Shown here piece by piece: positions 1-64,000 of a stretch of DNA of 64,000 nucleotides; the stretch's first letter is position 1; each line of letters begins with the position of its first letter. Made by a program: the position numbers and the translations under genes. Under the pieces are notes generated by a model. The model saw only the letters and a list, made by a program, of their open reading frames with translations. It made no database searches and was not told the origin of the DNA. The stretch comes from Deltaproteobacteria bacterium (GTDB lineage Bacteria > Desulfobacterota > Syntrophia > Syntrophales > Smithellaceae): the NCBI GenBank assembly GCA_026388535.1, contig JAPLJP010000089.1:3865-67864 (forward strand). The letters are read 5' to 3'.

Positions 1-6
1 TCAAGG

Positions 7-372
7 ATGGTCGGGTCGATATGCATGAAAGAACAGACTTACCGGAAATTGGAAAGGATCACTAGTAGAAACAGGTTTAGAGCCATTTACCAACAGGGGA
101 CGTGGAGAAGTTCTCAACACTTTACAACTATAACATGCAGTAATGCCCAAGGGGCTAAAAGGCTGGGAATCACCGTAACCAAAAAAATTGGAAACGCCGT
201 AAGGAGAAACAGAGTCAAACGGTTAATCAGAGAATTTTTCCGCCTCAATAAGGCCTTGTTTCCCGCCGAACATGACGTTGTCGTCATGGCTAAAAGAAAT
301 ATGCCGACCCTTACTTATCAGCAGGCATGCAAGGAATTGACGGAACTCTTCTCGCGGAAAGCCAACGTATAA
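7..372 (+). CDS. rnpA: Ribonuclease P protein component
   Basis: 121-aa basic protein with the GITVTKKIGNAVRRNRVKRLIRE motif typical of RnpA. It sits immediately upstream of yidD-yidC. The true start may be the ATG at 25. Confidence 0.9.
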   Translation: MVGSICMKEQTYRKLERITSRNRFRAIYQQGTWRSSQHFTTITCSNAQGAKRLGITVTKKIGNAVRRNRVKRLIREFFRLNKALFPAEHDVVVMAKRNMPTLTYQQACKELTELFSRKANV

Positions 373-375
373 TTT

Positions 376-603
376 ATGCTCAGGACAATTTTGGCAAAAT
401 TTTTTGTTTACATAATTCGTTTATACCAAATTTGCGTCTCACCTTTCTTTTTTGCTCCATGCTGTCGCTTCTATCCCTCATGCTCCGAATACGCAATTGA
501 GGCGATAAAGCTGCATGGTCCGGCAAAAGGGTCTTTCATGGGCATAAAAAGAATTCTGCGTTGCCATCCCCTGCATCCCGGCGGTTACGATCCCGTCAAG
601 TAA
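376..603 (+). CDS. yidD: Membrane protein insertion efficiency factor YidD
   Basis: 75 aa containing [11 protein letters not shown] and HPGGYDPV motifs. It occupies the canonical position between rnpA and yidC. Confidence 0.9.
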
Positions 604-623
604 AAAATAGGGAGGTTATTTTA

Positions 624-2324
624 ATGGATAAAAGGACAATGCTGGCTGTAGTGCTGTCACTTGCCGTACTGCTGACATATCAGATGTTTTTTGCCAAACC
701 ACCGGCGCCAAGGCAAGCCGCGCCCGCTCAAGTATCAAATCAGGCAAACAAAAATGAGGCGGCAAAGCCATCCGCCGCTCCGGCAACTATGACAGCGCCA
801 AAGCCCGCGGCTAAACCGGCCTTAGCTAAAAAAGAAGCCGCGCCAAAAGATATCCGGGTAGAAACTGAGAATTACACGGCGATATTCTCCACCAGAGGAG
901 CCGCTCTGAAATCGTTTAAACTCAAAGGCTATCAAAAGGAATGTGCAAAATGCGTTGATGACATTTATCCGGCAATTAAAAATTCTTTAACCGGCGCGAA
1001 ACAACCAGCTAAAGAAAAAAATAATGAACCCGTTGAACTTGTCGTGCTTAATGAAAACATGCCTTATCCATTGGCTATTACCTTTCCGGAATCATCCGCC
1101 GAAATTGCCGCCGATTCCGTTTACGATACTGACGTAACAAAGCTGGATATGAAAAACGCTAAAGAGAAACAGCGTTTGGTATTTTCCCGGATTTTTGACG
1201 GCAAAATTAAAGTAGAAAAGATTTTTACTTTCAACCCCGATAACTATTCTATCGCACTGGACGTAAAAGTATCCAACCTTTCAGACACGTCTCTTACCCA
1301 GGTACCGCATCTTAACTGGTATGAGTATGCGGATCCCCAAAAGAAAGTAGATAGTTACAGCAAGGAAGGGCCTGTCGCTTATGTGTCCAAGTCCATCAAA
1401 CGCAAGAAGGTCTCGGATATATCCGCTGATGAAATTATTGGTCCTGACGTTTCCTGGGGCGGATTTGAAAATAAATATTTTATGGCCGTAATAATACCAC
1501 AGAATCCTTCACTGACCAGTGTCAACATGTCCAAAGACAACGGCAACATGGTCACAGTAGGAATAAAAGGAACCAAAAGTATAATCCCGCCGAACCAGTC
1601 CGATTCGTTCAGCTACACACTGTTTATCGGTCCCAAGGATTACATTCTCCTCAAAAAGCAGGGAATATCGCTTGAAGAAGCTATTGAGTTTGATTCGTTT
1701 ATACCTGGATTGAAATGGCTTTCCATTGGCTTGCTGATTTTCATAAAATTTCTGCATCAGTATTTCAGTAATTATGGAGTTGCCATTATTATGCTGACAA
1801 TTCTGATTAAAATTATCTTCTGGCCTCTGGGAAATATAAGCTATAAATCCATGAAAGAAATGCAAAAACTTCAGCCGAAACTAGCTGAGTTAAAAGAGAA
1901 ATACAAAAATGATCAGGCCAAAATCGGTCAGGAAACCATGGCTCTCTACAAAGCGCATAAAGTCAATCCGCTTGGCGGATGTTTGCCGATATTAATTCAG
2001 ATTCCCGTGTTTATCGGCCTTTACAACACGCTTCTTTACGCCATAGAACTGCGCCATTCACCGTTCTTCTGGTGGATTCAGGATTTATCGGCCAAAGATC
2101 CTTATTACATCACGCCGATTATCATGGGCGCGACGCAATTTATTCAGCAGAAAATGACACCCACGGTGGGCGATCCAATGCAGGCGAAGATAATGCTGCT
2201 GATGCCTATAATCTTTACTTTTATATTTCTAAATTTTCCGTCGGGGCTGGTTATTTACTGGTTAGTAAATAATATTTTAAGTATCGGCCAGCAAATCTAC
2301 ATTAATAAAAAAATAGTTAATTGA
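624..2324 (+). CDS. yidC: Membrane protein insertase YidC
   Basis: Start set at ATG 624, preceded by GGGAGG at 609-615. The ORF-track start at 561 overlaps yidD. The protein has an N-terminal TM helix, an Ala/Pro-rich linker, a periplasmic domain, and a C-terminal 60-kDa insertase core (GCLPILIQIPVFIGLY, PSGLVIYW). Confidence 0.92.
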   Translation: MDKRTMLAVVLSLAVLLTYQMFFAKPPAPRQAAPAQVSNQANKNEAAKPSAAPATMTAPKPAAKPALAKKEAAPKDIRVETENYTAIFSTRGAALKSFKLKGYQKECAKCVDDIYPAIKNSLTGAKQPAKEKNNEPVELVVLNENMPYPLAITFPESSAEIAADSVYDTDVTKLDMKNAKEKQRLVFSRIFDGKIKVEKIFTFNPDNYSIALDVKVSNLSDTSLTQVPHLNWYEYADPQKKVDSYSKEGPVAYVSKSIKRKKVSDISADEIIGPDVSWGGFENKYFMAVIIPQNPSLTSVNMSKDNGNMVTVGIKGTKSIIPPNQSDSFSYTLFIGPKDYILLKKQGISLEEAIEFDSFIPGLKWLSIGLLIFIKFLHQYFSNYGVAIIMLTILIKIIFWPLGNISYKSMKEMQKLQPKLAELKEKYKNDQAKIGQETMALYKAHKVNPLGGCLPILIQIPVFIGLYNTLLYAIELRHSPFFWWIQDLSAKDPYYITPIIMGATQFIQQKMTPTVGDPMQAKIMLLMPIIFTFIFLNFPSGLVIYWLVNNILSIGQQIYINKKIVN

Positions 2325-2344
2325 TATATTTACAAGAGGTTGAG

Positions 2345-3208
2345 ATGAGTTCAAATATTTTAGAGATAGAAGAAAAATCAATTGATGATGCCATTGAAAA
2401 GGCCTGCTCTGAATTCGGCGTGCCCAGGGAGAAATTAAATATCGAAATTATCTCCGGAGAATCCGGAGGGTTTTTAGGCTTATTTTCTAAAAAAGCGAAG
2501 ATAAGAGCTTCACTGCTTTCTCTGGATATTGATTTCAGCTTCACTGACAAGCCGAAAACCAAAGATGAAAAAATAAAAACAGAAACAAGAAAAAAACCGG
2601 AAAAAGAGGCCACTACTAAAAAAGATGTCGTTCCTGAAAAAGAAGTCACTCAGGAAAAAAAGATTATTATGGAGAAACCGCAAAAGCAGACAGTGCCAGC
2701 ATCAGCATCATCCGGCGCCAATTCTTCAATGCTGGCGTCAAAAGCAAGGGATCTTCTGGATGGTATTTTGCAAAGAATGTCATCGGAATGCAAAGTCACT
2801 GTAACTGAAACGCCGGAGAAAATAATTCTTAACATTGAAGGCGATAACGGCGGATTGCTTATCGGCAAGCGCGGACAAAATCTCGATGCTCTTCAGTACA
2901 TATTGAACAAAGCAATCAATAAAATTGATATTGAACACAAAATGATCCTGATTGATTCGGGAGAGTACCGAAAAAAAAGAGAGGAATTTCTGCTTGGTTT
3001 AGCGGAAAAAATAAGGGAAAAAGTTAAAAAGACTCTGAAGCCGGTATCGCTTGCTCACATGAACGCTCACGACCGGCGCGTTATTCATCTGGTTCTGCAG
3101 GAAGATGAATCGCTGATCACAAAAAGCCGCGGCGAAGGCAAATTCAGAAAAATCGTTATTCTCCCTGCGAAAGCAGGCAATAACAAACACGCCAGAGAAA
3201 GAAAATAA
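2345..3208 (+). CDS. jag: Jag/KhpB-type RNA-binding protein (Jag-N, KH and R3H domains)
   Basis: The N-terminus (EKSIDDAIEKACSEFGV) matches Jag_N. A Lys/Glu-rich linker follows, then a KH-like GKRGQNLDALQYIL segment and a C-terminal R3H-like region (HDRRVIHLVL). The position after yidC is conserved synteny. Confidence 0.8.
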   Translation: MSSNILEIEEKSIDDAIEKACSEFGVPREKLNIEIISGESGGFLGLFSKKAKIRASLLSLDIDFSFTDKPKTKDEKIKTETRKKPEKEATTKKDVVPEKEVTQEKKIIMEKPQKQTVPASASSGANSSMLASKARDLLDGILQRMSSECKVTVTETPEKIILNIEGDNGGLLIGKRGQNLDALQYILNKAINKIDIEHKMILIDSGEYRKKREEFLLGLAEKIREKVKKTLKPVSLAHMNAHDRRVIHLVLQEDESLITKSRGEGKFRKIVILPAKAGNNKHARERK

Positions 3209-3259
3209 GAATAGTTTTCCAGACGGTTTGACAACTTTTTTAAGAGGAAATTCCCTACT

Positions 3260-4547
3260 GTGCTTCGCCAGGATACAATAGCCGCTTTAGCAACCCCTTT
3301 CGGCACGGCAGGGGTTGGAATAATCCGGATCAGTGGTCCCGAAGCCCTCGAAATCGCGCGGCGCGTTTTTCAACCATCCCAAGGAAATTGTTCGTGGCAA
3401 AGTCATCATTTGTATCACGGCAATATTGTTTCACTCGACGGTAAGACCATCCTCGATGAAGTATTAATATCCTTCATGCGCAAGCCCCGTTCTTTCACGG
3501 GAGAAGATATTATAGAAATCAACTGCCACGGCAGTCCGCTCATTGTCCAGTCCATTCTTACGCAACTAGAGGAATTGGGATGCCGCCTTGCCCGTCCCGG
3601 CGAATTCTCTGAGCGCGCCTTTTTGAATAACCGGATTGATCTATCACAGGCGGAAGCTCTCGCGGCAATGATTTCCGCCAAATCGGCAAAGGCCTGCGCC
3701 ATCGGGCTTGCCCAGTTAAAAGGATCTCTCAGCAAAGAAATAGAAATACTGCGCTCCCTTCTGGTTGACGCGCTGGCGGGGCTTGAGGCGGCCATTGATT
3801 TTACCGAAGATACATCCCCAGAAGAAATTCCGGTATTGCCGCCGCAAATTGACGCGGCGCTGGAACGTATTCAACCTCTTCTAGCGTCATATCACGCGGC
3901 AAAAGCATACACCGAAGGTATTAATGCGGTCATCACCGGCAAACCCAATGTGGGCAAATCAAGCCTGCTCAATACTTTAACAGGCAGGAAAAAAGCGATT
4001 GTTACTGATATTCCGGGAACAACCCGCGATTTAATAACGGATACAATTAATATCGGCGGCATTCCTGTAAATCTGATGGACACCGCCGGAATAAGAGAAC
4101 CGCAAAACTTGATCGAAAAAGAAGGAATCAATCTGGTCTGGGAAAATCTGGCTGACGCTGACATTGTGATTATAATGCTGGACGGCAGTAAACCTTTAAC
4201 AGATGAAGACAAAGTTATTATCGAAAGGAACAAATCCGGCAATATTATTGCCGCGATCAATAAAATCGGGACTGGAAGAACTGAAAAAAACCATCATAGA
4301 TTTATACGGGAGCGAGGACAAAAATACCGGCGAAGTTATGATAACTAATATGCGCCATAAACTGGCCATGGAAAAAGCTTATAAAAGTATTCAGTCGGCA
4401 AAAGAAAGCATCGCTTCCGGCATGTCGCCGGAATTCGCCGCTTTCGATTTGCGCGAGGCTCTGGATAATCTCGATGAAATAACCGGCAAGAAAATCAACG
4501 ATGAAATACTGGATAAGATATTCTCCAGCTTTTGCATCGGCAAGTAA
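3260..4547 (+). pseudogene. mnmE: tRNA modification GTPase MnmE, disrupted by an internal deletion plus frameshift
   Basis: ORF 3260..4348 carries the MnmE N-domain and the G1-G3/G4 region (GKPNVGKSSL, DTAG, NKI). ORF 4203..4547, in another frame, carries the C-terminal helical domain ending in the canonical FCIGK. The two frames meet near 4262-4272. Confidence 0.8.
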
Positions 4548-4636
4548 ATTTAATCTCGCATAACCTTGTTTCGATATCGGAATTAAGCAGGCATCAAAAC
4601 AGCACCAAGTTTAAAAGAAGAGTGGCAAGTAGTATC

Positions 4637-6424
4637 TCAAGGATTAAGTCGAACTTCCGGGAAATCTGGTTTAATCTTAATTTTTTTAGTCTGCTTTTGC
4701 AGTAGCGAACCCAATATAGCAACCTTAATTGCACGCGTTTCAGCGTGATTTGGATCAATCTCTAAGATTCTTTCGCACACCTCGAGAGCTTCTTCATTTC
4801 TATTTTTTTGTCTTAACCATTCTGCAAATTTACTATATGAATCGATATAACTTGAGTCTATTTTGATTGATTTATATAGATGAGTAAAAGCCTCTTTTTT
4901 TCGATCTTGTTGAAAAAGAATTATACCGAGAGCCGCGTGAGCATATGCGCTCTGAGGATTTAGCCGTATATCCTCCGTAAGAGGATATATTGATTCTTCA
5001 GCTCTTCCATTTTTCATATAATAAGTTGCCAGTTTCTCATATGTAAGTGCCCTTTGTTTTGTAAATTTAGGTTCATCTTTGGTTTTTTCTAACATGTATC
5101 GACATAATGTCTCTGTATTATGCCATATTCTCACCTGTTTGTTACTCATGATTCCAAAAATAATCAGAATCGAAATAAGCCCGGGGAAAAGAAAAAAAAG
5201 AAACGACTTTCTCACTGTTACAATCCATCCAGCTAGTAATACTGACCAAATCATGGATACAGACAACGCGTAACGATCTGAGGTATAATGTGGATTTACA
5301 TTCAAGCCTAAGACTGGCAGTAAAATAATTAAATGACATATCCACGCAGCAAGAATATACGGGTATTTATTTTTATACAGCAATATAATAATAGTTCCTC
5401 CAATTATCCCTATGGCACTACAAACAAAAGGCAACGAAAGAGGATCAAATGACAATAGCATACTGTAAACGGGGGAAAGATTAACTGGATACCATGGACG
5501 CCAAACATAATAAGACCATATGTAAAACGCTTGCATGATTCGGTCCAGTAAACCAAATTGCGCTAATGGCACATATTCATGAAGCGGCCTGTCATTGCCT
5601 CCCGTAACTAGTGTTACATTCGCCACAATAACCGCTAAAGAAATAACTATGAATGGAATCTTGTCAAGAATTGCACTACGTACCTCTTGTGATTTCCACC
5701 AGCCATTAACCATAACGATTCGCTTTAAAGGATACACATCAAGAACGACTAAAACTGCAGGAAGAGCTAATGTAACAGGTTGAGATAAAACTGAAGCGCC
5801 ATAGCAGGCTGCTGAAATTATCAACCAATGAAAATATTTCTTTTTATCTTCATTATATCGAAAGTAACCCAAAAGAGATAGAAGCATGAAGAAAATAGCC
5901 TGCACGTGAGCACCAGCCGCCGCGCTGGCTACCGGTTCAACTCTCAACGGGTGAAGTGACCATAATAACACTGCTATCGCTGAAGCAACATCGACGCGCA
6001 ATTGCGTTATTTCCGAATTGCGTTTATTTTCGAGGGATATAATAACCAATTTTCGCACAAAGAAGAAAAGTAGAACAGCATTTGCCGCATGGAATAAAAG
6101 GTTGCCAAGATGGTAAGCAACCGGATTTAACCCCCAGAAGGTATAGGTTATGCACCATCTCAGACCAGTAAGAGGCGTATAAAAACTACTGGAAAAAGTT
6201 TTATCAGTAAAAATTAACCATAAGTTTTGAAGATTCAATATGCCCAGTCTCGGATTCTTAAATATACACCAATCATCATCCCAGAAACGAAAATCCGCAG
6301 TCAGAGCAAAGGCAAATACAGCAAGTGTAATAAAAGCAATACAGATGGATATTATTAATGGACTTATTCTATATGGTAATATTCTACCATTCCTGATAAT
6401 TGAGCCGCTATATTCGGATTTCAT
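4637..6424 (-). CDS. Polytopic membrane protein with C-terminal TPR repeats (PMT/TMTC-like putative GT-C glycosyltransferase)
   Basis: 595 aa with about 10 predicted TM helices and an early-loop DDDW motif. The C-terminal ~150 aa are TPR-like (AYAHAALGIILFQQDRKKEA...). Confidence 0.6.
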   Translation of the reverse strand: MKSEYSGSIIRNGRILPYRISPLIISICIAFITLAVFAFALTADFRFWDDDWCIFKNPRLGILNLQNLWLIFTDKTFSSSFYTPLTGLRWCITYTFWGLNPVAYHLGNLLFHAANAVLLFFFVRKLVIISLENKRNSEITQLRVDVASAIAVLLWSLHPLRVEPVASAAAGAHVQAIFFMLLSLLGYFRYNEDKKKYFHWLIISAACYGASVLSQPVTLALPAVLVVLDVYPLKRIVMVNGWWKSQEVRSAILDKIPFIVISLAVIVANVTLVTGGNDRPLHEYVPLAQFGLLDRIMQAFYIWSYYVWRPWYPVNLSPVYSMLLSFDPLSLPFVCSAIGIIGGTIIILLYKNKYPYILAAWICHLIILLPVLGLNVNPHYTSDRYALSVSMIWSVLLAGWIVTVRKSFLFFLFPGLISILIIFGIMSNKQVRIWHNTETLCRYMLEKTKDEPKFTKQRALTYEKLATYYMKNGRAEESIYPLTEDIRLNPQSAYAHAALGIILFQQDRKKEAFTHLYKSIKIDSSYIDSYSKFAEWLRQKNRNEEALEVCERILEIDPNHAETRAIKVAILGSLLQKQTKKIKIKPDFPEVRLNP

Positions 6425-6580
6425 TCTAATACTCTCTTATACTTGCTATGGTCATAAAAAATCCTGTGCCGATCTTATCTACAGGCAGGGGACAATGTCT
6501 TTTTCTATGTCAATGAAATTATTTTCTCAAGAGATATGTTGTCGCTGTTTGTCTCGAACGTGTAATATTTTGTAAGAATA

Positions 6581-7327
6581 CTATTCCCCACTCAGCCCCT
6601 CAACAAAAGCCAAAACATTTTTACCCAAAACACTGTGATTATAGCCGCCTTCCAGAATACCGAAGCAACCGCCTTTGTTGCGCCGCGCGGTTTCGCTTAC
6701 AAGTTTTCCCATGTATCTGTAATCTTCGGTTTTCAAAAGGCCGCCCCAGTCAGCTTCGTGATTATCAAAACCGGCGGACACGGCAACCATATCAGCATCT
6801 GTTTGCGCTAAATCATTCTGTACATTTTTTAAATATTCATTACGATTGGATGCTGTAGGATTAAGAATCGTTACATACCCTTTGCCGCCCAGAATATTAA
6901 CATTGCCGTCTCCGTAATGCAGATCAAAATCAAGAATGAATGCTTTCTTAATCTTTCCTTCGCTTTTAAGTTGTTCCAATGCTATTGCCATGTTGTTAAA
7001 ATAACAGAAACCCCAGGCGCTGCCGGAAGAAGCGTGATGGCCAGGCGGGCGGATTACAGCAAAACATGGTTCGGTTAAGCCGATTTGCGCCGCTTTAATC
7101 GCGCCTCCGGCGGCAAGCGCCGCAATATCGTAAACACCCTCGCGTTCCACCGAATTCACATGCTCGGAAATATGCACCCTGAGAATATCTTCTCTTGTTG
7201 CCGGATGAGGTGTGACAAAAGTTACCTTGCCGCGCAGGGCTATTTCAATTGCTTGAATTCGTCCGGGGGCGGAAGCGGGATCAGACGAATAAATTTCGTT
7301 ATAATCTTCATGGTAAACGACTTTCAT
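6581..7327 (-). CDS. Histone deacetylase-family (Zn-dependent deacetylase) protein, compact form
   Basis: Contains the PPGHHA, CYFNN, DFDLHYGDGN, GFD and EGGY catalytic and metal-binding motifs within only 248 aa. Confidence 0.8.
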   Translation of the reverse strand: MKVVYHEDYNEIYSSDPASAPGRIQAIEIALRGKVTFVTPHPATREDILRVHISEHVNSVEREGVYDIAALAAGGAIKAAQIGLTEPCFAVIRPPGHHASSGSAWGFCYFNNMAIALEQLKSEGKIKKAFILDFDLHYGDGNVNILGGKGYVTILNPTASNRNEYLKNVQNDLAQTDADMVAVSAGFDNHEADWGGLLKTEDYRYMGKLVSETARRNKGGCFGILEGGYNHSVLGKNVLAFVEGLSGE

Positions 7328-7363
7328 TCAATCCTCCTTTTATTGGCGCTATAATTAATCTGA

Positions 7364-7798
7364 CTATAAGAATCCCAGAGAACGCAAAGCATTAATCGTA
7401 TTTATGGCCACCGGTAATTCGCGTAAATCCGAGGGAGAAAGCCAGCGAGCTTCGAGCGCGTCATCGGCACCCGTGGGTTCGCCGGAAATATAATCAGCCG
7501 AAAAATCAACAATCACAAAATGAAATTTAATTTTTCTTTTATCGTCGCGTTCGATGAAATCAAATACATATACGCAGTCACCTACCTTTATAGTTATGCC
7601 CGTTTCTTCCAAAATTTCACGCGCGGCGCATTCCTGCAAAGTCTCGCCAAGTTTAAGAGTTCCGCCGGGAATCGCCCAAAGTCCTTTGCTTGGTTCTATC
7701 CCGCGCTTTACCAATAGGACTTTCCCGTCTTTTATGGTTATCGCCCCGACTCCGACCCGCGGCGCTACGGGATAAGAATTTACTGATTTTTGGTTCAT
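7364..7798 (-). CDS. NUDIX hydrolase
   Basis: Nudix box GGTLKLGETLQECAAREILEETG. Start set at the ATG (MNQKS...) just after the upstream stop; the longer ORF-track version overlaps the upstream gene. Confidence 0.85.
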   Translation of the reverse strand: MNQKSVNSYPVAPRVGVGAITIKDGKVLLVKRGIEPSKGLWAIPGGTLKLGETLQECAAREILEETGITIKVGDCVYVFDFIERDDKRKIKFHFVIVDFSADYISGEPTGADDALEARWLSPSDLRELPVAINTINALRSLGFL

Positions 7799-7799
7799 T

Positions 7800-8573
7800 C
7801 TACTTTTTCTTCTCCATAACGAAAGAAAAACGACTGGTAATCCAAGGCTCCTTTTGCCCATCAAAAACTTTTTCCACAAATCTGACGCGCCTGTTTTTAC
7901 CGATAAGCAAAATTGTGGAAGAACGGGTTCCGTAAATCGGGCTTTCTATAAATATAGTGGATAAAAGCCTTTCCCATTCCAGGCCGATACCTGTCGAGGG
8001 CAATTTGCTGTCCTGCGGGACACGGCGATCAGCCAGCAGAGAAAACAACTTTTCTTCCAAAGCATCGCCTTTTTTCCCCAGCGCCGCTTTCAGCATCTTT
8101 TTACTTCTTGTAACTTTCGGCCAGGGTGAATTCAACAGATGATTGCTTAAACCATATATTCCTGAATTGAGTTTTTGCTTTTCTCCGCGATTGGAGAAAA
8201 CGAAAAGGTCATTATCATCGCCTAAAAGCAAATTAAAACCGTTGTACTTATAAACCTGTGAAGAAATTTTTTTCAGATAATTATCTGCGTCTTTACTGCC
8301 GGAGATATAACGGCTGACCAGCATGCCGCGCGAAGGAGCGCCGCTTTTTAATGTGGACGGATCGCGATAATTGGTGACGGCGGCAAATTTTCCGTCTCGG
8401 GCTACGCCAAACCAAGTGCCGCCGTTCTTCAAATCTCGACCGGCAAGCACTTGCGGGTGATCTTCCCAGAAATCAGCGGACGATGAAGGCCGTTCGTAAA
8501 ATTCATCACGGTTCGCCGCCAGAATAAGTCTGTATGCAGGATGAACATTATAGGCAATAACTATCAGGCACAT
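7800..8573 (-). CDS. NRDE family protein (TANGO2/DUF833-like)
   Basis: N-terminus MCLIVIAYNVHPAYRLILAANRDEFYERP carries the family-defining N-terminal Cys and NRDE motif. Confidence 0.8.
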   Translation of the reverse strand: MCLIVIAYNVHPAYRLILAANRDEFYERPSSSADFWEDHPQVLAGRDLKNGGTWFGVARDGKFAAVTNYRDPSTLKSGAPSRGMLVSRYISGSKDADNYLKKISSQVYKYNGFNLLLGDDNDLFVFSNRGEKQKLNSGIYGLSNHLLNSPWPKVTRSKKMLKAALGKKGDALEEKLFSLLADRRVPQDSKLPSTGIGLEWERLLSTIFIESPIYGTRSSTILLIGKNRRVRFVEKVFDGQKEPWITSRFSFVMEKKK

Positions 8574-8578
8574 CTTAT

Positions 8579-8700
8579 ACCAACTCTAAATCAAAGCGCT
8601 TTTTTTGTTGGCGTCGTTGTCGGCTTCCTCAACGTATTATCATATACGCTTCGTCGCCTCCGCCTAGCCGCCTCAATATCATCTTTGATTTAGAATTGGT
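8579..8700. repeat. 122-bp intergenic element bounded by 18-nt inverted repeats
   Basis: The left arm is ACCAACTCTAAATCAAAG (8579-8596). The reverse complement of the right arm (8683-8700) is ACCAATTCTAAATCAAAG, giving 17 of 18 matches. Two related CGTCG...CCTCAA segments lie inside. Confidence 0.5.
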
Positions 8701-8769
8701 ATTATAATTTATAATGTTTCTTTATTATATAGGATTCAAAGAGAACATTAAAGGCATTGAACTTATCCT

Positions 8770-9540
8770 CTAACTTTTAATTATTTCCTTTAATCTGGCG
8801 ATTATTCTGGTCATGGTATCACCTGCCGGAGCGTTTATAAACACATCGGCTATATCATCCTGCCCTGTATCCCCCATATTAATAATAACAATTTTTGCAC
8901 CGGATTGTTTGGCGTAAAGCGGCATATAAGCGGCGGGATAAACAACCAGCGAAGAACCTATCACAATAAACAAATCACTCATCTCGGATTCCTTTTGAGC
9001 AGATATCAATGTATCTTGAGGAAGCATTTCGCCGAAGAAAACAACACCGGGCTTGAGAATACCCCGGCATTTTTCACATACCGGGAAAAAATCAGGTGAT
9101 GGATGCTTTTGCCTCATCAGCTCGACAGAATAACGTTCATGACAATCGAGGCAAACCAGCCATTGCATATTGCCGTGCAATTCGTGAACTTTTTTCGGAT
9201 TGTTTCCCGCCCTTTGGTGCAGATTATCAATGTTCTGCGTAATGACCGAACTCAACTTGTTCATTTTTTCCAGTTCGGCTATCGCCAGATGAGCACGATT
9301 GGGCTCTGCATCGAGAAGTGCACCGCCTTCTACAAACAGATACCAGACTTTCTTACGCGTCTCACCTGAACGGAGAAATCTATCAATTGTGAAATCTTCG
9401 GGATCAACATTTGTCCAGAGACCATCCGGGCCGCGGAAATCCGGTATGCCTGATTCCGTGCTGATTCCGGCTCCGGTAAAAACCACCAGTCTTTTCGACG
9501 CTGCGATCATTTCCGCGACTTTATTTATTTTTGCTTCCAT
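8770..9540 (-). CDS. cobB: NAD-dependent protein deacylase (sirtuin, Sir2 family)
   Basis: Contains GAGISTESGIPDFRG, QNIDNLH and HG motifs, plus a Zn ribbon (CLDC...CEKC). Confidence 0.9.
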   Translation of the reverse strand: MEAKINKVAEMIAASKRLVVFTGAGISTESGIPDFRGPDGLWTNVDPEDFTIDRFLRSGETRKKVWYLFVEGGALLDAEPNRAHLAIAELEKMNKLSSVITQNIDNLHQRAGNNPKKVHELHGNMQWLVCLDCHERYSVELMRQKHPSPDFFPVCEKCRGILKPGVVFFGEMLPQDTLISAQKESEMSDLFIVIGSSLVVYPAAYMPLYAKQSGAKIVIINMGDTGQDDIADVFINAPAGDTMTRIIARLKEIIKS

Positions 9541-10309
9541 ACAATTTCTTTGCCGCGTTTGCTACAGCCTCTTTCGATTTATTTTTGTTGCCGGATTTAA
9601 TTTTTGCGCGAATATCTTTCAGCGCTTTTTCATAGATATCCAGCATCTTAATCGTTTCCGTATTTTTCGTTATTATATCAATATAAAGTTCAGGGCTTTC
9701 GGTGAACACCTTTTTTATAATATCGAGCTTTGTCCGGAAAATCGGCGTGGAAAATTTATTTATTTCCGCAAGAGTAATATTCGTCCGGGCAAGCGCCATT
9801 CCCAGCGAAATTGTATTGAGATGATTGAGCGCCTGAACAATTGCCATCATTTTATCATGCTTCTCGGGAGTTGCTTCCAGGACAGTCAGTTTATTTTTTT
9901 TAAAAACATTTTTAAGCCAGGGAAGCCACTTTTTTCCGCGCGCCGGACACAAAACAACATTTTGTTTGGAGACATCTTTTAACGCGGGCCCGAAAAGAGG
10001 ATGACAGCCAATGACTTCCGCCTTCGAATTAGCCAACATCAGTTTCACCGGCTCATGTTTGAGCGATGTCAAATCCATTAAAAGCGCGTCTTTGGTTAAT
10101 AGAGGGCCGACTTGCTTGATTATATCGGTGGTAGCGGAAATGGGCACGGCAACAACGACGACATTACATAGTCTGGCTAGATCGTTTATCCCCAGCTCGG
10201 TTTTTCTGCCGCACACATAGACGGTACAGCCTTCATTCTTGAGCAAACCGGCAAACCATCGTCCCATGCCGTTGGTTCCGCCGATTATCCCCACTTTGAT
10301 ATTTTTCAT
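9521..10309 (-). CDS. tyrA: Prephenate dehydrogenase
   Basis: Start set at MKNIKVGIIGGTNGMGRWFA (Rossmann GxGxxG). This ATG overlaps the aroC stop as TGATG. The C-terminal PDH helical domain is present. Confidence 0.8.
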   Translation of the reverse strand: MKNIKVGIIGGTNGMGRWFAGLLKNEGCTVYVCGRKTELGINDLARLCNVVVVAVPISATTDIIKQVGPLLTKDALLMDLTSLKHEPVKLMLANSKAEVIGCHPLFGPALKDVSKQNVVLCPARGKKWLPWLKNVFKKNKLTVLEATPEKHDKMMAIVQALNHLNTISLGMALARTNITLAEINKFSTPIFRTKLDIIKKVFTESPELYIDIITKNTETIKMLDIYEKALKDIRAKIKSGNKNKSKEAVANAAKKLYGSKNK

Positions 10310-11382
10310 CAGCTTATTGCCTTTTGTCTTAGTAAGTGATCCGCCAGAACAATGCTCACCATCGCTTCGCAAACCGGCACTATCCGGGGCAGGACGCAAA
10401 TATCGTGTCTTCCCTGAATTTCAATTATACGTTCTTTGCCCTTGCAATCAATAGTGTGCTGAGGTTTTGCTATGGAAGGAATGGGTTTGCAATAAGCTCG
10501 CAGGATAATCTGCTCGCCGTTGGTTATACCGGCGATTATTCCCCCCGCATGATTGGTTTTAAATCCTTTCTTATTCATTTGATCATTGGTCTGAGAACCC
10601 TGTAGCCCGGCCAGAACGAACCCATCGCCTATTTCCACCGCCTTCACTGAACCGATGCTCATTAGCGCTTTGGCCAAATCCGCGTCCATTTTATCAAAAA
10701 CGGGTTCGCCAAGACCTGCGGGACAACCGCGGACGATAATTTCCACCACCCCGCCCAGCGAATCTCCTTTTTTGCGAACAGCCGCAATCTTTTTTTCCAT
10801 GGAAGCCACCGCTTGCTGATCGGGACAGAACAAAGAATTCTCACGCACCGATTTTCTTAAATTTTTATCCGAGGGCATTTTGCCGCGGTCAATCGAGATG
10901 GAGCCGATAGCCTGTGTGTAGGCGATGACATCAATGCCCGCCTGAGCGATTATCTTAGCGGCAATAGCTCCCGCGGCAACACGGGCGGCTGTTTCTCTGC
11001 CGGAGGCGCGTCCCCCGCCGCGCCAGTCGCGGATTCCGTATTTCTGCAGATAGGTGAAATCTCCCTGCCCCGGGCGGAAGACATCTTTTAATTCATCGTA
11101 GGAGGAAGGTTTCGCGTCAACATTTTTAATGATCAAGGAAACAGGAGTGCCTGTTGTTTTCCCTTCGAAAACACCGGAGAGAATTTCGACCTTGTCGCTC
11201 TCCTTCCTTGTGGTTGAGGAAACCGAGGTTGACGGTCTTCTCCTGTCCAAAGCCTGCTGAATGTCGGCTTCGTTCAAGTCAAGCCCCGGAGGACAACCAT
11301 CTACAACTGCTCCCAAGGCCGTCCCGTGCGACTCTCCCCAAGTGGTTACGCGAAAAACACTGCCTATGGTATTTCCGGACAT
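10309..11382 (-). CDS. aroC: Chorismate synthase
   Basis: Contains FRVTTWGESHG, GRSSARETA-like (GRASGRETAARV) and RHDxC motifs. Confidence 0.95.
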   Translation of the reverse strand: MSGNTIGSVFRVTTWGESHGTALGAVVDGCPPGLDLNEADIQQALDRRRPSTSVSSTTRKESDKVEILSGVFEGKTTGTPVSLIIKNVDAKPSSYDELKDVFRPGQGDFTYLQKYGIRDWRGGGRASGRETAARVAAGAIAAKIIAQAGIDVIAYTQAIGSISIDRGKMPSDKNLRKSVRENSLFCPDQQAVASMEKKIAAVRKKGDSLGGVVEIIVRGCPAGLGEPVFDKMDADLAKALMSIGSVKAVEIGDGFVLAGLQGSQTNDQMNKKGFKTNHAGGIIAGITNGEQIILRAYCKPIPSIAKPQHTIDCKGKERIIEIQGRHDICVLPRIVPVCEAMVSIVLADHLLRQKAIS

Positions 11383-11394
11383 AGATACTCCCTT

Positions 11395-11946
11395 TTAAGT
11401 TTCGCTTTTTACAATCTTAGCCAAATTTCCCATTTTACGCAAATACTGATAAATATCTTCCGCGACCTGCGCGGCGCTCTTACCCGCTGTATCCACAGTA
11501 TAATCCGCGGCATTTTCATATAAAGGAAGCCGTTGTTTCAGCGTATTCGCCGTTTCCTGATCAATATTACCGGATGTAAACTGCGGCCGTACAGCCTCCT
11601 TCCGGGCGTCTCTCTTTAGCCGTTCAATAATATCATGCCCAGGAGCATTGAGCCATATTATCACGCCTGCCTGTTTTAACAAATCCACGTTTTCTCTTTC
11701 CAGAACAACTCCGCCGCCTGTGGCGATAACACAAGCACCTTTTTGCATCAGAAATTTAACTGTATCTTTTTCCTTCTCGCGGAAAAAATCCCAGCCGTGG
11801 AGCGCCACAATTTCCTTGATCGGCATCGCCATGCTTTTTTCCACCATTAAATCGGTATCCCAAAAAGCAATTTTCAGTTTAGCGGCAATAATCCTGCCCA
11901 CAGTGGATTTCCCTGTTGCGCGATAACCGATCAGTACGACCTTCAT
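11395..11946 (-). CDS. aroK: Shikimate kinase
   Basis: Walker A motif GYRATGKST. The ATG forms an ATGA overlap with the aroA stop. Confidence 0.9.
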   Translation of the reverse strand: MKVVLIGYRATGKSTVGRIIAAKLKIAFWDTDLMVEKSMAMPIKEIVALHGWDFFREKEKDTVKFLMQKGACVIATGGGVVLERENVDLLKQAGVIIWLNAPGHDIIERLKRDARKEAVRPQFTSGNIDQETANTLKQRLPLYENAADYTVDTAGKSAAQVAEDIYQYLRKMGNLAKIVKSET

Positions 11947-13199
11947 ATCTTTTTTAATTCCTCCCAAAACCCAGGAAATGATTTATCAACACATTTTTTA
12001 TCACTGATTTCTATGCCGCGGACAACCAGTCCGGCAATGGCAAAGCTCATGGCCATGCGGTGGTCGTTATAAGTCTCAATTTTTGCCGGCTGCATTTTAC
12101 CGCCTTGAATTACAATGCCTTCCGACATTTCCCGGGCTTCAATGCCTGCATGGTTCAGTTCCGCAACCAAAGCCTCCAGCCTGTTGCTTTCCTTTATTCT
12201 TAAATGAGACACGTTTTCGATAATCGTTTGTCCTTTGCGGAACGCCGCCAAAATCGCCAATGTAGGCACCATATCCGGCATATCGTTCAAATCGAAAATA
12301 AAATCACCTTTCGCCAAATTATCCCCCGTTACCTCCACCCAATTTTCTTCCGATCTTACTTTGCAGCCCAGCCCCTCCAAAACATCCAGCAGGCGGATAT
12401 CTCCCTGACTGCTTTGCCGGCTAATTCCGGTAACTCTGATTGTTCTTCTCAAAATCGCCGCGGCCAGAAAAAAATAGGACGCGCTGGAAGCGTCTCCTTC
12501 CACGTGATATTCACATCCTCTGTAAGTTTCCCCGGCGTTAACATGATATTCATATTTCTTGGTTTGGGTAATCTTCGCGCCGAAATCTTTCATCACGGCA
12601 ATCGTCAAGTTAATATAAGGGGTGGAAACCACGCCGCCCTGTAAACTTAAATCCATGCCTTCGGGAGTGTAAGGAGCGCAAAGAAGCAATGCTGATACAT
12701 ACTGCGAACTTTCAATATCCCGCAGGATTATTTTTCCTCCGGTCAGGCCGTTGGCGTTTATCTCCATCGGTGGACAATTGTTATGGGTAAGAATATCAGC
12801 GCCCATTTCTTTCAGCGCTTCGACCAAAGCTCCGACCGGCCTTTCACAAAGACGCTTTTCACCGGTTAAAGTATATTTGCCCCTGCCCAGACAGACCAGT
12901 GCCGTGAGAAATCTCAGCGCCGTACCGTTATTTCCCAGAAACAATTCTTCGCCGCTGTTTATTATTTTTCCCGCAGTGCCGGAGACAAAAAAACCGTCTT
13001 GAGTTGAAACAATTTTCGCACCTAACGCCCGCAAACCTCCAATCAAATACATTGTGTCCTGAGAAACAAGCACATTGCTGATTATAGAATCATTTTGCGC
13101 CAGAGCCGCAGCCACCAGCGCCCGCTGACTCAGGCTTTTAGATCCGGGAACACAAACAACAGAGTGAATTCCCTTAAAATTAGCGTCGTCTTTATTCAA
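11943..13199 (-). CDS. aroA: 3-phosphoshikimate 1-carboxyvinyltransferase (EPSP synthase)
   Basis: Contains PGSKSLSQRAL, LGNNGTALRFL and NDHRMAMSFA motifs. Confidence 0.95.
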   Translation of the reverse strand: MNKDDANFKGIHSVVCVPGSKSLSQRALVAAALAQNDSIISNVLVSQDTMYLIGGLRALGAKIVSTQDGFFVSGTAGKIINSGEELFLGNNGTALRFLTALVCLGRGKYTLTGEKRLCERPVGALVEALKEMGADILTHNNCPPMEINANGLTGGKIILRDIESSQYVSALLLCAPYTPEGMDLSLQGGVVSTPYINLTIAVMKDFGAKITQTKKYEYHVNAGETYRGCEYHVEGDASSASYFFLAAAILRRTIRVTGISRQSSQGDIRLLDVLEGLGCKVRSEENWVEVTGDNLAKGDFIFDLNDMPDMVPTLAILAAFRKGQTIIENVSHLRIKESNRLEALVAELNHAGIEAREMSEGIVIQGGKMQPAKIETYNDHRMAMSFAIAGLVVRGIEISDKKCVDKSFPGFWEELKKI

Positions 13200-14763
13200 T
13201 TTGAGTTAATCTCTCCAATATTACTTTTTTCATGAGCGCGCGGGGCGGTTCCTTGCCCGTCCACAGTCGAATTTGCTCTGCTCCCTGATTAACAAACATA
13301 TCCGCACCTGAAATAATATGACAGCCCTGTTTTTCGGCATCATTGAGTAATTTTGTCTTCAGCGGATTGTAGATAACATCCATAACATATTCATATCCGG
13401 CAAGCGCTTCCGCCTTCACCGGCGATTTATCCTTATGGGGATACATGCCCAAAGACGTCGTGTTGATCAGGCAGTCAGCTTTGATTCGGCCGATTTCGGA
13501 AAGCGAATAAAAGGGGCAATCAAATTTGCTCGAAAGAATTTTTCCCTTCTCCGGAGCGCGATTGGCAATAACCGTAAATCCGCCCTCTTTGATTATTCCG
13601 TAAGCTGCCGCCCGTGCTGTTCCGCCCGCGCCAATGATTACAAAAGTTTTATTTTTAATAGTCAGCGCTTCTTTGAGTGTAAGAATTAGTCCCAGCCAGT
13701 CCGTATTGCAGCCGGTCATACGGCCGTTATTGTTGATTATCGTGTTTACCGCTCCGATTTCCAGCGCATCGTCGTCAATATCATCGAGATATTCCATAAC
13801 CGCTACTTTCAAGGGAATAGTGACACTGGCACCACGGATATTCATACCCCTTATACCCTGTATCGCGCCGCCAATATCCTGAACGCAAAAAGCGCTGTAG
13901 CTCTCTGCAATGCCCATTTTTCTTAAGGCCGCGTTGTGCATCAAAGGAGACAGACTTTGCCCTACCGGATTACCCAGCAAAATGTAATTTTGCGGCAAAG
14001 ACTTACGCAAAGACAAAGCCGGCGCCGAAGTCGCAGTACGCCGGACAGTGAACCACTCTTGAAATTGTTTCATCTCGTGAACTGTAAACTGTCCCGGCGC
14101 TGATTGTCCCTCACGCCCCAGCGTGGCAAAGCTCAAATAATTACCCATGAAGGGAGCTATAGCGCGGCTAATGCCGCCTTTATCTCCCATGCACAGCGAA
14201 ATTATTTTTTGAGAATGCTTTTGCGCACAGGAAATAAGGTTTAGCGTTATTAGATTATCTTCGACTCTTCTGGCCGTGGTAACTATTTTAACAATGGCCG
14301 GTTTATACCGCGCGCATTGATGAAATATCTCTTTTAATTTTGCCAGCGGCGGAGTTTCTTTAAGATTATGGCAGGAAATGATAATCTTGGTTTTACCGCC
14401 ATTTTTCGCGCATAAAGATTTAAGGTTCCTGATCGTCTCGCTTCCTTCCGCGAGTTCGATATCAACAAAATCGGCGCCCAATTCGATTGCCTCTCTGAGC
14501 ACTGCTATTTTCTTTTTTGTATTTTCCAAAGCGCTTTTGATACACGCCGCCGCTCCAGCATAAGCAGCTTCCTCTTTTTTTCTGCAAGTGACAATTATTT
14601 TAATCAAACCGGAATTAACACGGACGGCGGAAATCAATTTCGCAAGATTTCCCCTCCCGATTAAATCCATTCTCAATTCGATAAAATCGGCGAACTGGCA
14701 GCTTCTTTCTATGGCATGCAAAGCTTCTTTATTCGTGCGGGACGTTATGGGAATACAAATCAT
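13192..14763 (-). CDS. Bifunctional type I 3-dehydroquinate dehydratase / shikimate dehydrogenase
   Basis: The N-terminal half is AroD-like (ICIPI..., IELRMDL). The C-terminal half is AroE-like (LLGNPVGQSLSPLMHNAAL, a GAGGTARA Rossmann motif, NTTSLGM). Confidence 0.9.
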   Translation of the reverse strand: MICIPITSRTNKEALHAIERSCQFADFIELRMDLIGRGNLAKLISAVRVNSGLIKIIVTCRKKEEAAYAGAAACIKSALENTKKKIAVLREAIELGADFVDIELAEGSETIRNLKSLCAKNGGKTKIIISCHNLKETPPLAKLKEIFHQCARYKPAIVKIVTTARRVEDNLITLNLISCAQKHSQKIISLCMGDKGGISRAIAPFMGNYLSFATLGREGQSAPGQFTVHEMKQFQEWFTVRRTATSAPALSLRKSLPQNYILLGNPVGQSLSPLMHNAALRKMGIAESYSAFCVQDIGGAIQGIRGMNIRGASVTIPLKVAVMEYLDDIDDDALEIGAVNTIINNNGRMTGCNTDWLGLILTLKEALTIKNKTFVIIGAGGTARAAAYGIIKEGGFTVIANRAPEKGKILSSKFDCPFYSLSEIGRIKADCLINTTSLGMYPHKDKSPVKAEALAGYEYVMDVIYNPLKTKLLNDAEKQGCHIISGADMFVNQGAEQIRLWTGKEPPRALMKKVILERLTQIE

Positions 14764-15842
14764 ATAGCGCCTTCACTTTTCGGGTACGAACCCAATATTT
14801 TCAGTAAAGTTGTTTTCTTCTTCAGCTCCTGCAGACAGCTCTTTACATGTTTATCATTTACATGGCCTATCATATCCACGAAAAAGCTGTATTCCCATAA
14901 TTTATTCTTTACGGGATGCGATTCTATCTTCGCCAGATTAATTTTTCGCCTGGCGAATGATGCCAGAGCGCTGTGAAGGGAACCGGGAGAATGAGGCGTG
15001 GCGAAAATCAGCGAAGTTTTATCATTGCCCGTAACTCTGCTTTCTCCCCTGCCGATAACCAGAAAACGCGTCATATTGGAAGAATTATCTTCGATGCCTT
15101 CCGCCAGCAGATTCAGGCCGTACATCTGTCCGGCGAGAGAACTGCCTATGGCCGCTTCATTCTTCTTTCCCCTGACCATTTGAACCGCCGCGGCGGTGCT
15201 TTCTGTTTCGCCCAGTATGCAATTGGGCAAATTGGTTTTGAGCCAGACCTGACACTGCGCCAAAGCGTGCGGGATAGAATAAATTTTCTTGATATCCTTC
15301 ATGTTTTTAGTCGAAGAAATAAGACACTGGCTTATCCTTAGAAAAATCTCCGCCCTGATTTTCAGCGGTGTTGTAATCAGCCGGTCGAGCGTAGTATTTA
15401 TGGAACCTTCCAGCGAATTTTCCACGGGAACGACACCCCAATCTATCGAGTCCTTTTCCACTTCGTCAAAAACGCGGGCAATTCCCGTCTGGGGGAAAAA
15501 GCGGCTGGAATCACCAAAATGAAGACGCGCCGCCAAATGGGAAAATGTGGCTTCCGGCCCTAAAAAGGCTACCGTCGTCGGTTTCTGCAAGTCGCGCGAA
15601 GCGGAAATAACTTCCCGGAAAATAGCCGTGAGCGCTTTGGGTGGCAATGATCCGGAATTAAGCTCCCGCAAATATCCGTGAACCTTCGCTTCCTGAGAGG
15701 GATCGTAAACCTGAATTCCGTCCTCTCCCTTGACCTTGCCTATCTGGACGGATATCTGCGCCCGTTCATTTAAAAGCCGGACAATTTCTTTGTCTTTTTC
15801 TTTCAATTTTTCCCTTAAGATTTCCAACTTTCGCGGCTTCAT
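14760..15842 (-). CDS. pheA: Bifunctional chorismate mutase / prephenate dehydratase
   Basis: An N-terminal CM_2 helix (LREKLKEKDKEIVRLLNERAQ) is followed by a PDT domain (VAFLGPEATFSH) and a C-terminal ACT domain (ESRP-like SHPVKNKLWEY). Confidence 0.9.
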   Translation of the reverse strand: MKPRKLEILREKLKEKDKEIVRLLNERAQISVQIGKVKGEDGIQVYDPSQEAKVHGYLRELNSGSLPPKALTAIFREVISASRDLQKPTTVAFLGPEATFSHLAARLHFGDSSRFFPQTGIARVFDEVEKDSIDWGVVPVENSLEGSINTTLDRLITTPLKIRAEIFLRISQCLISSTKNMKDIKKIYSIPHALAQCQVWLKTNLPNCILGETESTAAAVQMVRGKKNEAAIGSSLAGQMYGLNLLAEGIEDNSSNMTRFLVIGRGESRVTGNDKTSLIFATPHSPGSLHSALASFARRKINLAKIESHPVKNKLWEYSFFVDMIGHVNDKHVKSCLQELKKKTTLLKILGSYPKSEGAI

Positions 15843-16933
15843 TTTTTCATCTCCTCAATTATTGCGGAAATCAATTTCGGTTCAATGCTTCCATTTATAA
15901 AAGGCATTCCTATTTTTTTCAACAAAACAAAATGTACGATATCGCCTTTTTTATTTTTATCCATCCGCAACTGAGTAATAATATTATCGCGGTCAAAAGA
16001 TTTCGGTATTTTTACGGGAAGTCCCGCGCCGCGGATAAGAGCTTCGATACGTTCGGTTTCATCGTCTCCCAGATAACCCATTTTTTCGGAAATACGCGCC
16101 GCCGCGATCATCCCCAGTGCCACGCCTTCGCCATGCGTCATAGTATATTTGGAAATTGTTTCCAGCGAGTGCCCCAGCGTGTGGCCGAAATTAAGAATAC
16201 GGCGCAGGCCCTGCTCTTTTTCATCAATTTCGACAATTGATTTCTTTATCTGGCAGCAGTTCTCTATAAGACTAAGCATTAGTTTCTGGTCTTTCGATTT
16301 TACCGCGTCCATGTTGCTCTCCAGAGTGCGAAACATTTTTTCATCATCAATAGCGCCGTATTTAATAATTTCAGCCAGTCCATTGTTAAATTCCTTTTCC
16401 GGCAATGTCTCTAAATAATTCAGATTCACAAACACAGCGCGCGGCTGGTAAAATGCCCCCAGCAGATTTTTCCCGAAAGGAAGATCAATTCCCGTTTTTC
16501 CGCCGATACTGCTGTCCACCTGCGCGACCAATGTAGTTGGAATCTGGATATAAGGAACGCCACGCATAAATATGGAAGCGATAAAACCGACGATATCGCC
16601 GACAACACCGCCGCCTAAAGCAATCAGACAGGTCTCGCGGTCGGCTCCCGATTCCATTAATTTCCCCGCAATATCCAGGACGGTATTAATATTTTTGGAA
16701 GCTTCGCCGGCAGGAAATTCAATCAAAGACGCTTTCAACCCGATATCCTTCAGACCGGCGAGAAGCTTCAGTCCGTAAAGACCGCCGACACAATCGTCAG
16801 TAATCACCACGTACCGCCCCGCCTTATGGTTTTTGGCGATAAGCAGCGTCATCCGGTCTAATATATCTTTGCCGATTCGGATTTCATAAGATGACATGCA
16901 TTTCTTATCGAGATTAACTTTTATCGATCGCAT
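15839..16933 (-). CDS. aroB: 3-dehydroquinate synthase
   Basis: Contains GGGVVGDIVGF, the KxxVVxxDEKE-like IVEIDEKEQGLRRILNFGHTLGH segment, and metal-binding His residues. Confidence 0.92.
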   Translation of the reverse strand: MRSIKVNLDKKCMSSYEIRIGKDILDRMTLLIAKNHKAGRYVVITDDCVGGLYGLKLLAGLKDIGLKASLIEFPAGEASKNINTVLDIAGKLMESGADRETCLIALGGGVVGDIVGFIASIFMRGVPYIQIPTTLVAQVDSSIGGKTGIDLPFGKNLLGAFYQPRAVFVNLNYLETLPEKEFNNGLAEIIKYGAIDDEKMFRTLESNMDAVKSKDQKLMLSLIENCCQIKKSIVEIDEKEQGLRRILNFGHTLGHSLETISKYTMTHGEGVALGMIAAARISEKMGYLGDDETERIEALIRGAGLPVKIPKSFDRDNIITQLRMDKNKKGDIVHFVLLKKIGMPFINGSIEPKLISAIIEEMKK

Positions 16934-16965
16934 ATGTTTACTTCCTTTCAGCTTTTGTAATACTT

Positions 16966-17976
16966 TTAATGTCTCATTGCCGTGTTAATTGCTCTTAATT
17001 CGTCCATCAATTGATAGAACTTTTCCGGTTTCAAGGATTGCATTCCGTCGGAAACCGCTTTTTCCGGCTCCGGATGAACTTCCACGATAAGGCCGTCAGC
17101 TCCAACGGCGACCGCCGCGCGGGACAACGGGATGACATATCTCCAATGACCGGCGGCATGGCTCGGATCAACAATAACCGGCAGATGCGTCAAACTTTTC
17201 AAGACCGGAACAGCACTTAAGTCCAGAGTGTTTCTCGTGGCCGTTTCAAACGTTCTGATGCCGCGTTCGCAAAGAATAACCTGAGAGTTGCCCGCCGAAA
17301 GAATATATTCCGCGGACATCAGCAATTCTTCTATGGTGGTCATCATGCCTCTTTTCAAGAGCACCGGTTTTTGTGAACGTCCTACTTCTTTGAGCAAGGC
17401 AAAGTTCTGGACATTGCGCGCGCCGATTTGCAGCATATCGGCGTAAGATTCCACAATATTAACATCAGCCGGATTGACCACCTCGGTAACCGTCGGCAGA
17501 CTAGTTCGCGCGCTGACCTGATTTAATATTTTCAAGCCTTCCTCTTCCATCCCCTGGAAGCTGTATGGTGATGTGCGCGGCTTATAGGCACCGCCTCTGA
17601 GAACCTGTGCTCCTCCTTTTTTGGCGACATAGGCGCTCTCCAGTAACTGTTCCTCGCTTTCAATCGCGCAGGGACCGGCTATTACCACGAATTCCGGTCC
17701 GCCGATTTTAATTGAACCCACGGAAACCACTGTATTGCCTTCGTGCGACTCACGGCTGGCCAGTTTGTAAGGCTTTAAAATAGGCATTGTTTTTTCCACT
17801 CCCGGCAGGGATTCCGCGTATTTAAGAATTTCCTTGTCGCGATTGTCGCCTACCGCTCCGATAACCGTCCGTTCAACGCCGATTGAAGGATGCGCTTTAT
17901 ATCCGACAGATTCAATCCAGTGAATCACATCTTCAATTTGCTTTTCGGTAGCTTGATTTTTCATTACAATAATCAT
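16966..17976 (-). CDS. aroF: 3-deoxy-7-phosphoheptulonate (DAHP) synthase, type I-beta with N-terminal ferredoxin-like regulatory domain
   Basis: Start set at ATG 17976 ([17 protein letters not shown]...), preceded by GAAGGGGGA. The KDO8P/DAHPS TIM-barrel core is present ([25 protein letters not shown]). The ORF-track N-extension lies inside the leader hairpins. Confidence 0.88.
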
Positions 17977-17997
17977 TATTTTCCCCCTTCTTAAATT

Positions 17998-18028
17998 AAA
18001 AAAGCCAGAGCGCTTTTGCCGCCCCGGC
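17998..18028 (-). terminator. Terminator-like hairpin 2 in the aro operon leader
   Basis: The minus strand reads GCCGGGGCGGC-AAAA-GCGCTCTGGC followed by TTTTTT. It ends about 20 nt upstream of the DAHP synthase ATG. Confidence 0.45.
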
Positions 18029-18031
18029 CTT

Positions 18032-18075
18032 AAAATAAAGAAAAGCCATGGGCGTCTTTTTGATCTACCCATGGC
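18032..18075 (-). terminator. Terminator-like hairpin 1 (downstream of the patatin gene, upstream of the aro operon)
   Basis: The minus strand reads GCCATGGG, a 15-nt loop, then CCCATGGC, followed by TTTTCTTTATTTT. Confidence 0.5.
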
Positions 18076-18174
18076 CGTTTTGGTTTAATTTACCTTAACG
18101 AGTCCTCCTCAGCGACGGGCAGACCGATGTAAAATAGGTATAAAACCAGTAACCATAAAAATTAATATTTACAT

Positions 18175-19011
18175 TTAGTTTTCTGTCATCGCTTCATTAA
18201 ATTTCTCCATATCGGTGGAACCTATATTTTTCATATTCGGGCGGATCACGACATCGGCGTTTTTGATCTGATATTCAGCGATCCTGGCATACATTATACT
18301 TATTGACTTCTTTAGACTGTCCATTATTCCTTCGGGCACATCGGTATTGATGCCGCCGGAGATATCCACCGCAATCACAACATCCGCTCCATTGCGGCGC
18401 GCCACATCAACAGCCACGGGACTGACCACGCCGCCGTCCACATAAGTGCTGTTCCCGACCTTCATGGGCTGAAACACGCCCGGTACGGCGCAACTGGCAT
18501 GCACGGCCATGCCGGTATTGCCGCGGGCGAAAACCACTTCTTCACCGGTAGCGGCATTGGCGGCTACCGCAAAATAACGTATTTTTAGTTTTTCTATGGG
18601 AGTATTCTGAACATTTGTGTTGATAAATTTTTCGATTTTCTCACCTTTAATGAGTCCGCCTTTCCAGACCTTCCAGTCATAGTCAATAACAGCATCCTTT
18701 TCCATCTTCATGGCAATTCCCTGCAGTTCGAAGGCGCTCTTGCCGGAAGCGTATAAACTACCCACCAGACTGCCGGCGCTAGTTCCCACCACCATGTGTA
18801 TGGGAATCTTCTGGGCTTCCAGAACCTTCAGCACACCGATATGAGCAAAGCCCTTGGACCCTCCGCCGCCCAGGACAACAGCAATCGTGGCTGGCTTGGG
18901 AGGAACAGGCGGCACAGTGGCGCAGGCAGAAAACATTAAAACAGAAAATATTATCAGCAGGAATATTTTAAATTTTTCACCGTTCCATGAATAATTTATT
19001 TTCCTACGCAT
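18175..19011 (-). CDS. Patatin-like phospholipase, probable lipoprotein
   Basis: Signal peptide with lipobox (VLMFSAC). Patatin motifs GGGGSKG and GTSAGS are present, with a later DGG. Confidence 0.85.
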   Translation of the reverse strand: MRRKINYSWNGEKFKIFLLIIFSVLMFSACATVPPVPPKPATIAVVLGGGGSKGFAHIGVLKVLEAQKIPIHMVVGTSAGSLVGSLYASGKSAFELQGIAMKMEKDAVIDYDWKVWKGGLIKGEKIEKFINTNVQNTPIEKLKIRYFAVAANAATGEEVVFARGNTGMAVHASCAVPGVFQPMKVGNSTYVDGGVVSPVAVDVARRNGADVVIAVDISGGINTDVPEGIMDSLKKSISIMYARIAEYQIKNADVVIRPNMKNIGSTDMEKFNEAMTEN

Positions 19012-19090
19012 ATCCTTTATCCTTTCAGCCGGAAGCGCATAATATTTTATAAGACATTGCTCATTTATTGGTTAACTGTACCGTGACCGG

Positions 19091-19933
19091 TTAAATTATA
19101 TCTTCATTCCTGAAATGCCAGAATAGCACTGCACCGAAAACAAAACAATATATAATGATATTGATTAGAGGATAGACTTGCATGAATTCCAAGATTCCTT
19201 CACCGTTAATAAACGAGGATGCGAAATGTTGCGTACCGGAAAGTTTCGGCCATAAATAATAAACAATATTCCAGCCGGTTAAGTCTGAATGCGGACCCTG
19301 TTGCCGCATCATCGCCTGGGCCATGGGACTATGGCTTATAGCAAATACTCCGTCAGCCACAAAACTAATTATACTTATGCCCATAACACAAAGAAAAGCG
19401 GCTATGTCGGGCATTATCAGCGACAAAAGGAGCACGGCAATAACCACAAAGAGCAGATTGAAGGAACACAGCATAGAGGCGGCAAGGTAGCCGGGCATGA
19501 CAACATTCAACTTTATAAAGACGGTCAGAAATATAATCGCGTGGAGAATAAACATGAAGAAGGACGACAACGCCCAAAGCCCCAGTATCTTGCCTGTAAC
19601 ATACTGCTTGCGGGTTATCGGTTTGGAAAATATACAGGATTGCATTCCTTCATCACGGTCGCGCTTAAAAACACGCATGGAAAGCAGAGCCGCTATGAGC
19701 ATCACGACAACAGCAATAATATGAAAGGTTATTTTCGACACTGTCCCCACAAGTGCCGCGGCTTCAAGCTCCTGGCCGTTAACCATGTAATTGCCTTGAT
19801 AACAACCGCGAATAAGAAAAACAAAAATAACGGATATAACAAACATGACGATAAAGCTCCTCTGACTAACCTCATCGGCAATGGTATATTTCGCAATATT
19901 AATAATGGAGGAAAGCTCTTTCGGCATCTTCAT
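19091..19933 (-). CDS. ABC-2 type transporter permease
   Basis: 280 aa with about 6 TM helices, lying 1 nt downstream of the ABC ATPase gene. Confidence 0.7.
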   Translation of the reverse strand: MKMPKELSSIINIAKYTIADEVSQRSFIVMFVISVIFVFLIRGCYQGNYMVNGQELEAAALVGTVSKITFHIIAVVVMLIAALLSMRVFKRDRDEGMQSCIFSKPITRKQYVTGKILGLWALSSFFMFILHAIIFLTVFIKLNVVMPGYLAASMLCSFNLLFVVIAVLLLSLIMPDIAAFLCVMGISIISFVADGVFAISHSPMAQAMMRQQGPHSDLTGWNIVYYLWPKLSGTQHFASSFINGEGILEFMQVYPLINIIIYCFVFGAVLFWHFRNEDII

Positions 19934-19934
19934 G

Positions 19935-20639
19935 TCAACCTTTCACATATCGGACAAACACATCTTCCAGCGTGTCACCTTCTTTGACCAGAGCGGATAT
20001 TTTATCCTTCACTAAAAGCCTGCCACGATTGATGATTGCGGCGTTATCGCATATTTTCTCCACCTCCGAAAGCAGGTGCGAATTCAGAAAGATTGTCATC
20101 CCCTGATTTTTAAGTGATTCTAAAAGCTGGCGTATTTCTCTGATCCCGATGGGATCAAGGCCGGATGTGGGTTCGTCGAGAATCAACAGTTTAGGATTTC
20201 CCACAAGCGCTGCGCCGAGTCCAAACCTTTGAATCATGCCCTTGGAATAGGTTCCCGCTTTGGTGTGTTCCCTGCCCTGCATGCCGATACTCTCGACGAT
20301 GCGCCGGCATTGCTCCAGCGCGTCGGATCGGCTCATATCCAATAATGCCGCGCAACGCTGCAGATACTGCCATCCGGAAAGATATGGAGGAATATGATAG
20401 TTCTCCGCCAGATAACCAACTGCGGCACGGCTGGCGGCATTTGTACTTGGTAGACCGTTAACCGATAAGTTTCCCGATGTCGTCCGGGTGAAGTCAAGAA
20501 GCATCTTGACTATTGTCGTCTTTCCCGCGCCGTTGGGTCCCAGAAGAGCGAAATACTCCCCTGCTTTGACAGAAAAAGTAACATTGTCAACGGCGGCAAG
20601 AGAACCATACATTTTTGTCGCGGCGTTTAATTCAATCAT
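19935..20639 (-). CDS. ABC transporter ATP-binding protein
   Basis: Walker A GPNGAGKTT, a signature-like YSKGM, and Walker B LLILDEP. Confidence 0.92.
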   Translation of the reverse strand: MIELNAATKMYGSLAAVDNVTFSVKAGEYFALLGPNGAGKTTIVKMLLDFTRTTSGNLSVNGLPSTNAASRAAVGYLAENYHIPPYLSGWQYLQRCAALLDMSRSDALEQCRRIVESIGMQGREHTKAGTYSKGMIQRFGLGAALVGNPKLLILDEPTSGLDPIGIREIRQLLESLKNQGMTIFLNSHLLSEVEKICDNAAIINRGRLLVKDKISALVKEGDTLEDVFVRYVKG

Positions 20640-20645
20640 GTGAGA

Positions 20646-20674
20646 AGTATATTTACCCCTGTCTTTTATGTCAA
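20646..20674 (-). promoter_or_regulatory. Sigma70-type promoter of the ABC operon (leaderless geometry)
   Basis: The minus strand reads TTGACA, 17 nt, TATACT, 6 nt (TCTCAC), then the ATG of the ATPase gene. Confidence 0.5.
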
Positions 20675-20916
20675 TAAAATAGTGGAGTACTTTCCGGCAG
20701 TGGCCTGATGATCCTTATAATAACGCAACATCACGCTAGCTAATGAGCCCCAAGCTTTAATGAGACTCCAATATAACAAGTAAAGCGCAGTCAGATTGGT
20801 AAGTCGAATTATCCCGCAAAGCAGAGGAACAGCCTGCCCAATAAATGACACGTGACCTTCAGGTTATCGGGTAGAAGCAACCATGCCTCCTGCCGGAAAC
20901 GGGAAATTCCAAGTCG
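20662..20916. repeat. Intergenic repeat family, copy A (~255 nt)
   Basis: Shares GTCTTTTATGTCAAT...TAATGAGAC.CCAA...GTCGAATTATCCCGCAAAGCAGAGGAACAGCCTGCCCAATAAATGA...GAAGCAACCATGCC.CCTGCCGGAAACGGGAAATTCCAAGTCGC with copy B. Copy A has an extra 19-nt insert at 20848-20866. Confidence 0.7.
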
Positions 20917-21023
20917 CTAGTTTAACCATAAAAAGTAAGAAGTGTCTTCGTTTTATGTGCTTCTCTTACAACTCGTCAAAGAAGATAAAACCATAAATTA
21001 ACAATTACTTGTGAGACTATTCA

Positions 21024-21058
21024 TAAAAAAGGCAGAGTCATTGCTGACCCTGCCTTTA
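21024..21058 (-). terminator. Rho-independent terminator of the delta-60 lipoprotein gene
   Basis: The minus strand reads AAAGGCAG, a 14-nt loop, then CTGCCTTT, followed by TTTTAT. It lies about 40 nt after the stop codon. Confidence 0.55.
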
Positions 21059-21096
21059 ATTACTGCTCTGTTATTCAAAACGAACTCTGTTGAATT

Positions 21097-22320
21097 TTAC
21101 GGCCAATACCTCACAAGGGCAAAGTCTTCGCCTGACTCTCCTACTGCAACAATCTTTCCATCTGGTTGGATGGCAACGCCATTGGCTATATCCTTCAGAT
21201 CTGTAGCCCCGATATTGGTTACAACTACGCCTGGTATAGTGCCTGTTGAATTAAAGGATGTTGTATCAAGAGCGCCGCTGGTAGTGTAACGCGCAATGGC
21301 AAAATCCTCATGGTTGCCGGCACCGGTGTTCTTTGAATACCCTGCCGCAACTATCTTTTGGTCTGACTGAATGGCAATGCTATTGGCTATTGATTTTTCT
21401 GTACCGATTGCGGTTGTAACTACGCCGTCTCCATCAAAGTCCGTATCAAGAGAACCATCGGTATTATACCTCGCAAGGGCAAACGCATTGTCTGACTCTC
21501 CCGCCACAACAATCTTTTGATCTGTCTGAATGGCAACGCCATGAGCTATATCTTTCAGGTCTGTAGCCCCGATATTGGTTACAACTACGCCTGGTATAGT
21601 ACCTGTTGAATTAAAGGATGTTGTATCAAGAGCGCCGCTGGTAGTGTAACGCGCAACGGCAAAATCCTCATGGTTGCCGGCGCCGGCGTTCTTTGAATAC
21701 CCTGCCGCAACTATCTTTCCATCTGACTGTATGGCAACACTATTGGCTATAGACTTATCAGTCCCGATGGGAGTTATAACTACGCCGAGAGTACCAAAGG
21801 TTGTATCAAGAGAACCATCGGTATTATACCTCGCAAGGGCAAACGCATTGTCCGATTCTCCCGCAACAACAATCTTTCCATCTGACTGGACGGCAACACC
21901 ATTGGCTATATCCTTTGTACCGATTGCGGTTGTAACTGCGCCTGGTAAATCACCGGTTGGATTAAAGTATGTTGCATCAAGAGTGCCGGAGAATGAAACA
22001 GTTACCGTATATATTGCTGTTGAGGCATCAGCCGCTGTCACTGTATAATCCACAGGTAATGAAAAGTTTTGTGCGCCTGCAGGGCTTATACTTGCTCCCG
22101 TGTGGGTAATTGCCGGGGTTATTGACGTTAAATCTGTGCCGATGGGCACACCTACCGTTATTGTTTTCCCCGTTTCATTAATAAACCCGTTAAATCCGTT
22201 CAGGGAAAATGCCGTAATAGCTTTTGCTGATGATAATGGTGCGGGACTACTACTGCTACTACTGCAACCCGTGATAACCATAATCAAGACAGCCACCAAC
22301 AATATAAATATTTTTTTCAT
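21097..22320 (-). CDS. Lipoprotein with N-terminal Ig-like domain and delta-60 repeat beta-propeller
   Basis: Start set at MKKIFILLVAVLIMVITGCSSS (lipobox), preceded by AAGGAGGGA. Repeated units of the form ...RYNTDGSLDTTFG..GVV.T.IGT..IANSVAIQSDGKIVAAGYS match the delta-60 repeat pattern. Confidence 0.75.
   Translation of the reverse strand: MKKIFILLVAVLIMVITGCSSSSSSPAPLSSAKAITAFSLNGFNGFINETGKTITVGVPIGTDLTSITPAITHTGASISPAGAQNFSLPVDYTVTAADASTAIYTVTVSFSGTLDATYFNPTGDLPGAVTTAIGTKDIANGVAVQSDGKIVVAGESDNAFALARYNTDGSLDTTFGTLGVVITPIGTDKSIANSVAIQSDGKIVAAGYSKNAGAGNHEDFAVARYTTSGALDTTSFNSTGTIPGVVVTNIGATDLKDIAHGVAIQTDQKIVVAGESDNAFALARYNTDGSLDTDFDGDGVVTTAIGTEKSIANSIAIQSDQKIVAAGYSKNTGAGNHEDFAIARYTTSGALDTTSFNSTGTIPGVVVTNIGATDLKDIANGVAIQPDGKIVAVGESGEDFALVRYWP
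21121..21960. repeat. 360-bp tandem repeat, about 2.3 copies, inside the delta-60 gene
   Basis: 21121-21480 and 21481-21840 align base for base with few differences. For example, 21171-21355 versus 21531-21715 are nearly identical. A partial third unit starts at 21841. Confidence 0.8.
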
Positions 22321-22368
22321 TGCTCCCTCCTTTCGCAAATAAAATTTTTTCGTATCAGCTTTGTGTAA

Positions 22369-22397
22369 ATTTTACATAAAATGGTCTTTTATGTCAA
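22369..22397 (-). promoter_or_regulatory. Sigma70-type promoter of the delta-60 lipoprotein gene
   Basis: The minus strand reads TTGACA, then TAAAAGACCATTTTATG (17 nt), then TAAAAT. It lies about 45 nt upstream of the ATG at 22320. Confidence 0.5.
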
Positions 22398-22632
22398 TCA
22401 CATAGTGAATCGCCCGGATGGTCCCTATACTAACAGTATATTCAGCGAGTTAATGAGACCCAATCTCAAAAACAAAGTGCATAACCGGAATAAACGAAAG
22501 GTCACCATGGGGTCATTTGTGACTGAAGCTTTCTGGTCGAATTATCCCGCAAAGCAGAGGAACAGCCTGCCCAATAAATGATCGGGGAGAAGCAACCATG
22601 CCCCCTGCCGGAAACGGGAAATTCCAAGTCGC
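22384..22632. repeat. Intergenic repeat family, copy B (~250 nt)
   Basis: Same orientation and order of blocks as copy A. The 3' ~100 nt (22536-22632) are nearly identical to 20802-20916 apart from the 19-nt indel. Confidence 0.7.
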
Positions 22633-22814
22633 GGGATTGACCACACAATGTGAGACACAGTGTAGATGTTTGTCGTTGGGAGTTAATCGTTTTTATTTCC
22701 TATTTAAATGTTGAGTAAATTGGAGAAATAAACAAAACAGTCTTACAGGAAGAAATAATCTGAATGCCAAAAATACTGATTTGCCGCGACCGTTATTTTT
22801 AAGTTATAGATATT

Positions 22815-23078
22815 TTATTTTTCAGCTTCTTCGTTTATTTTATTTGCCGTATCTTCATTTATTTTATTTACTGCGTCTTCGGCGGCCTGATTGGCTCGGT
22901 TCACGGCGTCACTAGCCCTCTGTGCTTTTTCAATAGCCGGCTTGGCCTGTTCCGCGCCCTGCATCATTACTGTGGCCATCGGCTTGGAAAAGTACTTTGC
23001 CCACCAAAGCACGGCAATTATAATCAGCACAATTATCACAAACAAAACCAGATTTGAAATGCCTTTTTTATTGTTCAT
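22815..23078 (-). CDS. Small N-terminally membrane-anchored protein with a charged helical tail
   Basis: 87 aa with one TM helix (LVLFVIIVLIIIAVLWW) and a repetitive NKINED/NKINEE tail. I recognised no family. Confidence 0.45.
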   Translation of the reverse strand: MNNKKGISNLVLFVIIVLIIIAVLWWAKYFSKPMATVMMQGAEQAKPAIEKAQRASDAVNRANQAAEDAVNKINEDTANKINEEAEK

Positions 23079-23124
23079 CTTTTAAGTCCTCCATCGTTAT
23101 GATGTTAGTTATACAAGAGAGTTC

Positions 23125-24336
23125 TTAATCCACGCGGATGACGACGGCATCACCCTGAGCCAGGCCGCCGCAGATGCCAGCAACTCCGCAGCCGCCGCCG
23201 CGGCGCTTAAGTTCGTACATCATGGTCATCAAGATGCGTCCGCCGCTGGCGCCCACCGGATGGCCGATGGCGATGGCCCCGCCGTTAGGGTTGGTCTTTT
23301 TAAGCATCTCCCGCCATCTGGTTTCGTCGCCGCCGGCCAGCATCTTGGTTGATATCAAGGTGACGGCCGCGAACGCTTCGTTAATTTCTATTATTTTCAT
23401 ATCGTCTATGGTAAGCGACGCGCGGTTAAGTGCCTTGCCGATGACGGTTGCCGGCAGTTCGGCCATACGTCTGGGCTCGCCCGCACCGCTGGCCATAGCT
23501 AAAATTGTTGCCAGAGGTTTGATGCCCAGTTTTTGGGCTTTGGCACGGCGCATGATAATTACGGCTGTTGCTCCGGCATCCAGGCCTGGAGCATTGCCCG
23601 CGGTCACGGTAGGACTGCCGTAAATGGTCTTTAATTTAGCCAGCGCTTCGATTGTGGTATCAGGCCGGGGAAGTTCATCCTTGCTGAACATAACCGGCGC
23701 GCCCTTCTTGGAAGGCAGTTCCACGCTCACCAATTCATCGTTGAATCTTCCGGCCTTATCGGCCGCGGCCCATTTCTGGTGTGAACTCAGAGCCCACGCG
23801 TCCTGCTCCTCGCGCGAAATGCCGTGCTCAATAGCGATCTCACCGGCATCACTTCCCAGCGGAGTATACTCGCGGTATGTTATGGGATTGAGATAATCCT
23901 GAATCAACAGCGGTTTCATTCCCACGCCCCAGCGATGACCATTGATTAAGAGCGGTGTGTTGCTCATATTCTCCGCTCCCACAGCCATGCAGGCATCGGC
24001 TTCGGAAAGTAAAATAGCCCGGCGCCCCAATTGCACCGCGCACAACGACGAACAGCAGGCCCTGTCCAGAGTAAGTGATACCAGCGTATTCGGCAAACCC
24101 GCGCGTAAGATAGCTTGACGTGCGTTAACATTATCATACAGGGCTGCTTCCGCCTGATCGCACATGCCGTAATAAACCTCATCAATGTCTTCGCCTTGGA
24201 GACCAGCCCGCTTCAAGCTTTCCTTGATTACTATCACGCCCAGGTCTGTGCTGTGTACTTCCTTGAGCGCGCCGCCGAATTTGCTAAAAGGAGTGCGAAC
24301 CCCGCTGACAATGACTATATCGTCTTTATTGCTCAT
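23125..24336 (-). CDS. Acetyl-CoA C-acetyltransferase (thiolase)
   Basis: Active-site Cys context (LDRACCSSL) and C-terminal NPNGGAIAIGHPVGASG and GICGGLAQG motifs. Confidence 0.92.
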   Translation of the reverse strand: MSNKDDIVIVSGVRTPFSKFGGALKEVHSTDLGVIVIKESLKRAGLQGEDIDEVYYGMCDQAEAALYDNVNARQAILRAGLPNTLVSLTLDRACCSSLCAVQLGRRAILLSEADACMAVGAENMSNTPLLINGHRWGVGMKPLLIQDYLNPITYREYTPLGSDAGEIAIEHGISREEQDAWALSSHQKWAAADKAGRFNDELVSVELPSKKGAPVMFSKDELPRPDTTIEALAKLKTIYGSPTVTAGNAPGLDAGATAVIIMRRAKAQKLGIKPLATILAMASGAGEPRRMAELPATVIGKALNRASLTIDDMKIIEINEAFAAVTLISTKMLAGGDETRWREMLKKTNPNGGAIAIGHPVGASGGRILMTMMYELKRRGGGCGVAGICGGLAQGDAVVIRVD

Positions 24337-24447
24337 AACAAACAGTCTCCTTAATCGTGTATTGAAAAATATTACTTTTTATTATAGGAATGAAAATATA
24401 AATGGTGTCAATTAATTATTCTTATAAATTAAGGAGTAAGACGCAAC

Positions 24448-24897
24448 ATGTCGCAAATATATCAATATAGATTAACTGTTCCTAAAGAAGCGGAGGATGT
24501 TAACGGCCACGTAAACAATATTGAGTATTTACGCTGGATGCAAGACGCCGCCATTCTTCATTCAGACAGTCAGGGATGCACAAAAGCCACGATGGACGTC
24601 GGCGCGACTTGGGTTGTCCGGATGCATCACATCGAATACTTACGTCCCGCGTTCGCCGGTGAAGAAATTATTGTTTTAACGTGGGTGGCCGACTTCCGCC
24701 GGGTGCAATCTCTCCGCAAATACAGAATTATCCGCGTTAAAGATAATGTTGTTCTTGTCGAAGGCGAGACCGATTGGGTTTTCGTTGCGGTCAAAACCGG
24801 CCGTCTGCGCTCAATACCAAAAAATGTTATGGCCGCTTTCGAAATGCTGCCCAAAGAAAAAGAACAGGAAATTTTTAAGCATATAAAATATTGTTAA
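24448..24897 (+). CDS. Acyl-CoA thioesterase (4HBT/YbgC-like hotdog fold)
   Basis: Contains the DVNGHVNNIEYLRWMQDAA motif. The length of 149 aa is typical for this fold. Confidence 0.8.
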   Translation: MSQIYQYRLTVPKEAEDVNGHVNNIEYLRWMQDAAILHSDSQGCTKATMDVGATWVVRMHHIEYLRPAFAGEEIIVLTWVADFRRVQSLRKYRIIRVKDNVVLVEGETDWVFVAVKTGRLRSIPKNVMAAFEMLPKEKEQEIFKHIKYC

Positions 24898-24983
24898 GTG
24901 CTCAAGAAATAATTCTTAATTTGCAGGATAAAATAAACATAATATTTTCAATTAAAAACACTTCATTTCACCTGTATTTTCAC

Positions 24984-25012
24984 TTGACACGCAATCGCAC
25001 ATTTTCTATTAT
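24984..25012 (+). promoter_or_regulatory. Sigma70-type promoter upstream of the HEAT-repeat gene
   Basis: TTGACA, then CGCAATCGCACATTTTC (17 nt), then TATTAT. It lies about 58 nt upstream of the ATG at 25071. Confidence 0.45.
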
Positions 25013-25070
25013 TTATTAAAATAATTTCTTTATCTTAAGATGGAGTCACTTTTTTTATCGGGAGGAAATA

Positions 25071-27056
25071 ATGCCGGATACAGAAATACAGCTAAAAGCC
25101 ATGGATGTGCTTGTACTTATGCACACGGCAATAAAGAATATGCAGCTATATCCGCCTGCCAGCCCCACGATTACCAGCTCCATCGAAAAGCTTTATATTC
25201 AGTTTCTGGATTTTTTTAAAAAGGAGGCTCCTTTTGTTTTCGCGGAATCAGAAAGGAAAGCGCTGCTGCGCGGGAAACTTCTGAGCCAGAAAGAACAGGA
25301 AGCCATTCATGTTGCTTCTCTGTTGGATATACTTCTCAATTTAGGCGTCAAAGGCATTTTTTTCGATAAAGGTTTGGAAAAGGAAGAACTCAATACTTTC
25401 ATAAAACTTATCGCGAAAAGATCGGAAGTTATCTTCGATGAGGGCGGACTGCCCGATCTTATGGCTAAAAATAAAATTATTCATATTTATCTGGATAAAA
25501 AAGTATATGTTGCAATGGGTAATGATCAGAAAGTAATCTCACAATTTAATATTAACGATGACCAGATTGCTAATTTCCTGATGAACACTCATCCCGAACT
25601 AGGGAGAGATTCCGAAAAACTTAAAGAGATGACAAAAGATCCGGAATGGTTGTTGCGGACATTTCATGCCGGATTATCCCAATTGATGTCGCAAAAGGAA
25701 AAATTATCAGACTTTCAGTTTTCTAATAATTTACAGAGTATGCTTTTTATTCTGGATAAGGTTTCCTCTACTCTCAACAATAAGGACAGAAATAAAATAT
25801 CGCAGAATATCGGAAAGGCAATTGTCTCTAATGACATCGCAAGAAATCTGACTGTTCAGAATATGGAAGAGCTTTTCGGCGGAATGCTGCTGGAATCTAT
25901 TACCGGTATTCCGAATATGAAGGAATATCTTACTTCAGCGGCTGACTTATCCGAAAAAGACCAAAAACCTGAAAGCGCTTCTATACTAGAGAGGCCTATT
26001 GGCAGCTTGGTTGAAGACCTGTTCAATGAAAATGCAGACATACGTATTCAAGCTTCCAATGCTCTGGCCAAAATAATTGATTCTTTTTCTCCCGACCAAC
26101 AAATCGCTCTGCTCAAAAGGTTATCCGGACGTCTGGTTGAGTGGATAAAACTGGAAACATTTGTAACGCCTTCTTACAAAGAAATATGTTTCCACTTGCA
26201 GACACTTATTCAAGACTTTATCAATCAGGAAAGTTTTGCCGAAACAGTTCCGATTATGGACGTTTTCAGCAACATTAATACAGGAGCGCTGAAAAAAAAT
26301 GATAAAGTGCGTGAGGTATCTTTGGATGTCCTCCAAAATCTGGCCTCCGAGGATAACATTAACACGCTTTTTAAAGAACTAAATACAAACCAAAAAGATA
26401 AACGCACTGAAGCAGGACAAATACTGGCCGGATTCGACGAAATAATTTTGAGCAAATTACTCGATTTTGTCCGGGATATAACCGACAGTGATGAACGTGT
26501 ACGCGTTATCCATCTTGTTCTCCGTATGGGACACAGGGCAATCCCGGTCATCAAGAACCGGATTAACAGCAGCGCTCCATGGTATTACTTGCGTAATCTG
26601 GCCTATATTCTCGGTCATATTGGCAATGAAACGAACACTTATGTACTCCAGCCTCTCTTGCTTCACAAAAACGACAAGGTCCGTATGGAAGCTTTAAAAA
26701 GCATTTATCATACAGGAGGCAATCAAAGAGGACCGTTGCTATTGTCTGTTCTGCCTAAGGCGGATGATGAATTAAGATTTAACATAATTGAAATGCTCGG
26801 TAAATTGAAATACGCCAACGCGGTGCCTAATCTACTTGATATACTGAAGAACAAATCCTTGATGTCTAAGGATGAACACATAGCTTTACAGGAAAAAGTT
26901 TGCGATGCGCTTGGAGCTATCGGGTCACCTGAAGCTATACCACCGCTTTCAGAAATTGCCGAATCAAAATCATTCTTAGGAATCGGGTCGTATCCGGTAA
27001 GAATAAAATACGCAGCAAAGAGAGCGCTGGATTCCATAAAAAGAAAACAGAGTTAG
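25071..27056 (+). CDS. HEAT-repeat protein
   Basis: 661 aa. The C-terminal third shows PBS-lyase/HEAT-like repeats (DERVRVIHLVLRMG, NDKVRMEALKSI, ALGAIGSPEAIPPL). I did not recognise the N-terminal region. Confidence 0.6.
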   Translation: MPDTEIQLKAMDVLVLMHTAIKNMQLYPPASPTITSSIEKLYIQFLDFFKKEAPFVFAESERKALLRGKLLSQKEQEAIHVASLLDILLNLGVKGIFFDKGLEKEELNTFIKLIAKRSEVIFDEGGLPDLMAKNKIIHIYLDKKVYVAMGNDQKVISQFNINDDQIANFLMNTHPELGRDSEKLKEMTKDPEWLLRTFHAGLSQLMSQKEKLSDFQFSNNLQSMLFILDKVSSTLNNKDRNKISQNIGKAIVSNDIARNLTVQNMEELFGGMLLESITGIPNMKEYLTSAADLSEKDQKPESASILERPIGSLVEDLFNENADIRIQASNALAKIIDSFSPDQQIALLKRLSGRLVEWIKLETFVTPSYKEICFHLQTLIQDFINQESFAETVPIMDVFSNINTGALKKNDKVREVSLDVLQNLASEDNINTLFKELNTNQKDKRTEAGQILAGFDEIILSKLLDFVRDITDSDERVRVIHLVLRMGHRAIPVIKNRINSSAPWYYLRNLAYILGHIGNETNTYVLQPLLLHKNDKVRMEALKSIYHTGGNQRGPLLLSVLPKADDELRFNIIEMLGKLKYANAVPNLLDILKNKSLMSKDEHIALQEKVCDALGAIGSPEAIPPLSEIAESKSFLGIGSYPVRIKYAAKRALDSIKRKQS

Positions 27057-27103
27057 TCCGGTATTGCCGAAAACTGTTTCCAGTGCTGAAGCTGTTAAAT
27101 ATT

Positions 27104-27733
27104 TTACCTTTCTTGCAACGCTGAATTTATTATTTTATTGATTCCGCGGGCGGCCGCTTCAGGAGTGGAAGCCGCGCAAATCGCGGACACAACGGCAACG
27201 CAATCAGCTCCGGCCTTCACAACTTCTCTTACATTGGATTCATTAATCCCGCCTATCGCGACCAAAGGATGCCTGCTGAAAGCTTTGATTTTTACAAGAC
27301 CTTCCAGACCCCATGCGCCTTTCGTGTCCGATTTTGTCGGCGTAGCGAAAACCGGACTGACACCGATATAATTTACATCGAGTTTCCGGCTTGTCTCGAC
27401 ATCTTTCCACGTTTCCACCGAAAGGCCTATTATTGCTTTTGGCCCCATAAGTTTTCGAACAATTTCATAGGGCATATCTTCCTGTCCGATATGAACGCCT
27501 TGGGCGCCGCAGGCCAGAGCCACATCAACGCGGTCATTTATTATCAACGGGACCTTATACGGCTCTAAAAGTTTTTTAATTCTTCTTGCTTCTTCCACAA
27601 AAAAACGCGTGGAGATTTCTTTCTCGCGCAGTTGCACATAAGACGCGCCGCCTTTGACCGCCTGAATAACAACTTCTTCCAGCGGTCTTCTTCCGCACAA
27701 ACCGCGATCAGTAACTAAATACAGGCCGCGCAT
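27104..27733 (-). CDS. thiE: Thiamine-phosphate synthase
   Basis: Contains LYLVTDR, VQLREK, INDRVDVA and GVSPVFATPTK motifs. Confidence 0.92.
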   Translation of the reverse strand: MRGLYLVTDRGLCGRRPLEEVVIQAVKGGASYVQLREKEISTRFFVEEARRIKKLLEPYKVPLIINDRVDVALACGAQGVHIGQEDMPYEIVRKLMGPKAIIGLSVETWKDVETSRKLDVNYIGVSPVFATPTKSDTKGAWGLEGLVKIKAFSRHPLVAIGGINESNVREVVKAGADCVAVVSAICAASTPEAAARGINKIINSALQER

Positions 27734-27735
27734 AA

Positions 27736-28539
27736 CTAATCCTCAACTTTTAAAAGCCTGCTGATATCATCTTCAGACATGAGATAAAGATAATCAAGAA
27801 AATGAATCTGGAGACTTCCCGGTCCGGCGGCAGTTTTTGCGGCCATTTCTCCGGCAATACCCATCACCGCCATAGCATTGACTGCTGCGGCAAAAGGCGC
27901 TTTTTCCACCGCGGCAAAGGCGCCGCATAAAGCGGATGCCGTACAGCCTAATCCCGTGACTCTGGACATCAATTGATGACCATTTTTGATCTTCATAATT
28001 TTTTCTTTATCAATAATGTAATCAGTCGCCCCGCTGATGCAGACGACGCATTTATGAGTTTCACTTAATCTCCTCGCTATCTCAATCGCCGCATCCGCAG
28101 AGGCGGCGCTGTCCACTCCTTTTGTTCTTGCTTTGTCATCATAAAGGGCCATAATCTCCGAAGCGTTCCCCCGAATAATAGCAGGCGGCTCATTATTAAT
28201 CAGTTCTCGCGCGGTCTTTGTCCGGTAAGTGGTCGCCCCCGCACCAACCGGATCTAAAATAACGGGGATTCCTTTCTTTCGAGCCTGTCGGGCGGCCCTA
28301 AACATCGAATTTATCCAGTGTTCGCTTAATGTTCCTATGTTGATTACCAGAGCCGAAGCGATATTAACCATCTCCTCGACTTCTTCTTCAGCGTGCGCCA
28401 TGACCGGAGACGCCCCGATTGCAAGCAGGGCGTTGGCCGTGCTATTCATAACCACGTAATTAGTAATGTTATGCACAACTGGCGATTCGCGACGAATCGC
28501 TTCTATTGATTTATAAATTTCCGCTGCTGTTATCTTCAT
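27736..28539 (-). CDS. thiM: Hydroxyethylthiazole kinase
   Basis: Contains HNITNYVVMNSTANALLAIGASPVMA and DPVGAGAT motifs, and is adjacent to thiE. Confidence 0.92.
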   Translation of the reverse strand: MKITAAEIYKSIEAIRRESPVVHNITNYVVMNSTANALLAIGASPVMAHAEEEVEEMVNIASALVINIGTLSEHWINSMFRAARQARKKGIPVILDPVGAGATTYRTKTARELINNEPPAIIRGNASEIMALYDDKARTKGVDSAASADAAIEIARRLSETHKCVVCISGATDYIIDKEKIMKIKNGHQLMSRVTGLGCTASALCGAFAAVEKAPFAAAVNAMAVMGIAGEMAAKTAAGPGSLQIHFLDYLYLMSEDDISRLLKVED

Positions 28540-28623
28540 GATTCTTCACCTCTTATATTTTTTTTATTTATCAATATAATCAAATTTCGTCAACTCGCTT
28601 TAAATAATCTATGACCATTTTTC

Positions 28624-28652
28624 TTGACTATGGTTATTTATTAATTATATTA
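28624..28652 (+). promoter_or_regulatory. Possible promoter of the TPR protein gene
   Basis: TTGACT, a 16-17 nt spacer, then TATATT/ATATTA. The region is AT-rich, so this call is weak. Confidence 0.3.
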
Positions 28653-28704
28653 TTTCACAGTTACTTTTATATTTTCATTTTTTGAAGCGTTGAATTTTGA
28701 ACTT

Positions 28705-29889
28705 ATGAAGCTAAAAATATCCGTCCTCATTCTCTGTTCACTTTTTTTAATCACCTTTACTGAAAGGGCCGCGAAAGCAGAGGAAAATCAAGCCAGCCAG
28801 TTTCATTCTTACCTACGGCAGGGAATTGACAAGGCTTTTAATCTGGAACCTGCCGGCGCCGACGCCTTTATAAAAAAGGCGGTGGAAATTGAACCGGAAA
28901 ACCCCGCCGGATACGCTTTCATGGCTATGCTCCATTTGTTTTTCTATGAAACGAGCTTTGAGCAGAAGGATAGAGACGCGAATCAGGAAGCCTTGCTTCG
29001 CTATGTCAAAGAAACGATCGCCAGGGGAGAAAAAAAAATTAAGAATAATCCTCAGGACAGTAATGCTTACTTTGCCATGGCGCTGGCGAAAATCGCCAAA
29101 ATTCAGTGGGCTATTCATCAAAAACGTTATTTCATTATAGCGCAGGAGACATCTAATATCTGGGATTATCTGGAAAAAGCGAAGGGAGAAAACGGAAATC
29201 CAAAAAAATATGATACTTATTTCCTCACGGGCATTCTTCATTACCATCTCACCCAGCTCTCCGGCTTTATCCGCTTCTTGTCTTCGACCTTTATTACTTC
29301 CGGCAACAGTCAAAAAGGACTTCAGGAATTGGAACTGGCGGCACAAAAAGGAGACCTGTTGAAAGAACTGGCGCAAGCCGAACTTTCTTCGGCTTATTTA
29401 AATTTTGAAAAACAACCGGCAAAAGCCCTCCCTCTTGTCCAGGATTTAAACAAAAGATTTCCCAACAATTATAATTTTTCGTTCGTTCTGGGAAATACCC
29501 TTGCCGACCTTCATCAATTCGAAGAATCTTCTGGTATCGCCCGGGATATTGAGAAAAATATTCAGGCAGGAACTTCCTCTTTTGTTCCCCAGCTCCAACC
29601 CCGTTATAATCAATTAATGGGAAGAATCCTTTTCAATAAGGGCGAATATGACCGTTCTAATGAATATTTTCAAAATATCCTGAAAGATACATCGTTTTAT
29701 AATGCCCGGACTCGAGTATGGGCTTTTGTGCGTTTAGGAATGATCCACGACATTCGCAAAGAAAGAAAACAGGCCGAAGAGTTTTATTTAAAGGCATTGG
29801 AAGTGGAAGGCGGAGAAGGCGCCGCCAGAATAGAAGCGAAGCAATATCTGAAAATTCCCTACGCGCCCGCTCAAACAAAATCTCCATAA
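28705..29889 (+). CDS. Secreted TPR-repeat protein
   Basis: Start set at ATG 28705 (MKLKISVLILCSLFLITF, a signal peptide). Several TPR-like helices are present (NAYFAMALAKI, RVWAFVRLGMIHDIRKERKQAEEFYLKALE). Confidence 0.6.
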   Translation: MKLKISVLILCSLFLITFTERAAKAEENQASQFHSYLRQGIDKAFNLEPAGADAFIKKAVEIEPENPAGYAFMAMLHLFFYETSFEQKDRDANQEALLRYVKETIARGEKKIKNNPQDSNAYFAMALAKIAKIQWAIHQKRYFIIAQETSNIWDYLEKAKGENGNPKKYDTYFLTGILHYHLTQLSGFIRFLSSTFITSGNSQKGLQELELAAQKGDLLKELAQAELSSAYLNFEKQPAKALPLVQDLNKRFPNNYNFSFVLGNTLADLHQFEESSGIARDIEKNIQAGTSSFVPQLQPRYNQLMGRILFNKGEYDRSNEYFQNILKDTSFYNARTRVWAFVRLGMIHDIRKERKQAEEFYLKALEVEGGEGAARIEAKQYLKIPYAPAQTKSP

Positions 29890-29937
29890 TTTGGTGAAAA
29901 CCGGCGAGGTGATTCACTTTCTTCGGACAAGATTTCC

Positions 29938-29966
29938 TTGACATACAAAACCGAGTTTCTTATATT
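29938..29966 (+). promoter_or_regulatory. Consensus sigma70-type promoter giving a leaderless transcript
   Basis: TTGACA (29938-43), a 17-nt spacer, TATATT (29961-66), 6 nt, then the ATG at 29973. There is no room for a Shine-Dalgarno sequence. Confidence 0.55.
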
Positions 29967-29972
29967 TAAGCC

Positions 29973-30830
29973 ATGAAAATCAATCAGTCAGATCCGATAA
30001 GTAAAACACCCGCCAAAGATTGCGCAGAGACAGTGACTTCAAGTGACGCTACGATCCTCGATGTATCCGGCATGATTTCCGCAGCTACGGGAAAACCGCG
30101 AAAGGCCGCTAAACAAAGCAGACTCTGTTTAGAGCTAGTTGCATTTCGCTCTCTTTTCGAAAAATTGGCTTGTGTTAATCAGGAAGATTTCACGTGGACA
30201 TGGGACCACGAAACCTATACATTTCTTATTCAGGCACAAAACAATGTGATTCAACAATACGTCAACATTCTGACGCATGAATTGGGAGAAGCTCTTTGTC
30301 TGCATTTGAAGCGCGCCACAATTATAGTTGATCTGAGACCATGGAAAACAAATCCAAACAAGACGAGCCTGAGAATTGGATTCGAGGGAAGCCATATTCC
30401 TGCTGAACTTCAAGGACATACCGGACTGGAGGGTCTTATAAAGCTTCATTTTATTTCACGCGAGGGTGATTCTCTTAAAATTAAAAAGGCGCTGAATGAT
30501 TTCAAGCGCATGTGCGCCAGGATTGACTCATTATTAGAAAGAAAGAGCGAGTGGATGTGGGAAAGACACTGGAGACCGGATGGATTGGCTTTCGCTGTCG
30601 TGCGCGCATATACATGGTTCAACAAATATGTTCTCGTAGAAAAAGAAATTGAACTTTTTAATAATTCTCCGGCAATCCAGGAAGCCGGTTTGCGAATCGA
30701 ACTTTCCACATACAATCGCGGAACTTCTTTCAATGTGCGGATAGCTCTGGATGGTTTACCGAACAATCTGCGGACAGGCACCAATATTCTGGACGTATTT
30801 GACACTCATTTCTCCGGCTTAATAAGCTAA
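29973..30830 (+). CDS. Hypothetical protein (no recognisable family)
   Basis: A 285-aa ORF filling the gap between the TPR gene and the MFS gene. The protein looks soluble and is Trp-rich (WTWDHETY, WMWERHWRPDG). I recognised no motif. Confidence 0.5.
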   Translation: MKINQSDPISKTPAKDCAETVTSSDATILDVSGMISAATGKPRKAAKQSRLCLELVAFRSLFEKLACVNQEDFTWTWDHETYTFLIQAQNNVIQQYVNILTHELGEALCLHLKRATIIVDLRPWKTNPNKTSLRIGFEGSHIPAELQGHTGLEGLIKLHFISREGDSLKIKKALNDFKRMCARIDSLLERKSEWMWERHWRPDGLAFAVVRAYTWFNKYVLVEKEIELFNNSPAIQEAGLRIELSTYNRGTSFNVRIALDGLPNNLRTGTNILDVFDTHFSGLIS

Positions 30831-30845
30831 GCCAATTTCCATTTT

Positions 30846-32060
30846 ATGAAAAAATATGTAATCCTTATACTATCCGTGTTGATTCAAATCTGCCTGGGAA
30901 TTGGTTATTCCTGGAGTACTTTTGTTCCCGCGTTAAAACAGGACTTCGGACTTACCATTACCCAGACACAGACTATTTTCGGTACCGGCTCGCTTATAGT
31001 CACGCTGTGTATTTTTGCCGGAGGCCGCATTCAGGATCGTCTGGGGCCACGAATTCCTGTTTTGGTCGGCGGCATTATCTTCAGCAGCAGTTATATATTG
31101 GCCGGATATTCCAGCGGATCATATCATGCCCTGCTTTTCCTTATCGGCTTTTGCGCCGCCATCGGCGTGGGAATATCTTATATCTGCCCCATCGTCTGTG
31201 CGGTCAAATGGTTTCCCCGGCATAAAAGTCTGGCCGCCGGCATTGTCGTTGCCGGATATGGTGGAAGCCCCATTATTGTCTCCCTGATCGGCGAATATCT
31301 GTTATCTCATCAAATGACTGTGCTGGATATTTTCAAATACATGGGATTAGTCTTTCTGATAATTGTCACTATCGCCGCCATGTTTTTACAAAACCCGCCT
31401 CAGGAAGAAGATTATAAACCCATTGCCGCTGATATTAAAACAACCGACCTTCTTAAAGACCGCAATTTCTGGGGTCTCTTGTGCGGCATGTTCCCCTGTC
31501 TTTGCATAGGATTAATGACTATCGGAAATATCAAACCATTCGGCCTCTCTTTAAATCTGAGTTTGATGGTTACCGGAACCGCTGTAAGCGCTCTGGCGTT
31601 TTTCAACGCTATCGGCAGAATCGGCTGGGGAATCATCGGCGGATTTTTGGAAGGAAAGAAAGCTATACTCCTATCGCTGATCAGCACCGCTATGGTCTGC
31701 CTTGCCGCGGCTTTCGCGGTTAAAGATGACCTGACTTTTTTTCTCTTTGTAGTGTTTGCCGGCATTAACTATGGCGCCTGCATGGTTCTTTATGCCGCCG
31801 AAATTGCCAACCATTACGGAACAGAAAAAATGGGAACAATATATTCCACCCTTTTCCTCTCCAACGGAGTTGCCGGTTTTTTGGCGCCGCCTCTGGCCGG
31901 AAGAATCTTTGACAATACCGGCTCCTACTCGCACGCCTTTCTGATTTTCGGTTCTCTGGCTTTCATTTCGATATTTCTATTTTACTTTATTTATCAACCG
32001 GCAAAATTGAATAATGAACAGAACCGAGACTCAGGCGGGTGTGATATGGAAAGAGAGTAG
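30846..32060 (+). CDS. MFS transporter (oxalate/formate antiporter-like)
   Basis: 12 predicted TM helices and an OFA-like N-terminus (IQICLGIGYSWSTFVPALKQDFGLT). Confidence 0.85.
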   Translation: MKKYVILILSVLIQICLGIGYSWSTFVPALKQDFGLTITQTQTIFGTGSLIVTLCIFAGGRIQDRLGPRIPVLVGGIIFSSSYILAGYSSGSYHALLFLIGFCAAIGVGISYICPIVCAVKWFPRHKSLAAGIVVAGYGGSPIIVSLIGEYLLSHQMTVLDIFKYMGLVFLIIVTIAAMFLQNPPQEEDYKPIAADIKTTDLLKDRNFWGLLCGMFPCLCIGLMTIGNIKPFGLSLNLSLMVTGTAVSALAFFNAIGRIGWGIIGGFLEGKKAILLSLISTAMVCLAAAFAVKDDLTFFLFVVFAGINYGACMVLYAAEIANHYGTEKMGTIYSTLFLSNGVAGFLAPPLAGRIFDNTGSYSHAFLIFGSLAFISIFLFYFIYQPAKLNNEQNRDSGGCDMERE

Positions 32061-32160
32061 CGAATTGGATATAACTTTTTAACAACTTATTTTTTAACTG
32101 TCATTTGATACTCAAATATATTATCATACGACCTCATTAAATAGCACAGGAGGTGTTATT

Positions 32161-32721
32161 ATGGCCAACCTAATCAGATGCAAAGCTTGTGGTTATGTAA
32201 CTAAAGAAGGCCGGATAAAAGATGTATGTCCGGCATGCGGAGTGCCGGCTAAAATGTTTGAGCCTTATACAGACCCTTTATCGGAAAAGAGACGCAAAAT
32301 TATTGATCTGCATACACATCCCATTATTGTGCATTTTCCCCAGGCTTTCTCCTTGACACTTTTTATCCTGGCAGTTTTATATTTTATTGCTCCATTTCAG
32401 ATTAAAGATGCTCTTTTTTACACTATGAAAGTTTTATCATTTTTTCTGCCTTTCTTCGTTGTTTTATCTTTTTTAACCGGACTACTTGATGGGAAAACAA
32501 GATTCAGAAAAGTCACGACACCATTTTTGAAAAAGAAAATTATAATCGGTTTTATTTTCTTTATCACATCCATCGCCCTTGCCGCCTTAGCCTTTACAAA
32601 ACAATTCCCTTCAACTCCGACGTTGGAATATTTCACCCTTCTGACAATAATTGCCGCGGGATGTACTGTTTTGTTGGGCTTTATCGGAGGCAGACTGGCG
32701 GAGGCAAAATTCCCCGGCTGA
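32161..32721 (+). CDS. Rubredoxin-type zinc-ribbon domain fused to a DUF2231-like membrane domain
   Basis: The N-terminus has CKACGYV...CPACGVP (two CxxC knuckles). The DLHTHPIIVHFPQAF motif follows, then about 4 TM helices. Confidence 0.6.
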   Translation: MANLIRCKACGYVTKEGRIKDVCPACGVPAKMFEPYTDPLSEKRRKIIDLHTHPIIVHFPQAFSLTLFILAVLYFIAPFQIKDALFYTMKVLSFFLPFFVVLSFLTGLLDGKTRFRKVTTPFLKKKIIIGFIFFITSIALAALAFTKQFPSTPTLEYFTLLTIIAAGCTVLLGFIGGRLAEAKFPG

Positions 32722-32894
32722 TTTTTCCTGATAATACCTGAGCGTTTGATTCTTAACAAGAAACAGCGCTTTGATCGGAAGCGCATTTCCTTTAGGAGAG
32801 CGCATAATAAATAGAACTTTACAGTGCCGAGAATTTTCGCCAACATGGCGGAAATTCCTATAGAATTGAAACTAAATTTTTAAGGAGGGTTACT

Positions 32895-33284
32895 ATGAAA
32901 AGAACATCCGTAATTTCAACATTAGTTTTTAGCGTGTTGTTATTTGTTTCAATGATTTTTTGTTTCTATCCTCAAGTTTCTTATGCCGACGCGCCGCAGG
33001 ATGTAACCATCGCATACGATTCCGGCGCGCAAACTTTGGCGGTAACAATTACGCACAAATCTGCATTACCCGGTTTTCATCACATTAAAACTGTTGAGAT
33101 CAAGAAAAATTCCGCCACGGTCAGCAAAAATAATTATGATTCACAACCCAAAGAAGTGCCTTTTGTCTATACCTATAAAGTGTCCGCCGTACCAGGGGAT
33201 AAACTGGAAGTCACGGCCACATGCAACATGTCCGGAAGTAAAACAGCTACCATGACAGTATCCAAGACAACGGAAAAATATTAA
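32895..33284 (+). CDS. Exported small beta-rich protein, possibly desulfoferrodoxin/SOR ferrous-iron-domain-like
   Basis: A signal peptide ends in SYADA. ITHKSALPGFHHIKTVEIK and TATCNMSGSK resemble the SOR HP..H.I.WIE and CNxHG segments, with Ser in place of the last His. This rests on motif-level resemblance only. Confidence 0.4.
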   Translation: MKRTSVISTLVFSVLLFVSMIFCFYPQVSYADAPQDVTIAYDSGAQTLAVTITHKSALPGFHHIKTVEIKKNSATVSKNNYDSQPKEVPFVYTYKVSAVPGDKLEVTATCNMSGSKTATMTVSKTTEKY

Positions 33285-33349
33285 TTTAAAATAATATTCG
33301 ACATGTCAACTTGGTGTTGCCGCGCTTTGATGGAGAATGGGATTAGCCC

Positions 33350-34687
33350 ATGCAGGAAAATAACTGGGACATATTAATCACAGGCGGAACGCTTTTGACT
33401 TTGTCAGCCGGAATGGAAATCATCGAAGATTCCTTCATCGGCATTAAAGAAGATGTTATTGTCGCGGTTGGCCAGAATAAAGACAGGGAAAGCGCCGCCT
33501 TTCAGGCCAAAGAAACGATAGACGCTTACGGCTGTATCGTCATGCCCGGATTGGTCAATACGCTTACGCATCTGCCGATGGTCTGTTTCCGTGGAATGGC
33601 CGATGATCTGCCGTTAATGAGATGGCTAAACGATTATATTTTCCCGGCGGAAGCACGCTTCGTCAATAAGAAAATGGTTTACGACGGAGCCACGCTCGCC
33701 ATGGCGGAAATGATTCTCTCCGGCACGACAACTTTTTGCGACGGCTATTTCTTTGAAGACGCCATCGCTCAAGCTCTCAGCACCGCCGGCATGAGGGCTG
33801 TTGTCTCGCAGGGGTTCGCTGATTTTATCATGCCGGACAAACCCGGCTTCGAAAAAGCTATGGCATCGGCTCAGCGTTTTGTGGCACGCTGGCAGTCTCA
33901 TACGCCGATGATTACACCGGCGTATTTCTGTCATTCACCATATACCTGTTCTCCGGCAACACTTGTCCGCGTAAAGGAAGACGCCCGTGAAGCTGGCATT
34001 TTATACCTGACGCATCTGCTCGAAAATAAAGACGAGACGAACACCATCTTGAATCGTTATGGCAAGAGACCTGTGCGGCATCTGCTGGAATTGGGAGTTC
34101 TGGACGAACAGACTGTCGCTGTTCACTGCAACTGGCTGAGCAAAGAAGATATTGCTGTTTTTGCCGATCTGGGAGTGAAGGTTTCGCATAACCCTGAAAG
34201 CTCGATGAAGCTGGCGGCGGGTATTGCCCCTGTTCCCGAAATGTTACAGAGCGGTATAATTGTAGGAATCGGAACTGACGGATGCGCCAGCAACAACGAT
34301 CTCGATATGTTTAGAGAAATGGACACAACAGCAAAGGTCCATAAAGTAACTTCTCTTGATCCCACAGTTATGAAAGCGGAAACAGTTTGTCAAATGGCTA
34401 CCGTCGGCGGAGCAAAAGTACTGGGGCTGGATAAATTGATTGGTTCTATCGAAACAGGAAAAAAAGCAGACATCATCTTAGTAGATATGAATCAACCGCA
34501 CCTTACCCCGCTTTATAACTGCTATTCTCAGCTTGTTTATGCCGCGCGCGGAGCGGACGTAAAAACCAGCATTATCAATGGCAGGGTTGTAATGAAAGAC
34601 CGGCAACTGCGTACAATTGATCTTCATGCCGCCATGAAAAATGTGCGCGCTGTTGCCGCCGATATAATTGCCCGCTGCGCGGGATAA
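33350..34687 (+). CDS. Amidohydrolase, MtaD-like (5-methylthioadenosine/S-adenosylhomocysteine deaminase family)
   Basis: Contains ILITGGTLLTL, VMPGLVNTLTHLPM, a later CHSP and HL.E, and GIGTDGCASNNDLDMF. The first His of the HxH motif is Leu. Confidence 0.8.
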   Translation: MQENNWDILITGGTLLTLSAGMEIIEDSFIGIKEDVIVAVGQNKDRESAAFQAKETIDAYGCIVMPGLVNTLTHLPMVCFRGMADDLPLMRWLNDYIFPAEARFVNKKMVYDGATLAMAEMILSGTTTFCDGYFFEDAIAQALSTAGMRAVVSQGFADFIMPDKPGFEKAMASAQRFVARWQSHTPMITPAYFCHSPYTCSPATLVRVKEDAREAGILYLTHLLENKDETNTILNRYGKRPVRHLLELGVLDEQTVAVHCNWLSKEDIAVFADLGVKVSHNPESSMKLAAGIAPVPEMLQSGIIVGIGTDGCASNNDLDMFREMDTTAKVHKVTSLDPTVMKAETVCQMATVGGAKVLGLDKLIGSIETGKKADIILVDMNQPHLTPLYNCYSQLVYAARGADVKTSIINGRVVMKDRQLRTIDLHAAMKNVRAVAADIIARCAG

Positions 34688-34802
34688 TTCGACCTGCAAG
34701 CTTCAGCGCACTCTGTTTCTGAAGCTTGGGTCTCATTACAACTTACCAATTCTGATGCGCCTATAGTGACCCCATGGTGACCTTTAGGTTATTTAGGTTA
34801 TT
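34681..34802. repeat. Intergenic repeat family, copy C (inverted and rearranged)
   Basis: The reverse complement contains ATAACCTAAAGGTCACCATGGGGTCAC, GCGCATCAGAATTGGTAAG, TAATGAGACCCAAGCTT and GGTCGAATTATCCC. These are the same blocks as in copies A and B, in a different order. Confidence 0.6.
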
Positions 34803-34807
34803 CGCTT

Positions 34808-35920
34808 TCAGAATTGTGGTTTCACAAACAATTTTAAATACTTTCCATAACCTTCTTTTTCCAGATCCTCTTTAGGAATAAACCGCATCGCTGCCGAGTT
34901 CATGCAATAGCGCAAACCTGTCGGTGACGGGCCATCAGGAAATACGTGCCCTAAATGAGAATTAGATCCTTTGCTTTTGACTTCCGTACGGGATGTAAAA
35001 AGGCTTCGATCTTCTTTCTCAACGATATTTCCGGGCTCCAGCGGCTTGGTGTAGCTGGGCCAGCCGGTACCGGAATCGTATTTATCCAAAGAACTGAAGA
35101 GAGGTTCACCGGAAACAATATCCACGTAGATACCTTCTTTTTTGTTATTCCAATACTCATTATTAAATGGTTGCTCTGTTCCGCATTGTTGCGTTACTTC
35201 ATATTGAATCGGGGAAAGTCTTTTCTTCAGAGTCGCATCATCCGGTTTAGGTTTATTTGATTTTATCGGACATATGGGCGGAAGTCCTTTATCGTCTCCC
35301 CATAATTTCTTTACGGTTCGATCACGGCCAGACCCTAAACGGTAAGCATTATAACGCACCGGATTTTTGGCGTCATAGTTCTGATGATAATCTTCTGCGG
35401 GATAAAATTTAGTCAATTTAATCAAATTTGTGGCAATGGGTTTGCCGAGTTTGCCTGATTTTTCCAACGCCTGTTTCGATTTTTCGGCAATCTTCCTTTG
35501 TGCTTCATCTGAATAAAATATGGCGCTGCGATATTGAGGACCACGGTCGACAAACTGCCCGCCTCCATCCGTAGGATCAATATGGCGCCAGAAATAATTT
35601 AAAAGCTGTTCATAAGTGATTTTTTCCGGATCATAATAAACCTGTATCGCTTCAATGTAACCCATTTCAGAATATGATTCATAGGTAGGGTTTTCACCTT
35701 TCCCCCCTGTATAACCGGATACAACTTTTAATACACCAGGTAATTTTTCAAAATCCGATTTAACACACCAAAAGCACCCTCCGGCCAGTGTGGCAATATT
35801 TTCAGATATTATTTCATTTTTATTAGCCATCTTGTTTTCCCTTTCTGTTTGTCCTGTACTGCCGTTTTGACAACCAAATACAAAACTTAACATTATTATA
35901 TACATGAATATTTTTCTCAT
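34808..35920 (-). CDS. msrAB: Bifunctional peptide-methionine sulfoxide reductase MsrA/MsrB, exported lipoprotein
   Basis: Signal peptide with lipobox (SFVFGC). MsrA motif GGCFWC and MsrB motifs ([18 protein letters not shown]) are present. Confidence 0.9.
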
Positions 35921-36058
35921 TATTTGCCTCTTTTCATAGTTATTATATAAATAGTAACTATGATCTGCTGATTGTCAAATAGGGCCAAAGATATATTATC
36001 GCTGACATCAATGATAAAAACAGCTATCCATCCTTTGGATATTTCGGATAAAATATCA

Positions 36059-36087
36059 TTGACACACAAATCAATATTCCCTATATT
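36059..36087 (+). promoter_or_regulatory. Consensus sigma70-type promoter
   Basis: TTGACA (36059-64), a 17-nt spacer, then TATATT (36082-87). The predicted start near 36094 leaves a leader of about 210 nt before the ATG at 36306. Confidence 0.55.
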
Positions 36088-36093
36088 CTCAAC

Positions 36094-36305
36094 GTTGCAG
36101 ACAAGGATTATTCAGTGGAGCCCCTCCGGCAGGAGCCGGAGGCTCCTTTCCAAAACGCGACATCCCGCGATTGGCAGAAAGCATTCAACCCCTAGCGGGA
36201 GCTGGGGGCTTTCTGCAGCGGGGTAAATTTATTCTGAAAATATGCTGACAAGTGACTTTCAAAACTGCCTTGAGATTCATGCCCATTACTTGAAAGGTTG
36301 ATTTT
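36094..36305 (+). promoter_or_regulatory. Structured 5' leader (candidate riboswitch or cis-regulatory RNA, unassigned class)
   Basis: Three GC-rich hairpins are visible. Hairpin 1 spans 36117-36146 with an AGGA loop. Hairpin 2 is CGCG-ACATCC-CGCG at 36156-36169. Hairpin 3 is a bipartite stem at 36174-36216 with a GGGA loop and an ATTCAA internal loop. In addition, CTTTCAA (36256-62) can pair with TTGAAAG (36290-96), which overlaps the SD. Confidence 0.4.
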
Positions 36306-37223
36306 ATGAATATTATTGTTTCCGGATCAATGGCCTATGACAGGATTATGGACTTCCCCGGACATTTTTCCGATCATATCTTGCCCGATAAAATTCACGT
36401 GCTCAACGTTTGTTTTCAGGTGAACGGCATGAAGGAAAAATACGGCGGCACGGCTGGAAATATCGCCTACGCGTTAAAGCTGATGGGCGAAAATCCTCTC
36501 ATCTGCGCCACTATCGGCCATGATTACCAAAAGTATTTCAAATGGCTTACGAAAAACGGAATATCAACGGAAGGCATCAAAATAATAGCTGACGAATTCA
36601 CAGCAGGTGCCTACATTACCACCGACCGCGCCGATAACCAGATTACAGGATTCAATCCCGGAGCAATGAAATATCAATCTACATTAGACTTCGATAAACT
36701 CGATCCTAAAAAAACCATCGTTATCGTTTCTCCCGGCAATTTCGAGGACATGGTTAATTACCCGCGCTCCTGCAAAGCCAAAGGAATAGACTATATTCTT
36801 GATCCCGGGCAGTCTCTACCCTTGTGGGATAAAAAAGACCTGATTCAATCCATAGAAGGATGCCGGATACTGATCGTTAATGATTACGAATTGAGCCTGA
36901 TCATCAGCAAAACAGGACTGGATAAAAAGACCTTGTTGGGAATGACCGAAACAATCATCACCACTCTGGGAGAGTTGGGTTCGCAAGTTTCCACACGCGA
37001 GCGCGAAATCGCCATTCCCGCTTTCAAAGTGAAGAAGGTGGTGGACCCTACAGGAGCCGGAGACTCCTACCGAGGCGGCCTGATAAGCGGTTTGGTTCAC
37101 GGAAAAGATATAGAACAGTGCGCGCGGATGGGAAGCATCTGCGCTTCTTTTGCTGTGGAGAGTTACGGAACTCAGGAATACAGCTTCACTGCCGAAGAAT
37201 TTAACGAGAGACTCAACGGATGA
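36306..37223 (+). CDS. PfkB-family carbohydrate/nucleoside kinase
   Basis: Contains GGTAGNIAYAL near the N-terminus and DPTGAGDSYRGG near the C-terminus. Confidence 0.8.
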   Translation: MNIIVSGSMAYDRIMDFPGHFSDHILPDKIHVLNVCFQVNGMKEKYGGTAGNIAYALKLMGENPLICATIGHDYQKYFKWLTKNGISTEGIKIIADEFTAGAYITTDRADNQITGFNPGAMKYQSTLDFDKLDPKKTIVIVSPGNFEDMVNYPRSCKAKGIDYILDPGQSLPLWDKKDLIQSIEGCRILIVNDYELSLIISKTGLDKKTLLGMTETIITTLGELGSQVSTREREIAIPAFKVKKVVDPTGAGDSYRGGLISGLVHGKDIEQCARMGSICASFAVESYGTQEYSFTAEEFNERLNG

Positions 37224-37290
37224 TGGAAATAACTGTCGTCATTTGGAATAACGATACCGTTTAGTATTTATCCAGGAGGAGAAGTATCTG

Positions 37291-38493
37291 ATGAGCAGGC
37301 AAGCATATGCGATTTTTTCCGAAGGAACGATTGGGCGTCTCAAAGTCAAGAACCGTCTCGTGCGCGCGGCCACGAACGAATCGGCCATGACCAAAGACGG
37401 TCATATAACCGAAAAGATGCTCACTCTTTATAAGGATCTGGCGCAAGGCGGGGTGGGAACGATCATCACCGGTCATATGGCCGTTGAACTCCGGGGAAAG
37501 GGTATGCCCAGGCAATCCTGCATTTATGACGATGGTTTTATCGAAGAAATCGCCAAGATCGCGGATACAATACATCATTACGGGAATGGATGTAAGGCTA
37601 TCGCCCAACTGAGCTTTGCCGGCCGGCAGGTGACGCATGAGAATAACTGGGCTCAATCCCTTGGTCCTTCCGAGGTTATAAGTCCGGTCACGAAAAAACA
37701 GGCCCGCGCCCTTTCCCGCGAGGAAATAGGTGAAATTATCCAGGCCTTCGTGCAAGCCATCGCCCGGGTGCAAAGGGCAGGTTTTGATGGGGTACAACTG
37801 CATGCCGCCCACGGCTATCTTTTAAGCGCCTTTCTCTCCCCTTACACCAACCACCGCACCGATCAATATGGCGGATCGCTCGGCAACCGGGTGAGGATCA
37901 TCAGCGAGATTGTCGCCCAGGCACGCGCCCAGGTGGGGGATTTCCCGATCCTGATAAAGTTTAATTGCGACGATCATGTGCCGGGCGGGATCGATTTCGA
38001 TTCATTCCCTGCTTTGGCCCGCGAGATTGAGAAGACCGGAGTCGATGCCATCGAGGTCAGCGGCGGGATGTGGGATTGCCTGGTACGCACCGAAAGCGAA
38101 CTCGGCTTTGTACCCGTACCCATACCGGAGTCCCGAACTGATATCGCTACGCCGGAAAAACAATCCTACTATTTGAGATATGTTGATAATCTCAAGCTCT
38201 CGATTCCGATTCTGCTGATAGGCGGCAATCGCGATATCGAGCGTATGGAGCGTATCCTGGCTCAAGGTACGGTTTCTTTTTTCTCACTCGCCCGTCCCTT
38301 GATCAGCGAACCCAATCTACCACAGCGTTGGCTGGAAGGTCGCGGCCCGGCCACTACGCACTGCATTTCTTGTAATGCCTGCGTGTTCACCATCAAGCAT
38401 GCCTCGGTAACCTGTTTATTCAAACGGAGTAAGACATTGCAAAAAATCGTGCATGGTACATCGCCGCTGGCCTGGCATCTGTTTTTGAAATAG
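37291..38493 (+). CDS. NADH:flavin oxidoreductase (Old Yellow Enzyme family)
   Basis: Contains HAAHGYLLSAFLSPYTNHRTDQYGGSLGNRVR and a TIM-barrel OYE layout. Confidence 0.85.
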   Translation: MSRQAYAIFSEGTIGRLKVKNRLVRAATNESAMTKDGHITEKMLTLYKDLAQGGVGTIITGHMAVELRGKGMPRQSCIYDDGFIEEIAKIADTIHHYGNGCKAIAQLSFAGRQVTHENNWAQSLGPSEVISPVTKKQARALSREEIGEIIQAFVQAIARVQRAGFDGVQLHAAHGYLLSAFLSPYTNHRTDQYGGSLGNRVRIISEIVAQARAQVGDFPILIKFNCDDHVPGGIDFDSFPALAREIEKTGVDAIEVSGGMWDCLVRTESELGFVPVPIPESRTDIATPEKQSYYLRYVDNLKLSIPILLIGGNRDIERMERILAQGTVSFFSLARPLISEPNLPQRWLEGRGPATTHCISCNACVFTIKHASVTCLFKRSKTLQKIVHGTSPLAWHLFLK

Positions 38494-38707
38494 AAAAAAA
38501 GCATCCAGGCGCCAAAGGATACTTGATCTCATACATTAGGGAGGATTTTATTAAATTTTTTCAATGGTTTTATAGAAAAAGTTAATTGAGCAAGAAACAT
38601 ATTATATTTGCCCCAAGCCACAGCGTACTTGATCTTTTAGTTGATATTGCAGTGCGGGAGAGTATTAAAAATAACTTATTTTTATCTAAAATTAATTGGT
38701 TGTAAGT

Positions 38708-39967
38708 ATGGATCGAAAAAATAAAATAAACACAATCTCTTTAATCGTTATGGCTGGTTTTGTGTTTTCTATTCTTTTGCATTATGTAAGAGGAACGTAT
38801 ATGGGCTTGCCGTATCCTTTTAATACATTTCTGTTTAGACCAGATGCCGTATTTTCAGATTTTCTTTATCCTTATCTGGGAAACGTCAACCTGAATCCTT
38901 ATTTTTCTGGAGTACCAAGTTTAAGATCGAGTTATTATCCGTTTACAAATATAATTTTTTATTTATTCAGCTATCTTCCGCAACCGCATATAATTATGAT
39001 TTTATGCTTCGTTCTGGCGTTTGTTTATTTTAATCGTATAAATTTAAAATCAGAAGACAAAATAGAATATTTCAGTAACGTATTTATTTTATCATTTCTG
39101 ACTTATCCTTTTCTTTTCTTAATCGACCGGGGAAATATAGAAATGGTCGTATTTATTTTTTTGGCGGTGTTTATACTTTTATTTAAAAGGGAGAAATTTT
39201 TTGCTGCATCAATATTTCTTACGCTTGCCATAGCAATGAAGGCTTATCCAATAGCTTTTATAGTACTTTTTCTCGATAAAAAACGATATAAGAATGCATT
39301 GGGAATATTGTTTTCTGTCGCAGTATTGGAATTTGTTAGTTTGTTATTCCACCAAGGCGGACTGGCAGCGAATTTAAATCACGTGCTTTCAGGTTTTAAT
39401 ATAAGAAATGACCGCCTGCCATACATAGGTTCAATTATTTACGGAAATAATATTTTTCTGCAAAGAGGGGTGAGTTTATATACGTTGGTGAAACTTATTT
39501 TAATAGAGCAAAACCAAATTATGAACATAGACATGGCTGAACTAGTTCGTATTTACAATATTATTATGGGTGTTTTATTTACTATATTGTCAGCTTACAT
39601 TTTATTAATCGAGAAAGAATTTTGGAAGAAAGTTATGTTATTGGTTATCGCAATGCTGCTTTTCCCCTATATATCGTGTGATTACAAACTGATACTTTTA
39701 TTTTTACCTCTATTCTTATTTATAAATTCGACTAAGGTGCAGAAGAGTGACTTATTTTATGTGATTATGTTTTCTTTGCTGCTAATTCCGAAAGATTATT
39801 TTTTCTTTAAATGGATCTATTCTGACTCATTATTCCACGATATCAGTATTGCTGTTCCCATGAATATATTGATATTGCTGGGTTTACTTTTAAGGATAAT
39901 GGCAGAAGGAATGGAAATTTGGTTCAATGATTCAGTTCGCGGGCGGAAGGAAACCTGTAAAAATTAG
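38708..39967 (+). CDS. Polytopic membrane protein, paralog 1 of 3 (putative GT-C-type glycosyltransferase or polymerase)
   Basis: Start set at ATG 38708. It shares FNTFLFRPDAVFSDF, YYPFTNIIFY, YPFLFLIDRGNIE, MKAYPIAF and CDYKLILLFLPLF blocks with the genes at 40136 and 57651. The DNA is visibly AT-rich. Confidence 0.55.
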   Translation: MDRKNKINTISLIVMAGFVFSILLHYVRGTYMGLPYPFNTFLFRPDAVFSDFLYPYLGNVNLNPYFSGVPSLRSSYYPFTNIIFYLFSYLPQPHIIMILCFVLAFVYFNRINLKSEDKIEYFSNVFILSFLTYPFLFLIDRGNIEMVVFIFLAVFILLFKREKFFAASIFLTLAIAMKAYPIAFIVLFLDKKRYKNALGILFSVAVLEFVSLLFHQGGLAANLNHVLSGFNIRNDRLPYIGSIIYGNNIFLQRGVSLYTLVKLILIEQNQIMNIDMAELVRIYNIIMGVLFTILSAYILLIEKEFWKKVMLLVIAMLLFPYISCDYKLILLFLPLFLFINSTKVQKSDLFYVIMFSLLLIPKDYFFFKWIYSDSLFHDISIAVPMNILILLGLLLRIMAEGMEIWFNDSVRGRKETCKN

Positions 39968-40135
39968 GGCATGAAAATATTTATTACATGCGCAAGCGCA
40001 CCATCCCCGGCAAAAAGGGCACACCCTACACCAAGCGGGATTAGCGGAAAAATTTGGCAGGGCAAGTTAATACTTTTATCATTTAATCGATTCCTGAAGA
40101 TTATGTTGCAAAATAGCAATAACGCGAACCCTTAC

Positions 40136-41563
40136 TCATTCGGTAACAGTCACTGTCTTTTTCGGGAGATCACTTTCAATACTTGAGCGCTGCGAGCAGA
40201 CAAGTGTTCCGTAATACTGTTCCACTACTATCATTATGCAGACCGTCAATATGAGCAGCGGATTGACGATTGTTCCACAACGGACATCAAAGAACAAAAT
40301 CCAGAATCCCTTGGGAACTACGATGAGACACAGAAGCGCAAGATAGGTTCTGGTCCATCGGGTCTCCTTGCCACTGCGGATAAGCAAAAACATAGGCACC
40401 AGTGTGTGAATCAACTTGTAATCGTAAGACGGAAACGGCAACAACTGGACCGCCGCCACCAGAACAAACCACGCTTTCCAGAATTCGAGACGGGAAAAAA
40501 ACACATACGCCAAGACGGCCAACGCAATAATCCCAGCCACAACATAATAATATGCAATGATTGGCCTTAGCGACGCCACACTTATGAAAGCGTGGTGGAG
40601 TAGAGCCCAGAATGAGTACAGCATGCTAAAAAGACTGATGTTGTGGGTGAGTCCGTTGTACTTGAAAAGCATTAAATCGCTGAAATTCCGGAGCGCGTTT
40701 CTCAGCAGGGTGAGATTTTCAAATACTCCTCCCTCCAGAAAAAGCAGCGCAACTATGGTCAGACAGACGGGTACCGCTACTCCGATCATAAGCTCTTTCC
40801 AGCGACGTTCCCTTACAAAAAATATGAGAAATATGATAGGGAACCCCTTGATCGAAGCCGCAAGACCGATACATGCGGCGGCCAATTTGCCGCGACCGGA
40901 CAGATAAAGCCACGCCGCGCAGGCCAGAAAAATGAAGATGATCCCCTCAATGTTTCCGCGATCAAGCGTAAACAAGAGTGGATAACTCATCAGAGTGAAT
41001 ACCAGAACATTCAGGCATCGCTGACCTATGCTGTCCGACAATCCGTCACCAAGTGCCTTGGCTGACGCGAAAACTGCAAAACCAATGACAAACAGCGAGT
41101 ATATTACCAAGCTTGCGTACTTGTTTATAAGGGTGAATGGATAAAACAGAAGATGGGTGAACGGAAAGTAATTACTCGCTTCCGTGGGATAGTGAGAGTA
41201 CATAATTACTCCTCCCACATTCTTAATCATATTGCTATCTCCGAGTACTCCTATCACATTCTTAATCTGATAGGGATTCCTATCGGCGGTCATCCGAAGG
41301 ACACCCAAGAAGTCCTGAAATCTGTCAGCCGGTCTGAACAGAAAAGTAGAATACGGGTAATCCCTTCCGAGAAACACTGCATAAAACACGCAAAACGCTA
41401 CGCCCAAGATAAACCCTGCGGCAAGAAAAATCCTGCAGAATCTGATTCGCCTTAAAACGATATCTTCAGGAATGCCATTCAACATCCCGTCCGCAAATTT
41501 CACAATATTATCCTGTTGAGGTCGTTCATTCGTTCTAAACTTTTTGCTTGTTTTCCCGCTCAC
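40136..41563 (-). CDS. Polytopic membrane protein, paralog 2 of 3 (putative GT-C-type glycosyltransferase or polymerase)
   Basis: Contains YSTFLFRPADRFQDF, YFPFTHLLFY, YPLLFTLDRGNIE, IKGFPIIF and YDYKLIHTLVPMF. Starts at GTG 41563; an alternative ATG lies at 41485. Confidence 0.55.
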   Translation of the reverse strand: MSGKTSKKFRTNERPQQDNIVKFADGMLNGIPEDIVLRRIRFCRIFLAAGFILGVAFCVFYAVFLGRDYPYSTFLFRPADRFQDFLGVLRMTADRNPYQIKNVIGVLGDSNMIKNVGGVIMYSHYPTEASNYFPFTHLLFYPFTLINKYASLVIYSLFVIGFAVFASAKALGDGLSDSIGQRCLNVLVFTLMSYPLLFTLDRGNIEGIIFIFLACAAWLYLSGRGKLAAACIGLAASIKGFPIIFLIFFVRERRWKELMIGVAVPVCLTIVALLFLEGGVFENLTLLRNALRNFSDLMLFKYNGLTHNISLFSMLYSFWALLHHAFISVASLRPIIAYYYVVAGIIALAVLAYVFFSRLEFWKAWFVLVAAVQLLPFPSYDYKLIHTLVPMFLLIRSGKETRWTRTYLALLCLIVVPKGFWILFFDVRCGTIVNPLLILTVCIMIVVEQYYGTLVCSQRSSIESDLPKKTVTVTE

Positions 41564-41771
41564 ATTGATATCCTTTCAATCGCTTTTTTAAAATCAAAAT
41601 GAACAGCCAAATCAAGACTATTTGATGCTCTCCTAACCTATGGCACATAGCGCTCGGCAGGATTCCCTGAAATGTTTTGTTGCTTAATGTTTACCTGCCG
41701 AGATGGTTCAAAATTGAAATATATTTTATTAAAAGATCTATTTGAAAGAAAAATATGTATTTTACTTTCTC

Positions 41772-42488
41772 TTAAAGAATATAACCTGCTTTTTGTGCAT
41801 CATTGTAAAACATTTTAACTGTATCAAGAGAAAATTCAGTAAGATCTTTACTAACAAGGTTTAACTTATTTAAAATATCGTTTGTCACGGTAATCACATG
41901 GCAGCCGATTGCATCTGCCTGAAAAATATTAAGAAGCTCCCTGGGACTTGCCCAAATCAGTTCGGCTGCTGGCACAAGGCTAATAATTTCAACAGCAGCA
42001 GCCATCAACGGCAAAGGATCACGGCCGGTATCAGCAATACGACCGGCAAACACCGAAACATAGCTCGGCACAGAGGGATTTAGCACGGCTGCCACATCTC
42101 GTACCTGAGTCAGGGTCATCATTGCTGTTACATTAAGCTTGACCTTTTGTTCCGCCAGTTTTTTTACCAACGCATAACTTGGTTTTTGTTTGGTGTTGGT
42201 AACAGGAATTTTGACATAGACGTTATTGCCCCAACTGGAGATTTCCAAAGCTTGACGCTCCATCTCGGCAAAGTCATCGGAGAAAACCTCAAACGATATC
42301 GGTTTATCCTTGATCATCGTCAGAATGTCCTTACAAAATGCACGGTAGTCAGCGATACCGGCCTTCTTCATCAAAGTGGGATTGGTTGTCAGCCCCTTGA
42401 TATAGTGTTTGGAATACATCTCCAGCATACCGGCCTTATCTGCGCCATCAGCAAAAATCTTGATTTTTAGGTCTTCAATTTTTTTCAT
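41772..42488 (-). CDS. Transaldolase-family protein (short TalC/FSA-like form)
   Basis: 238 aa with FADGAD...GLTTNPTLM and a later KIP motif. Confidence 0.8.
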   Translation of the reverse strand: MKKIEDLKIKIFADGADKAGMLEMYSKHYIKGLTTNPTLMKKAGIADYRAFCKDILTMIKDKPISFEVFSDDFAEMERQALEISSWGNNVYVKIPVTNTKQKPSYALVKKLAEQKVKLNVTAMMTLTQVRDVAAVLNPSVPSYVSVFAGRIADTGRDPLPLMAAAVEIISLVPAAELIWASPRELLNIFQADAIGCHVITVTNDILNKLNLVSKDLTEFSLDTVKMFYNDAQKAGYIL

Positions 42489-43020
42489 TTGGCTTCCCCT
42501 TCAAAATTATTCGCGCGGCCTCAAGCAGAGAGGTTACGCGGTAATCAAACGCTTCAGGTTTTTTTTCATCGTAGTCATAGTCAATAAATATTGTTTTACA
42601 GCCGGCATGTCTTCCTGCTTCGGTATCTCGCCAGCGATCGCCAATCATATAGCTATTAATTAGATCAATCCCATGCTGTTTGGCCGCCGCCATCAATGAA
42701 CCGGGCAGCGGCTTTCTACAATCACAGCCATCGCCGCTGTCGTGATAACATATCCTAAACTCGTCAATCGGCAGGCAGTTCGCGAGATGCGCATTTATCT
42801 CTTCAACCAAAGCCCGAGGAGTTATGCCGCGGGCAACATCAGGTTGATTTGTCACCACAATCAGCATGAACCCGGCATCGCGTAATGCGGTTAGAGCATC
42901 TGAAACTCCCGGCAAGATCTCCACTTCGGAAAGACTTGCCGGCGGAAAAGGTTTGCCATCGCGTACGACTGCCCGATTAATCACTCCATCCCTGTCAATA
43001 AATACTGCCCGACGTTTCAT
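42475..43020 (-). CDS. gmhB: D-glycero-D-manno-heptose 1,7-bisphosphate phosphatase (HAD-IIIA)
   Basis: Contains FIDRDGVIN, VVTNQ and the CYHDSGDGCDCRKPLPG zinc motif, then GDRWRD. Confidence 0.8.
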   Translation of the reverse strand: MKRRAVFIDRDGVINRAVVRDGKPFPPASLSEVEILPGVSDALTALRDAGFMLIVVTNQPDVARGITPRALVEEINAHLANCLPIDEFRICYHDSGDGCDCRKPLPGSLMAAAKQHGIDLINSYMIGDRWRDTEAGRHAGCKTIFIDYDYDEKKPEAFDYRVTSLLEAARIILKGKPNEKN

Positions 43021-43033
43021 CGTTTTCAGCCTT

Positions 43034-43633
43034 TTACTTGACTATCGATTCCCATTTTGTTTGATTCGATTTAAGTTTCGGATGCGATACCAGCAAATGC
43101 CATATAACCGTCTGAAACGCCTCGGAATGAGGTGTAATGTTCTCCGTATTTACAGTCGGAACGATTACGCAGGCATCCGCTACCTTTGCCGTATAACCGC
43201 CGTCACGACCAACCACCCCGATAACTTTGGCACCAACAGACTTGGAGTATTTCAGAGCTTCCACCAGATTCGGACTTATATTTTTTTCAAGGTTACCGCC
43301 GCCAACTGAAAAGACAAAGACCGCATCCTTAGAGGAAAGTCTGCTTGTTTTCAGCCACTCAACAAAGATTGTTACCCAGCCTTCATCGTTAGTGCGTGCC
43401 GTCAATTCGGAAACGTTATCTGTCGGCGCATAGGATTCGATTCCGACTATTTTACGAAAATCATTCACCGCATGAGAACAGTTACCGGCGCTTCCTCCCA
43501 CGCCTAGAAAGAATATCCTTCCACCATCATGCTTGATGCCGGCAATTATATCCGCCATCCGCTCTATCGCCTCAACATCAATTTTGTTGAGAATATTGAT
43601 TGCCTCATTCAAATGCTGTTTAGCGTAACTCAT
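43034..43633 (-). CDS. gmhA: Phosphoheptose isomerase (SIS domain)
   Basis: Contains GGRIFFLGVGGSAGNCSHAVNDF and VFSVGGG. The gene sits between gmhB and the heptose nucleotidyltransferase. Confidence 0.82.
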   Translation of the reverse strand: MSYAKQHLNEAINILNKIDVEAIERMADIIAGIKHDGGRIFFLGVGGSAGNCSHAVNDFRKIVGIESYAPTDNVSELTARTNDEGWVTIFVEWLKTSRLSSKDAVFVFSVGGGNLEKNISPNLVEALKYSKSVGAKVIGVVGRDGGYTAKVADACVIVPTVNTENITPHSEAFQTVIWHLLVSHPKLKSNQTKWESIVK

Positions 43634-44337
43634 TCTTTATCTCTCTCCTTGAAATACTGTATAGTTTCATCCAGCCCCTTGTGAGAGCCAATTTCATAAA
43701 ATCGTTCGAACACCTCATGTCCTGCCAACAAACCCCTGATCGAAAGCTCGTGATAAATATCCGCCAAATCAAAAGGCTGATCTATGGGTACATTCTCGAA
43801 AACCGAAGCAGAAAGTATTCCCAGACCATAGTCAATGTATGTCATTTCCGGCCGCGGTACCTGCTTGTTGTATTCAGCAATGCAACCATTGCAGAACAAA
43901 ACATTGCTTTTGTCCCATTGATCGTTATTTTTCACCACTGTCATTATTGCCGGTTTTCCGCTTACCAAGAAATCACGCTCAACTGCTTTAAAATCAATCG
44001 GCAGATAGGAATCGCCATAATAAACAAAAAAACTCTCGTCCAAAAGTGGTAAAGCTTTTTTCAAGGCACCGCCCGTGCCTAACAAGCGCGGGCCATCCCA
44101 TGAATAGCGCACATCCAAACCAAGAGCCGAACCATCACCCACAAGCGCCTCCACCTGCTCACCAAGATGCCCCAGACACAGCACAACGCGAGCAATACCT
44201 TGTTGCTGCAAGTAGTCCAGTTGTCGCACTATAAAAGGCTTGCCCGCAACATCTACCAGTGCCTTAGGAATATTTTCGGTTATGGGCTTCAGGCGGGTCG
44301 ACAGGCCGCCCGCAAGGATGGCAACCGGTATACTCAT
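43630..44337 (-). CDS. hddC: D-glycero-alpha-D-manno-heptose 1-phosphate guanylyltransferase-like nucleotidyltransferase
   Basis: Contains AILAGGLSTRLKPITENIPKALV (NTP_transferase). It forms an operon with a GHMP kinase, gmhA and gmhB. Nucleotide specificity is inferred from this context only. Confidence 0.65.
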   Translation of the reverse strand: MSIPVAILAGGLSTRLKPITENIPKALVDVAGKPFIVRQLDYLQQQGIARVVLCLGHLGEQVEALVGDGSALGLDVRYSWDGPRLLGTGGALKKALPLLDESFFVYYGDSYLPIDFKAVERDFLVSGKPAIMTVVKNNDQWDKSNVLFCNGCIAEYNKQVPRPEMTYIDYGLGILSASVFENVPIDQPFDLADIYHELSIRGLLAGHEVFERFYEIGSHKGLDETIQYFKERDKE

Positions 44338-45314
44338 GCGAACACGACCTTTGTACCTTCAAAATCAAATCGAAAGCGCACCTCTTCAAGCCCTGCCTGT
44401 GCCATGGCGTGTTTCAAACGGTTTCGGTCATCCGCATAAAACATCAGAAAACCTCCACCTCCCGCGCCTACTAATTTTCCTCCAATAGCGCCATTCGCCC
44501 TTCCGAGTTCATACCATGCATCTATTTGCGGATTGCTCATTCCCTTTGATCTTTTTCGCTTATGCTCCCAGTGTTCATGCATTATTTCTCCGAACACCTC
44601 CGGTTTTCCATTCTCCAAAGCTTTTTTACTGCGCAAGCCAAGCTCTTTTGTGTAGTGCAAATTTTCAAGCATCTCTTGATCGGATTTTTCTGAACGCGTC
44701 TTTTGATCTTTTAAAACATTTCCAGCGTTTCTGGAAAAACCGGTAAAAAACAAAAGAAGATTATCCTCCAAATCAAATAAAGTATCCGTGCTGATCTTGA
44801 GCGGCGAAGATTCCACGGAATCATCCTTATTAAAATTGAAACATGTCAGCCCGCCATATGCCGCAATGTATTGATCCTGTTTGCCGATAGGCTCCTTTAA
44901 CTTTTCAATTTCAATCTCACAGGCCAGCTTTGCCAAATCGCCGGGAAGAAGCAGTTTTCTCTCCTGCATGTACAAAGCTTTTAGCAATGCTGTAGTAAAA
45001 CTCCCTGACGAACCCAATCCTGTGCCTGAAGGAATGTCTGCCAAAGTCGTGATTTCCAACTGCGGCCTTTCATAGTCAAACAACTTAATGGCTTCCCGGA
45101 TGATTGAATGTTGCACATCTTCAATTTTCTCCACATGTTCAAGTTTAGAGTACTTTAAAAAAATCCCGGGAGTAAAAGGCCTGATGACCGTTACATACAC
45201 ATATTTATCGATAGCTGCCGCAATCAGAAAACCGCCATAATTGCGATAATAGGAAGGCAAATCCGTTCCACCACCCCCAAGGCTGATGCGCAGAGGACTA
45301 CGAGTTATAATCAT
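44334..45314 (-). CDS. hddA: D-glycero-alpha-D-manno-heptose 7-phosphate kinase-like GHMP kinase
   Basis: Contains RSPLRISLGGGGTDLP and PSGTGLGSSGSF GHMP motifs. The context is as described for hddC. Confidence 0.68.
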   Translation of the reverse strand: MIITRSPLRISLGGGGTDLPSYYRNYGGFLIAAAIDKYVYVTVIRPFTPGIFLKYSKLEHVEKIEDVQHSIIREAIKLFDYERPQLEITTLADIPSGTGLGSSGSFTTALLKALYMQERKLLLPGDLAKLACEIEIEKLKEPIGKQDQYIAAYGGLTCFNFNKDDSVESSPLKISTDTLFDLEDNLLLFFTGFSRNAGNVLKDQKTRSEKSDQEMLENLHYTKELGLRSKKALENGKPEVFGEIMHEHWEHKRKRSKGMSNPQIDAWYELGRANGAIGGKLVGAGGGGFLMFYADDRNRLKHAMAQAGLEEVRFRFDFEGTKVVFA

Positions 45315-46290
45315 AACCAGACTCCTTGTATATTTTCTGAATAACCTTCAGCGATTCATAGGCATCCCGCAACCCGACAACTGGTGAGCGATTCATGCGT
45401 ATATCATCGTAAAATTCCGCTATTTCCACAGCCCAGGAATCATCCGCTTCAGGATATTCCCAAACCATTATTTCCGGCGGGCCCATCTGGGGCAACATTT
45501 TGTAATGCGTCAATCGCTCAACCCCGTAACTTCCGCCCAATCCGGAAATATCGAGCTTTCCATCGCGGCCGTATATTTCCATAGAAAACAAGTTTTTCCA
45601 TTCTGTCCAGCTTGCGTGTAAAAATGCAACTTGATTTTTTGCTGTTCTCAATAACATGAAGCCATTATCCTCTACCGGCATGTTCCAGTAATAGGTATGG
45701 GCAAAACCCTGAACGTCTATAAACTCACCCAGAAACCAGCGGGAAAGATCAATCAGATGCGATCCCTGATCAATCAGTTCCCCGCCTCCGGACAGCTTCG
45801 GATTTGCACGCCACTCTTTGTCATATCCAAGCCTACCTCCATGACCGTAGCGTGCCCGTATGAACATCAGCTCACCTAATTGTCCGGATTCAAACAACTC
45901 CCGAGCCTTCCGGAATGCATGGTGATAACGGTGATTGAATCCCACGCGTATCATTACTGTGCTTTGTTCGGCCGCTGCCATGACCGGCGCAAGCTCCGCA
46001 AGATTACGCGCGGCCGGTTTTTCAACCAAAACATGCTTCCCGGCTTCAATCGCGGCAAGCGTTATTTCCGCCAGCGTCTCATGCAAAGTAGAAACAAAAA
46101 TAATCTCAACTTCAGGTATTGTCAAAAGCTTTCGCCAATCACTAAAAGATTCGGCACCGTTTGTCTGTGCCAGGGCTTTTGCTTTTTCTTTATTAATGTC
46201 AGCGCAGGCAACAAGCCTGCCCTCACCAAGGAATTGAGCCCGCTTTTGCCCTATCAGGCCGCAACCGATAATTCCCACGCCAAAACTCAT
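45298..46290 (-). CDS. Gfo/Idh/MocA-family oxidoreductase
   Basis: An N-terminal Rossmann motif (GIIGCGLIGQKR) and EKP motif (VLVEKPAA). Confidence 0.85.
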   Translation of the reverse strand: MSFGVGIIGCGLIGQKRAQFLGEGRLVACADINKEKAKALAQTNGAESFSDWRKLLTIPEVEIIFVSTLHETLAEITLAAIEAGKHVLVEKPAARNLAELAPVMAAAEQSTVMIRVGFNHRYHHAFRKARELFESGQLGELMFIRARYGHGGRLGYDKEWRANPKLSGGGELIDQGSHLIDLSRWFLGEFIDVQGFAHTYYWNMPVEDNGFMLLRTAKNQVAFLHASWTEWKNLFSMEIYGRDGKLDISGLGGSYGVERLTHYKMLPQMGPPEIMVWEYPEADDSWAVEIAEFYDDIRMNRSPVVGLRDAYESLKVIQKIYKESGYDYNS

Positions 46291-47150
46291 TTGTCCCCCC
46301 AGGAAAATCCTTTGTCTCTTCCGGTGATACGCCGCAAAGTATAAACATCGCTTGTGTTCAACTCATCAAGATGTTGCGGCCACTCTTCCCAATTATCCCA
46401 AACGGCGCTGATTAATTTGCCGGTAATCTCCTTGCTTGCATCAGTAGCGAGGAATAGTACCAAATCCGCGACGTGGTCCATTGAGGTACCGCCTTCCGAA
46501 AATACCTTTTGGGCATGGGCAAATTCACGTTCACCTGCCGCCGCAGTTCCTTTTTGCAATACTTCGCCCAACATATCCGTCTTCATCGCTCCGGGCGCAA
46601 CACAATTAACCCTTATACCAAAAGGCTTAGTCTCTTCTGCAAGAGTCTCGCTAAAGCGGACCAAACCAGCCTTTGCTGTAGCATAGGCGCTGAAATTAGC
46701 TCTTGGTCCGGTCGCGCCGCCACCGGAAAGATTAACAATCGAGCCACCACCGGTTTCTTTCATCCAAGGGATAAACGCACGACACAAGAATACCGGAGCC
46801 AGCAAATTAACCTGGATAGTTTTCTGCCAGTCTTCCCATTTGTTTTCCCATAAAGGGCCAATTGTACCCTGAATACCAGCATTGTTAATCAGCACATCCA
46901 GCCTGGGAAACATGGACTTGGCAGTTTTAACGATTCTCTCAACTTCATCCGGGTAGGCGAGATCACCGGCTATGGTATTGAGCGACTGTCCCTGTCTGTC
47001 GCCCAGAGCACTAGTAACCTGATTCAAAACATTCTGGTCTCTGGCAGATAATATAAGGCTCCAGCCATGCTGCCAAAAATGCCCGGCGAGCACTTTACCA
47101 AGCCCGCGGGTGGCACCGGTTATCAAGCAATACATACTTTTCCTATCCAT
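46287..47150 (-). CDS. SDR-family oxidoreductase
   Basis: Contains TGATRGLG, NNAG and YATAKAG (YxxxK). Confidence 0.85.
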   Translation of the reverse strand: MDRKSMYCLITGATRGLGKVLAGHFWQHGWSLILSARDQNVLNQVTSALGDRQGQSLNTIAGDLAYPDEVERIVKTAKSMFPRLDVLINNAGIQGTIGPLWENKWEDWQKTIQVNLLAPVFLCRAFIPWMKETGGGSIVNLSGGGATGPRANFSAYATAKAGLVRFSETLAEETKPFGIRVNCVAPGAMKTDMLGEVLQKGTAAAGEREFAHAQKVFSEGGTSMDHVADLVLFLATDASKEITGKLISAVWDNWEEWPQHLDELNTSDVYTLRRITGRDKGFSWGDK

Positions 47151-48028
47151 TGTTGGTGGCTACCCCTATAGGCCATTTTGAAACCTGATACCGATAATCA
47201 ACAAGTGAAGATAATAAACGCCAAGGTAGAATTTCGATAATCTGGTTCTTCTTCTTCAAGCCTAAGTTCTTCAGGACTCCATATTTGATTATACCAACAA
47301 GTCTACCAAGAGGGACTCCTTGTCTTGCTTCAAACCCCGATTTCTGCAATGCGTAAATCATCGTTTCCGGTTCAAAGAAACTGATATGAACCGCTGTACA
47401 AGCCGTATATGACCATGCAAGCAAGCGTTCCCGCCACGGTTTTGCGTTGCCCGTTGTAAAGAAGAAGATCCCGCCCGGCTTCAATAACGATCTTATCAAT
47501 CTCAACGTAGCCAAAGGGTCTACGCTATGCTCTATGACTTCTATTGCACTTACAAAATCAAACTTGCCTTCTTCAGTTTTCAACTCATCTGATGATAATA
47601 TTGGAATTCCCCTTAAGTGGCCAGCTTGTAATCCCCATCCCTCTTCAAATCCAACAATATCAATTCCTTGTTTCTTTGCAAAAGCGACGAGCCCCCCCGT
47701 CCCGCATCCAAAATCAAGCCAACGCCCCCCCATTCGGCAAAAGGTCATTAAAAATTACGCAGAAGCTCTGCCATGCGTAGTTTCGTATTGTCAGATCAGG
47801 GTAATCCAGTTCATACATATAATCAATCATAGGGTCTGCACCAAGCCCCTTATAATAATCCTCTGAGTAAAGCACCTCGTAATCTGTTCTTGGATTTCCA
47901 ATGAAAGAAAAGTGACATGAGTTACAGTGGAAATAGCTGTATTCACGAGCATCAAATCGGCCGGACTTCTTGCAGATTAATACAGCTTCATGTGAGCAAA
48001 TTGGACAGCAGTTAACCTCGGCATTCAT
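47143..48028 (-). pseudogene. Zn-ribbon class I SAM-dependent methyltransferase, frameshifted in a poly-G tract
   Basis: The N-terminal ORF (to 47714) has CPICSHEAV...HCNSCHF and stops right after a G7 run. The C-terminal ORF (47143..47748) starts within that run and continues RWLDFGCGTGGLV (SAM motif I). Removing one G fuses the two ORFs. Confidence 0.75.
47692..47731 (-). repeat. Two G7 homopolymer tracts on the coding strand, 26 nt apart
   Basis: C7 runs on the plus strand at 47692-47698 and 47725-47731. I saw no other G or C runs longer than 6 in the window. Confidence 0.9.
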
Positions 48029-48984
48029 TTCCTTGACTCCATAACCCATCCGTTATTTTTCAAAAACTTCACCGTTTTCACAACACCATCACGGATAGAA
48101 TGTTTAGGCACCCAACCCAATGAGCGAATTTTTTTTGTATCGAGAAAGATGAATGGGCTATCGCCAATCCAACCTCTCTCTCCGCCCGCATATTCAAGTT
48201 TCGGATTGACACCAAGTTCTTCGCTAATCCATTTGACGGAATCGTTAACCTCGGAATAACCGTCAACTCCCAGGTTTAAAACATTGATCTTGTCAGTGGC
48301 CTTCTCTATTGCGATCTGCATCGCATCAATGCAATCCTGAATGTAAAGATAGGACTTTCGCTGTTTGCCGTTGCCCAGCACTTTCAATTGTGTTGAGTCA
48401 GATTTCAATTGTTTGTAAAAATCAAATACATGACCGTGCGTATAACGTTCACCGAGAATGGAGACAAAACGGAAAATCCACGACTGAAAATCAAACCCTT
48501 CGCAATAAGCCTGTATAAGTCCCTCACAGGCAAGCTTTGTTGCACCGTATAATGATGTTTGAATCGGGGAAGGCGCATCTTCCGGTGTAGGGAAAATATC
48601 CGGCTCACCGTATATGGAACCAGTGGAAGAAAAAGCAATTTTTTTAATATCGTTTGCCCTCATGGCTTCCAATACATTAAACGTTGCGATAGTGTTTTGC
48701 TCCAGATCTTTTTGCGGATGTTCAGTACCGAAACGGACATCCGCATTGGCGGCGAGATGAAATACAAATTCACCACCGGAAAAAAAGTGTTTTAGAGAAT
48801 CAAAGTCGAGAAGATCACCCTCCATCAACGTAAAATAAGAATTCTTAAGCGCGCCTTCCAGAAAACGGTGGCGACCGGTCGAAAAATTATCAATACCGAT
48901 GACGTGCTGACCCTGAGAAAGCAGCTTATCCACAAGGGTGCTGCCAATGAAACCGGCACAGCCTGTGACTATATACGTTTGCAT
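48025..48984 (-). CDS. NAD-dependent epimerase/dehydratase (extended SDR)
   Basis: Contains VTGCAGFIGSTLV and YGATKLACE. Confidence 0.85.
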   Translation of the reverse strand: MQTYIVTGCAGFIGSTLVDKLLSQGQHVIGIDNFSTGRHRFLEGALKNSYFTLMEGDLLDFDSLKHFFSGGEFVFHLAANADVRFGTEHPQKDLEQNTIATFNVLEAMRANDIKKIAFSSTGSIYGEPDIFPTPEDAPSPIQTSLYGATKLACEGLIQAYCEGFDFQSWIFRFVSILGERYTHGHVFDFYKQLKSDSTQLKVLGNGKQRKSYLYIQDCIDAMQIAIEKATDKINVLNLGVDGYSEVNDSVKWISEELGVNPKLEYAGGERGWIGDSPFIFLDTKKIRSLGWVPKHSIRDGVVKTVKFLKNNGWVMESRK

Positions 48985-49454
48985 AATGCTTTAAATATAC
49001 CTCCATTCAGCAATATTGAACCAACACCATTACCAGTGCTGGCATTGAATACAAATAATTTCAAAAGTAGAAAATTAATTGGATATAAAATAAATGTCGT
49101 CATTATACGGGCAAGAAAAGAATCTATCCCGACAATATCTACTAAACAAAACATCAATACGGACGAGAGAAGCATCGAAACTGCTGAAGCTACAACGTAT
49201 AAAGCAAGCTGGGAAACCACACGTTTGCTTTTATCCTTGAAAGTAACTATCCGATTCAGAATGAAATTAGCGCTAGAACCTAAAAAAATCGAGATAATAA
49301 CGCATATCAAATAATGCAACCCAAGTTGTTTGCTCATTAAATAAAACGAACCCCAATCTAAAGCCGTTGAAATGCCTCCGACAAGGCCATATACAATAAA
49401 TTGCCTAAACCAAGATTTTTTTACAATGTCAAAAAATTGCTTGGGAATCTTCAT
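48969..49454 (-). CDS. GtrA-family membrane protein
   Basis: 161 aa with 4 TM helices. Contains FIVYGLVGGISTALDWGSFYL, and FILNRIVTF in the second half. Confidence 0.8.
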   Translation of the reverse strand: MKIPKQFFDIVKKSWFRQFIVYGLVGGISTALDWGSFYLMSKQLGLHYLICVIISIFLGSSANFILNRIVTFKDKSKRVVSQLALYVVASAVSMLLSSVLMFCLVDIVGIDSFLARIMTTFILYPINFLLLKLFVFNASTGNGVGSILLNGGIFKALCKRI

Positions 49455-50743
49455 TTGGTGTTATAATTCCTTACATTAAGTTTTTGGGCCATTAACATAG
49501 CGCGATGCACACACTCGTCAAAATTGATATACTCGAATTCAGCGAAACGACCTAAAAGATCTATCTTCTGTTCCTCAAAATATGCCCGCATGCGTTTTGT
49601 ATTATCAGAGTAATTTTTATCGTAGATTGGGTAGGCGTACTCAAACCGGCGGGTTTCGGAAGAAATGATATCGCTATGATTAAGTATCCCTAAGCTTTCC
49701 AGATCGCGAACAGTTTTTTCAATGAGCGCGGCATCAGACATGCGATCCAACTCATCACCGGGACGAACAGTAATTTCAGCGATGAGAGATGAAGAAGCTG
49801 ACTTTACCATATTAGGACTGAAAAAACCCATATAACACACCCTATGCGGTAGCACTAAAGGGTCTGGAATGTAGAAGGCACTTTTATCCATAAGCGATTC
49901 ATTATTTACAGCAATAAATACTATGCGGATGGATGTGTATCTAAGCGCCTCAACCACATTCAAAATATCATTAGGCGCATCTTGAAAACACTTAAGCGCA
50001 TCATGGATTGGAAATGAAATAACAATATGTTCAAATTCGCGCGTTCTAGACCCGTCAGACACTTGCCAACCGCCGCTTTTGCGAATTATATTCCGAACTT
50101 TAAATCCAGTTTCTAAGGGCATGGCCTTTTTAGTCATTTGTTTTATCACACTTTCAAAACCACCGCTCAGAGGATAGCGGAAAAAGAGCTGGTGGAGATA
50201 ACCTTCAGTCTGAATGCCCAATGCGGATTTAACGATATCTTCCATTGGTGGTTTCGGAATTCGTTCTACCCATTCAAGACTAATCTGGCTCGGATTCATT
50301 TTCCATATTTTATTATTGTAGGGAATGAGGTATTTTTCGGCAATCCCTTTTCCAAAAGTATGATACGCCCATTCCGCCAGATTGCTTGGCGGCGGATAAT
50401 CATTTTTTAGATATCCGATTAAGCATTCGTACCTGTCCTCCACATCTAGTGCCGCCAGATCATTTTCAAAGGGATATTTCATATACTTTCCCTTGAAAAG
50501 AATCTTGTTCTCTCTTCGGCAGTGATTGACGTTTTCTCCGAGGATTTCGGTAACTAGATTGTTAACATGCTCATACTTCGAAAAGAGAATGTGCCCGCCG
50601 ATGTCATAACCGAACCCGTCTTTCCAAAAAGTTCGGCACAATCCTCCCGGCGTCTTCTCCATCTCGAGTATTTCGCTCGGATGATTGAGAAACCTTTGCA
50701 ATGTTATACCGCTGATACCGCCGCCTAAGATGCCAATGTTCAT
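49451..50743 (-). CDS. FAD-dependent oxidoreductase, UDP-galactopyranose mutase / amine-oxidase-like
   Basis: An N-terminal dinucleotide fold (IGILGGGISG) and a C-terminal GRFAEFEYINFDECV segment resembling the UGM tail. Confidence 0.6.
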   Translation of the reverse strand: MNIGILGGGISGITLQRFLNHPSEILEMEKTPGGLCRTFWKDGFGYDIGGHILFSKYEHVNNLVTEILGENVNHCRRENKILFKGKYMKYPFENDLAALDVEDRYECLIGYLKNDYPPPSNLAEWAYHTFGKGIAEKYLIPYNNKIWKMNPSQISLEWVERIPKPPMEDIVKSALGIQTEGYLHQLFFRYPLSGGFESVIKQMTKKAMPLETGFKVRNIIRKSGGWQVSDGSRTREFEHIVISFPIHDALKCFQDAPNDILNVVEALRYTSIRIVFIAVNNESLMDKSAFYIPDPLVLPHRVCYMGFFSPNMVKSASSSLIAEITVRPGDELDRMSDAALIEKTVRDLESLGILNHSDIISSETRRFEYAYPIYDKNYSDNTKRMRAYFEEQKIDLLGRFAEFEYINFDECVHRAMLMAQKLNVRNYNTK

Positions 50744-50749
50744 AGTGAC

Positions 50750-51427
50750 CTATCCCAAAAACCGTACCCGCAATATCCTTTTCAGAGTCCACCAAGCACT
50801 TTCAAGGGGACGCATGGTAGTAGTTCCAATCCGTATACTGTATGTGATAAAATGAAACCTAACCTTAGAACCGTTCCTCAACGGTCGAAGCAGAAGTTCC
50901 ACCGGTAACGCTGGCCCCTGTGCTTGCACTTTAAGACTGTCGATCATGGTTTTGCGGTAGGCGCGCATTCCGCTATGCAGATCAGTGATCCATTTCCCGA
51001 AAAGAATACTTGCCAGGAGAGCAAAGCCTGCATTGGCTAGATAGTTGAGCCAAGGCATCGCTCGTGGCTTGTTTTTGAGGCGTGAGCCATCCACCAGATC
51101 CCAACCCTCAACCAGTACCATGTTCGTCATTATGGAAATCTGGTCGGCAGGATAGGTATCGTCGCAGTCAAGTGTAACCACGACATCGCCCGAAGCCGAC
51201 CGCAATGCGGCCTCCATTGCGGGACCATAACCCTTAGGAGGAAACTGCCTTATGACTCTTGCGCCAAGAGCTGATGCTATTTCAGGGGTTCGATCTTTAC
51301 TTGAATCTACCACAAGAATCTCCGCATCGGGTGCGAAATGGCGAATGTCACCAATTACCTTCCCCACAGCTTTTTCTTCATTCATAGTGATCATTGCAAC
51401 AGTGATAGCTGTCTTTTTCATGTTCAT
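50750..51427 (-). CDS. Family 2 glycosyltransferase (dolichyl/polyprenyl-phosphate sugar synthase-like)
   Basis: Contains ITVAMITMNEEKAV, VVDSSKDRT and TLDCDDTYP (DxD). Confidence 0.8.
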   Translation of the reverse strand: MNMKKTAITVAMITMNEEKAVGKVIGDIRHFAPDAEILVVDSSKDRTPEIASALGARVIRQFPPKGYGPAMEAALRSASGDVVVTLDCDDTYPADQISIMTNMVLVEGWDLVDGSRLKNKPRAMPWLNYLANAGFALLASILFGKWITDLHSGMRAYRKTMIDSLKVQAQGPALPVELLLRPLRNGSKVRFHFITYSIRIGTTTMRPLESAWWTLKRILRVRFLG

Positions 51428-51429
51428 CC

Positions 51430-52185
51430 CTATAACTGCTTAATTTTTTCCGCCACCAATATGATTCTGAAGGCGAACATCCCCTTCCAGAAAGAGGCAA
51501 ACAGGTTCTCAAAGGGATAGAAATATCGCATGTAAAACTGAAAAGGCTTTGATTCGATTATTGACCTAGCACTGGTCGTTTTGCTTCCAATAATCGATTT
51601 GATCACGGGCAGAAAGGCCCGGACTATATAGGGAGTACTATCCACTTTCACAATTTTGCAACCGGTCTTTTCAATTAGAAGCCTTGCCGTTTTGAAGGTA
51701 AAAAAACGGATATGTGTACGGTCCATAACACCAGTGTCCTCGTACTCTACTCGGCCCAGCAACCATTTGAATCGGTTTGTCCATACGACAGCATTCGGCA
51801 CCGAAATCAAAACCCTTCCACCAACAGGTATGTAATTAAGATATTTTGTTAAAACTTTTAAGGGATCGTAAAGATGTTCAAGTACATCAGAGAATACCAA
51901 CGTCGAAAAAAAATCCTTTTCCAGAACACTCGCAAGTACACTTTCATCCATAATATCGGCGCAGATTACACGGGCTAGTCTCTTTTCTGCAATTTTGTTT
52001 GCTTCGTCGTTTCTCTCAATTCCCCAAACTTCCCACCCCAACGACTGAATTGCTTCGCCCAGTTGTCCTCTGCCGCATCCGACATCCAAAACCTTCCCTT
52101 GGGGTTGAAAACTTTTAAATTGGCGCAGAATCCCTTCGTTAACCTCCTCCAGATACGGATATTCCGAGCGTCCCAAATCAAACAT
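51430..52185 (-). CDS. Class I SAM-dependent methyltransferase
   Basis: Start set at ATG 52185, after AGAGGAAAGG. Contains VLDVGCGRGQLG and VFSDVLEHL. Confidence 0.8.
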   Translation of the reverse strand: MFDLGRSEYPYLEEVNEGILRQFKSFQPQGKVLDVGCGRGQLGEAIQSLGWEVWGIERNDEANKIAEKRLARVICADIMDESVLASVLEKDFFSTLVFSDVLEHLYDPLKVLTKYLNYIPVGGRVLISVPNAVVWTNRFKWLLGRVEYEDTGVMDRTHIRFFTFKTARLLIEKTGCKIVKVDSTPYIVRAFLPVIKSIIGSKTTSARSIIESKPFQFYMRYFYPFENLFASFWKGMFAFRIILVAEKIKQL

Positions 52186-52308
52186 CAGAACAACCTTTCC
52201 TCTTCTCAAGTGTTTTTCCGTTTATGGTTTTGAGCTCCTTCATTTTTGTTTTCATTAATTATATCATCCTCAATACCAGTCACCATCATTATGTATATAG
52301 GCGGCGGA

Positions 52309-53340
52309 TTAACCCACGACATGTTTAATCTCTTCTTTCATCGCGCACATGGCATGATACACAGCAGCCGAGGAATCTCGCTGACATGTCCAGCCAAGGG
52401 CTTTGATTTTTTTGCAATCGAAACGTACCGAGGGCACATCGCCCTTCCAGCCGCGGTCGCCTCCGGTAAATTCATAGTGAACACTGTCTGATTGCAGGCC
52501 ACATACTTTCACGGCCATATCGGCTATCTGCTTGACTGTAATGTAGTCATCCGTTGCGACGTTGAACACATCGTAACGCGCAGTGCACAGTTCATTCGCC
52601 AGGAAAACTGCATGGAGTATATCGTCAACATGAATGTAGCTCTTGGTTTGTGATCCATCACCCAGGATGTGCAGGCGTGTGGGGTCTTGATTTAGCCTTC
52701 GAACAAAATCGTAGCCGACTCCGTGCGTCTGGCGCGGGCCCACTACATTGGCGAAACGAAATACCCGCGCGGTAATATCAAACATGTGACAGTAGGCACA
52801 AATAAGCGATTCGCAGGCAAGTTTGCTTGCCGCATAGGTAGAGATCGGCAAGCACGGGCCATGGTCCTCCGGAAATGCCACGGATGGATTCTCCCCATAC
52901 ACGCCACTGCCGGACGTATAGAGGATGCGGCGGACACCATTCACGCGCATGGCTTCGATTACGTTTTGCAAGAGGTAAGTGCCCTCCCAAAAATCGATAT
53001 CTGGTTGCGTGACTGCTTTCGCTATATCGGGGTTTGCTGCCAGATGAATCACGGTATCAGCGCCAGCCATAGACGCAGTAAGCAACGGCAGATCCTTGAT
53101 ATCCGCTTCGATAATGCGCCATCGTTTGTCTTTAGCTATATGACTTAAGTGCTCACGCGTACCGGACGAAAAATTGTCATAAACCACCATGCTTGCAATA
53201 TCACGCCGGGCCAGCAAGCGCTCCACCAAATGACTGCCAATGAAGCCCGCGCCACCGCTGATAAAAACATTCTTCAAAATTTCTCTCCTCAAATGTGATG
53301 AATGTAAATTTATAACATTTGATGAATTAGTTGTCCACAA
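52309..53340 (-). CDS. NAD-dependent epimerase/dehydratase (extended SDR)
   Basis: Contains ISGGAGFIGSHLV and YAASKLACE. The start codon is uncertain; the ORF track uses a TTG. Confidence 0.8.
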   Translation of the reverse strand: MWTTNSSNVINLHSSHLRREILKNVFISGGAGFIGSHLVERLLARRDIASMVVYDNFSSGTREHLSHIAKDKRWRIIEADIKDLPLLTASMAGADTVIHLAANPDIAKAVTQPDIDFWEGTYLLQNVIEAMRVNGVRRILYTSGSGVYGENPSVAFPEDHGPCLPISTYAASKLACESLICAYCHMFDITARVFRFANVVGPRQTHGVGYDFVRRLNQDPTRLHILGDGSQTKSYIHVDDILHAVFLANELCTARYDVFNVATDDYITVKQIADMAVKVCGLQSDSVHYEFTGGDRGWKGDVPSVRFDCKKIKALGWTCQRDSSAAVYHAMCAMKEEIKHVVG

Positions 53341-53431
53341 GAAACCTTGATGGCAACCTCATTAATATAAGTTTTAAACACGTAAATTTTTATAGAATAT
53401 GAATGAGTAGATCGATATGAAATATCTCTCA

Positions 53432-55366
53432 TCAATCTGTTACTTTTACCAAACGTAAATTTCGAAACATCACCAACAATACTCGCACATCACCATTGGG
53501 CAGATTTATGAAAACTGTCGGTGTATCGTGTGGCAGCAGCCTGACCACATTTTTTCCCGCTTGTATCGGCACAGTAAAGGCAAATGCCTCCTGTGCCCCA
53601 TTAATTGTGAGTTCCTGCACATAACTTCCGGATGAAATGCGTATTCGCCGCTGATTGCTTTCCGGTAAACTTGGGCCGGGATAGGCTCCCGCTGTGAATT
53701 GCGCCATGCCGGCTTTTATGGAAAAGAGTTCTATTTCCGTCTCACCATTTCCCAGCCAAAAAAATTGTACATTCGAAGGGTCACGCTCAAGTCCATTTTG
53801 ATTATAAATAGTGTCTATGCGCAGTTTTGCCGAAGGGACATCCGGTGGTATTTTGGGGGCGGGGTAAAAGTGATTGGTCAACTCGCTAATATTAATAGAA
53901 AATATATGCTCAAGATTTTGATATAATTGTGGGTTCCCGATCTTAAGGTTATCGTAATACCCTGTCATGCTGATGGAAATTGAAATCAAAATCGAAATCA
54001 AGGTGGGGACATAAAAACTCCATCTGCTTATGGTCGGCCCTGGACTCTGGGAATTGAAAATCAAGGGCCGAGCCGCTAGAAATAGTGCAATCGTTGCCAG
54101 TAGAAGTAATGGGGAGAAGTCAACGATGAACCGTATTGTGGTTCCCGGCATTTTTGACGCCAAAAAAAGTGTTGCCAAGCTAGCTGCAATCATGAACAGG
54201 GAAATAAGCAGGAAGGTCGATGAAGTTTTCCATATTGAGCGCAAACAAAACAAGGGAGCGGATAAGAGCCAATAAACGGGCAAGCTCAATAGTCCGATAG
54301 TCTTTTCATAGTTGTATTTAAAGACAGACGGGATATCGAACGGCGCCACAGGGGCGGCTATGTGAAAGAAAGGAAACCTCAGATCGAAGGGAATTGGCTG
54401 CAGTATGTTATGGTATAAGCCTAACGGAATGTAAATCCATGCCGTTAAGGCATCCCTATGCGGGTGTATACCTGATAATTGATACGAGAAACCAAACTCG
54501 AAAATCGATCCAAACCTGGCGTAGTTGTACCAGCACAGAGCCATGCCAATCACCACGATGGGGGTAATTAGAAAGCCAACATTTTTAATTACCGTCTTCG
54601 CCTTTTCATGCAAGAGGTGGTAGCGGATGACGATGAAGGCTATTATCATCAACCCGCATGCGAAAAGTTGATTGGGCCGCGAAACGATGCATAAACCAAG
54701 CAGGATGCCCGCAAGAACGATTTGAGCCCAAAGGTCTCTCCTTTGCGATGACATGGCGCCGATAAGAAAATACGTTCCGGCCATCATGAACGCGTATGCA
54801 GCAGCGATGCAGAGTTCGTAAACGGACGTCCGACGCAATAAAAACGGCACCATGTTTACCGTCGCCAAAACAAGCGCCGATGTCAACAACACCGGTAATG
54901 AAGCCGGCACCTTTCCAATCCGCAGGATTTTTAAAAGCGTTAAGTAACTGAAAACAAAACCGGCAAAACAAAAAAGAACCGTGAGTAATGCTTCCGAAAC
55001 GAAATACCCGGTCATCGCCTTGAAAGGCGCTATGAACAGCAACGCAACTACGGGGGTGAAATAGAAAAAATACTTTCCTTTGTACAATGACGCGTCATGC
55101 AGTCTGTACCTTGCATTGGCCACCGGATCATATGGATCATCCAGTGCCAGTAGTTCCGGACGTGGTTCTATCAGCAAACTTAACTGCCCGTGAAGAAATG
55201 CATCGGCCAATAAATCATGATAACCCTGACCATCATAAAAACCACGATAACTTTGGGGGGTTTCGGAAAGGTTGAAATGAAATGGGACCCAATTGGAAGA
55301 CGCGGTCCAGAGATAGAAGATCAAGACGACCCCGAAAAGCAATGCAAAGATCAAATTGCGTTTCAT
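53432..55366 (-). CDS. Large polytopic membrane protein with a C-terminal extracytoplasmic domain (putative GT-C glycosyltransferase)
   Basis: 644 aa. A first loop rich in acidic and aromatic residues (DDPYDPV...HDASLYKGKYFFYF) is followed by about 12 TM helices and a ~150-aa soluble tail. Confidence 0.5.
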   Translation of the reverse strand: MKRNLIFALLFGVVLIFYLWTASSNWVPFHFNLSETPQSYRGFYDGQGYHDLLADAFLHGQLSLLIEPRPELLALDDPYDPVANARYRLHDASLYKGKYFFYFTPVVALLFIAPFKAMTGYFVSEALLTVLFCFAGFVFSYLTLLKILRIGKVPASLPVLLTSALVLATVNMVPFLLRRTSVYELCIAAAYAFMMAGTYFLIGAMSSQRRDLWAQIVLAGILLGLCIVSRPNQLFACGLMIIAFIVIRYHLLHEKAKTVIKNVGFLITPIVVIGMALCWYNYARFGSIFEFGFSYQLSGIHPHRDALTAWIYIPLGLYHNILQPIPFDLRFPFFHIAAPVAPFDIPSVFKYNYEKTIGLLSLPVYWLLSAPLFCLRSIWKTSSTFLLISLFMIAASLATLFLASKMPGTTIRFIVDFSPLLLLATIALFLAARPLIFNSQSPGPTISRWSFYVPTLISILISISISMTGYYDNLKIGNPQLYQNLEHIFSINISELTNHFYPAPKIPPDVPSAKLRIDTIYNQNGLERDPSNVQFFWLGNGETEIELFSIKAGMAQFTAGAYPGPSLPESNQRRIRISSGSYVQELTINGAQEAFAFTVPIQAGKNVVRLLPHDTPTVFINLPNGDVRVLLVMFRNLRLVKVTD

Positions 55367-56295
55367 GTTGGAGAACCTTCCATACTGAGATTGGAATGTA
55401 TGTGTACAATATCAGGAACTCTCGCAACTGCAGTGCAACGAATCCCGAAAGGAAATGCAAACTTGCCGGCCAGCGCCTTTTCAAGCGAAAAAAACCATTC
55501 TAAAATTATGCTTTTCGAGGTTGTATTGATCTCTTCACGCACCATTTTTTCAATCTTGAAAGATTTTTCGCCGCTCTGCCCGAAACGCAAACGATTCAAT
55601 TTCTTCACAATGAAGAACGGCAGGTATGCAACAAAACCAAGTGAATTCACTTCTTGAAGTTCAAGTCCTGTCGCACTAATTTTTGTCAGTAATTCTTTTT
55701 TGCGGTAACGCCGGAAATGTCGCAGATGGGCATCAAAGTAGTCGTACAAATGGGGCCCTTGAGGCACTTCCAGAACAAGAATGCCGCCGGTTTTCAACAA
55801 TCTTGCCATCTTCTCCAGAGCCTTTTTATCGTCTTCGATGTGTTCAAGAACATTCAAGGCAACTACGGCATCGAATTGTCGCTCCTTCAGCGGACACTGC
55901 AGTAAATCCATTTGCACGAGCGGCACCCCAGGCAATGATTCACCCAGGCGCTCCAAGGGCTTTACTACAATGTCAGCGCCAACGAGCTCGGCATGAGGAA
56001 ATGCCCTTCTAAGGTCGTGAAGCAAAAATCCCGATGAACATCCGATTTCAAGCAAAGAACCGTCAAAAGGAAAACCGTAGCGTCGTAGCGCTTCAACGGC
56101 CGTGTTTCTGGAGGCAATGTCTATCGGGTGCAAACCGTCTCCGGCCTCTACCTCATGTAGTTCAGTCAATTCATCGTCCCATCCGATAGAATTTGTGGAA
56201 TATACCAGAACACGGGCTGTTCGCTTATCCATGCGGAACATCCCGCCATCCCAAACAGGTATTTCACCGGAAGGCAAGACGGGAAATTCAATCAT
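55363..56295 (-). CDS. Class I SAM-dependent methyltransferase
   Basis: Start set at MIEFPV (56295). Contains LLEIGCSSGFLL and VALNVLEHIEDD. Confidence 0.75.
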   Translation of the reverse strand: MIEFPVLPSGEIPVWDGGMFRMDKRTARVLVYSTNSIGWDDELTELHEVEAGDGLHPIDIASRNTAVEALRRYGFPFDGSLLEIGCSSGFLLHDLRRAFPHAELVGADIVVKPLERLGESLPGVPLVQMDLLQCPLKERQFDAVVALNVLEHIEDDKKALEKMARLLKTGGILVLEVPQGPHLYDYFDAHLRHFRRYRKKELLTKISATGLELQEVNSLGFVAYLPFFIVKKLNRLRFGQSGEKSFKIEKMVREEINTTSKSIILEWFFSLEKALAGKFAFPFGIRCTAVARVPDIVHIHSNLSMEGSPT

Positions 56296-57277
56296 TGAAG
56301 TTAACCTTCTTATCAATAATATAAAGCGGCCTTCGTTTAACCTCTTCATAGATGCGGCCAACATATTCTCCCATCAACCCCAAAGCAAGCAATTGCACAC
56401 CGGCGAAGAAGGTCACCACCAGCACCGTCGTCGACAAACCGGGTGTTAGAGGAAGACCTATTATCTTTTGAATCACATACCATCCGCCAAGGAGAAAGCT
56501 GAAGCACGAAAGTATAAAACCCGTTATCGACATTATCTGCAAAGGCCGAATGCCGAAACTGATCAGACCGTTTAATCCGATCTTGAGCGAGCCTGTAAGG
56601 CGGTTGTAATTGCCCTTTCCCGCAAAACGCTCATCACGGTCATATTCTACAAATGCCTGCTTAAAACCAACGTAGGCCACCAGACCGCGCAGAAATCCAT
56701 GGACTTCATTCAAGCGCCGCAATTCTTCAATCACACGCCTCGTCATGATACGGAAATCGCCGGTGTTACGGGGAATATTCACATCGCTCAATTTGTTAAT
56801 AACTGAATATCCGACATGAGCGATAATGCTTTTAATCAGCGTTTCCCCTTTGCGGGAACGCCGCTTGGCATACACAACCTCGTAGCCTTCATTGAGTTTC
56901 GCGTACATCTGCTCGATGAGTTCAGGTTGATCTTGCAGGTCAACGTCTATAATAACACATGTTTCCCCAGAACAGCTCAGGATACCGGCCATAGTTGCGG
57001 CCGGCTGCCCGAAACGCCGGGAAAACACCATCAGTTTTATATTTGGATTGCGGTTGATTTCTTCCATGATAACTTCTTCTGTCCGATCCGTCGAGGGGTC
57101 AAGGGTGAAGATGATTTCGTATGCCTTGCCCATTTGTGTAAACACTTTTTCAGTGCGTTCAAGAAATGGTCGAATATTAGCCTCTTCTTTATAAACAGGC
57201 ACAATGACTGAAATCTTGGCACTTCGGTCGCTTTTAATTTCTACTTTCGAATCTCTACTGGAGCTGTTTAAGTTCAC
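56288..57277 (-). CDS. Family 2 glycosyltransferase, polyprenol-phosphate sugar synthase type (GtrB/ArnC-like)
   Basis: Contains ISVIVPVYKEE and IIDVDLQDQPE, plus two C-terminal TM helices ending in MGEYVGRIY. Starts at a GTG preceded by GGGAGG. Confidence 0.85.
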   Translation of the reverse strand: MNLNSSSRDSKVEIKSDRSAKISVIVPVYKEEANIRPFLERTEKVFTQMGKAYEIIFTLDPSTDRTEEVIMEEINRNPNIKLMVFSRRFGQPAATMAGILSCSGETCVIIDVDLQDQPELIEQMYAKLNEGYEVVYAKRRSRKGETLIKSIIAHVGYSVINKLSDVNIPRNTGDFRIMTRRVIEELRRLNEVHGFLRGLVAYVGFKQAFVEYDRDERFAGKGNYNRLTGSLKIGLNGLISFGIRPLQIMSITGFILSCFSFLLGGWYVIQKIIGLPLTPGLSTTVLVVTFFAGVQLLALGLMGEYVGRIYEEVKRRPLYIIDKKVNFND

Positions 57278-57596
57278 GATGCATCCTCCCTTTTAACGAT
57301 CTACTCTGACTTGCAGAGTTCGAAACAGGTCAGCGGTAAACTTCAATTTAAATTACTCACACAAAAAAAGCGATGAACATATTTCCCCTGCTACGAATAA
57401 TTTAAAATTGTAAATTATAAACTAATCTTTAATAAACGGGATATTTTTAATATAATTATTAAATTGAATATGTTTTTTACATAACAGCCAACTGTGAAAT
57501 TGTCAAATCCTAGTTGGCTAAAGACATCTTTCGTTTTATAATATCACTATCCTGCGCCATCACACACAACGGCACAACATATTGCGGGTAAAATAA

Positions 57597-57625
57597 TTGA
57601 CATACAAACAGAACTTCCCTATACT
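57597..57625 (+). promoter_or_regulatory. Sigma70-type promoter of paralog 3
   Basis: TTGACA, then TACAAACAGAACTTCCC (17 nt), then TATACT. AAGGACGG precedes the ATG at 57651. Confidence 0.5.
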
Positions 57626-57650
57626 CCCCCTGCAAGCAAGGACGGATGAA

Positions 57651-58946
57651 ATGAAATACATCGAGAATGCGAATCAATATGTTATTTTTTGCTTAACAGT
57701 ATTACTTTTGCTTTTAGGCTTAAATTCGTTTTTTTTCATCATGAAAGAAGCCTTTGGTTATGGGTGTGGCACTTTTTTATTCCCTTCGGTTGATAGATTT
57801 GCAGATACAATAAAAACTTCTTTATCGTATAAAGAATTATTGCAGAATATCCCAAATTTCAACATGAGTATTATCGATAACCTTGATCCTCTTTATCAAC
57901 AGTATTTTTTTAATAATAACTATTTGAGTGAAGAGTTAAGTCATTTTCACTTAATGCCACTCACAACATTATTATGTATTCTTGTATGTTATGCAATTGG
58001 TTATGGATTATCTCCGTCATTGATTATGTGGACATTATTTTTATTCTGTATAATCTTACTATATTTCTCAACAAATCATATAATCAAATCATATAAAAAG
58101 AGCCTGTTGCTTGTTGTATTAGTAATTGTAAGCTACCCGTTAATATATATAGTCACAAGGGGAAACTATGCCGCATTTTTATGCGGCATAGGTGTTTTAG
58201 CTTTTTTAAATTCATTATTTATTAATAAAAAGCTTGATTTTTTAAGTTTGTTTTTATTTTCCATAGCATTAAATTTCCGACCAAATGCTCTACTTATTTT
58301 GCTTGCCCTTCCATTACTTTTGGGTATTCGTGAATCACTCTGGCCTGCATTCAAAATAGGATTAATTTCTTTACTAATTTATGTTCTTATTTATTTTATT
58401 GTACATTATATTTACCATGCTTATACAATTACAACATTCCTAAATGCGCTTGCAGTCTATAATAATTCATATTTTGCCGGCATTAGCGGTCTCTTTTTTA
58501 ACTCTTCCCTGCATGGAGCGTTAAAGTTATTGGGGGCATTATTTGAAATACCTCTTATTTATGCTACGTTGATGTTTTATATATTTTCAGTAATTATTCT
58601 AATAATATTAGCAATGCTTGTTTTTAAAAAAAAATCCATTACAGAATATTATCCGTTTATCTTGTCTTCTGTATATATATTATTAACCCCTGTAGCCGGA
58701 GATTATCACTTGATAATATTTGTTTTCCCCCTTTTTATTATTTATACCAATTACGACATATGGAAAAATGATAGGAATACATTAATACTTATTACTACCA
58801 GTACTCTGTTGCTACTTTCACCTAAGAATTATTATTTCTTCGCGCCGTATTTGAGTTTACAAATTATAATTAATCCGATGATAATGCTGTTAACAACTTT
58901 ATACTTATTATATAAAAATGAGAAAAATAATTTATTACAGGCGTAA
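57651..58946 (+). CDS. Polytopic membrane protein, paralog 3 of 3 (putative GT-C-type glycosyltransferase or polymerase)
   Basis: Contains GTFLFPSVDRFADT, YPLIYIVTRGNY, LNFRPNALL and GDYHLIIFVFPLF. It is the most divergent paralog and lies in strongly AT-rich DNA. Confidence 0.5.
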   Translation: MKYIENANQYVIFCLTVLLLLLGLNSFFFIMKEAFGYGCGTFLFPSVDRFADTIKTSLSYKELLQNIPNFNMSIIDNLDPLYQQYFFNNNYLSEELSHFHLMPLTTLLCILVCYAIGYGLSPSLIMWTLFLFCIILLYFSTNHIIKSYKKSLLLVVLVIVSYPLIYIVTRGNYAAFLCGIGVLAFLNSLFINKKLDFLSLFLFSIALNFRPNALLILLALPLLLGIRESLWPAFKIGLISLLIYVLIYFIVHYIYHAYTITTFLNALAVYNNSYFAGISGLFFNSSLHGALKLLGALFEIPLIYATLMFYIFSVIILIILAMLVFKKKSITEYYPFILSSVYILLTPVAGDYHLIIFVFPLFIIYTNYDIWKNDRNTLILITTSTLLLLSPKNYYFFAPYLSLQIIINPMIMLLTTLYLLYKNEKNNLLQA

Positions 58947-59264
58947 CCGTTGGATAGGATGAGCTAAATATCTAAGAAGATTAAGATAACATCACCAACA
59001 TAGCGCCAATGAGTCATCATTAACAAGATACCAATCATCAAAATTACCAGGCGAAAAAAGCGCAAATCACATGTCTTTTTTATTTTTCAAATTTTTGCAA
59101 ACCGCGAGAAATAACTTATACAAACATTATTTATCCAATAATAGGCAAGATTAAAGAAATAATTTTTAATCCTTTTTTTGCCTAAAAAAATGACCGGCCT
59201 TTTATTACAATATAACAGTTCTCTATCATCAACGGCCAACACAGCATCTTGTATATAATAATAA

Positions 59265-59293
59265 TTGACATAAAAGACCGAAATTCTTATAGT
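59265..59293 (+). promoter_or_regulatory. Sigma70-type promoter of the rfbF operon
   Basis: TTGACA, then TAAAAGACCGAAATTCT (17 nt), then TATAGT. The TTGACATAAAAGACC string is identical to the promoter at 22369-22397. Confidence 0.5.
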
Positions 59294-59391
59294 TCAAGCG
59301 TGAATAAGCAACGTCTCATCAAAAACAAAAGATATAGAGTTTTGGCATCGCGCTCTTTTTATAGCAGTACATTATTTGAGGAGGTATAAAC

Positions 59392-60174
59392 ATGAAAACA
59401 GTCATACTTGCCGGAGGCATCGGGTCCAGAATAAGCGAGGAAAGTCATCTTAAACCCAAGCCGATGATTGAACTGGACAACAACATGCCGATTTTATGGC
59501 ATATAATGAAATACTATTCGCATTTCGGACACAATGATTTTATTATCTGCTGTGGTTATAAAGGGTTTATTATAAAGGAATATTTCGCGAATTATTATCT
59601 GCATCGCTCTGATGTTACTTTTGATTTCACGAAAAAAAATGATCTGATAATTCATAATAACGTAGCCGAACCGTGGAAAGTCACTCTCGTTGATACAGGA
59701 ATCAATACCATGACTGGCGGACGCGTTAAAAGGATACGCAAATATGTGGAAGGTGAAACTTTCATGCTGACATACGGCGACGGTGTGGCGGATGTTGATT
59801 TGCGCGCGCTAATTGCTTATCATAAAAAAGAAAAGAAAACAGCCACTCTCACCGCTATTCAGCCCGGAGGCAGGTTCGGCACCATAGAAGTGAACAACAG
59901 AACCGGAAAGACAATTTTCTCGGAAAAGAGAAAAGAAGACGGCGGCTGGATAAACGGCGGATTCATGGTACTGGATCCGGGGATATTCAAATATTTAAAG
60001 GATGATAACACCATATTTGAAAGACAGGTTCTTGAAAGACTTGGTAAAGAAGACGAGCTTACGGTATACAAACATAACGGTTTCTGGCAGTGCATGGATA
60101 CCATGCGGGATAAGTCGTATCTTGACGGCCTTGTTGAAAAAGGCGAGGCGCCGTGGATGGTGTGGAAAAAATGA
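59392..60174 (+). CDS. rfbF: Glucose-1-phosphate cytidylyltransferase
   Basis: Contains VILAGGIGSRISEESHLKPKPM and HNGFWQCMDTMRDK, typical of RfbF/DdhA. Confidence 0.9.
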   Translation: MKTVILAGGIGSRISEESHLKPKPMIELDNNMPILWHIMKYYSHFGHNDFIICCGYKGFIIKEYFANYYLHRSDVTFDFTKKNDLIIHNNVAEPWKVTLVDTGINTMTGGRVKRIRKYVEGETFMLTYGDGVADVDLRALIAYHKKEKKTATLTAIQPGGRFGTIEVNNRTGKTIFSEKRKEDGGWINGGFMVLDPGIFKYLKDDNTIFERQVLERLGKEDELTVYKHNGFWQCMDTMRDKSYLDGLVEKGEAPWMVWKK

Positions 60175-61232
60175 GCCTGTCATTTTACAAAAATAAAAAA
60201 GTTTTTGTCACAGGTCATACGGGTTTCAAGGGTTCGTGGCTATGCCGCGCGCTTATCATCGCCGGCGCCGATGTTACAGGCTACGCACTGCGGCCGGAGA
60301 CAAACCCGGCTCTTTTTGAACTGCTTGGTCTGAAAAAAGATATGAAATCAGTCATTGCAGATATAAGAGATTACAGCGCGCTTTTAAAAAGCCTTAAATC
60401 GGCTAAACCGGAAATAATATTCCACCTGGCCGCCCAGCCGCTGGTAAGAGAATCATATAAAAAACCGGTTTATACCTATGAAACAAACGTGCTCGGCACG
60501 GTGAAACTGCTGGAGGCATGTAGATATATACCTTCCGCGCGCTCAATTGTAAATGTGACTACTGACAAGGTGTATGAAAATAAAGAAGACGACAGGTCTT
60601 TTAAAGAAAATGAAAACCTTTGCGGTTACGACCCGTATTCAAATTCAAAATCATGCTCTGACATTATCACGTACAGTTACAGAAATTCTTTTTTTTGCGA
60701 AAAGGATTCGCCCGCTCTTTCCACGGCGCGTTCCGGCAATGTTATCGGAGGCGGGGATTTTGCCGCTGACAGGATAATACCAGACTGCGTGCGAGCGGCG
60801 CAAAAAAATAAACCTGTAATAGTCAGAAATCCTAAATCAACAAGGCCATATCAGCACGTGCTTGACTGCCTTTCCGGTTATCTGCTGTTAGCTCAGAAAC
60901 AATACAATAATAAGAGACTCCAGGGAAGCTATAATTTCGGCCCTTAAAAAAGTGATTTCGTAAACAATGCCGCGCTTGTAAAAATGTTCTGCGGCAGTTT
61001 TGGCAACGGTTTGACGAGCGTTAATAAAAGCGATAATGGCCCGCACGAGGCTAAATTTCTAAAACTGGACATTACGAAAGCAAAAAAGGGGTTGGGTTGG
61101 AAACCGCGGCTGAATGTAAAAAAAGCCGTGGAACTGACAGTCGGATGGAGCAAGGAATACCTTATCGGTGGCGACATCGTTAATTGCATGGACCGGCAAA
61201 TTAAAGAATATTTTAAGGACAACCGTTGCTAA
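60171..61232 (+). pseudogene. rfbG: CDP-glucose 4,6-dehydratase interrupted by one in-frame TAA
   Basis: Contains VFVTGHTGFKGSWL and YSNSKSC. After ...SYNFGP comes TAA (60945-47). The same frame then continues ...HEAKFLKLDITKAKKGLGWKP..., which is the conserved RfbG C-terminus. Confidence 0.85.
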
Positions 61233-61234
61233 AG

Positions 61235-62569
61235 ATGAATAAAGAAAAGCAGGCAAGAAAAAAGATATTAAAAAGCGTGACCCAATACTGCGCGCTTTAT
61301 CACAAGAAGAAACCCTACGCCGCGGGAGACAGGATCCCGTACGCGGGCAGGATTTACGACGCGAAAGAAATGGTAAACCTTGTTGACGCTTCGCTTGATT
61401 TCTGGCTTACCGCGGGCCGATATGCCGATAGATTTGAAAAGGAGTTCGCGGAATTTCTTGGAGTTAAAAAATGCCTGCTTGTCAATTCGGGTTCTTCCGC
61501 CAATCTGCTGGCGTTTATGGCTTTGACTTCGCCGCTTCTTAAAGAACGTGCGATAAAAAAAGGCGATGAGATCATAACGGTAGCGGCCGGGTTTCCGACC
61601 ACGGTCGCCCCCATAATTCAGTTCGGTGCTGTGCCTGTTTTTATAGATGTCACAATGCCGCAGTACAACGCTGATGAAACAATGCTGGAAAAAGCGCTCA
61701 GCAAAAAGACAAAGGCCGTTATGCTCGCGCACACGCTGGGCAATCCATTTGACATTAAATCAGTAAGAGAATTCTGCGACAAAAATGAATTGTGGCTGAT
61801 AGAGGATAATTGCGATTCACTTGGTTCCAGGTACAGTTATAAAGACGTATGGAAATATACCGGGACTATAGGAGATATCGGGACTTCGAGTTTTTACCCG
61901 CCTCATCACATGACCATGGGTGAGGGCGGCGCAGTTTATACCAATAACCCTATTCTATATAAAATAGCTTTGTCCATGAGGGACTGGGGCAGAGACTGCT
62001 GGTGCAAATCAGGCAAAGATAATACATGCGGTAAAAGGTTTGACGGTCAGTTTGGTGAACTGCCCAGAGGTTACGACCATAAATATGTATATTCCCATTT
62101 CGGGTACAATTTAAAAGCTACTGAAATGCAGGCGGCGATAGGCTGCGCTCAACTCAAAAAACTGCCGCGTTTTATAAAGAAACGCAAAGAGAACTGGGAA
62201 TACCTGAAAAAAAATCTTAAATCACTTTCAGATAAACTTATTTTACCCGAACCTGCGGAAAATTCAGACCCGGCATGGTTCGGGTTCCTGATTACTGTAA
62301 AAGAAAACGCCGGCGTTTCCAGGGAACAAATTGTACGGCACCTTGAGGCAAAGAGAATCCAGACAAGAATGCTTTTTGCGGGAAATCTGGTAAAGCACCC
62401 TTGTTTTGACGAACTTCGTAAAAACGGCGCTGGTTACAGGATTTCGGGAATTTTAAAAAACACTGACAGTATAATGAACAATACTTTCTGGATAGGCGTA
62501 TACCCGGGAATGACAAAAGTAATGCTCGGAACAATGGTAAAAGAAATAAAGCGCGTGTGCGGCGCATGA
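61235..62569 (+). CDS. rfbH: CDP-6-deoxy-D-xylo-4-hexulose 3-dehydrase-like (RfbH/DdhC, DegT family)
   Basis: A DegT/DnrJ/EryC1 fold with an RfbH-like N-terminus (IPYAGRIYDAKEMVNLVDASLDFWLTAGRY), and FYPPHHMTMGEGG where aminotransferases carry the PLP Lys. Confidence 0.85.
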   Translation: MNKEKQARKKILKSVTQYCALYHKKKPYAAGDRIPYAGRIYDAKEMVNLVDASLDFWLTAGRYADRFEKEFAEFLGVKKCLLVNSGSSANLLAFMALTSPLLKERAIKKGDEIITVAAGFPTTVAPIIQFGAVPVFIDVTMPQYNADETMLEKALSKKTKAVMLAHTLGNPFDIKSVREFCDKNELWLIEDNCDSLGSRYSYKDVWKYTGTIGDIGTSSFYPPHHMTMGEGGAVYTNNPILYKIALSMRDWGRDCWCKSGKDNTCGKRFDGQFGELPRGYDHKYVYSHFGYNLKATEMQAAIGCAQLKKLPRFIKKRKENWEYLKKNLKSLSDKLILPEPAENSDPAWFGFLITVKENAGVSREQIVRHLEAKRIQTRMLFAGNLVKHPCFDELRKNGAGYRISGILKNTDSIMNNTFWIGVYPGMTKVMLGTMVKEIKRVCGA

Positions 62570-62964
62570 GAGGGTTTATCAATAAGCTTTTTGAAGATAG
62601 AAAAGTTAGGTTTTTATTTGTCGGCGTGTTGAACACCATTTTCGGGTACGCCGTTTACGCCCTTTTCATTTATTTAAAGATGCATTACTTTCTCGCGCAA
62701 CTGTTTTCAAGCATTCTCGCGATTACACACAGTTATTTATGGAATAAGTACTTTACATTCAGGAGCCCGGAAAGGTCTGCTTCGGAAATAATAAGGTTTG
62801 TTTCAGTTTATGGGGTAAGCTACCTGCTGAATATGGGAATATTATATGTGAGCATAGAATTTTTTAAATGGAACGCTTATTTTGCCGGATTTATCTGTCT
62901 GCTTGTGACAACAGTGATAAGTTATGTCGGACATAATAATATTAGTTTTCAGGAATCAAAATAA
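62566..62964 (+). CDS. GtrA-family membrane protein
   Basis: The ATG forms an ATGA overlap with the rfbH stop. Contains FLFVGVLNTIFGYAVY, and WNKYFTF in the second half. Confidence 0.75.
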   Translation: MRGFINKLFEDRKVRFLFVGVLNTIFGYAVYALFIYLKMHYFLAQLFSSILAITHSYLWNKYFTFRSPERSASEIIRFVSVYGVSYLLNMGILYVSIEFFKWNAYFAGFICLLVTTVISYVGHNNISFQESK

Positions 62965-62984
62965 TCTGCGTGAGGAACAAGGTG

Positions 62985-64000
62985 ATGAAAATTAGAGTGG
63001 CAGATTACATTATAGAGAACCTTGTAAGCCTTGGAATAAAGGATATTTTTCTTTTATCGGGCGGCGGAGCCATGCATTTGATTGATGCCGTCGGTCGGAA
63101 TAAAAAAATAAAGTACATTGCCAATTTACATGAACAGGCATGCGGATTTGCCGCTGAAGGGTATTCGCGGCTCAAGAACAGCCTTGCTGCCTGTATAGTT
63201 ACGTCGGGGCCAGGCGGAACCAACGCGCTTACCCCGCTGATAAATTGCTGGCTTGACTCTGTACCGGTTATTTTTATTTCAGGGCAGGTAAAATTAAAGG
63301 ATACGATATACTCAAATCCTGACTTACGTCAATTTGGCGACCAGGAAATCAATATTATAGATATGGTAAAGCCGGTCACCAAACATGCCGTGATGTTGAC
63401 CGATAAATCGCAGGTAAGATTTGAGTTTGAAAAGGCATTGTATCTTGCTCAAGCAGGAAGGCCGGGGCCGGTATGGCTGGATGTGCCGCTTGACATCCAG
63501 TCGGCAGAGTTTAATCCAGATAAATATGCCGGCTTTACCGTTGAGAAACCCGGCAAGTCACCGGATATTGCCGCAATTGTTTCCAAAGTCATCGAAAAAC
63601 TGGAAAAATCCAAACGCCCGCTGATAACGGCCGGACAGGGAATCCGTATTGCGGGTGCGATTAAACCTTTTTTGGATTTGATTGAAACTATAAATGTGCC
63701 AACAGTTACGTCAATATTAGCAAAAGATATTTTGCCGTTTAACCATCCGTTATGCACGGGCTTGCCCGGGATCGCCGGTCAGCGCGGCGCTAATTTCGCG
63801 TGCGCAAATTGCGATCTGCTCATATCAATAGGTTCTCGCTTGATGCTGAGGCATATTGGGTTTAATTACGAATTGTTTGCCCGCGAAGCATACAAGATTG
63901 TTGTTGACATTGACGGTTATGAAGCAAGAAAAAAATCTATCTCAGCCGATATGCCGATAGAATGCGACGCGAAAGTTTTCATAGAAGAGTTGCTGCGTCA
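62985..64000 (+). CDS. Thiamine-diphosphate-dependent enzyme (acetolactate-synthase-like, YerE-like by context); 3' end outside the window
   Basis: This ORF is absent from the supplied track because it has no stop in the window. My translation from ATG 62985 (after GAGGAA) gives MKIRVADYIIENLVSLGIKDIFLLSGGGAMHLIDA...CIVTSGPGGTNALTPL...GRPGPVWLDVPLD, which is a ThDP N-domain plus middle domain. Confidence 0.8.
   Translation, partial: MKIRVADYIIENLVSLGIKDIFLLSGGGAMHLIDAVGRNKKIKYIANLHEQACGFAAEGYSRLKNSLAACIVTSGPGGTNALTPLINCWLDSVPVIFISGQVKLKDTIYSNPDLRQFGDQEINIIDMVKPVTKHAVMLTDKSQVRFEFEKALYLAQAGRPGPVWLDVPLDIQSAEFNPDKYAGFTVEKPGKSPDIAAIVSKVIEKLEKSKRPLITAGQGIRIAGAIKPFLDLIETINVPTVTSILAKDILPFNHPLCTGLPGIAGQRGANFACANCDLLISIGSRLMLRHIGFNYELFAREAYKIVVDIDGYEARKKSISADMPIECDAKVFIEELLR

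Follow-up and report, generated by a model that had tools for sequence, protein, structure and literature searches.

Within the 64-kb stretch of DNA analysed here (the window), a methyltransferase gene of a glycan locus is split into two open reading frames at a run of seven guanines, and a second run of the same length lies within the downstream frame. The question raised by this locus is whether the gene is a phase-variable switch, as the original prediction proposed, a gene inactivated by an ordinary frameshift, a split gene that is still expressed, or an intact gene misread in sequencing. The features of the gene are as follows.

47143..48028, minus strand: whole disrupted gene, 294 aa after removal of one G from tract 1 (in silico repair, homologue alignment)
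47714..48028, minus strand: upstream fragment, 104 aa from MNAEV, zinc-ribbon N-domain CPIC...CNSC (ORF list, Logan gene call)
47143..47733, minus strand: downstream fragment, 196 aa, class I SAM methyltransferase domain (ORF list; Methyltransf_23; P0007, P0122)
47725..47731, minus strand: tract 1, G7, the frameshift site (sequence, run census, in silico repair)
47692..47698, minus strand: tract 2, G7, in frame in the downstream ORF (ACG GGG GGG CTC = T-G-G-L)

The minus strand reads CCG AAT GGG GGG GCG TTG GCT TGA, then TTT TGG ATG CGG GAC GGG GGG GCT C, in exact agreement with the original prediction, with the two tracts spaced by exactly 26 nt. The upstream fragment ends at the TGA (47716-47714) located 8 nt past tract 1, and the two ORFs, which are in different frames, overlap at that tract. 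Removal of one G from tract 1 yields G6, read as AAT GGG GGG CGT (N-G-G-R), and a single ORF of 294 aa, the junction of which matches the family consensus P-x-GGRWLDFGCGxGGL exactly, with all family-invariant residues kept; the proposals that a +1 frameshift lies inside the G run, that G6 restores the frame, and that deletion of one G joins the zinc-ribbon N-domain to SAM motif I were thus borne out. In silico, a tract 1 of G6 or G9 gives a full-length product (294 or 295 aa), whereas G7 gives the 104-aa and 196-aa fragments. The repaired protein has approximately 1200 database matches, of which the best (290-300 aa) align from end to end with 78%, 70% and 66% identity. In an alignment of 22 homologues, C8, C11, C35 and C38 of the upstream fragment are invariant; tract 2 encodes the Gly-Gly of SAM-binding motif I (G111 and G112), which is invariant or nearly so. 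Apart from the single extra G, the gene is without further decay, and its exact repair by one G with every invariant residue kept indicates that the lesion is recent.

The idea that tract 2 might compensate for tract 1 was rejected: a TGA between the tracts in the shifted frame makes this impossible. A scan for promoters and terminators around the frameshift site gave nothing above the expectation from shuffled sequence, and tRNA and Rfam elements are absent from the window.

Enzyme family and heptose cassette

The repaired protein scores 94.6 bits with PF13489 (Methyltransf_23; cut-off 27, E = 7e-27) and contains the motif LDFGCGTGG; Pfam and the alignment make it a class I SAM methyltransferase whose N-terminus carries a four-cysteine zinc ribbon. 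An AlphaFold2 model of it (pLDDT 91, pTM 0.91) was compared with known structures by Foldseek, and the top matches are all nucleotide-sugar C-3'-methyltransferases: TcaB9 (3ndi), KijD1 (5t67) and MtmC (4rv9), with E values of ~1e-10 to 1e-11, query TM of 0.56-0.59 and target TM of 0.41-0.45. At the sequence level, a phmmer search of the PDB found nothing beyond UbiG-type domains. In TcaB9, a zinc domain with four cysteines precedes the class I SAM fold, and fusion of such a domain to the N-terminus of the SAM domain is shared by the repaired protein and enzymes of the TcaB9/KijD1/MtmC type. The adjoining oxidoreductase, SDR and dehydratase-type genes suit an enzyme that methylates its sugar at the stage of the nucleotide-sugar (keto-sugar). 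The differences are that identity to these three enzymes is just 13-18%, that they have three domains in ~400 aa (about 405 aa) compared with 294 aa here, and that they act on dTDP-hexoses of antibiotic pathways. The predicted substrate is a nucleotide-activated (keto-)heptose, which would be methylated on carbon or oxygen. The identification of a glycan-locus SAM methyltransferase in the original prediction is therefore upheld by the Methyltransf_23 match and by the glycan genes on either side, but its comparison with heptose O-methyltransferases was a guess, the nearest folds being those of nucleotide-sugar C-methyltransferases.

The gene lies in the first of two successive groups of genes on the same strand.

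41772..48984, minus strand: conserved nine-gene cassette (Pfam and NCBIfam scans)
48969..57277, minus strand: remaining same-strand run of glycan genes (Pfam/NCBIfam scans)

The cassette consists, in order, of genes for an epimerase/dehydratase (extended SDR), the Zn-methyltransferase, an SDR, a GFO/IDH/MocA oxidoreductase, an HddA-like kinase, an HddC-like nucleotidyltransferase, a GmhA-like isomerase, a GmhB-like phosphatase and a transaldolase. The same gene order is found in ~35-40 of the 81 loci that were compared (among them L002, L004-L009, L011 and L015), distributed over many phyla; the hosts include Yersinia (Yersinia alsatica among them), a Rhizobium isolate, Comamonadaceae, Omnitrophota, Acidobacteriota, Planctomycetota and others. 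The best or near-best equivalog hits of these enzymes all score under the curated cut-offs (HddA, 173 bits against 600; HddC, 93 against 300; GmhA, 49 against 209; GmhB, 105 against 178). Judged by sequence similarity, the gene set together with the transaldolase fits a putative pathway to GDP-D-glycero-alpha-D-manno-heptose (GmhA, HddA, GmhB, HddC), and the heptose-tailoring operon of the original prediction is recognizable in neighbours that resemble the GDP-heptose pathway plus tailoring enzymes, with equivalog hits below cut-off. The sugar product of the cassette appears to be uncharacterised.

The remaining run encodes GtrA, an FAD oxidoreductase-like protein, a GT2 resembling polyprenyl-phosphate sugar synthases, a methyltransferase, an epimerase, a 644-aa protein, another methyltransferase and another GT2. 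The 644-aa ORF (53432-55366, minus strand) has no match in Pfam or NCBIfam, and its weak relatives (28-32% identical) occur beside GT2 and methyltransferase genes in loci of Solirubrobacterales. A 449-aa ORF that adjoins the run (57597-58946, plus strand) has no Pfam match. Two divergent genes for glycosyltransferases of family GT87 (GT-C type; 38696-39967, plus strand, and 40136-41563, minus strand) flank the heptose cassette. The combination of the GT87 pair, GtrA and the polyprenyl-phosphate-sugar-synthase-like GT2 suggests that glycosylation may take place on the outer face of the membrane.

Guanine runs in the window and among orthologues

Both tracts are GGG-GGG codings of conserved Gly-Gly pairs (GGRWLDFGCGxGG). 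They are the only G/C runs of at least 7 nt in the 64-kb window, and the run census agrees with the original prediction in finding no other run longer than 6; runs of exactly 6 number four, at 10541, 35702, 46295 and 55255. Under a first-order Markov model of the window, 4.05 runs of at least 7 nt would be expected against the 2 observed, and 17 runs of at least 6 nt against 6, a depletion of approximately 3-fold. The glycan loci of a sister lineage (34 kb) likewise contain no G/C run of at least 7 nt. No glycine codon is rarer in the window than GGG, which makes up 13% overall but encodes 9 of the 28 glycines (32%) of the methyltransferase gene; from the gene's own GGG frequency the chance of GGG-GGG at two of its three Gly-Gly sites is estimated at roughly p = 0.005-0.03; the double pair is unusual, yet not extraordinary. 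The high GGG usage of the gene may reflect a foreign origin of the tailoring block.

Orthologues were compared at 81 loci including the window gene, the nearest with DNA being L002 (70% identical) and L003 (74%), with P0001 (78%) left out of the DNA comparison. All of the other copies (80/80) are intact, except that L003 is cut by the end of its contig. GGG GGG occurs at the first site only in L004, in frame as G6, and at the second site only in L032; none of the 80 orthologues has both runs, and L002 and L003 have neither. It is common in the family for Gly-Gly codons to form a G6 run (13 of 81 genes), and G7 is found in two high-GC members at sites other than the two of the window. Inspection of the tract in related genomes, which the original prediction had named as a check, thus speaks against it: no orthologue retains both runs, and the nearest ones (70-74% identity) have neither.

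Among the matches listed in the protein collection, the best besides the window's own fragment is 78% identical, and none is a same-species allele with a different tract length. A scan of JGI metagenomes found no relative, and a search with a 59-aa junction peptide, uninformative in itself, gave no match. According to cluster look-ups, the species has been seen solely in one NCBI contig of 71,263 bp, from which the window is taken, and in the Logan run SRR20698648. Literature searches returned no papers linking Smithella or Deltaproteobacteria with (SSR) phase variation, and none on SRR20698648.

Assemblies, other lesions and loss in a sister lineage

A Logan contig of 5516 bp (L001, from SRR20698648) is 100% identical to window positions 45155-50670, with both runs at G7, and a second one of 3.3 kb from the same run (L087) is 100% identical to positions 41845-45176, so that together they match the window at 100% over 41845-50670. 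Agreement between the NCBI and Logan sequences signifies independence of the assembler, not of the data. Approximately 58 other homopolymers of 7-9 nt, including A8 and A9, sit inside intact ORFs. A general homopolymer error across the assembly was considered and rejected, because every A/T run, the longest being 9 nt, sits in an intact frame.

The two Logan contigs overlap by 22 nt (45155-45176) and end exactly at an A7 run (45157-45163). This break may represent a branch, hence a polymorphism, in the SRR20698648 read set.

Three lesions of three kinds are found among the ~57 genes of the window, the other two being in the following genes.

3260-4547 (junction ~4255-4268), plus strand: mnmE (trmE), disrupted (homologue comparison)
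60171-61232, plus strand: rfbG-like CDP-glucose 4,6-dehydratase gene with an in-frame TAA at 60945-60947 (alignment to PDB 1rkx)

The pieces of mnmE are a 362-aa ORF (3260-4348) and a second frame (4203-4547) that ends in the canonical FCIGK, with the frame change at an AAAATCG junction. The gene is without ~30 residues (IDLPP...KISAK.G, including the G5 region) that are present in all Smithella relatives (458-459 aa), and the junction suggests a deletion between short direct repeats. Repaired MnmE is 73-80% identical to MnmE of metagenome-assembled genomes of Smithella, a member of the Syntrophales (Thermodesulfobacteriota). In the rfbG-like gene, which has an rfbF-like gene (59392-60174) on one side and an RfbH gene (61226-62569) on the other, the TAA replaces the Asn of NFGPNDAD (Yersinia 1rkx), and the frame is unchanged past the stop.

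A sister lineage is represented by L083, L084 and L085 (from JGI 3300038619, JGI 3300018044 and ENA ERZ27249949), with ~87% nucleotide identity to the window over the hddA-to-transaldolase segment and over the second epimerase. The heptose core genes are present in it, but the first epimerase, the Zn-methyltransferase and the SDR are missing. All that L083 and L085 have left of the GFO oxidoreductase gene is a decayed 3' remnant (L083:7907-8245 and L085:9-347, corresponding to window positions 45298-45672) adjoining hddA; it covers residues 218-330 at 87% identity and is interrupted by internal stops. Independent loss of the block in the sister lineage indicates that the tailoring block is dispensable in this clade.

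Explanations of the frameshift and known systems

A sequencing or consensus error, by which a true tract 1 of G6 in an intact gene would have been systematically miscalled and the miscall carried into both assemblies, is an unlikely explanation. Homopolymer length is a classic weak point of several sequencing platforms, both assemblies may stem from the same run (SRR20698648), and three damaged genes in 64 kb could mean a poor consensus; but the other ~58 homopolymers of 7-9 nt lie in undisturbed frames, tract 2 is in frame despite being equally long, the lesions of the other two genes, a ~90-nt deletion in one and a base substitution in the other, are not homopolymer miscalls, and the perfect match of the 3.3- and 5.5-kb Logan contigs fits accurate reads better than noisy ones. 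The identical G7/G7 lengths from two assemblers, together with the long homopolymers elsewhere in frame, are counted for a real lesion. Continued expression of the split gene, whether by low-level +1 ribosomal slippage, by transcriptional slippage on the G run or by re-initiation that would yield a stand-alone catalytic domain with or without the zinc-ribbon fragment, is highly improbable, even though the G7 state itself creates an ATG at the tract (47731-47733, minus strand; A-ATG-GGGGGG), whose G opens tract 1 and which shares its frame with the catalytic domain (MGGRWLDFGCG...). This ATG is used by gene callers as a start of the downstream ORF, the NCBI call beginning instead at 47748 (47143-47748, 201 aa), and with the upstream stop so close past the tract, termination and re-initiation would be geometrically possible. 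The ATG is not preceded by a Shine-Dalgarno-like sequence, however, unlike the adjoining genes (GGAG or AGGA), both parts are fused in 80/80 homologues, the zinc domain of TcaB9 and KijD1 is within a single polypeptide, and transcriptional insertions in the transcriptomes of E. coli and Buchnera occur predominantly at A and T runs (PMC5574713).

The remaining alternative is an evolved SSR contingency locus, in which selected G tracts would let slippage toggle the methyltransferase between ON (G6 + G7) and OFF at a high rate, diversifying the glycan, for example against phages. A G7 within a reading frame reaches the cut-off of at least 7 G/C by which candidate phase-variable genes are nominated, although G7 is the minimum and the authors of PhasomeIt warn that mutability may be below 1e-5, inefficient for switching (PMC6321876). 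The adjacent pair of tracts in one gene for tailoring of a surface glycan, in a genome where such runs are otherwise avoided, argues for a switch and counts against a plain frameshift; furthermore, the gene belongs to a class typical of phase-variable loci, with a precedent in the phase-variable capsule 6-O-methyltransferase gene cj1426c of Campylobacter jejuni (PMC8355987), and its lack of other damage is to be expected of a reversible OFF state. Against this, most proven tracts of C. jejuni measure G9-G10 and are carried by an organism that has no functional mismatch repair; their switching rates are 1e-4 to 1.6e-3 per division, and the variation was seen experimentally (PMC8355987). Both tracts of the window are missing from close and distant orthologues, the tract lengths are the same in two assemblies, no other candidate tract exists in the 64 kb or in the 34 kb of sister loci, no in-frame variant of the species is among the protein-collection matches listed, and the non-repeat lesions in two genes along with the block deletion in the sister lineage provide a simpler account. 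Such a contingency locus is therefore an unlikely reading, and the narrower claim that the two G7 runs form a hypermutable switch of a nucleotide-heptose methyltransferase in a free-living Smithella-like syntroph is slightly more doubtful still. The phase-variable switch of the original prediction consequently gives way to plain inactivation, in view of a tract that relatives do not share, its minimal length, the other lesions and the sister deletion.

Plain inactivation is favoured by the combination of a frameshift that can be repaired exactly, the absence of the tract in relatives, the broken genes nearby and the sister deletion: the gene for a tailoring methyltransferase was probably inactivated recently, by genuine +1 slippage at an incidental G6 run. 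The lesion appears to be a real mutation rather than a read error, and the split protein is presumably inactive. According to the proposed mechanism, replication slippage would have added one G to an in-frame G6 (AAT GGG GGG CGT) encoding a conserved Gly-Gly, and the resulting G7 would separate the zinc ribbon of the nucleotide-sugar methyltransferase from its catalytic part, so that a dispensable tailoring step of the heptose-glycan cassette would carry a loss-of-function allele. The cell's glycan would most likely lack that methyl group, or the pathway would stall at this point. Slippage back to G6 would be possible in principle, with the run being a by-product of Gly-Gly codon choice rather than a selected switch.

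As it stands, the locus is a case of a surface-glycan tailoring module undergoing routine decay or diversification, by slippage frameshift in one lineage and by deletion in its sister. If the tracts were a true switch, a surface glycan would be subject to poly-G phase variation in an organism that is not a host-adapted pathogen, with phages of methanogenic communities as a possible driver; poly-G contingency loci would then extend to environmental syntrophs, and glycan phase variation would seem to matter in anaerobic consortia. In practice, finding a G7 frameshift in a metagenome bin or draft genome provides no evidence of phase variation unless per-read tract counts accompany it or relatives conserve the tract.

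The methyltransferase gene resembles cj1426c in having a homopolymeric G run in frame within a methyltransferase gene of a heptose-containing surface-glycan locus, and in that a length change of one base truncates the protein (PMC8355987). It differs in that its run is G7, known from consensus sequences, in that the tract is not common to its relatives, and in its Smithella-like Syntrophales host. With ordinary slippage frameshift pseudogenes it shares a single-base insertion in a run of 6-7 nt, a gene that is otherwise intact, and the inactivation of other genes; the sole present difference from these is the second run of equal length 26 nt away.
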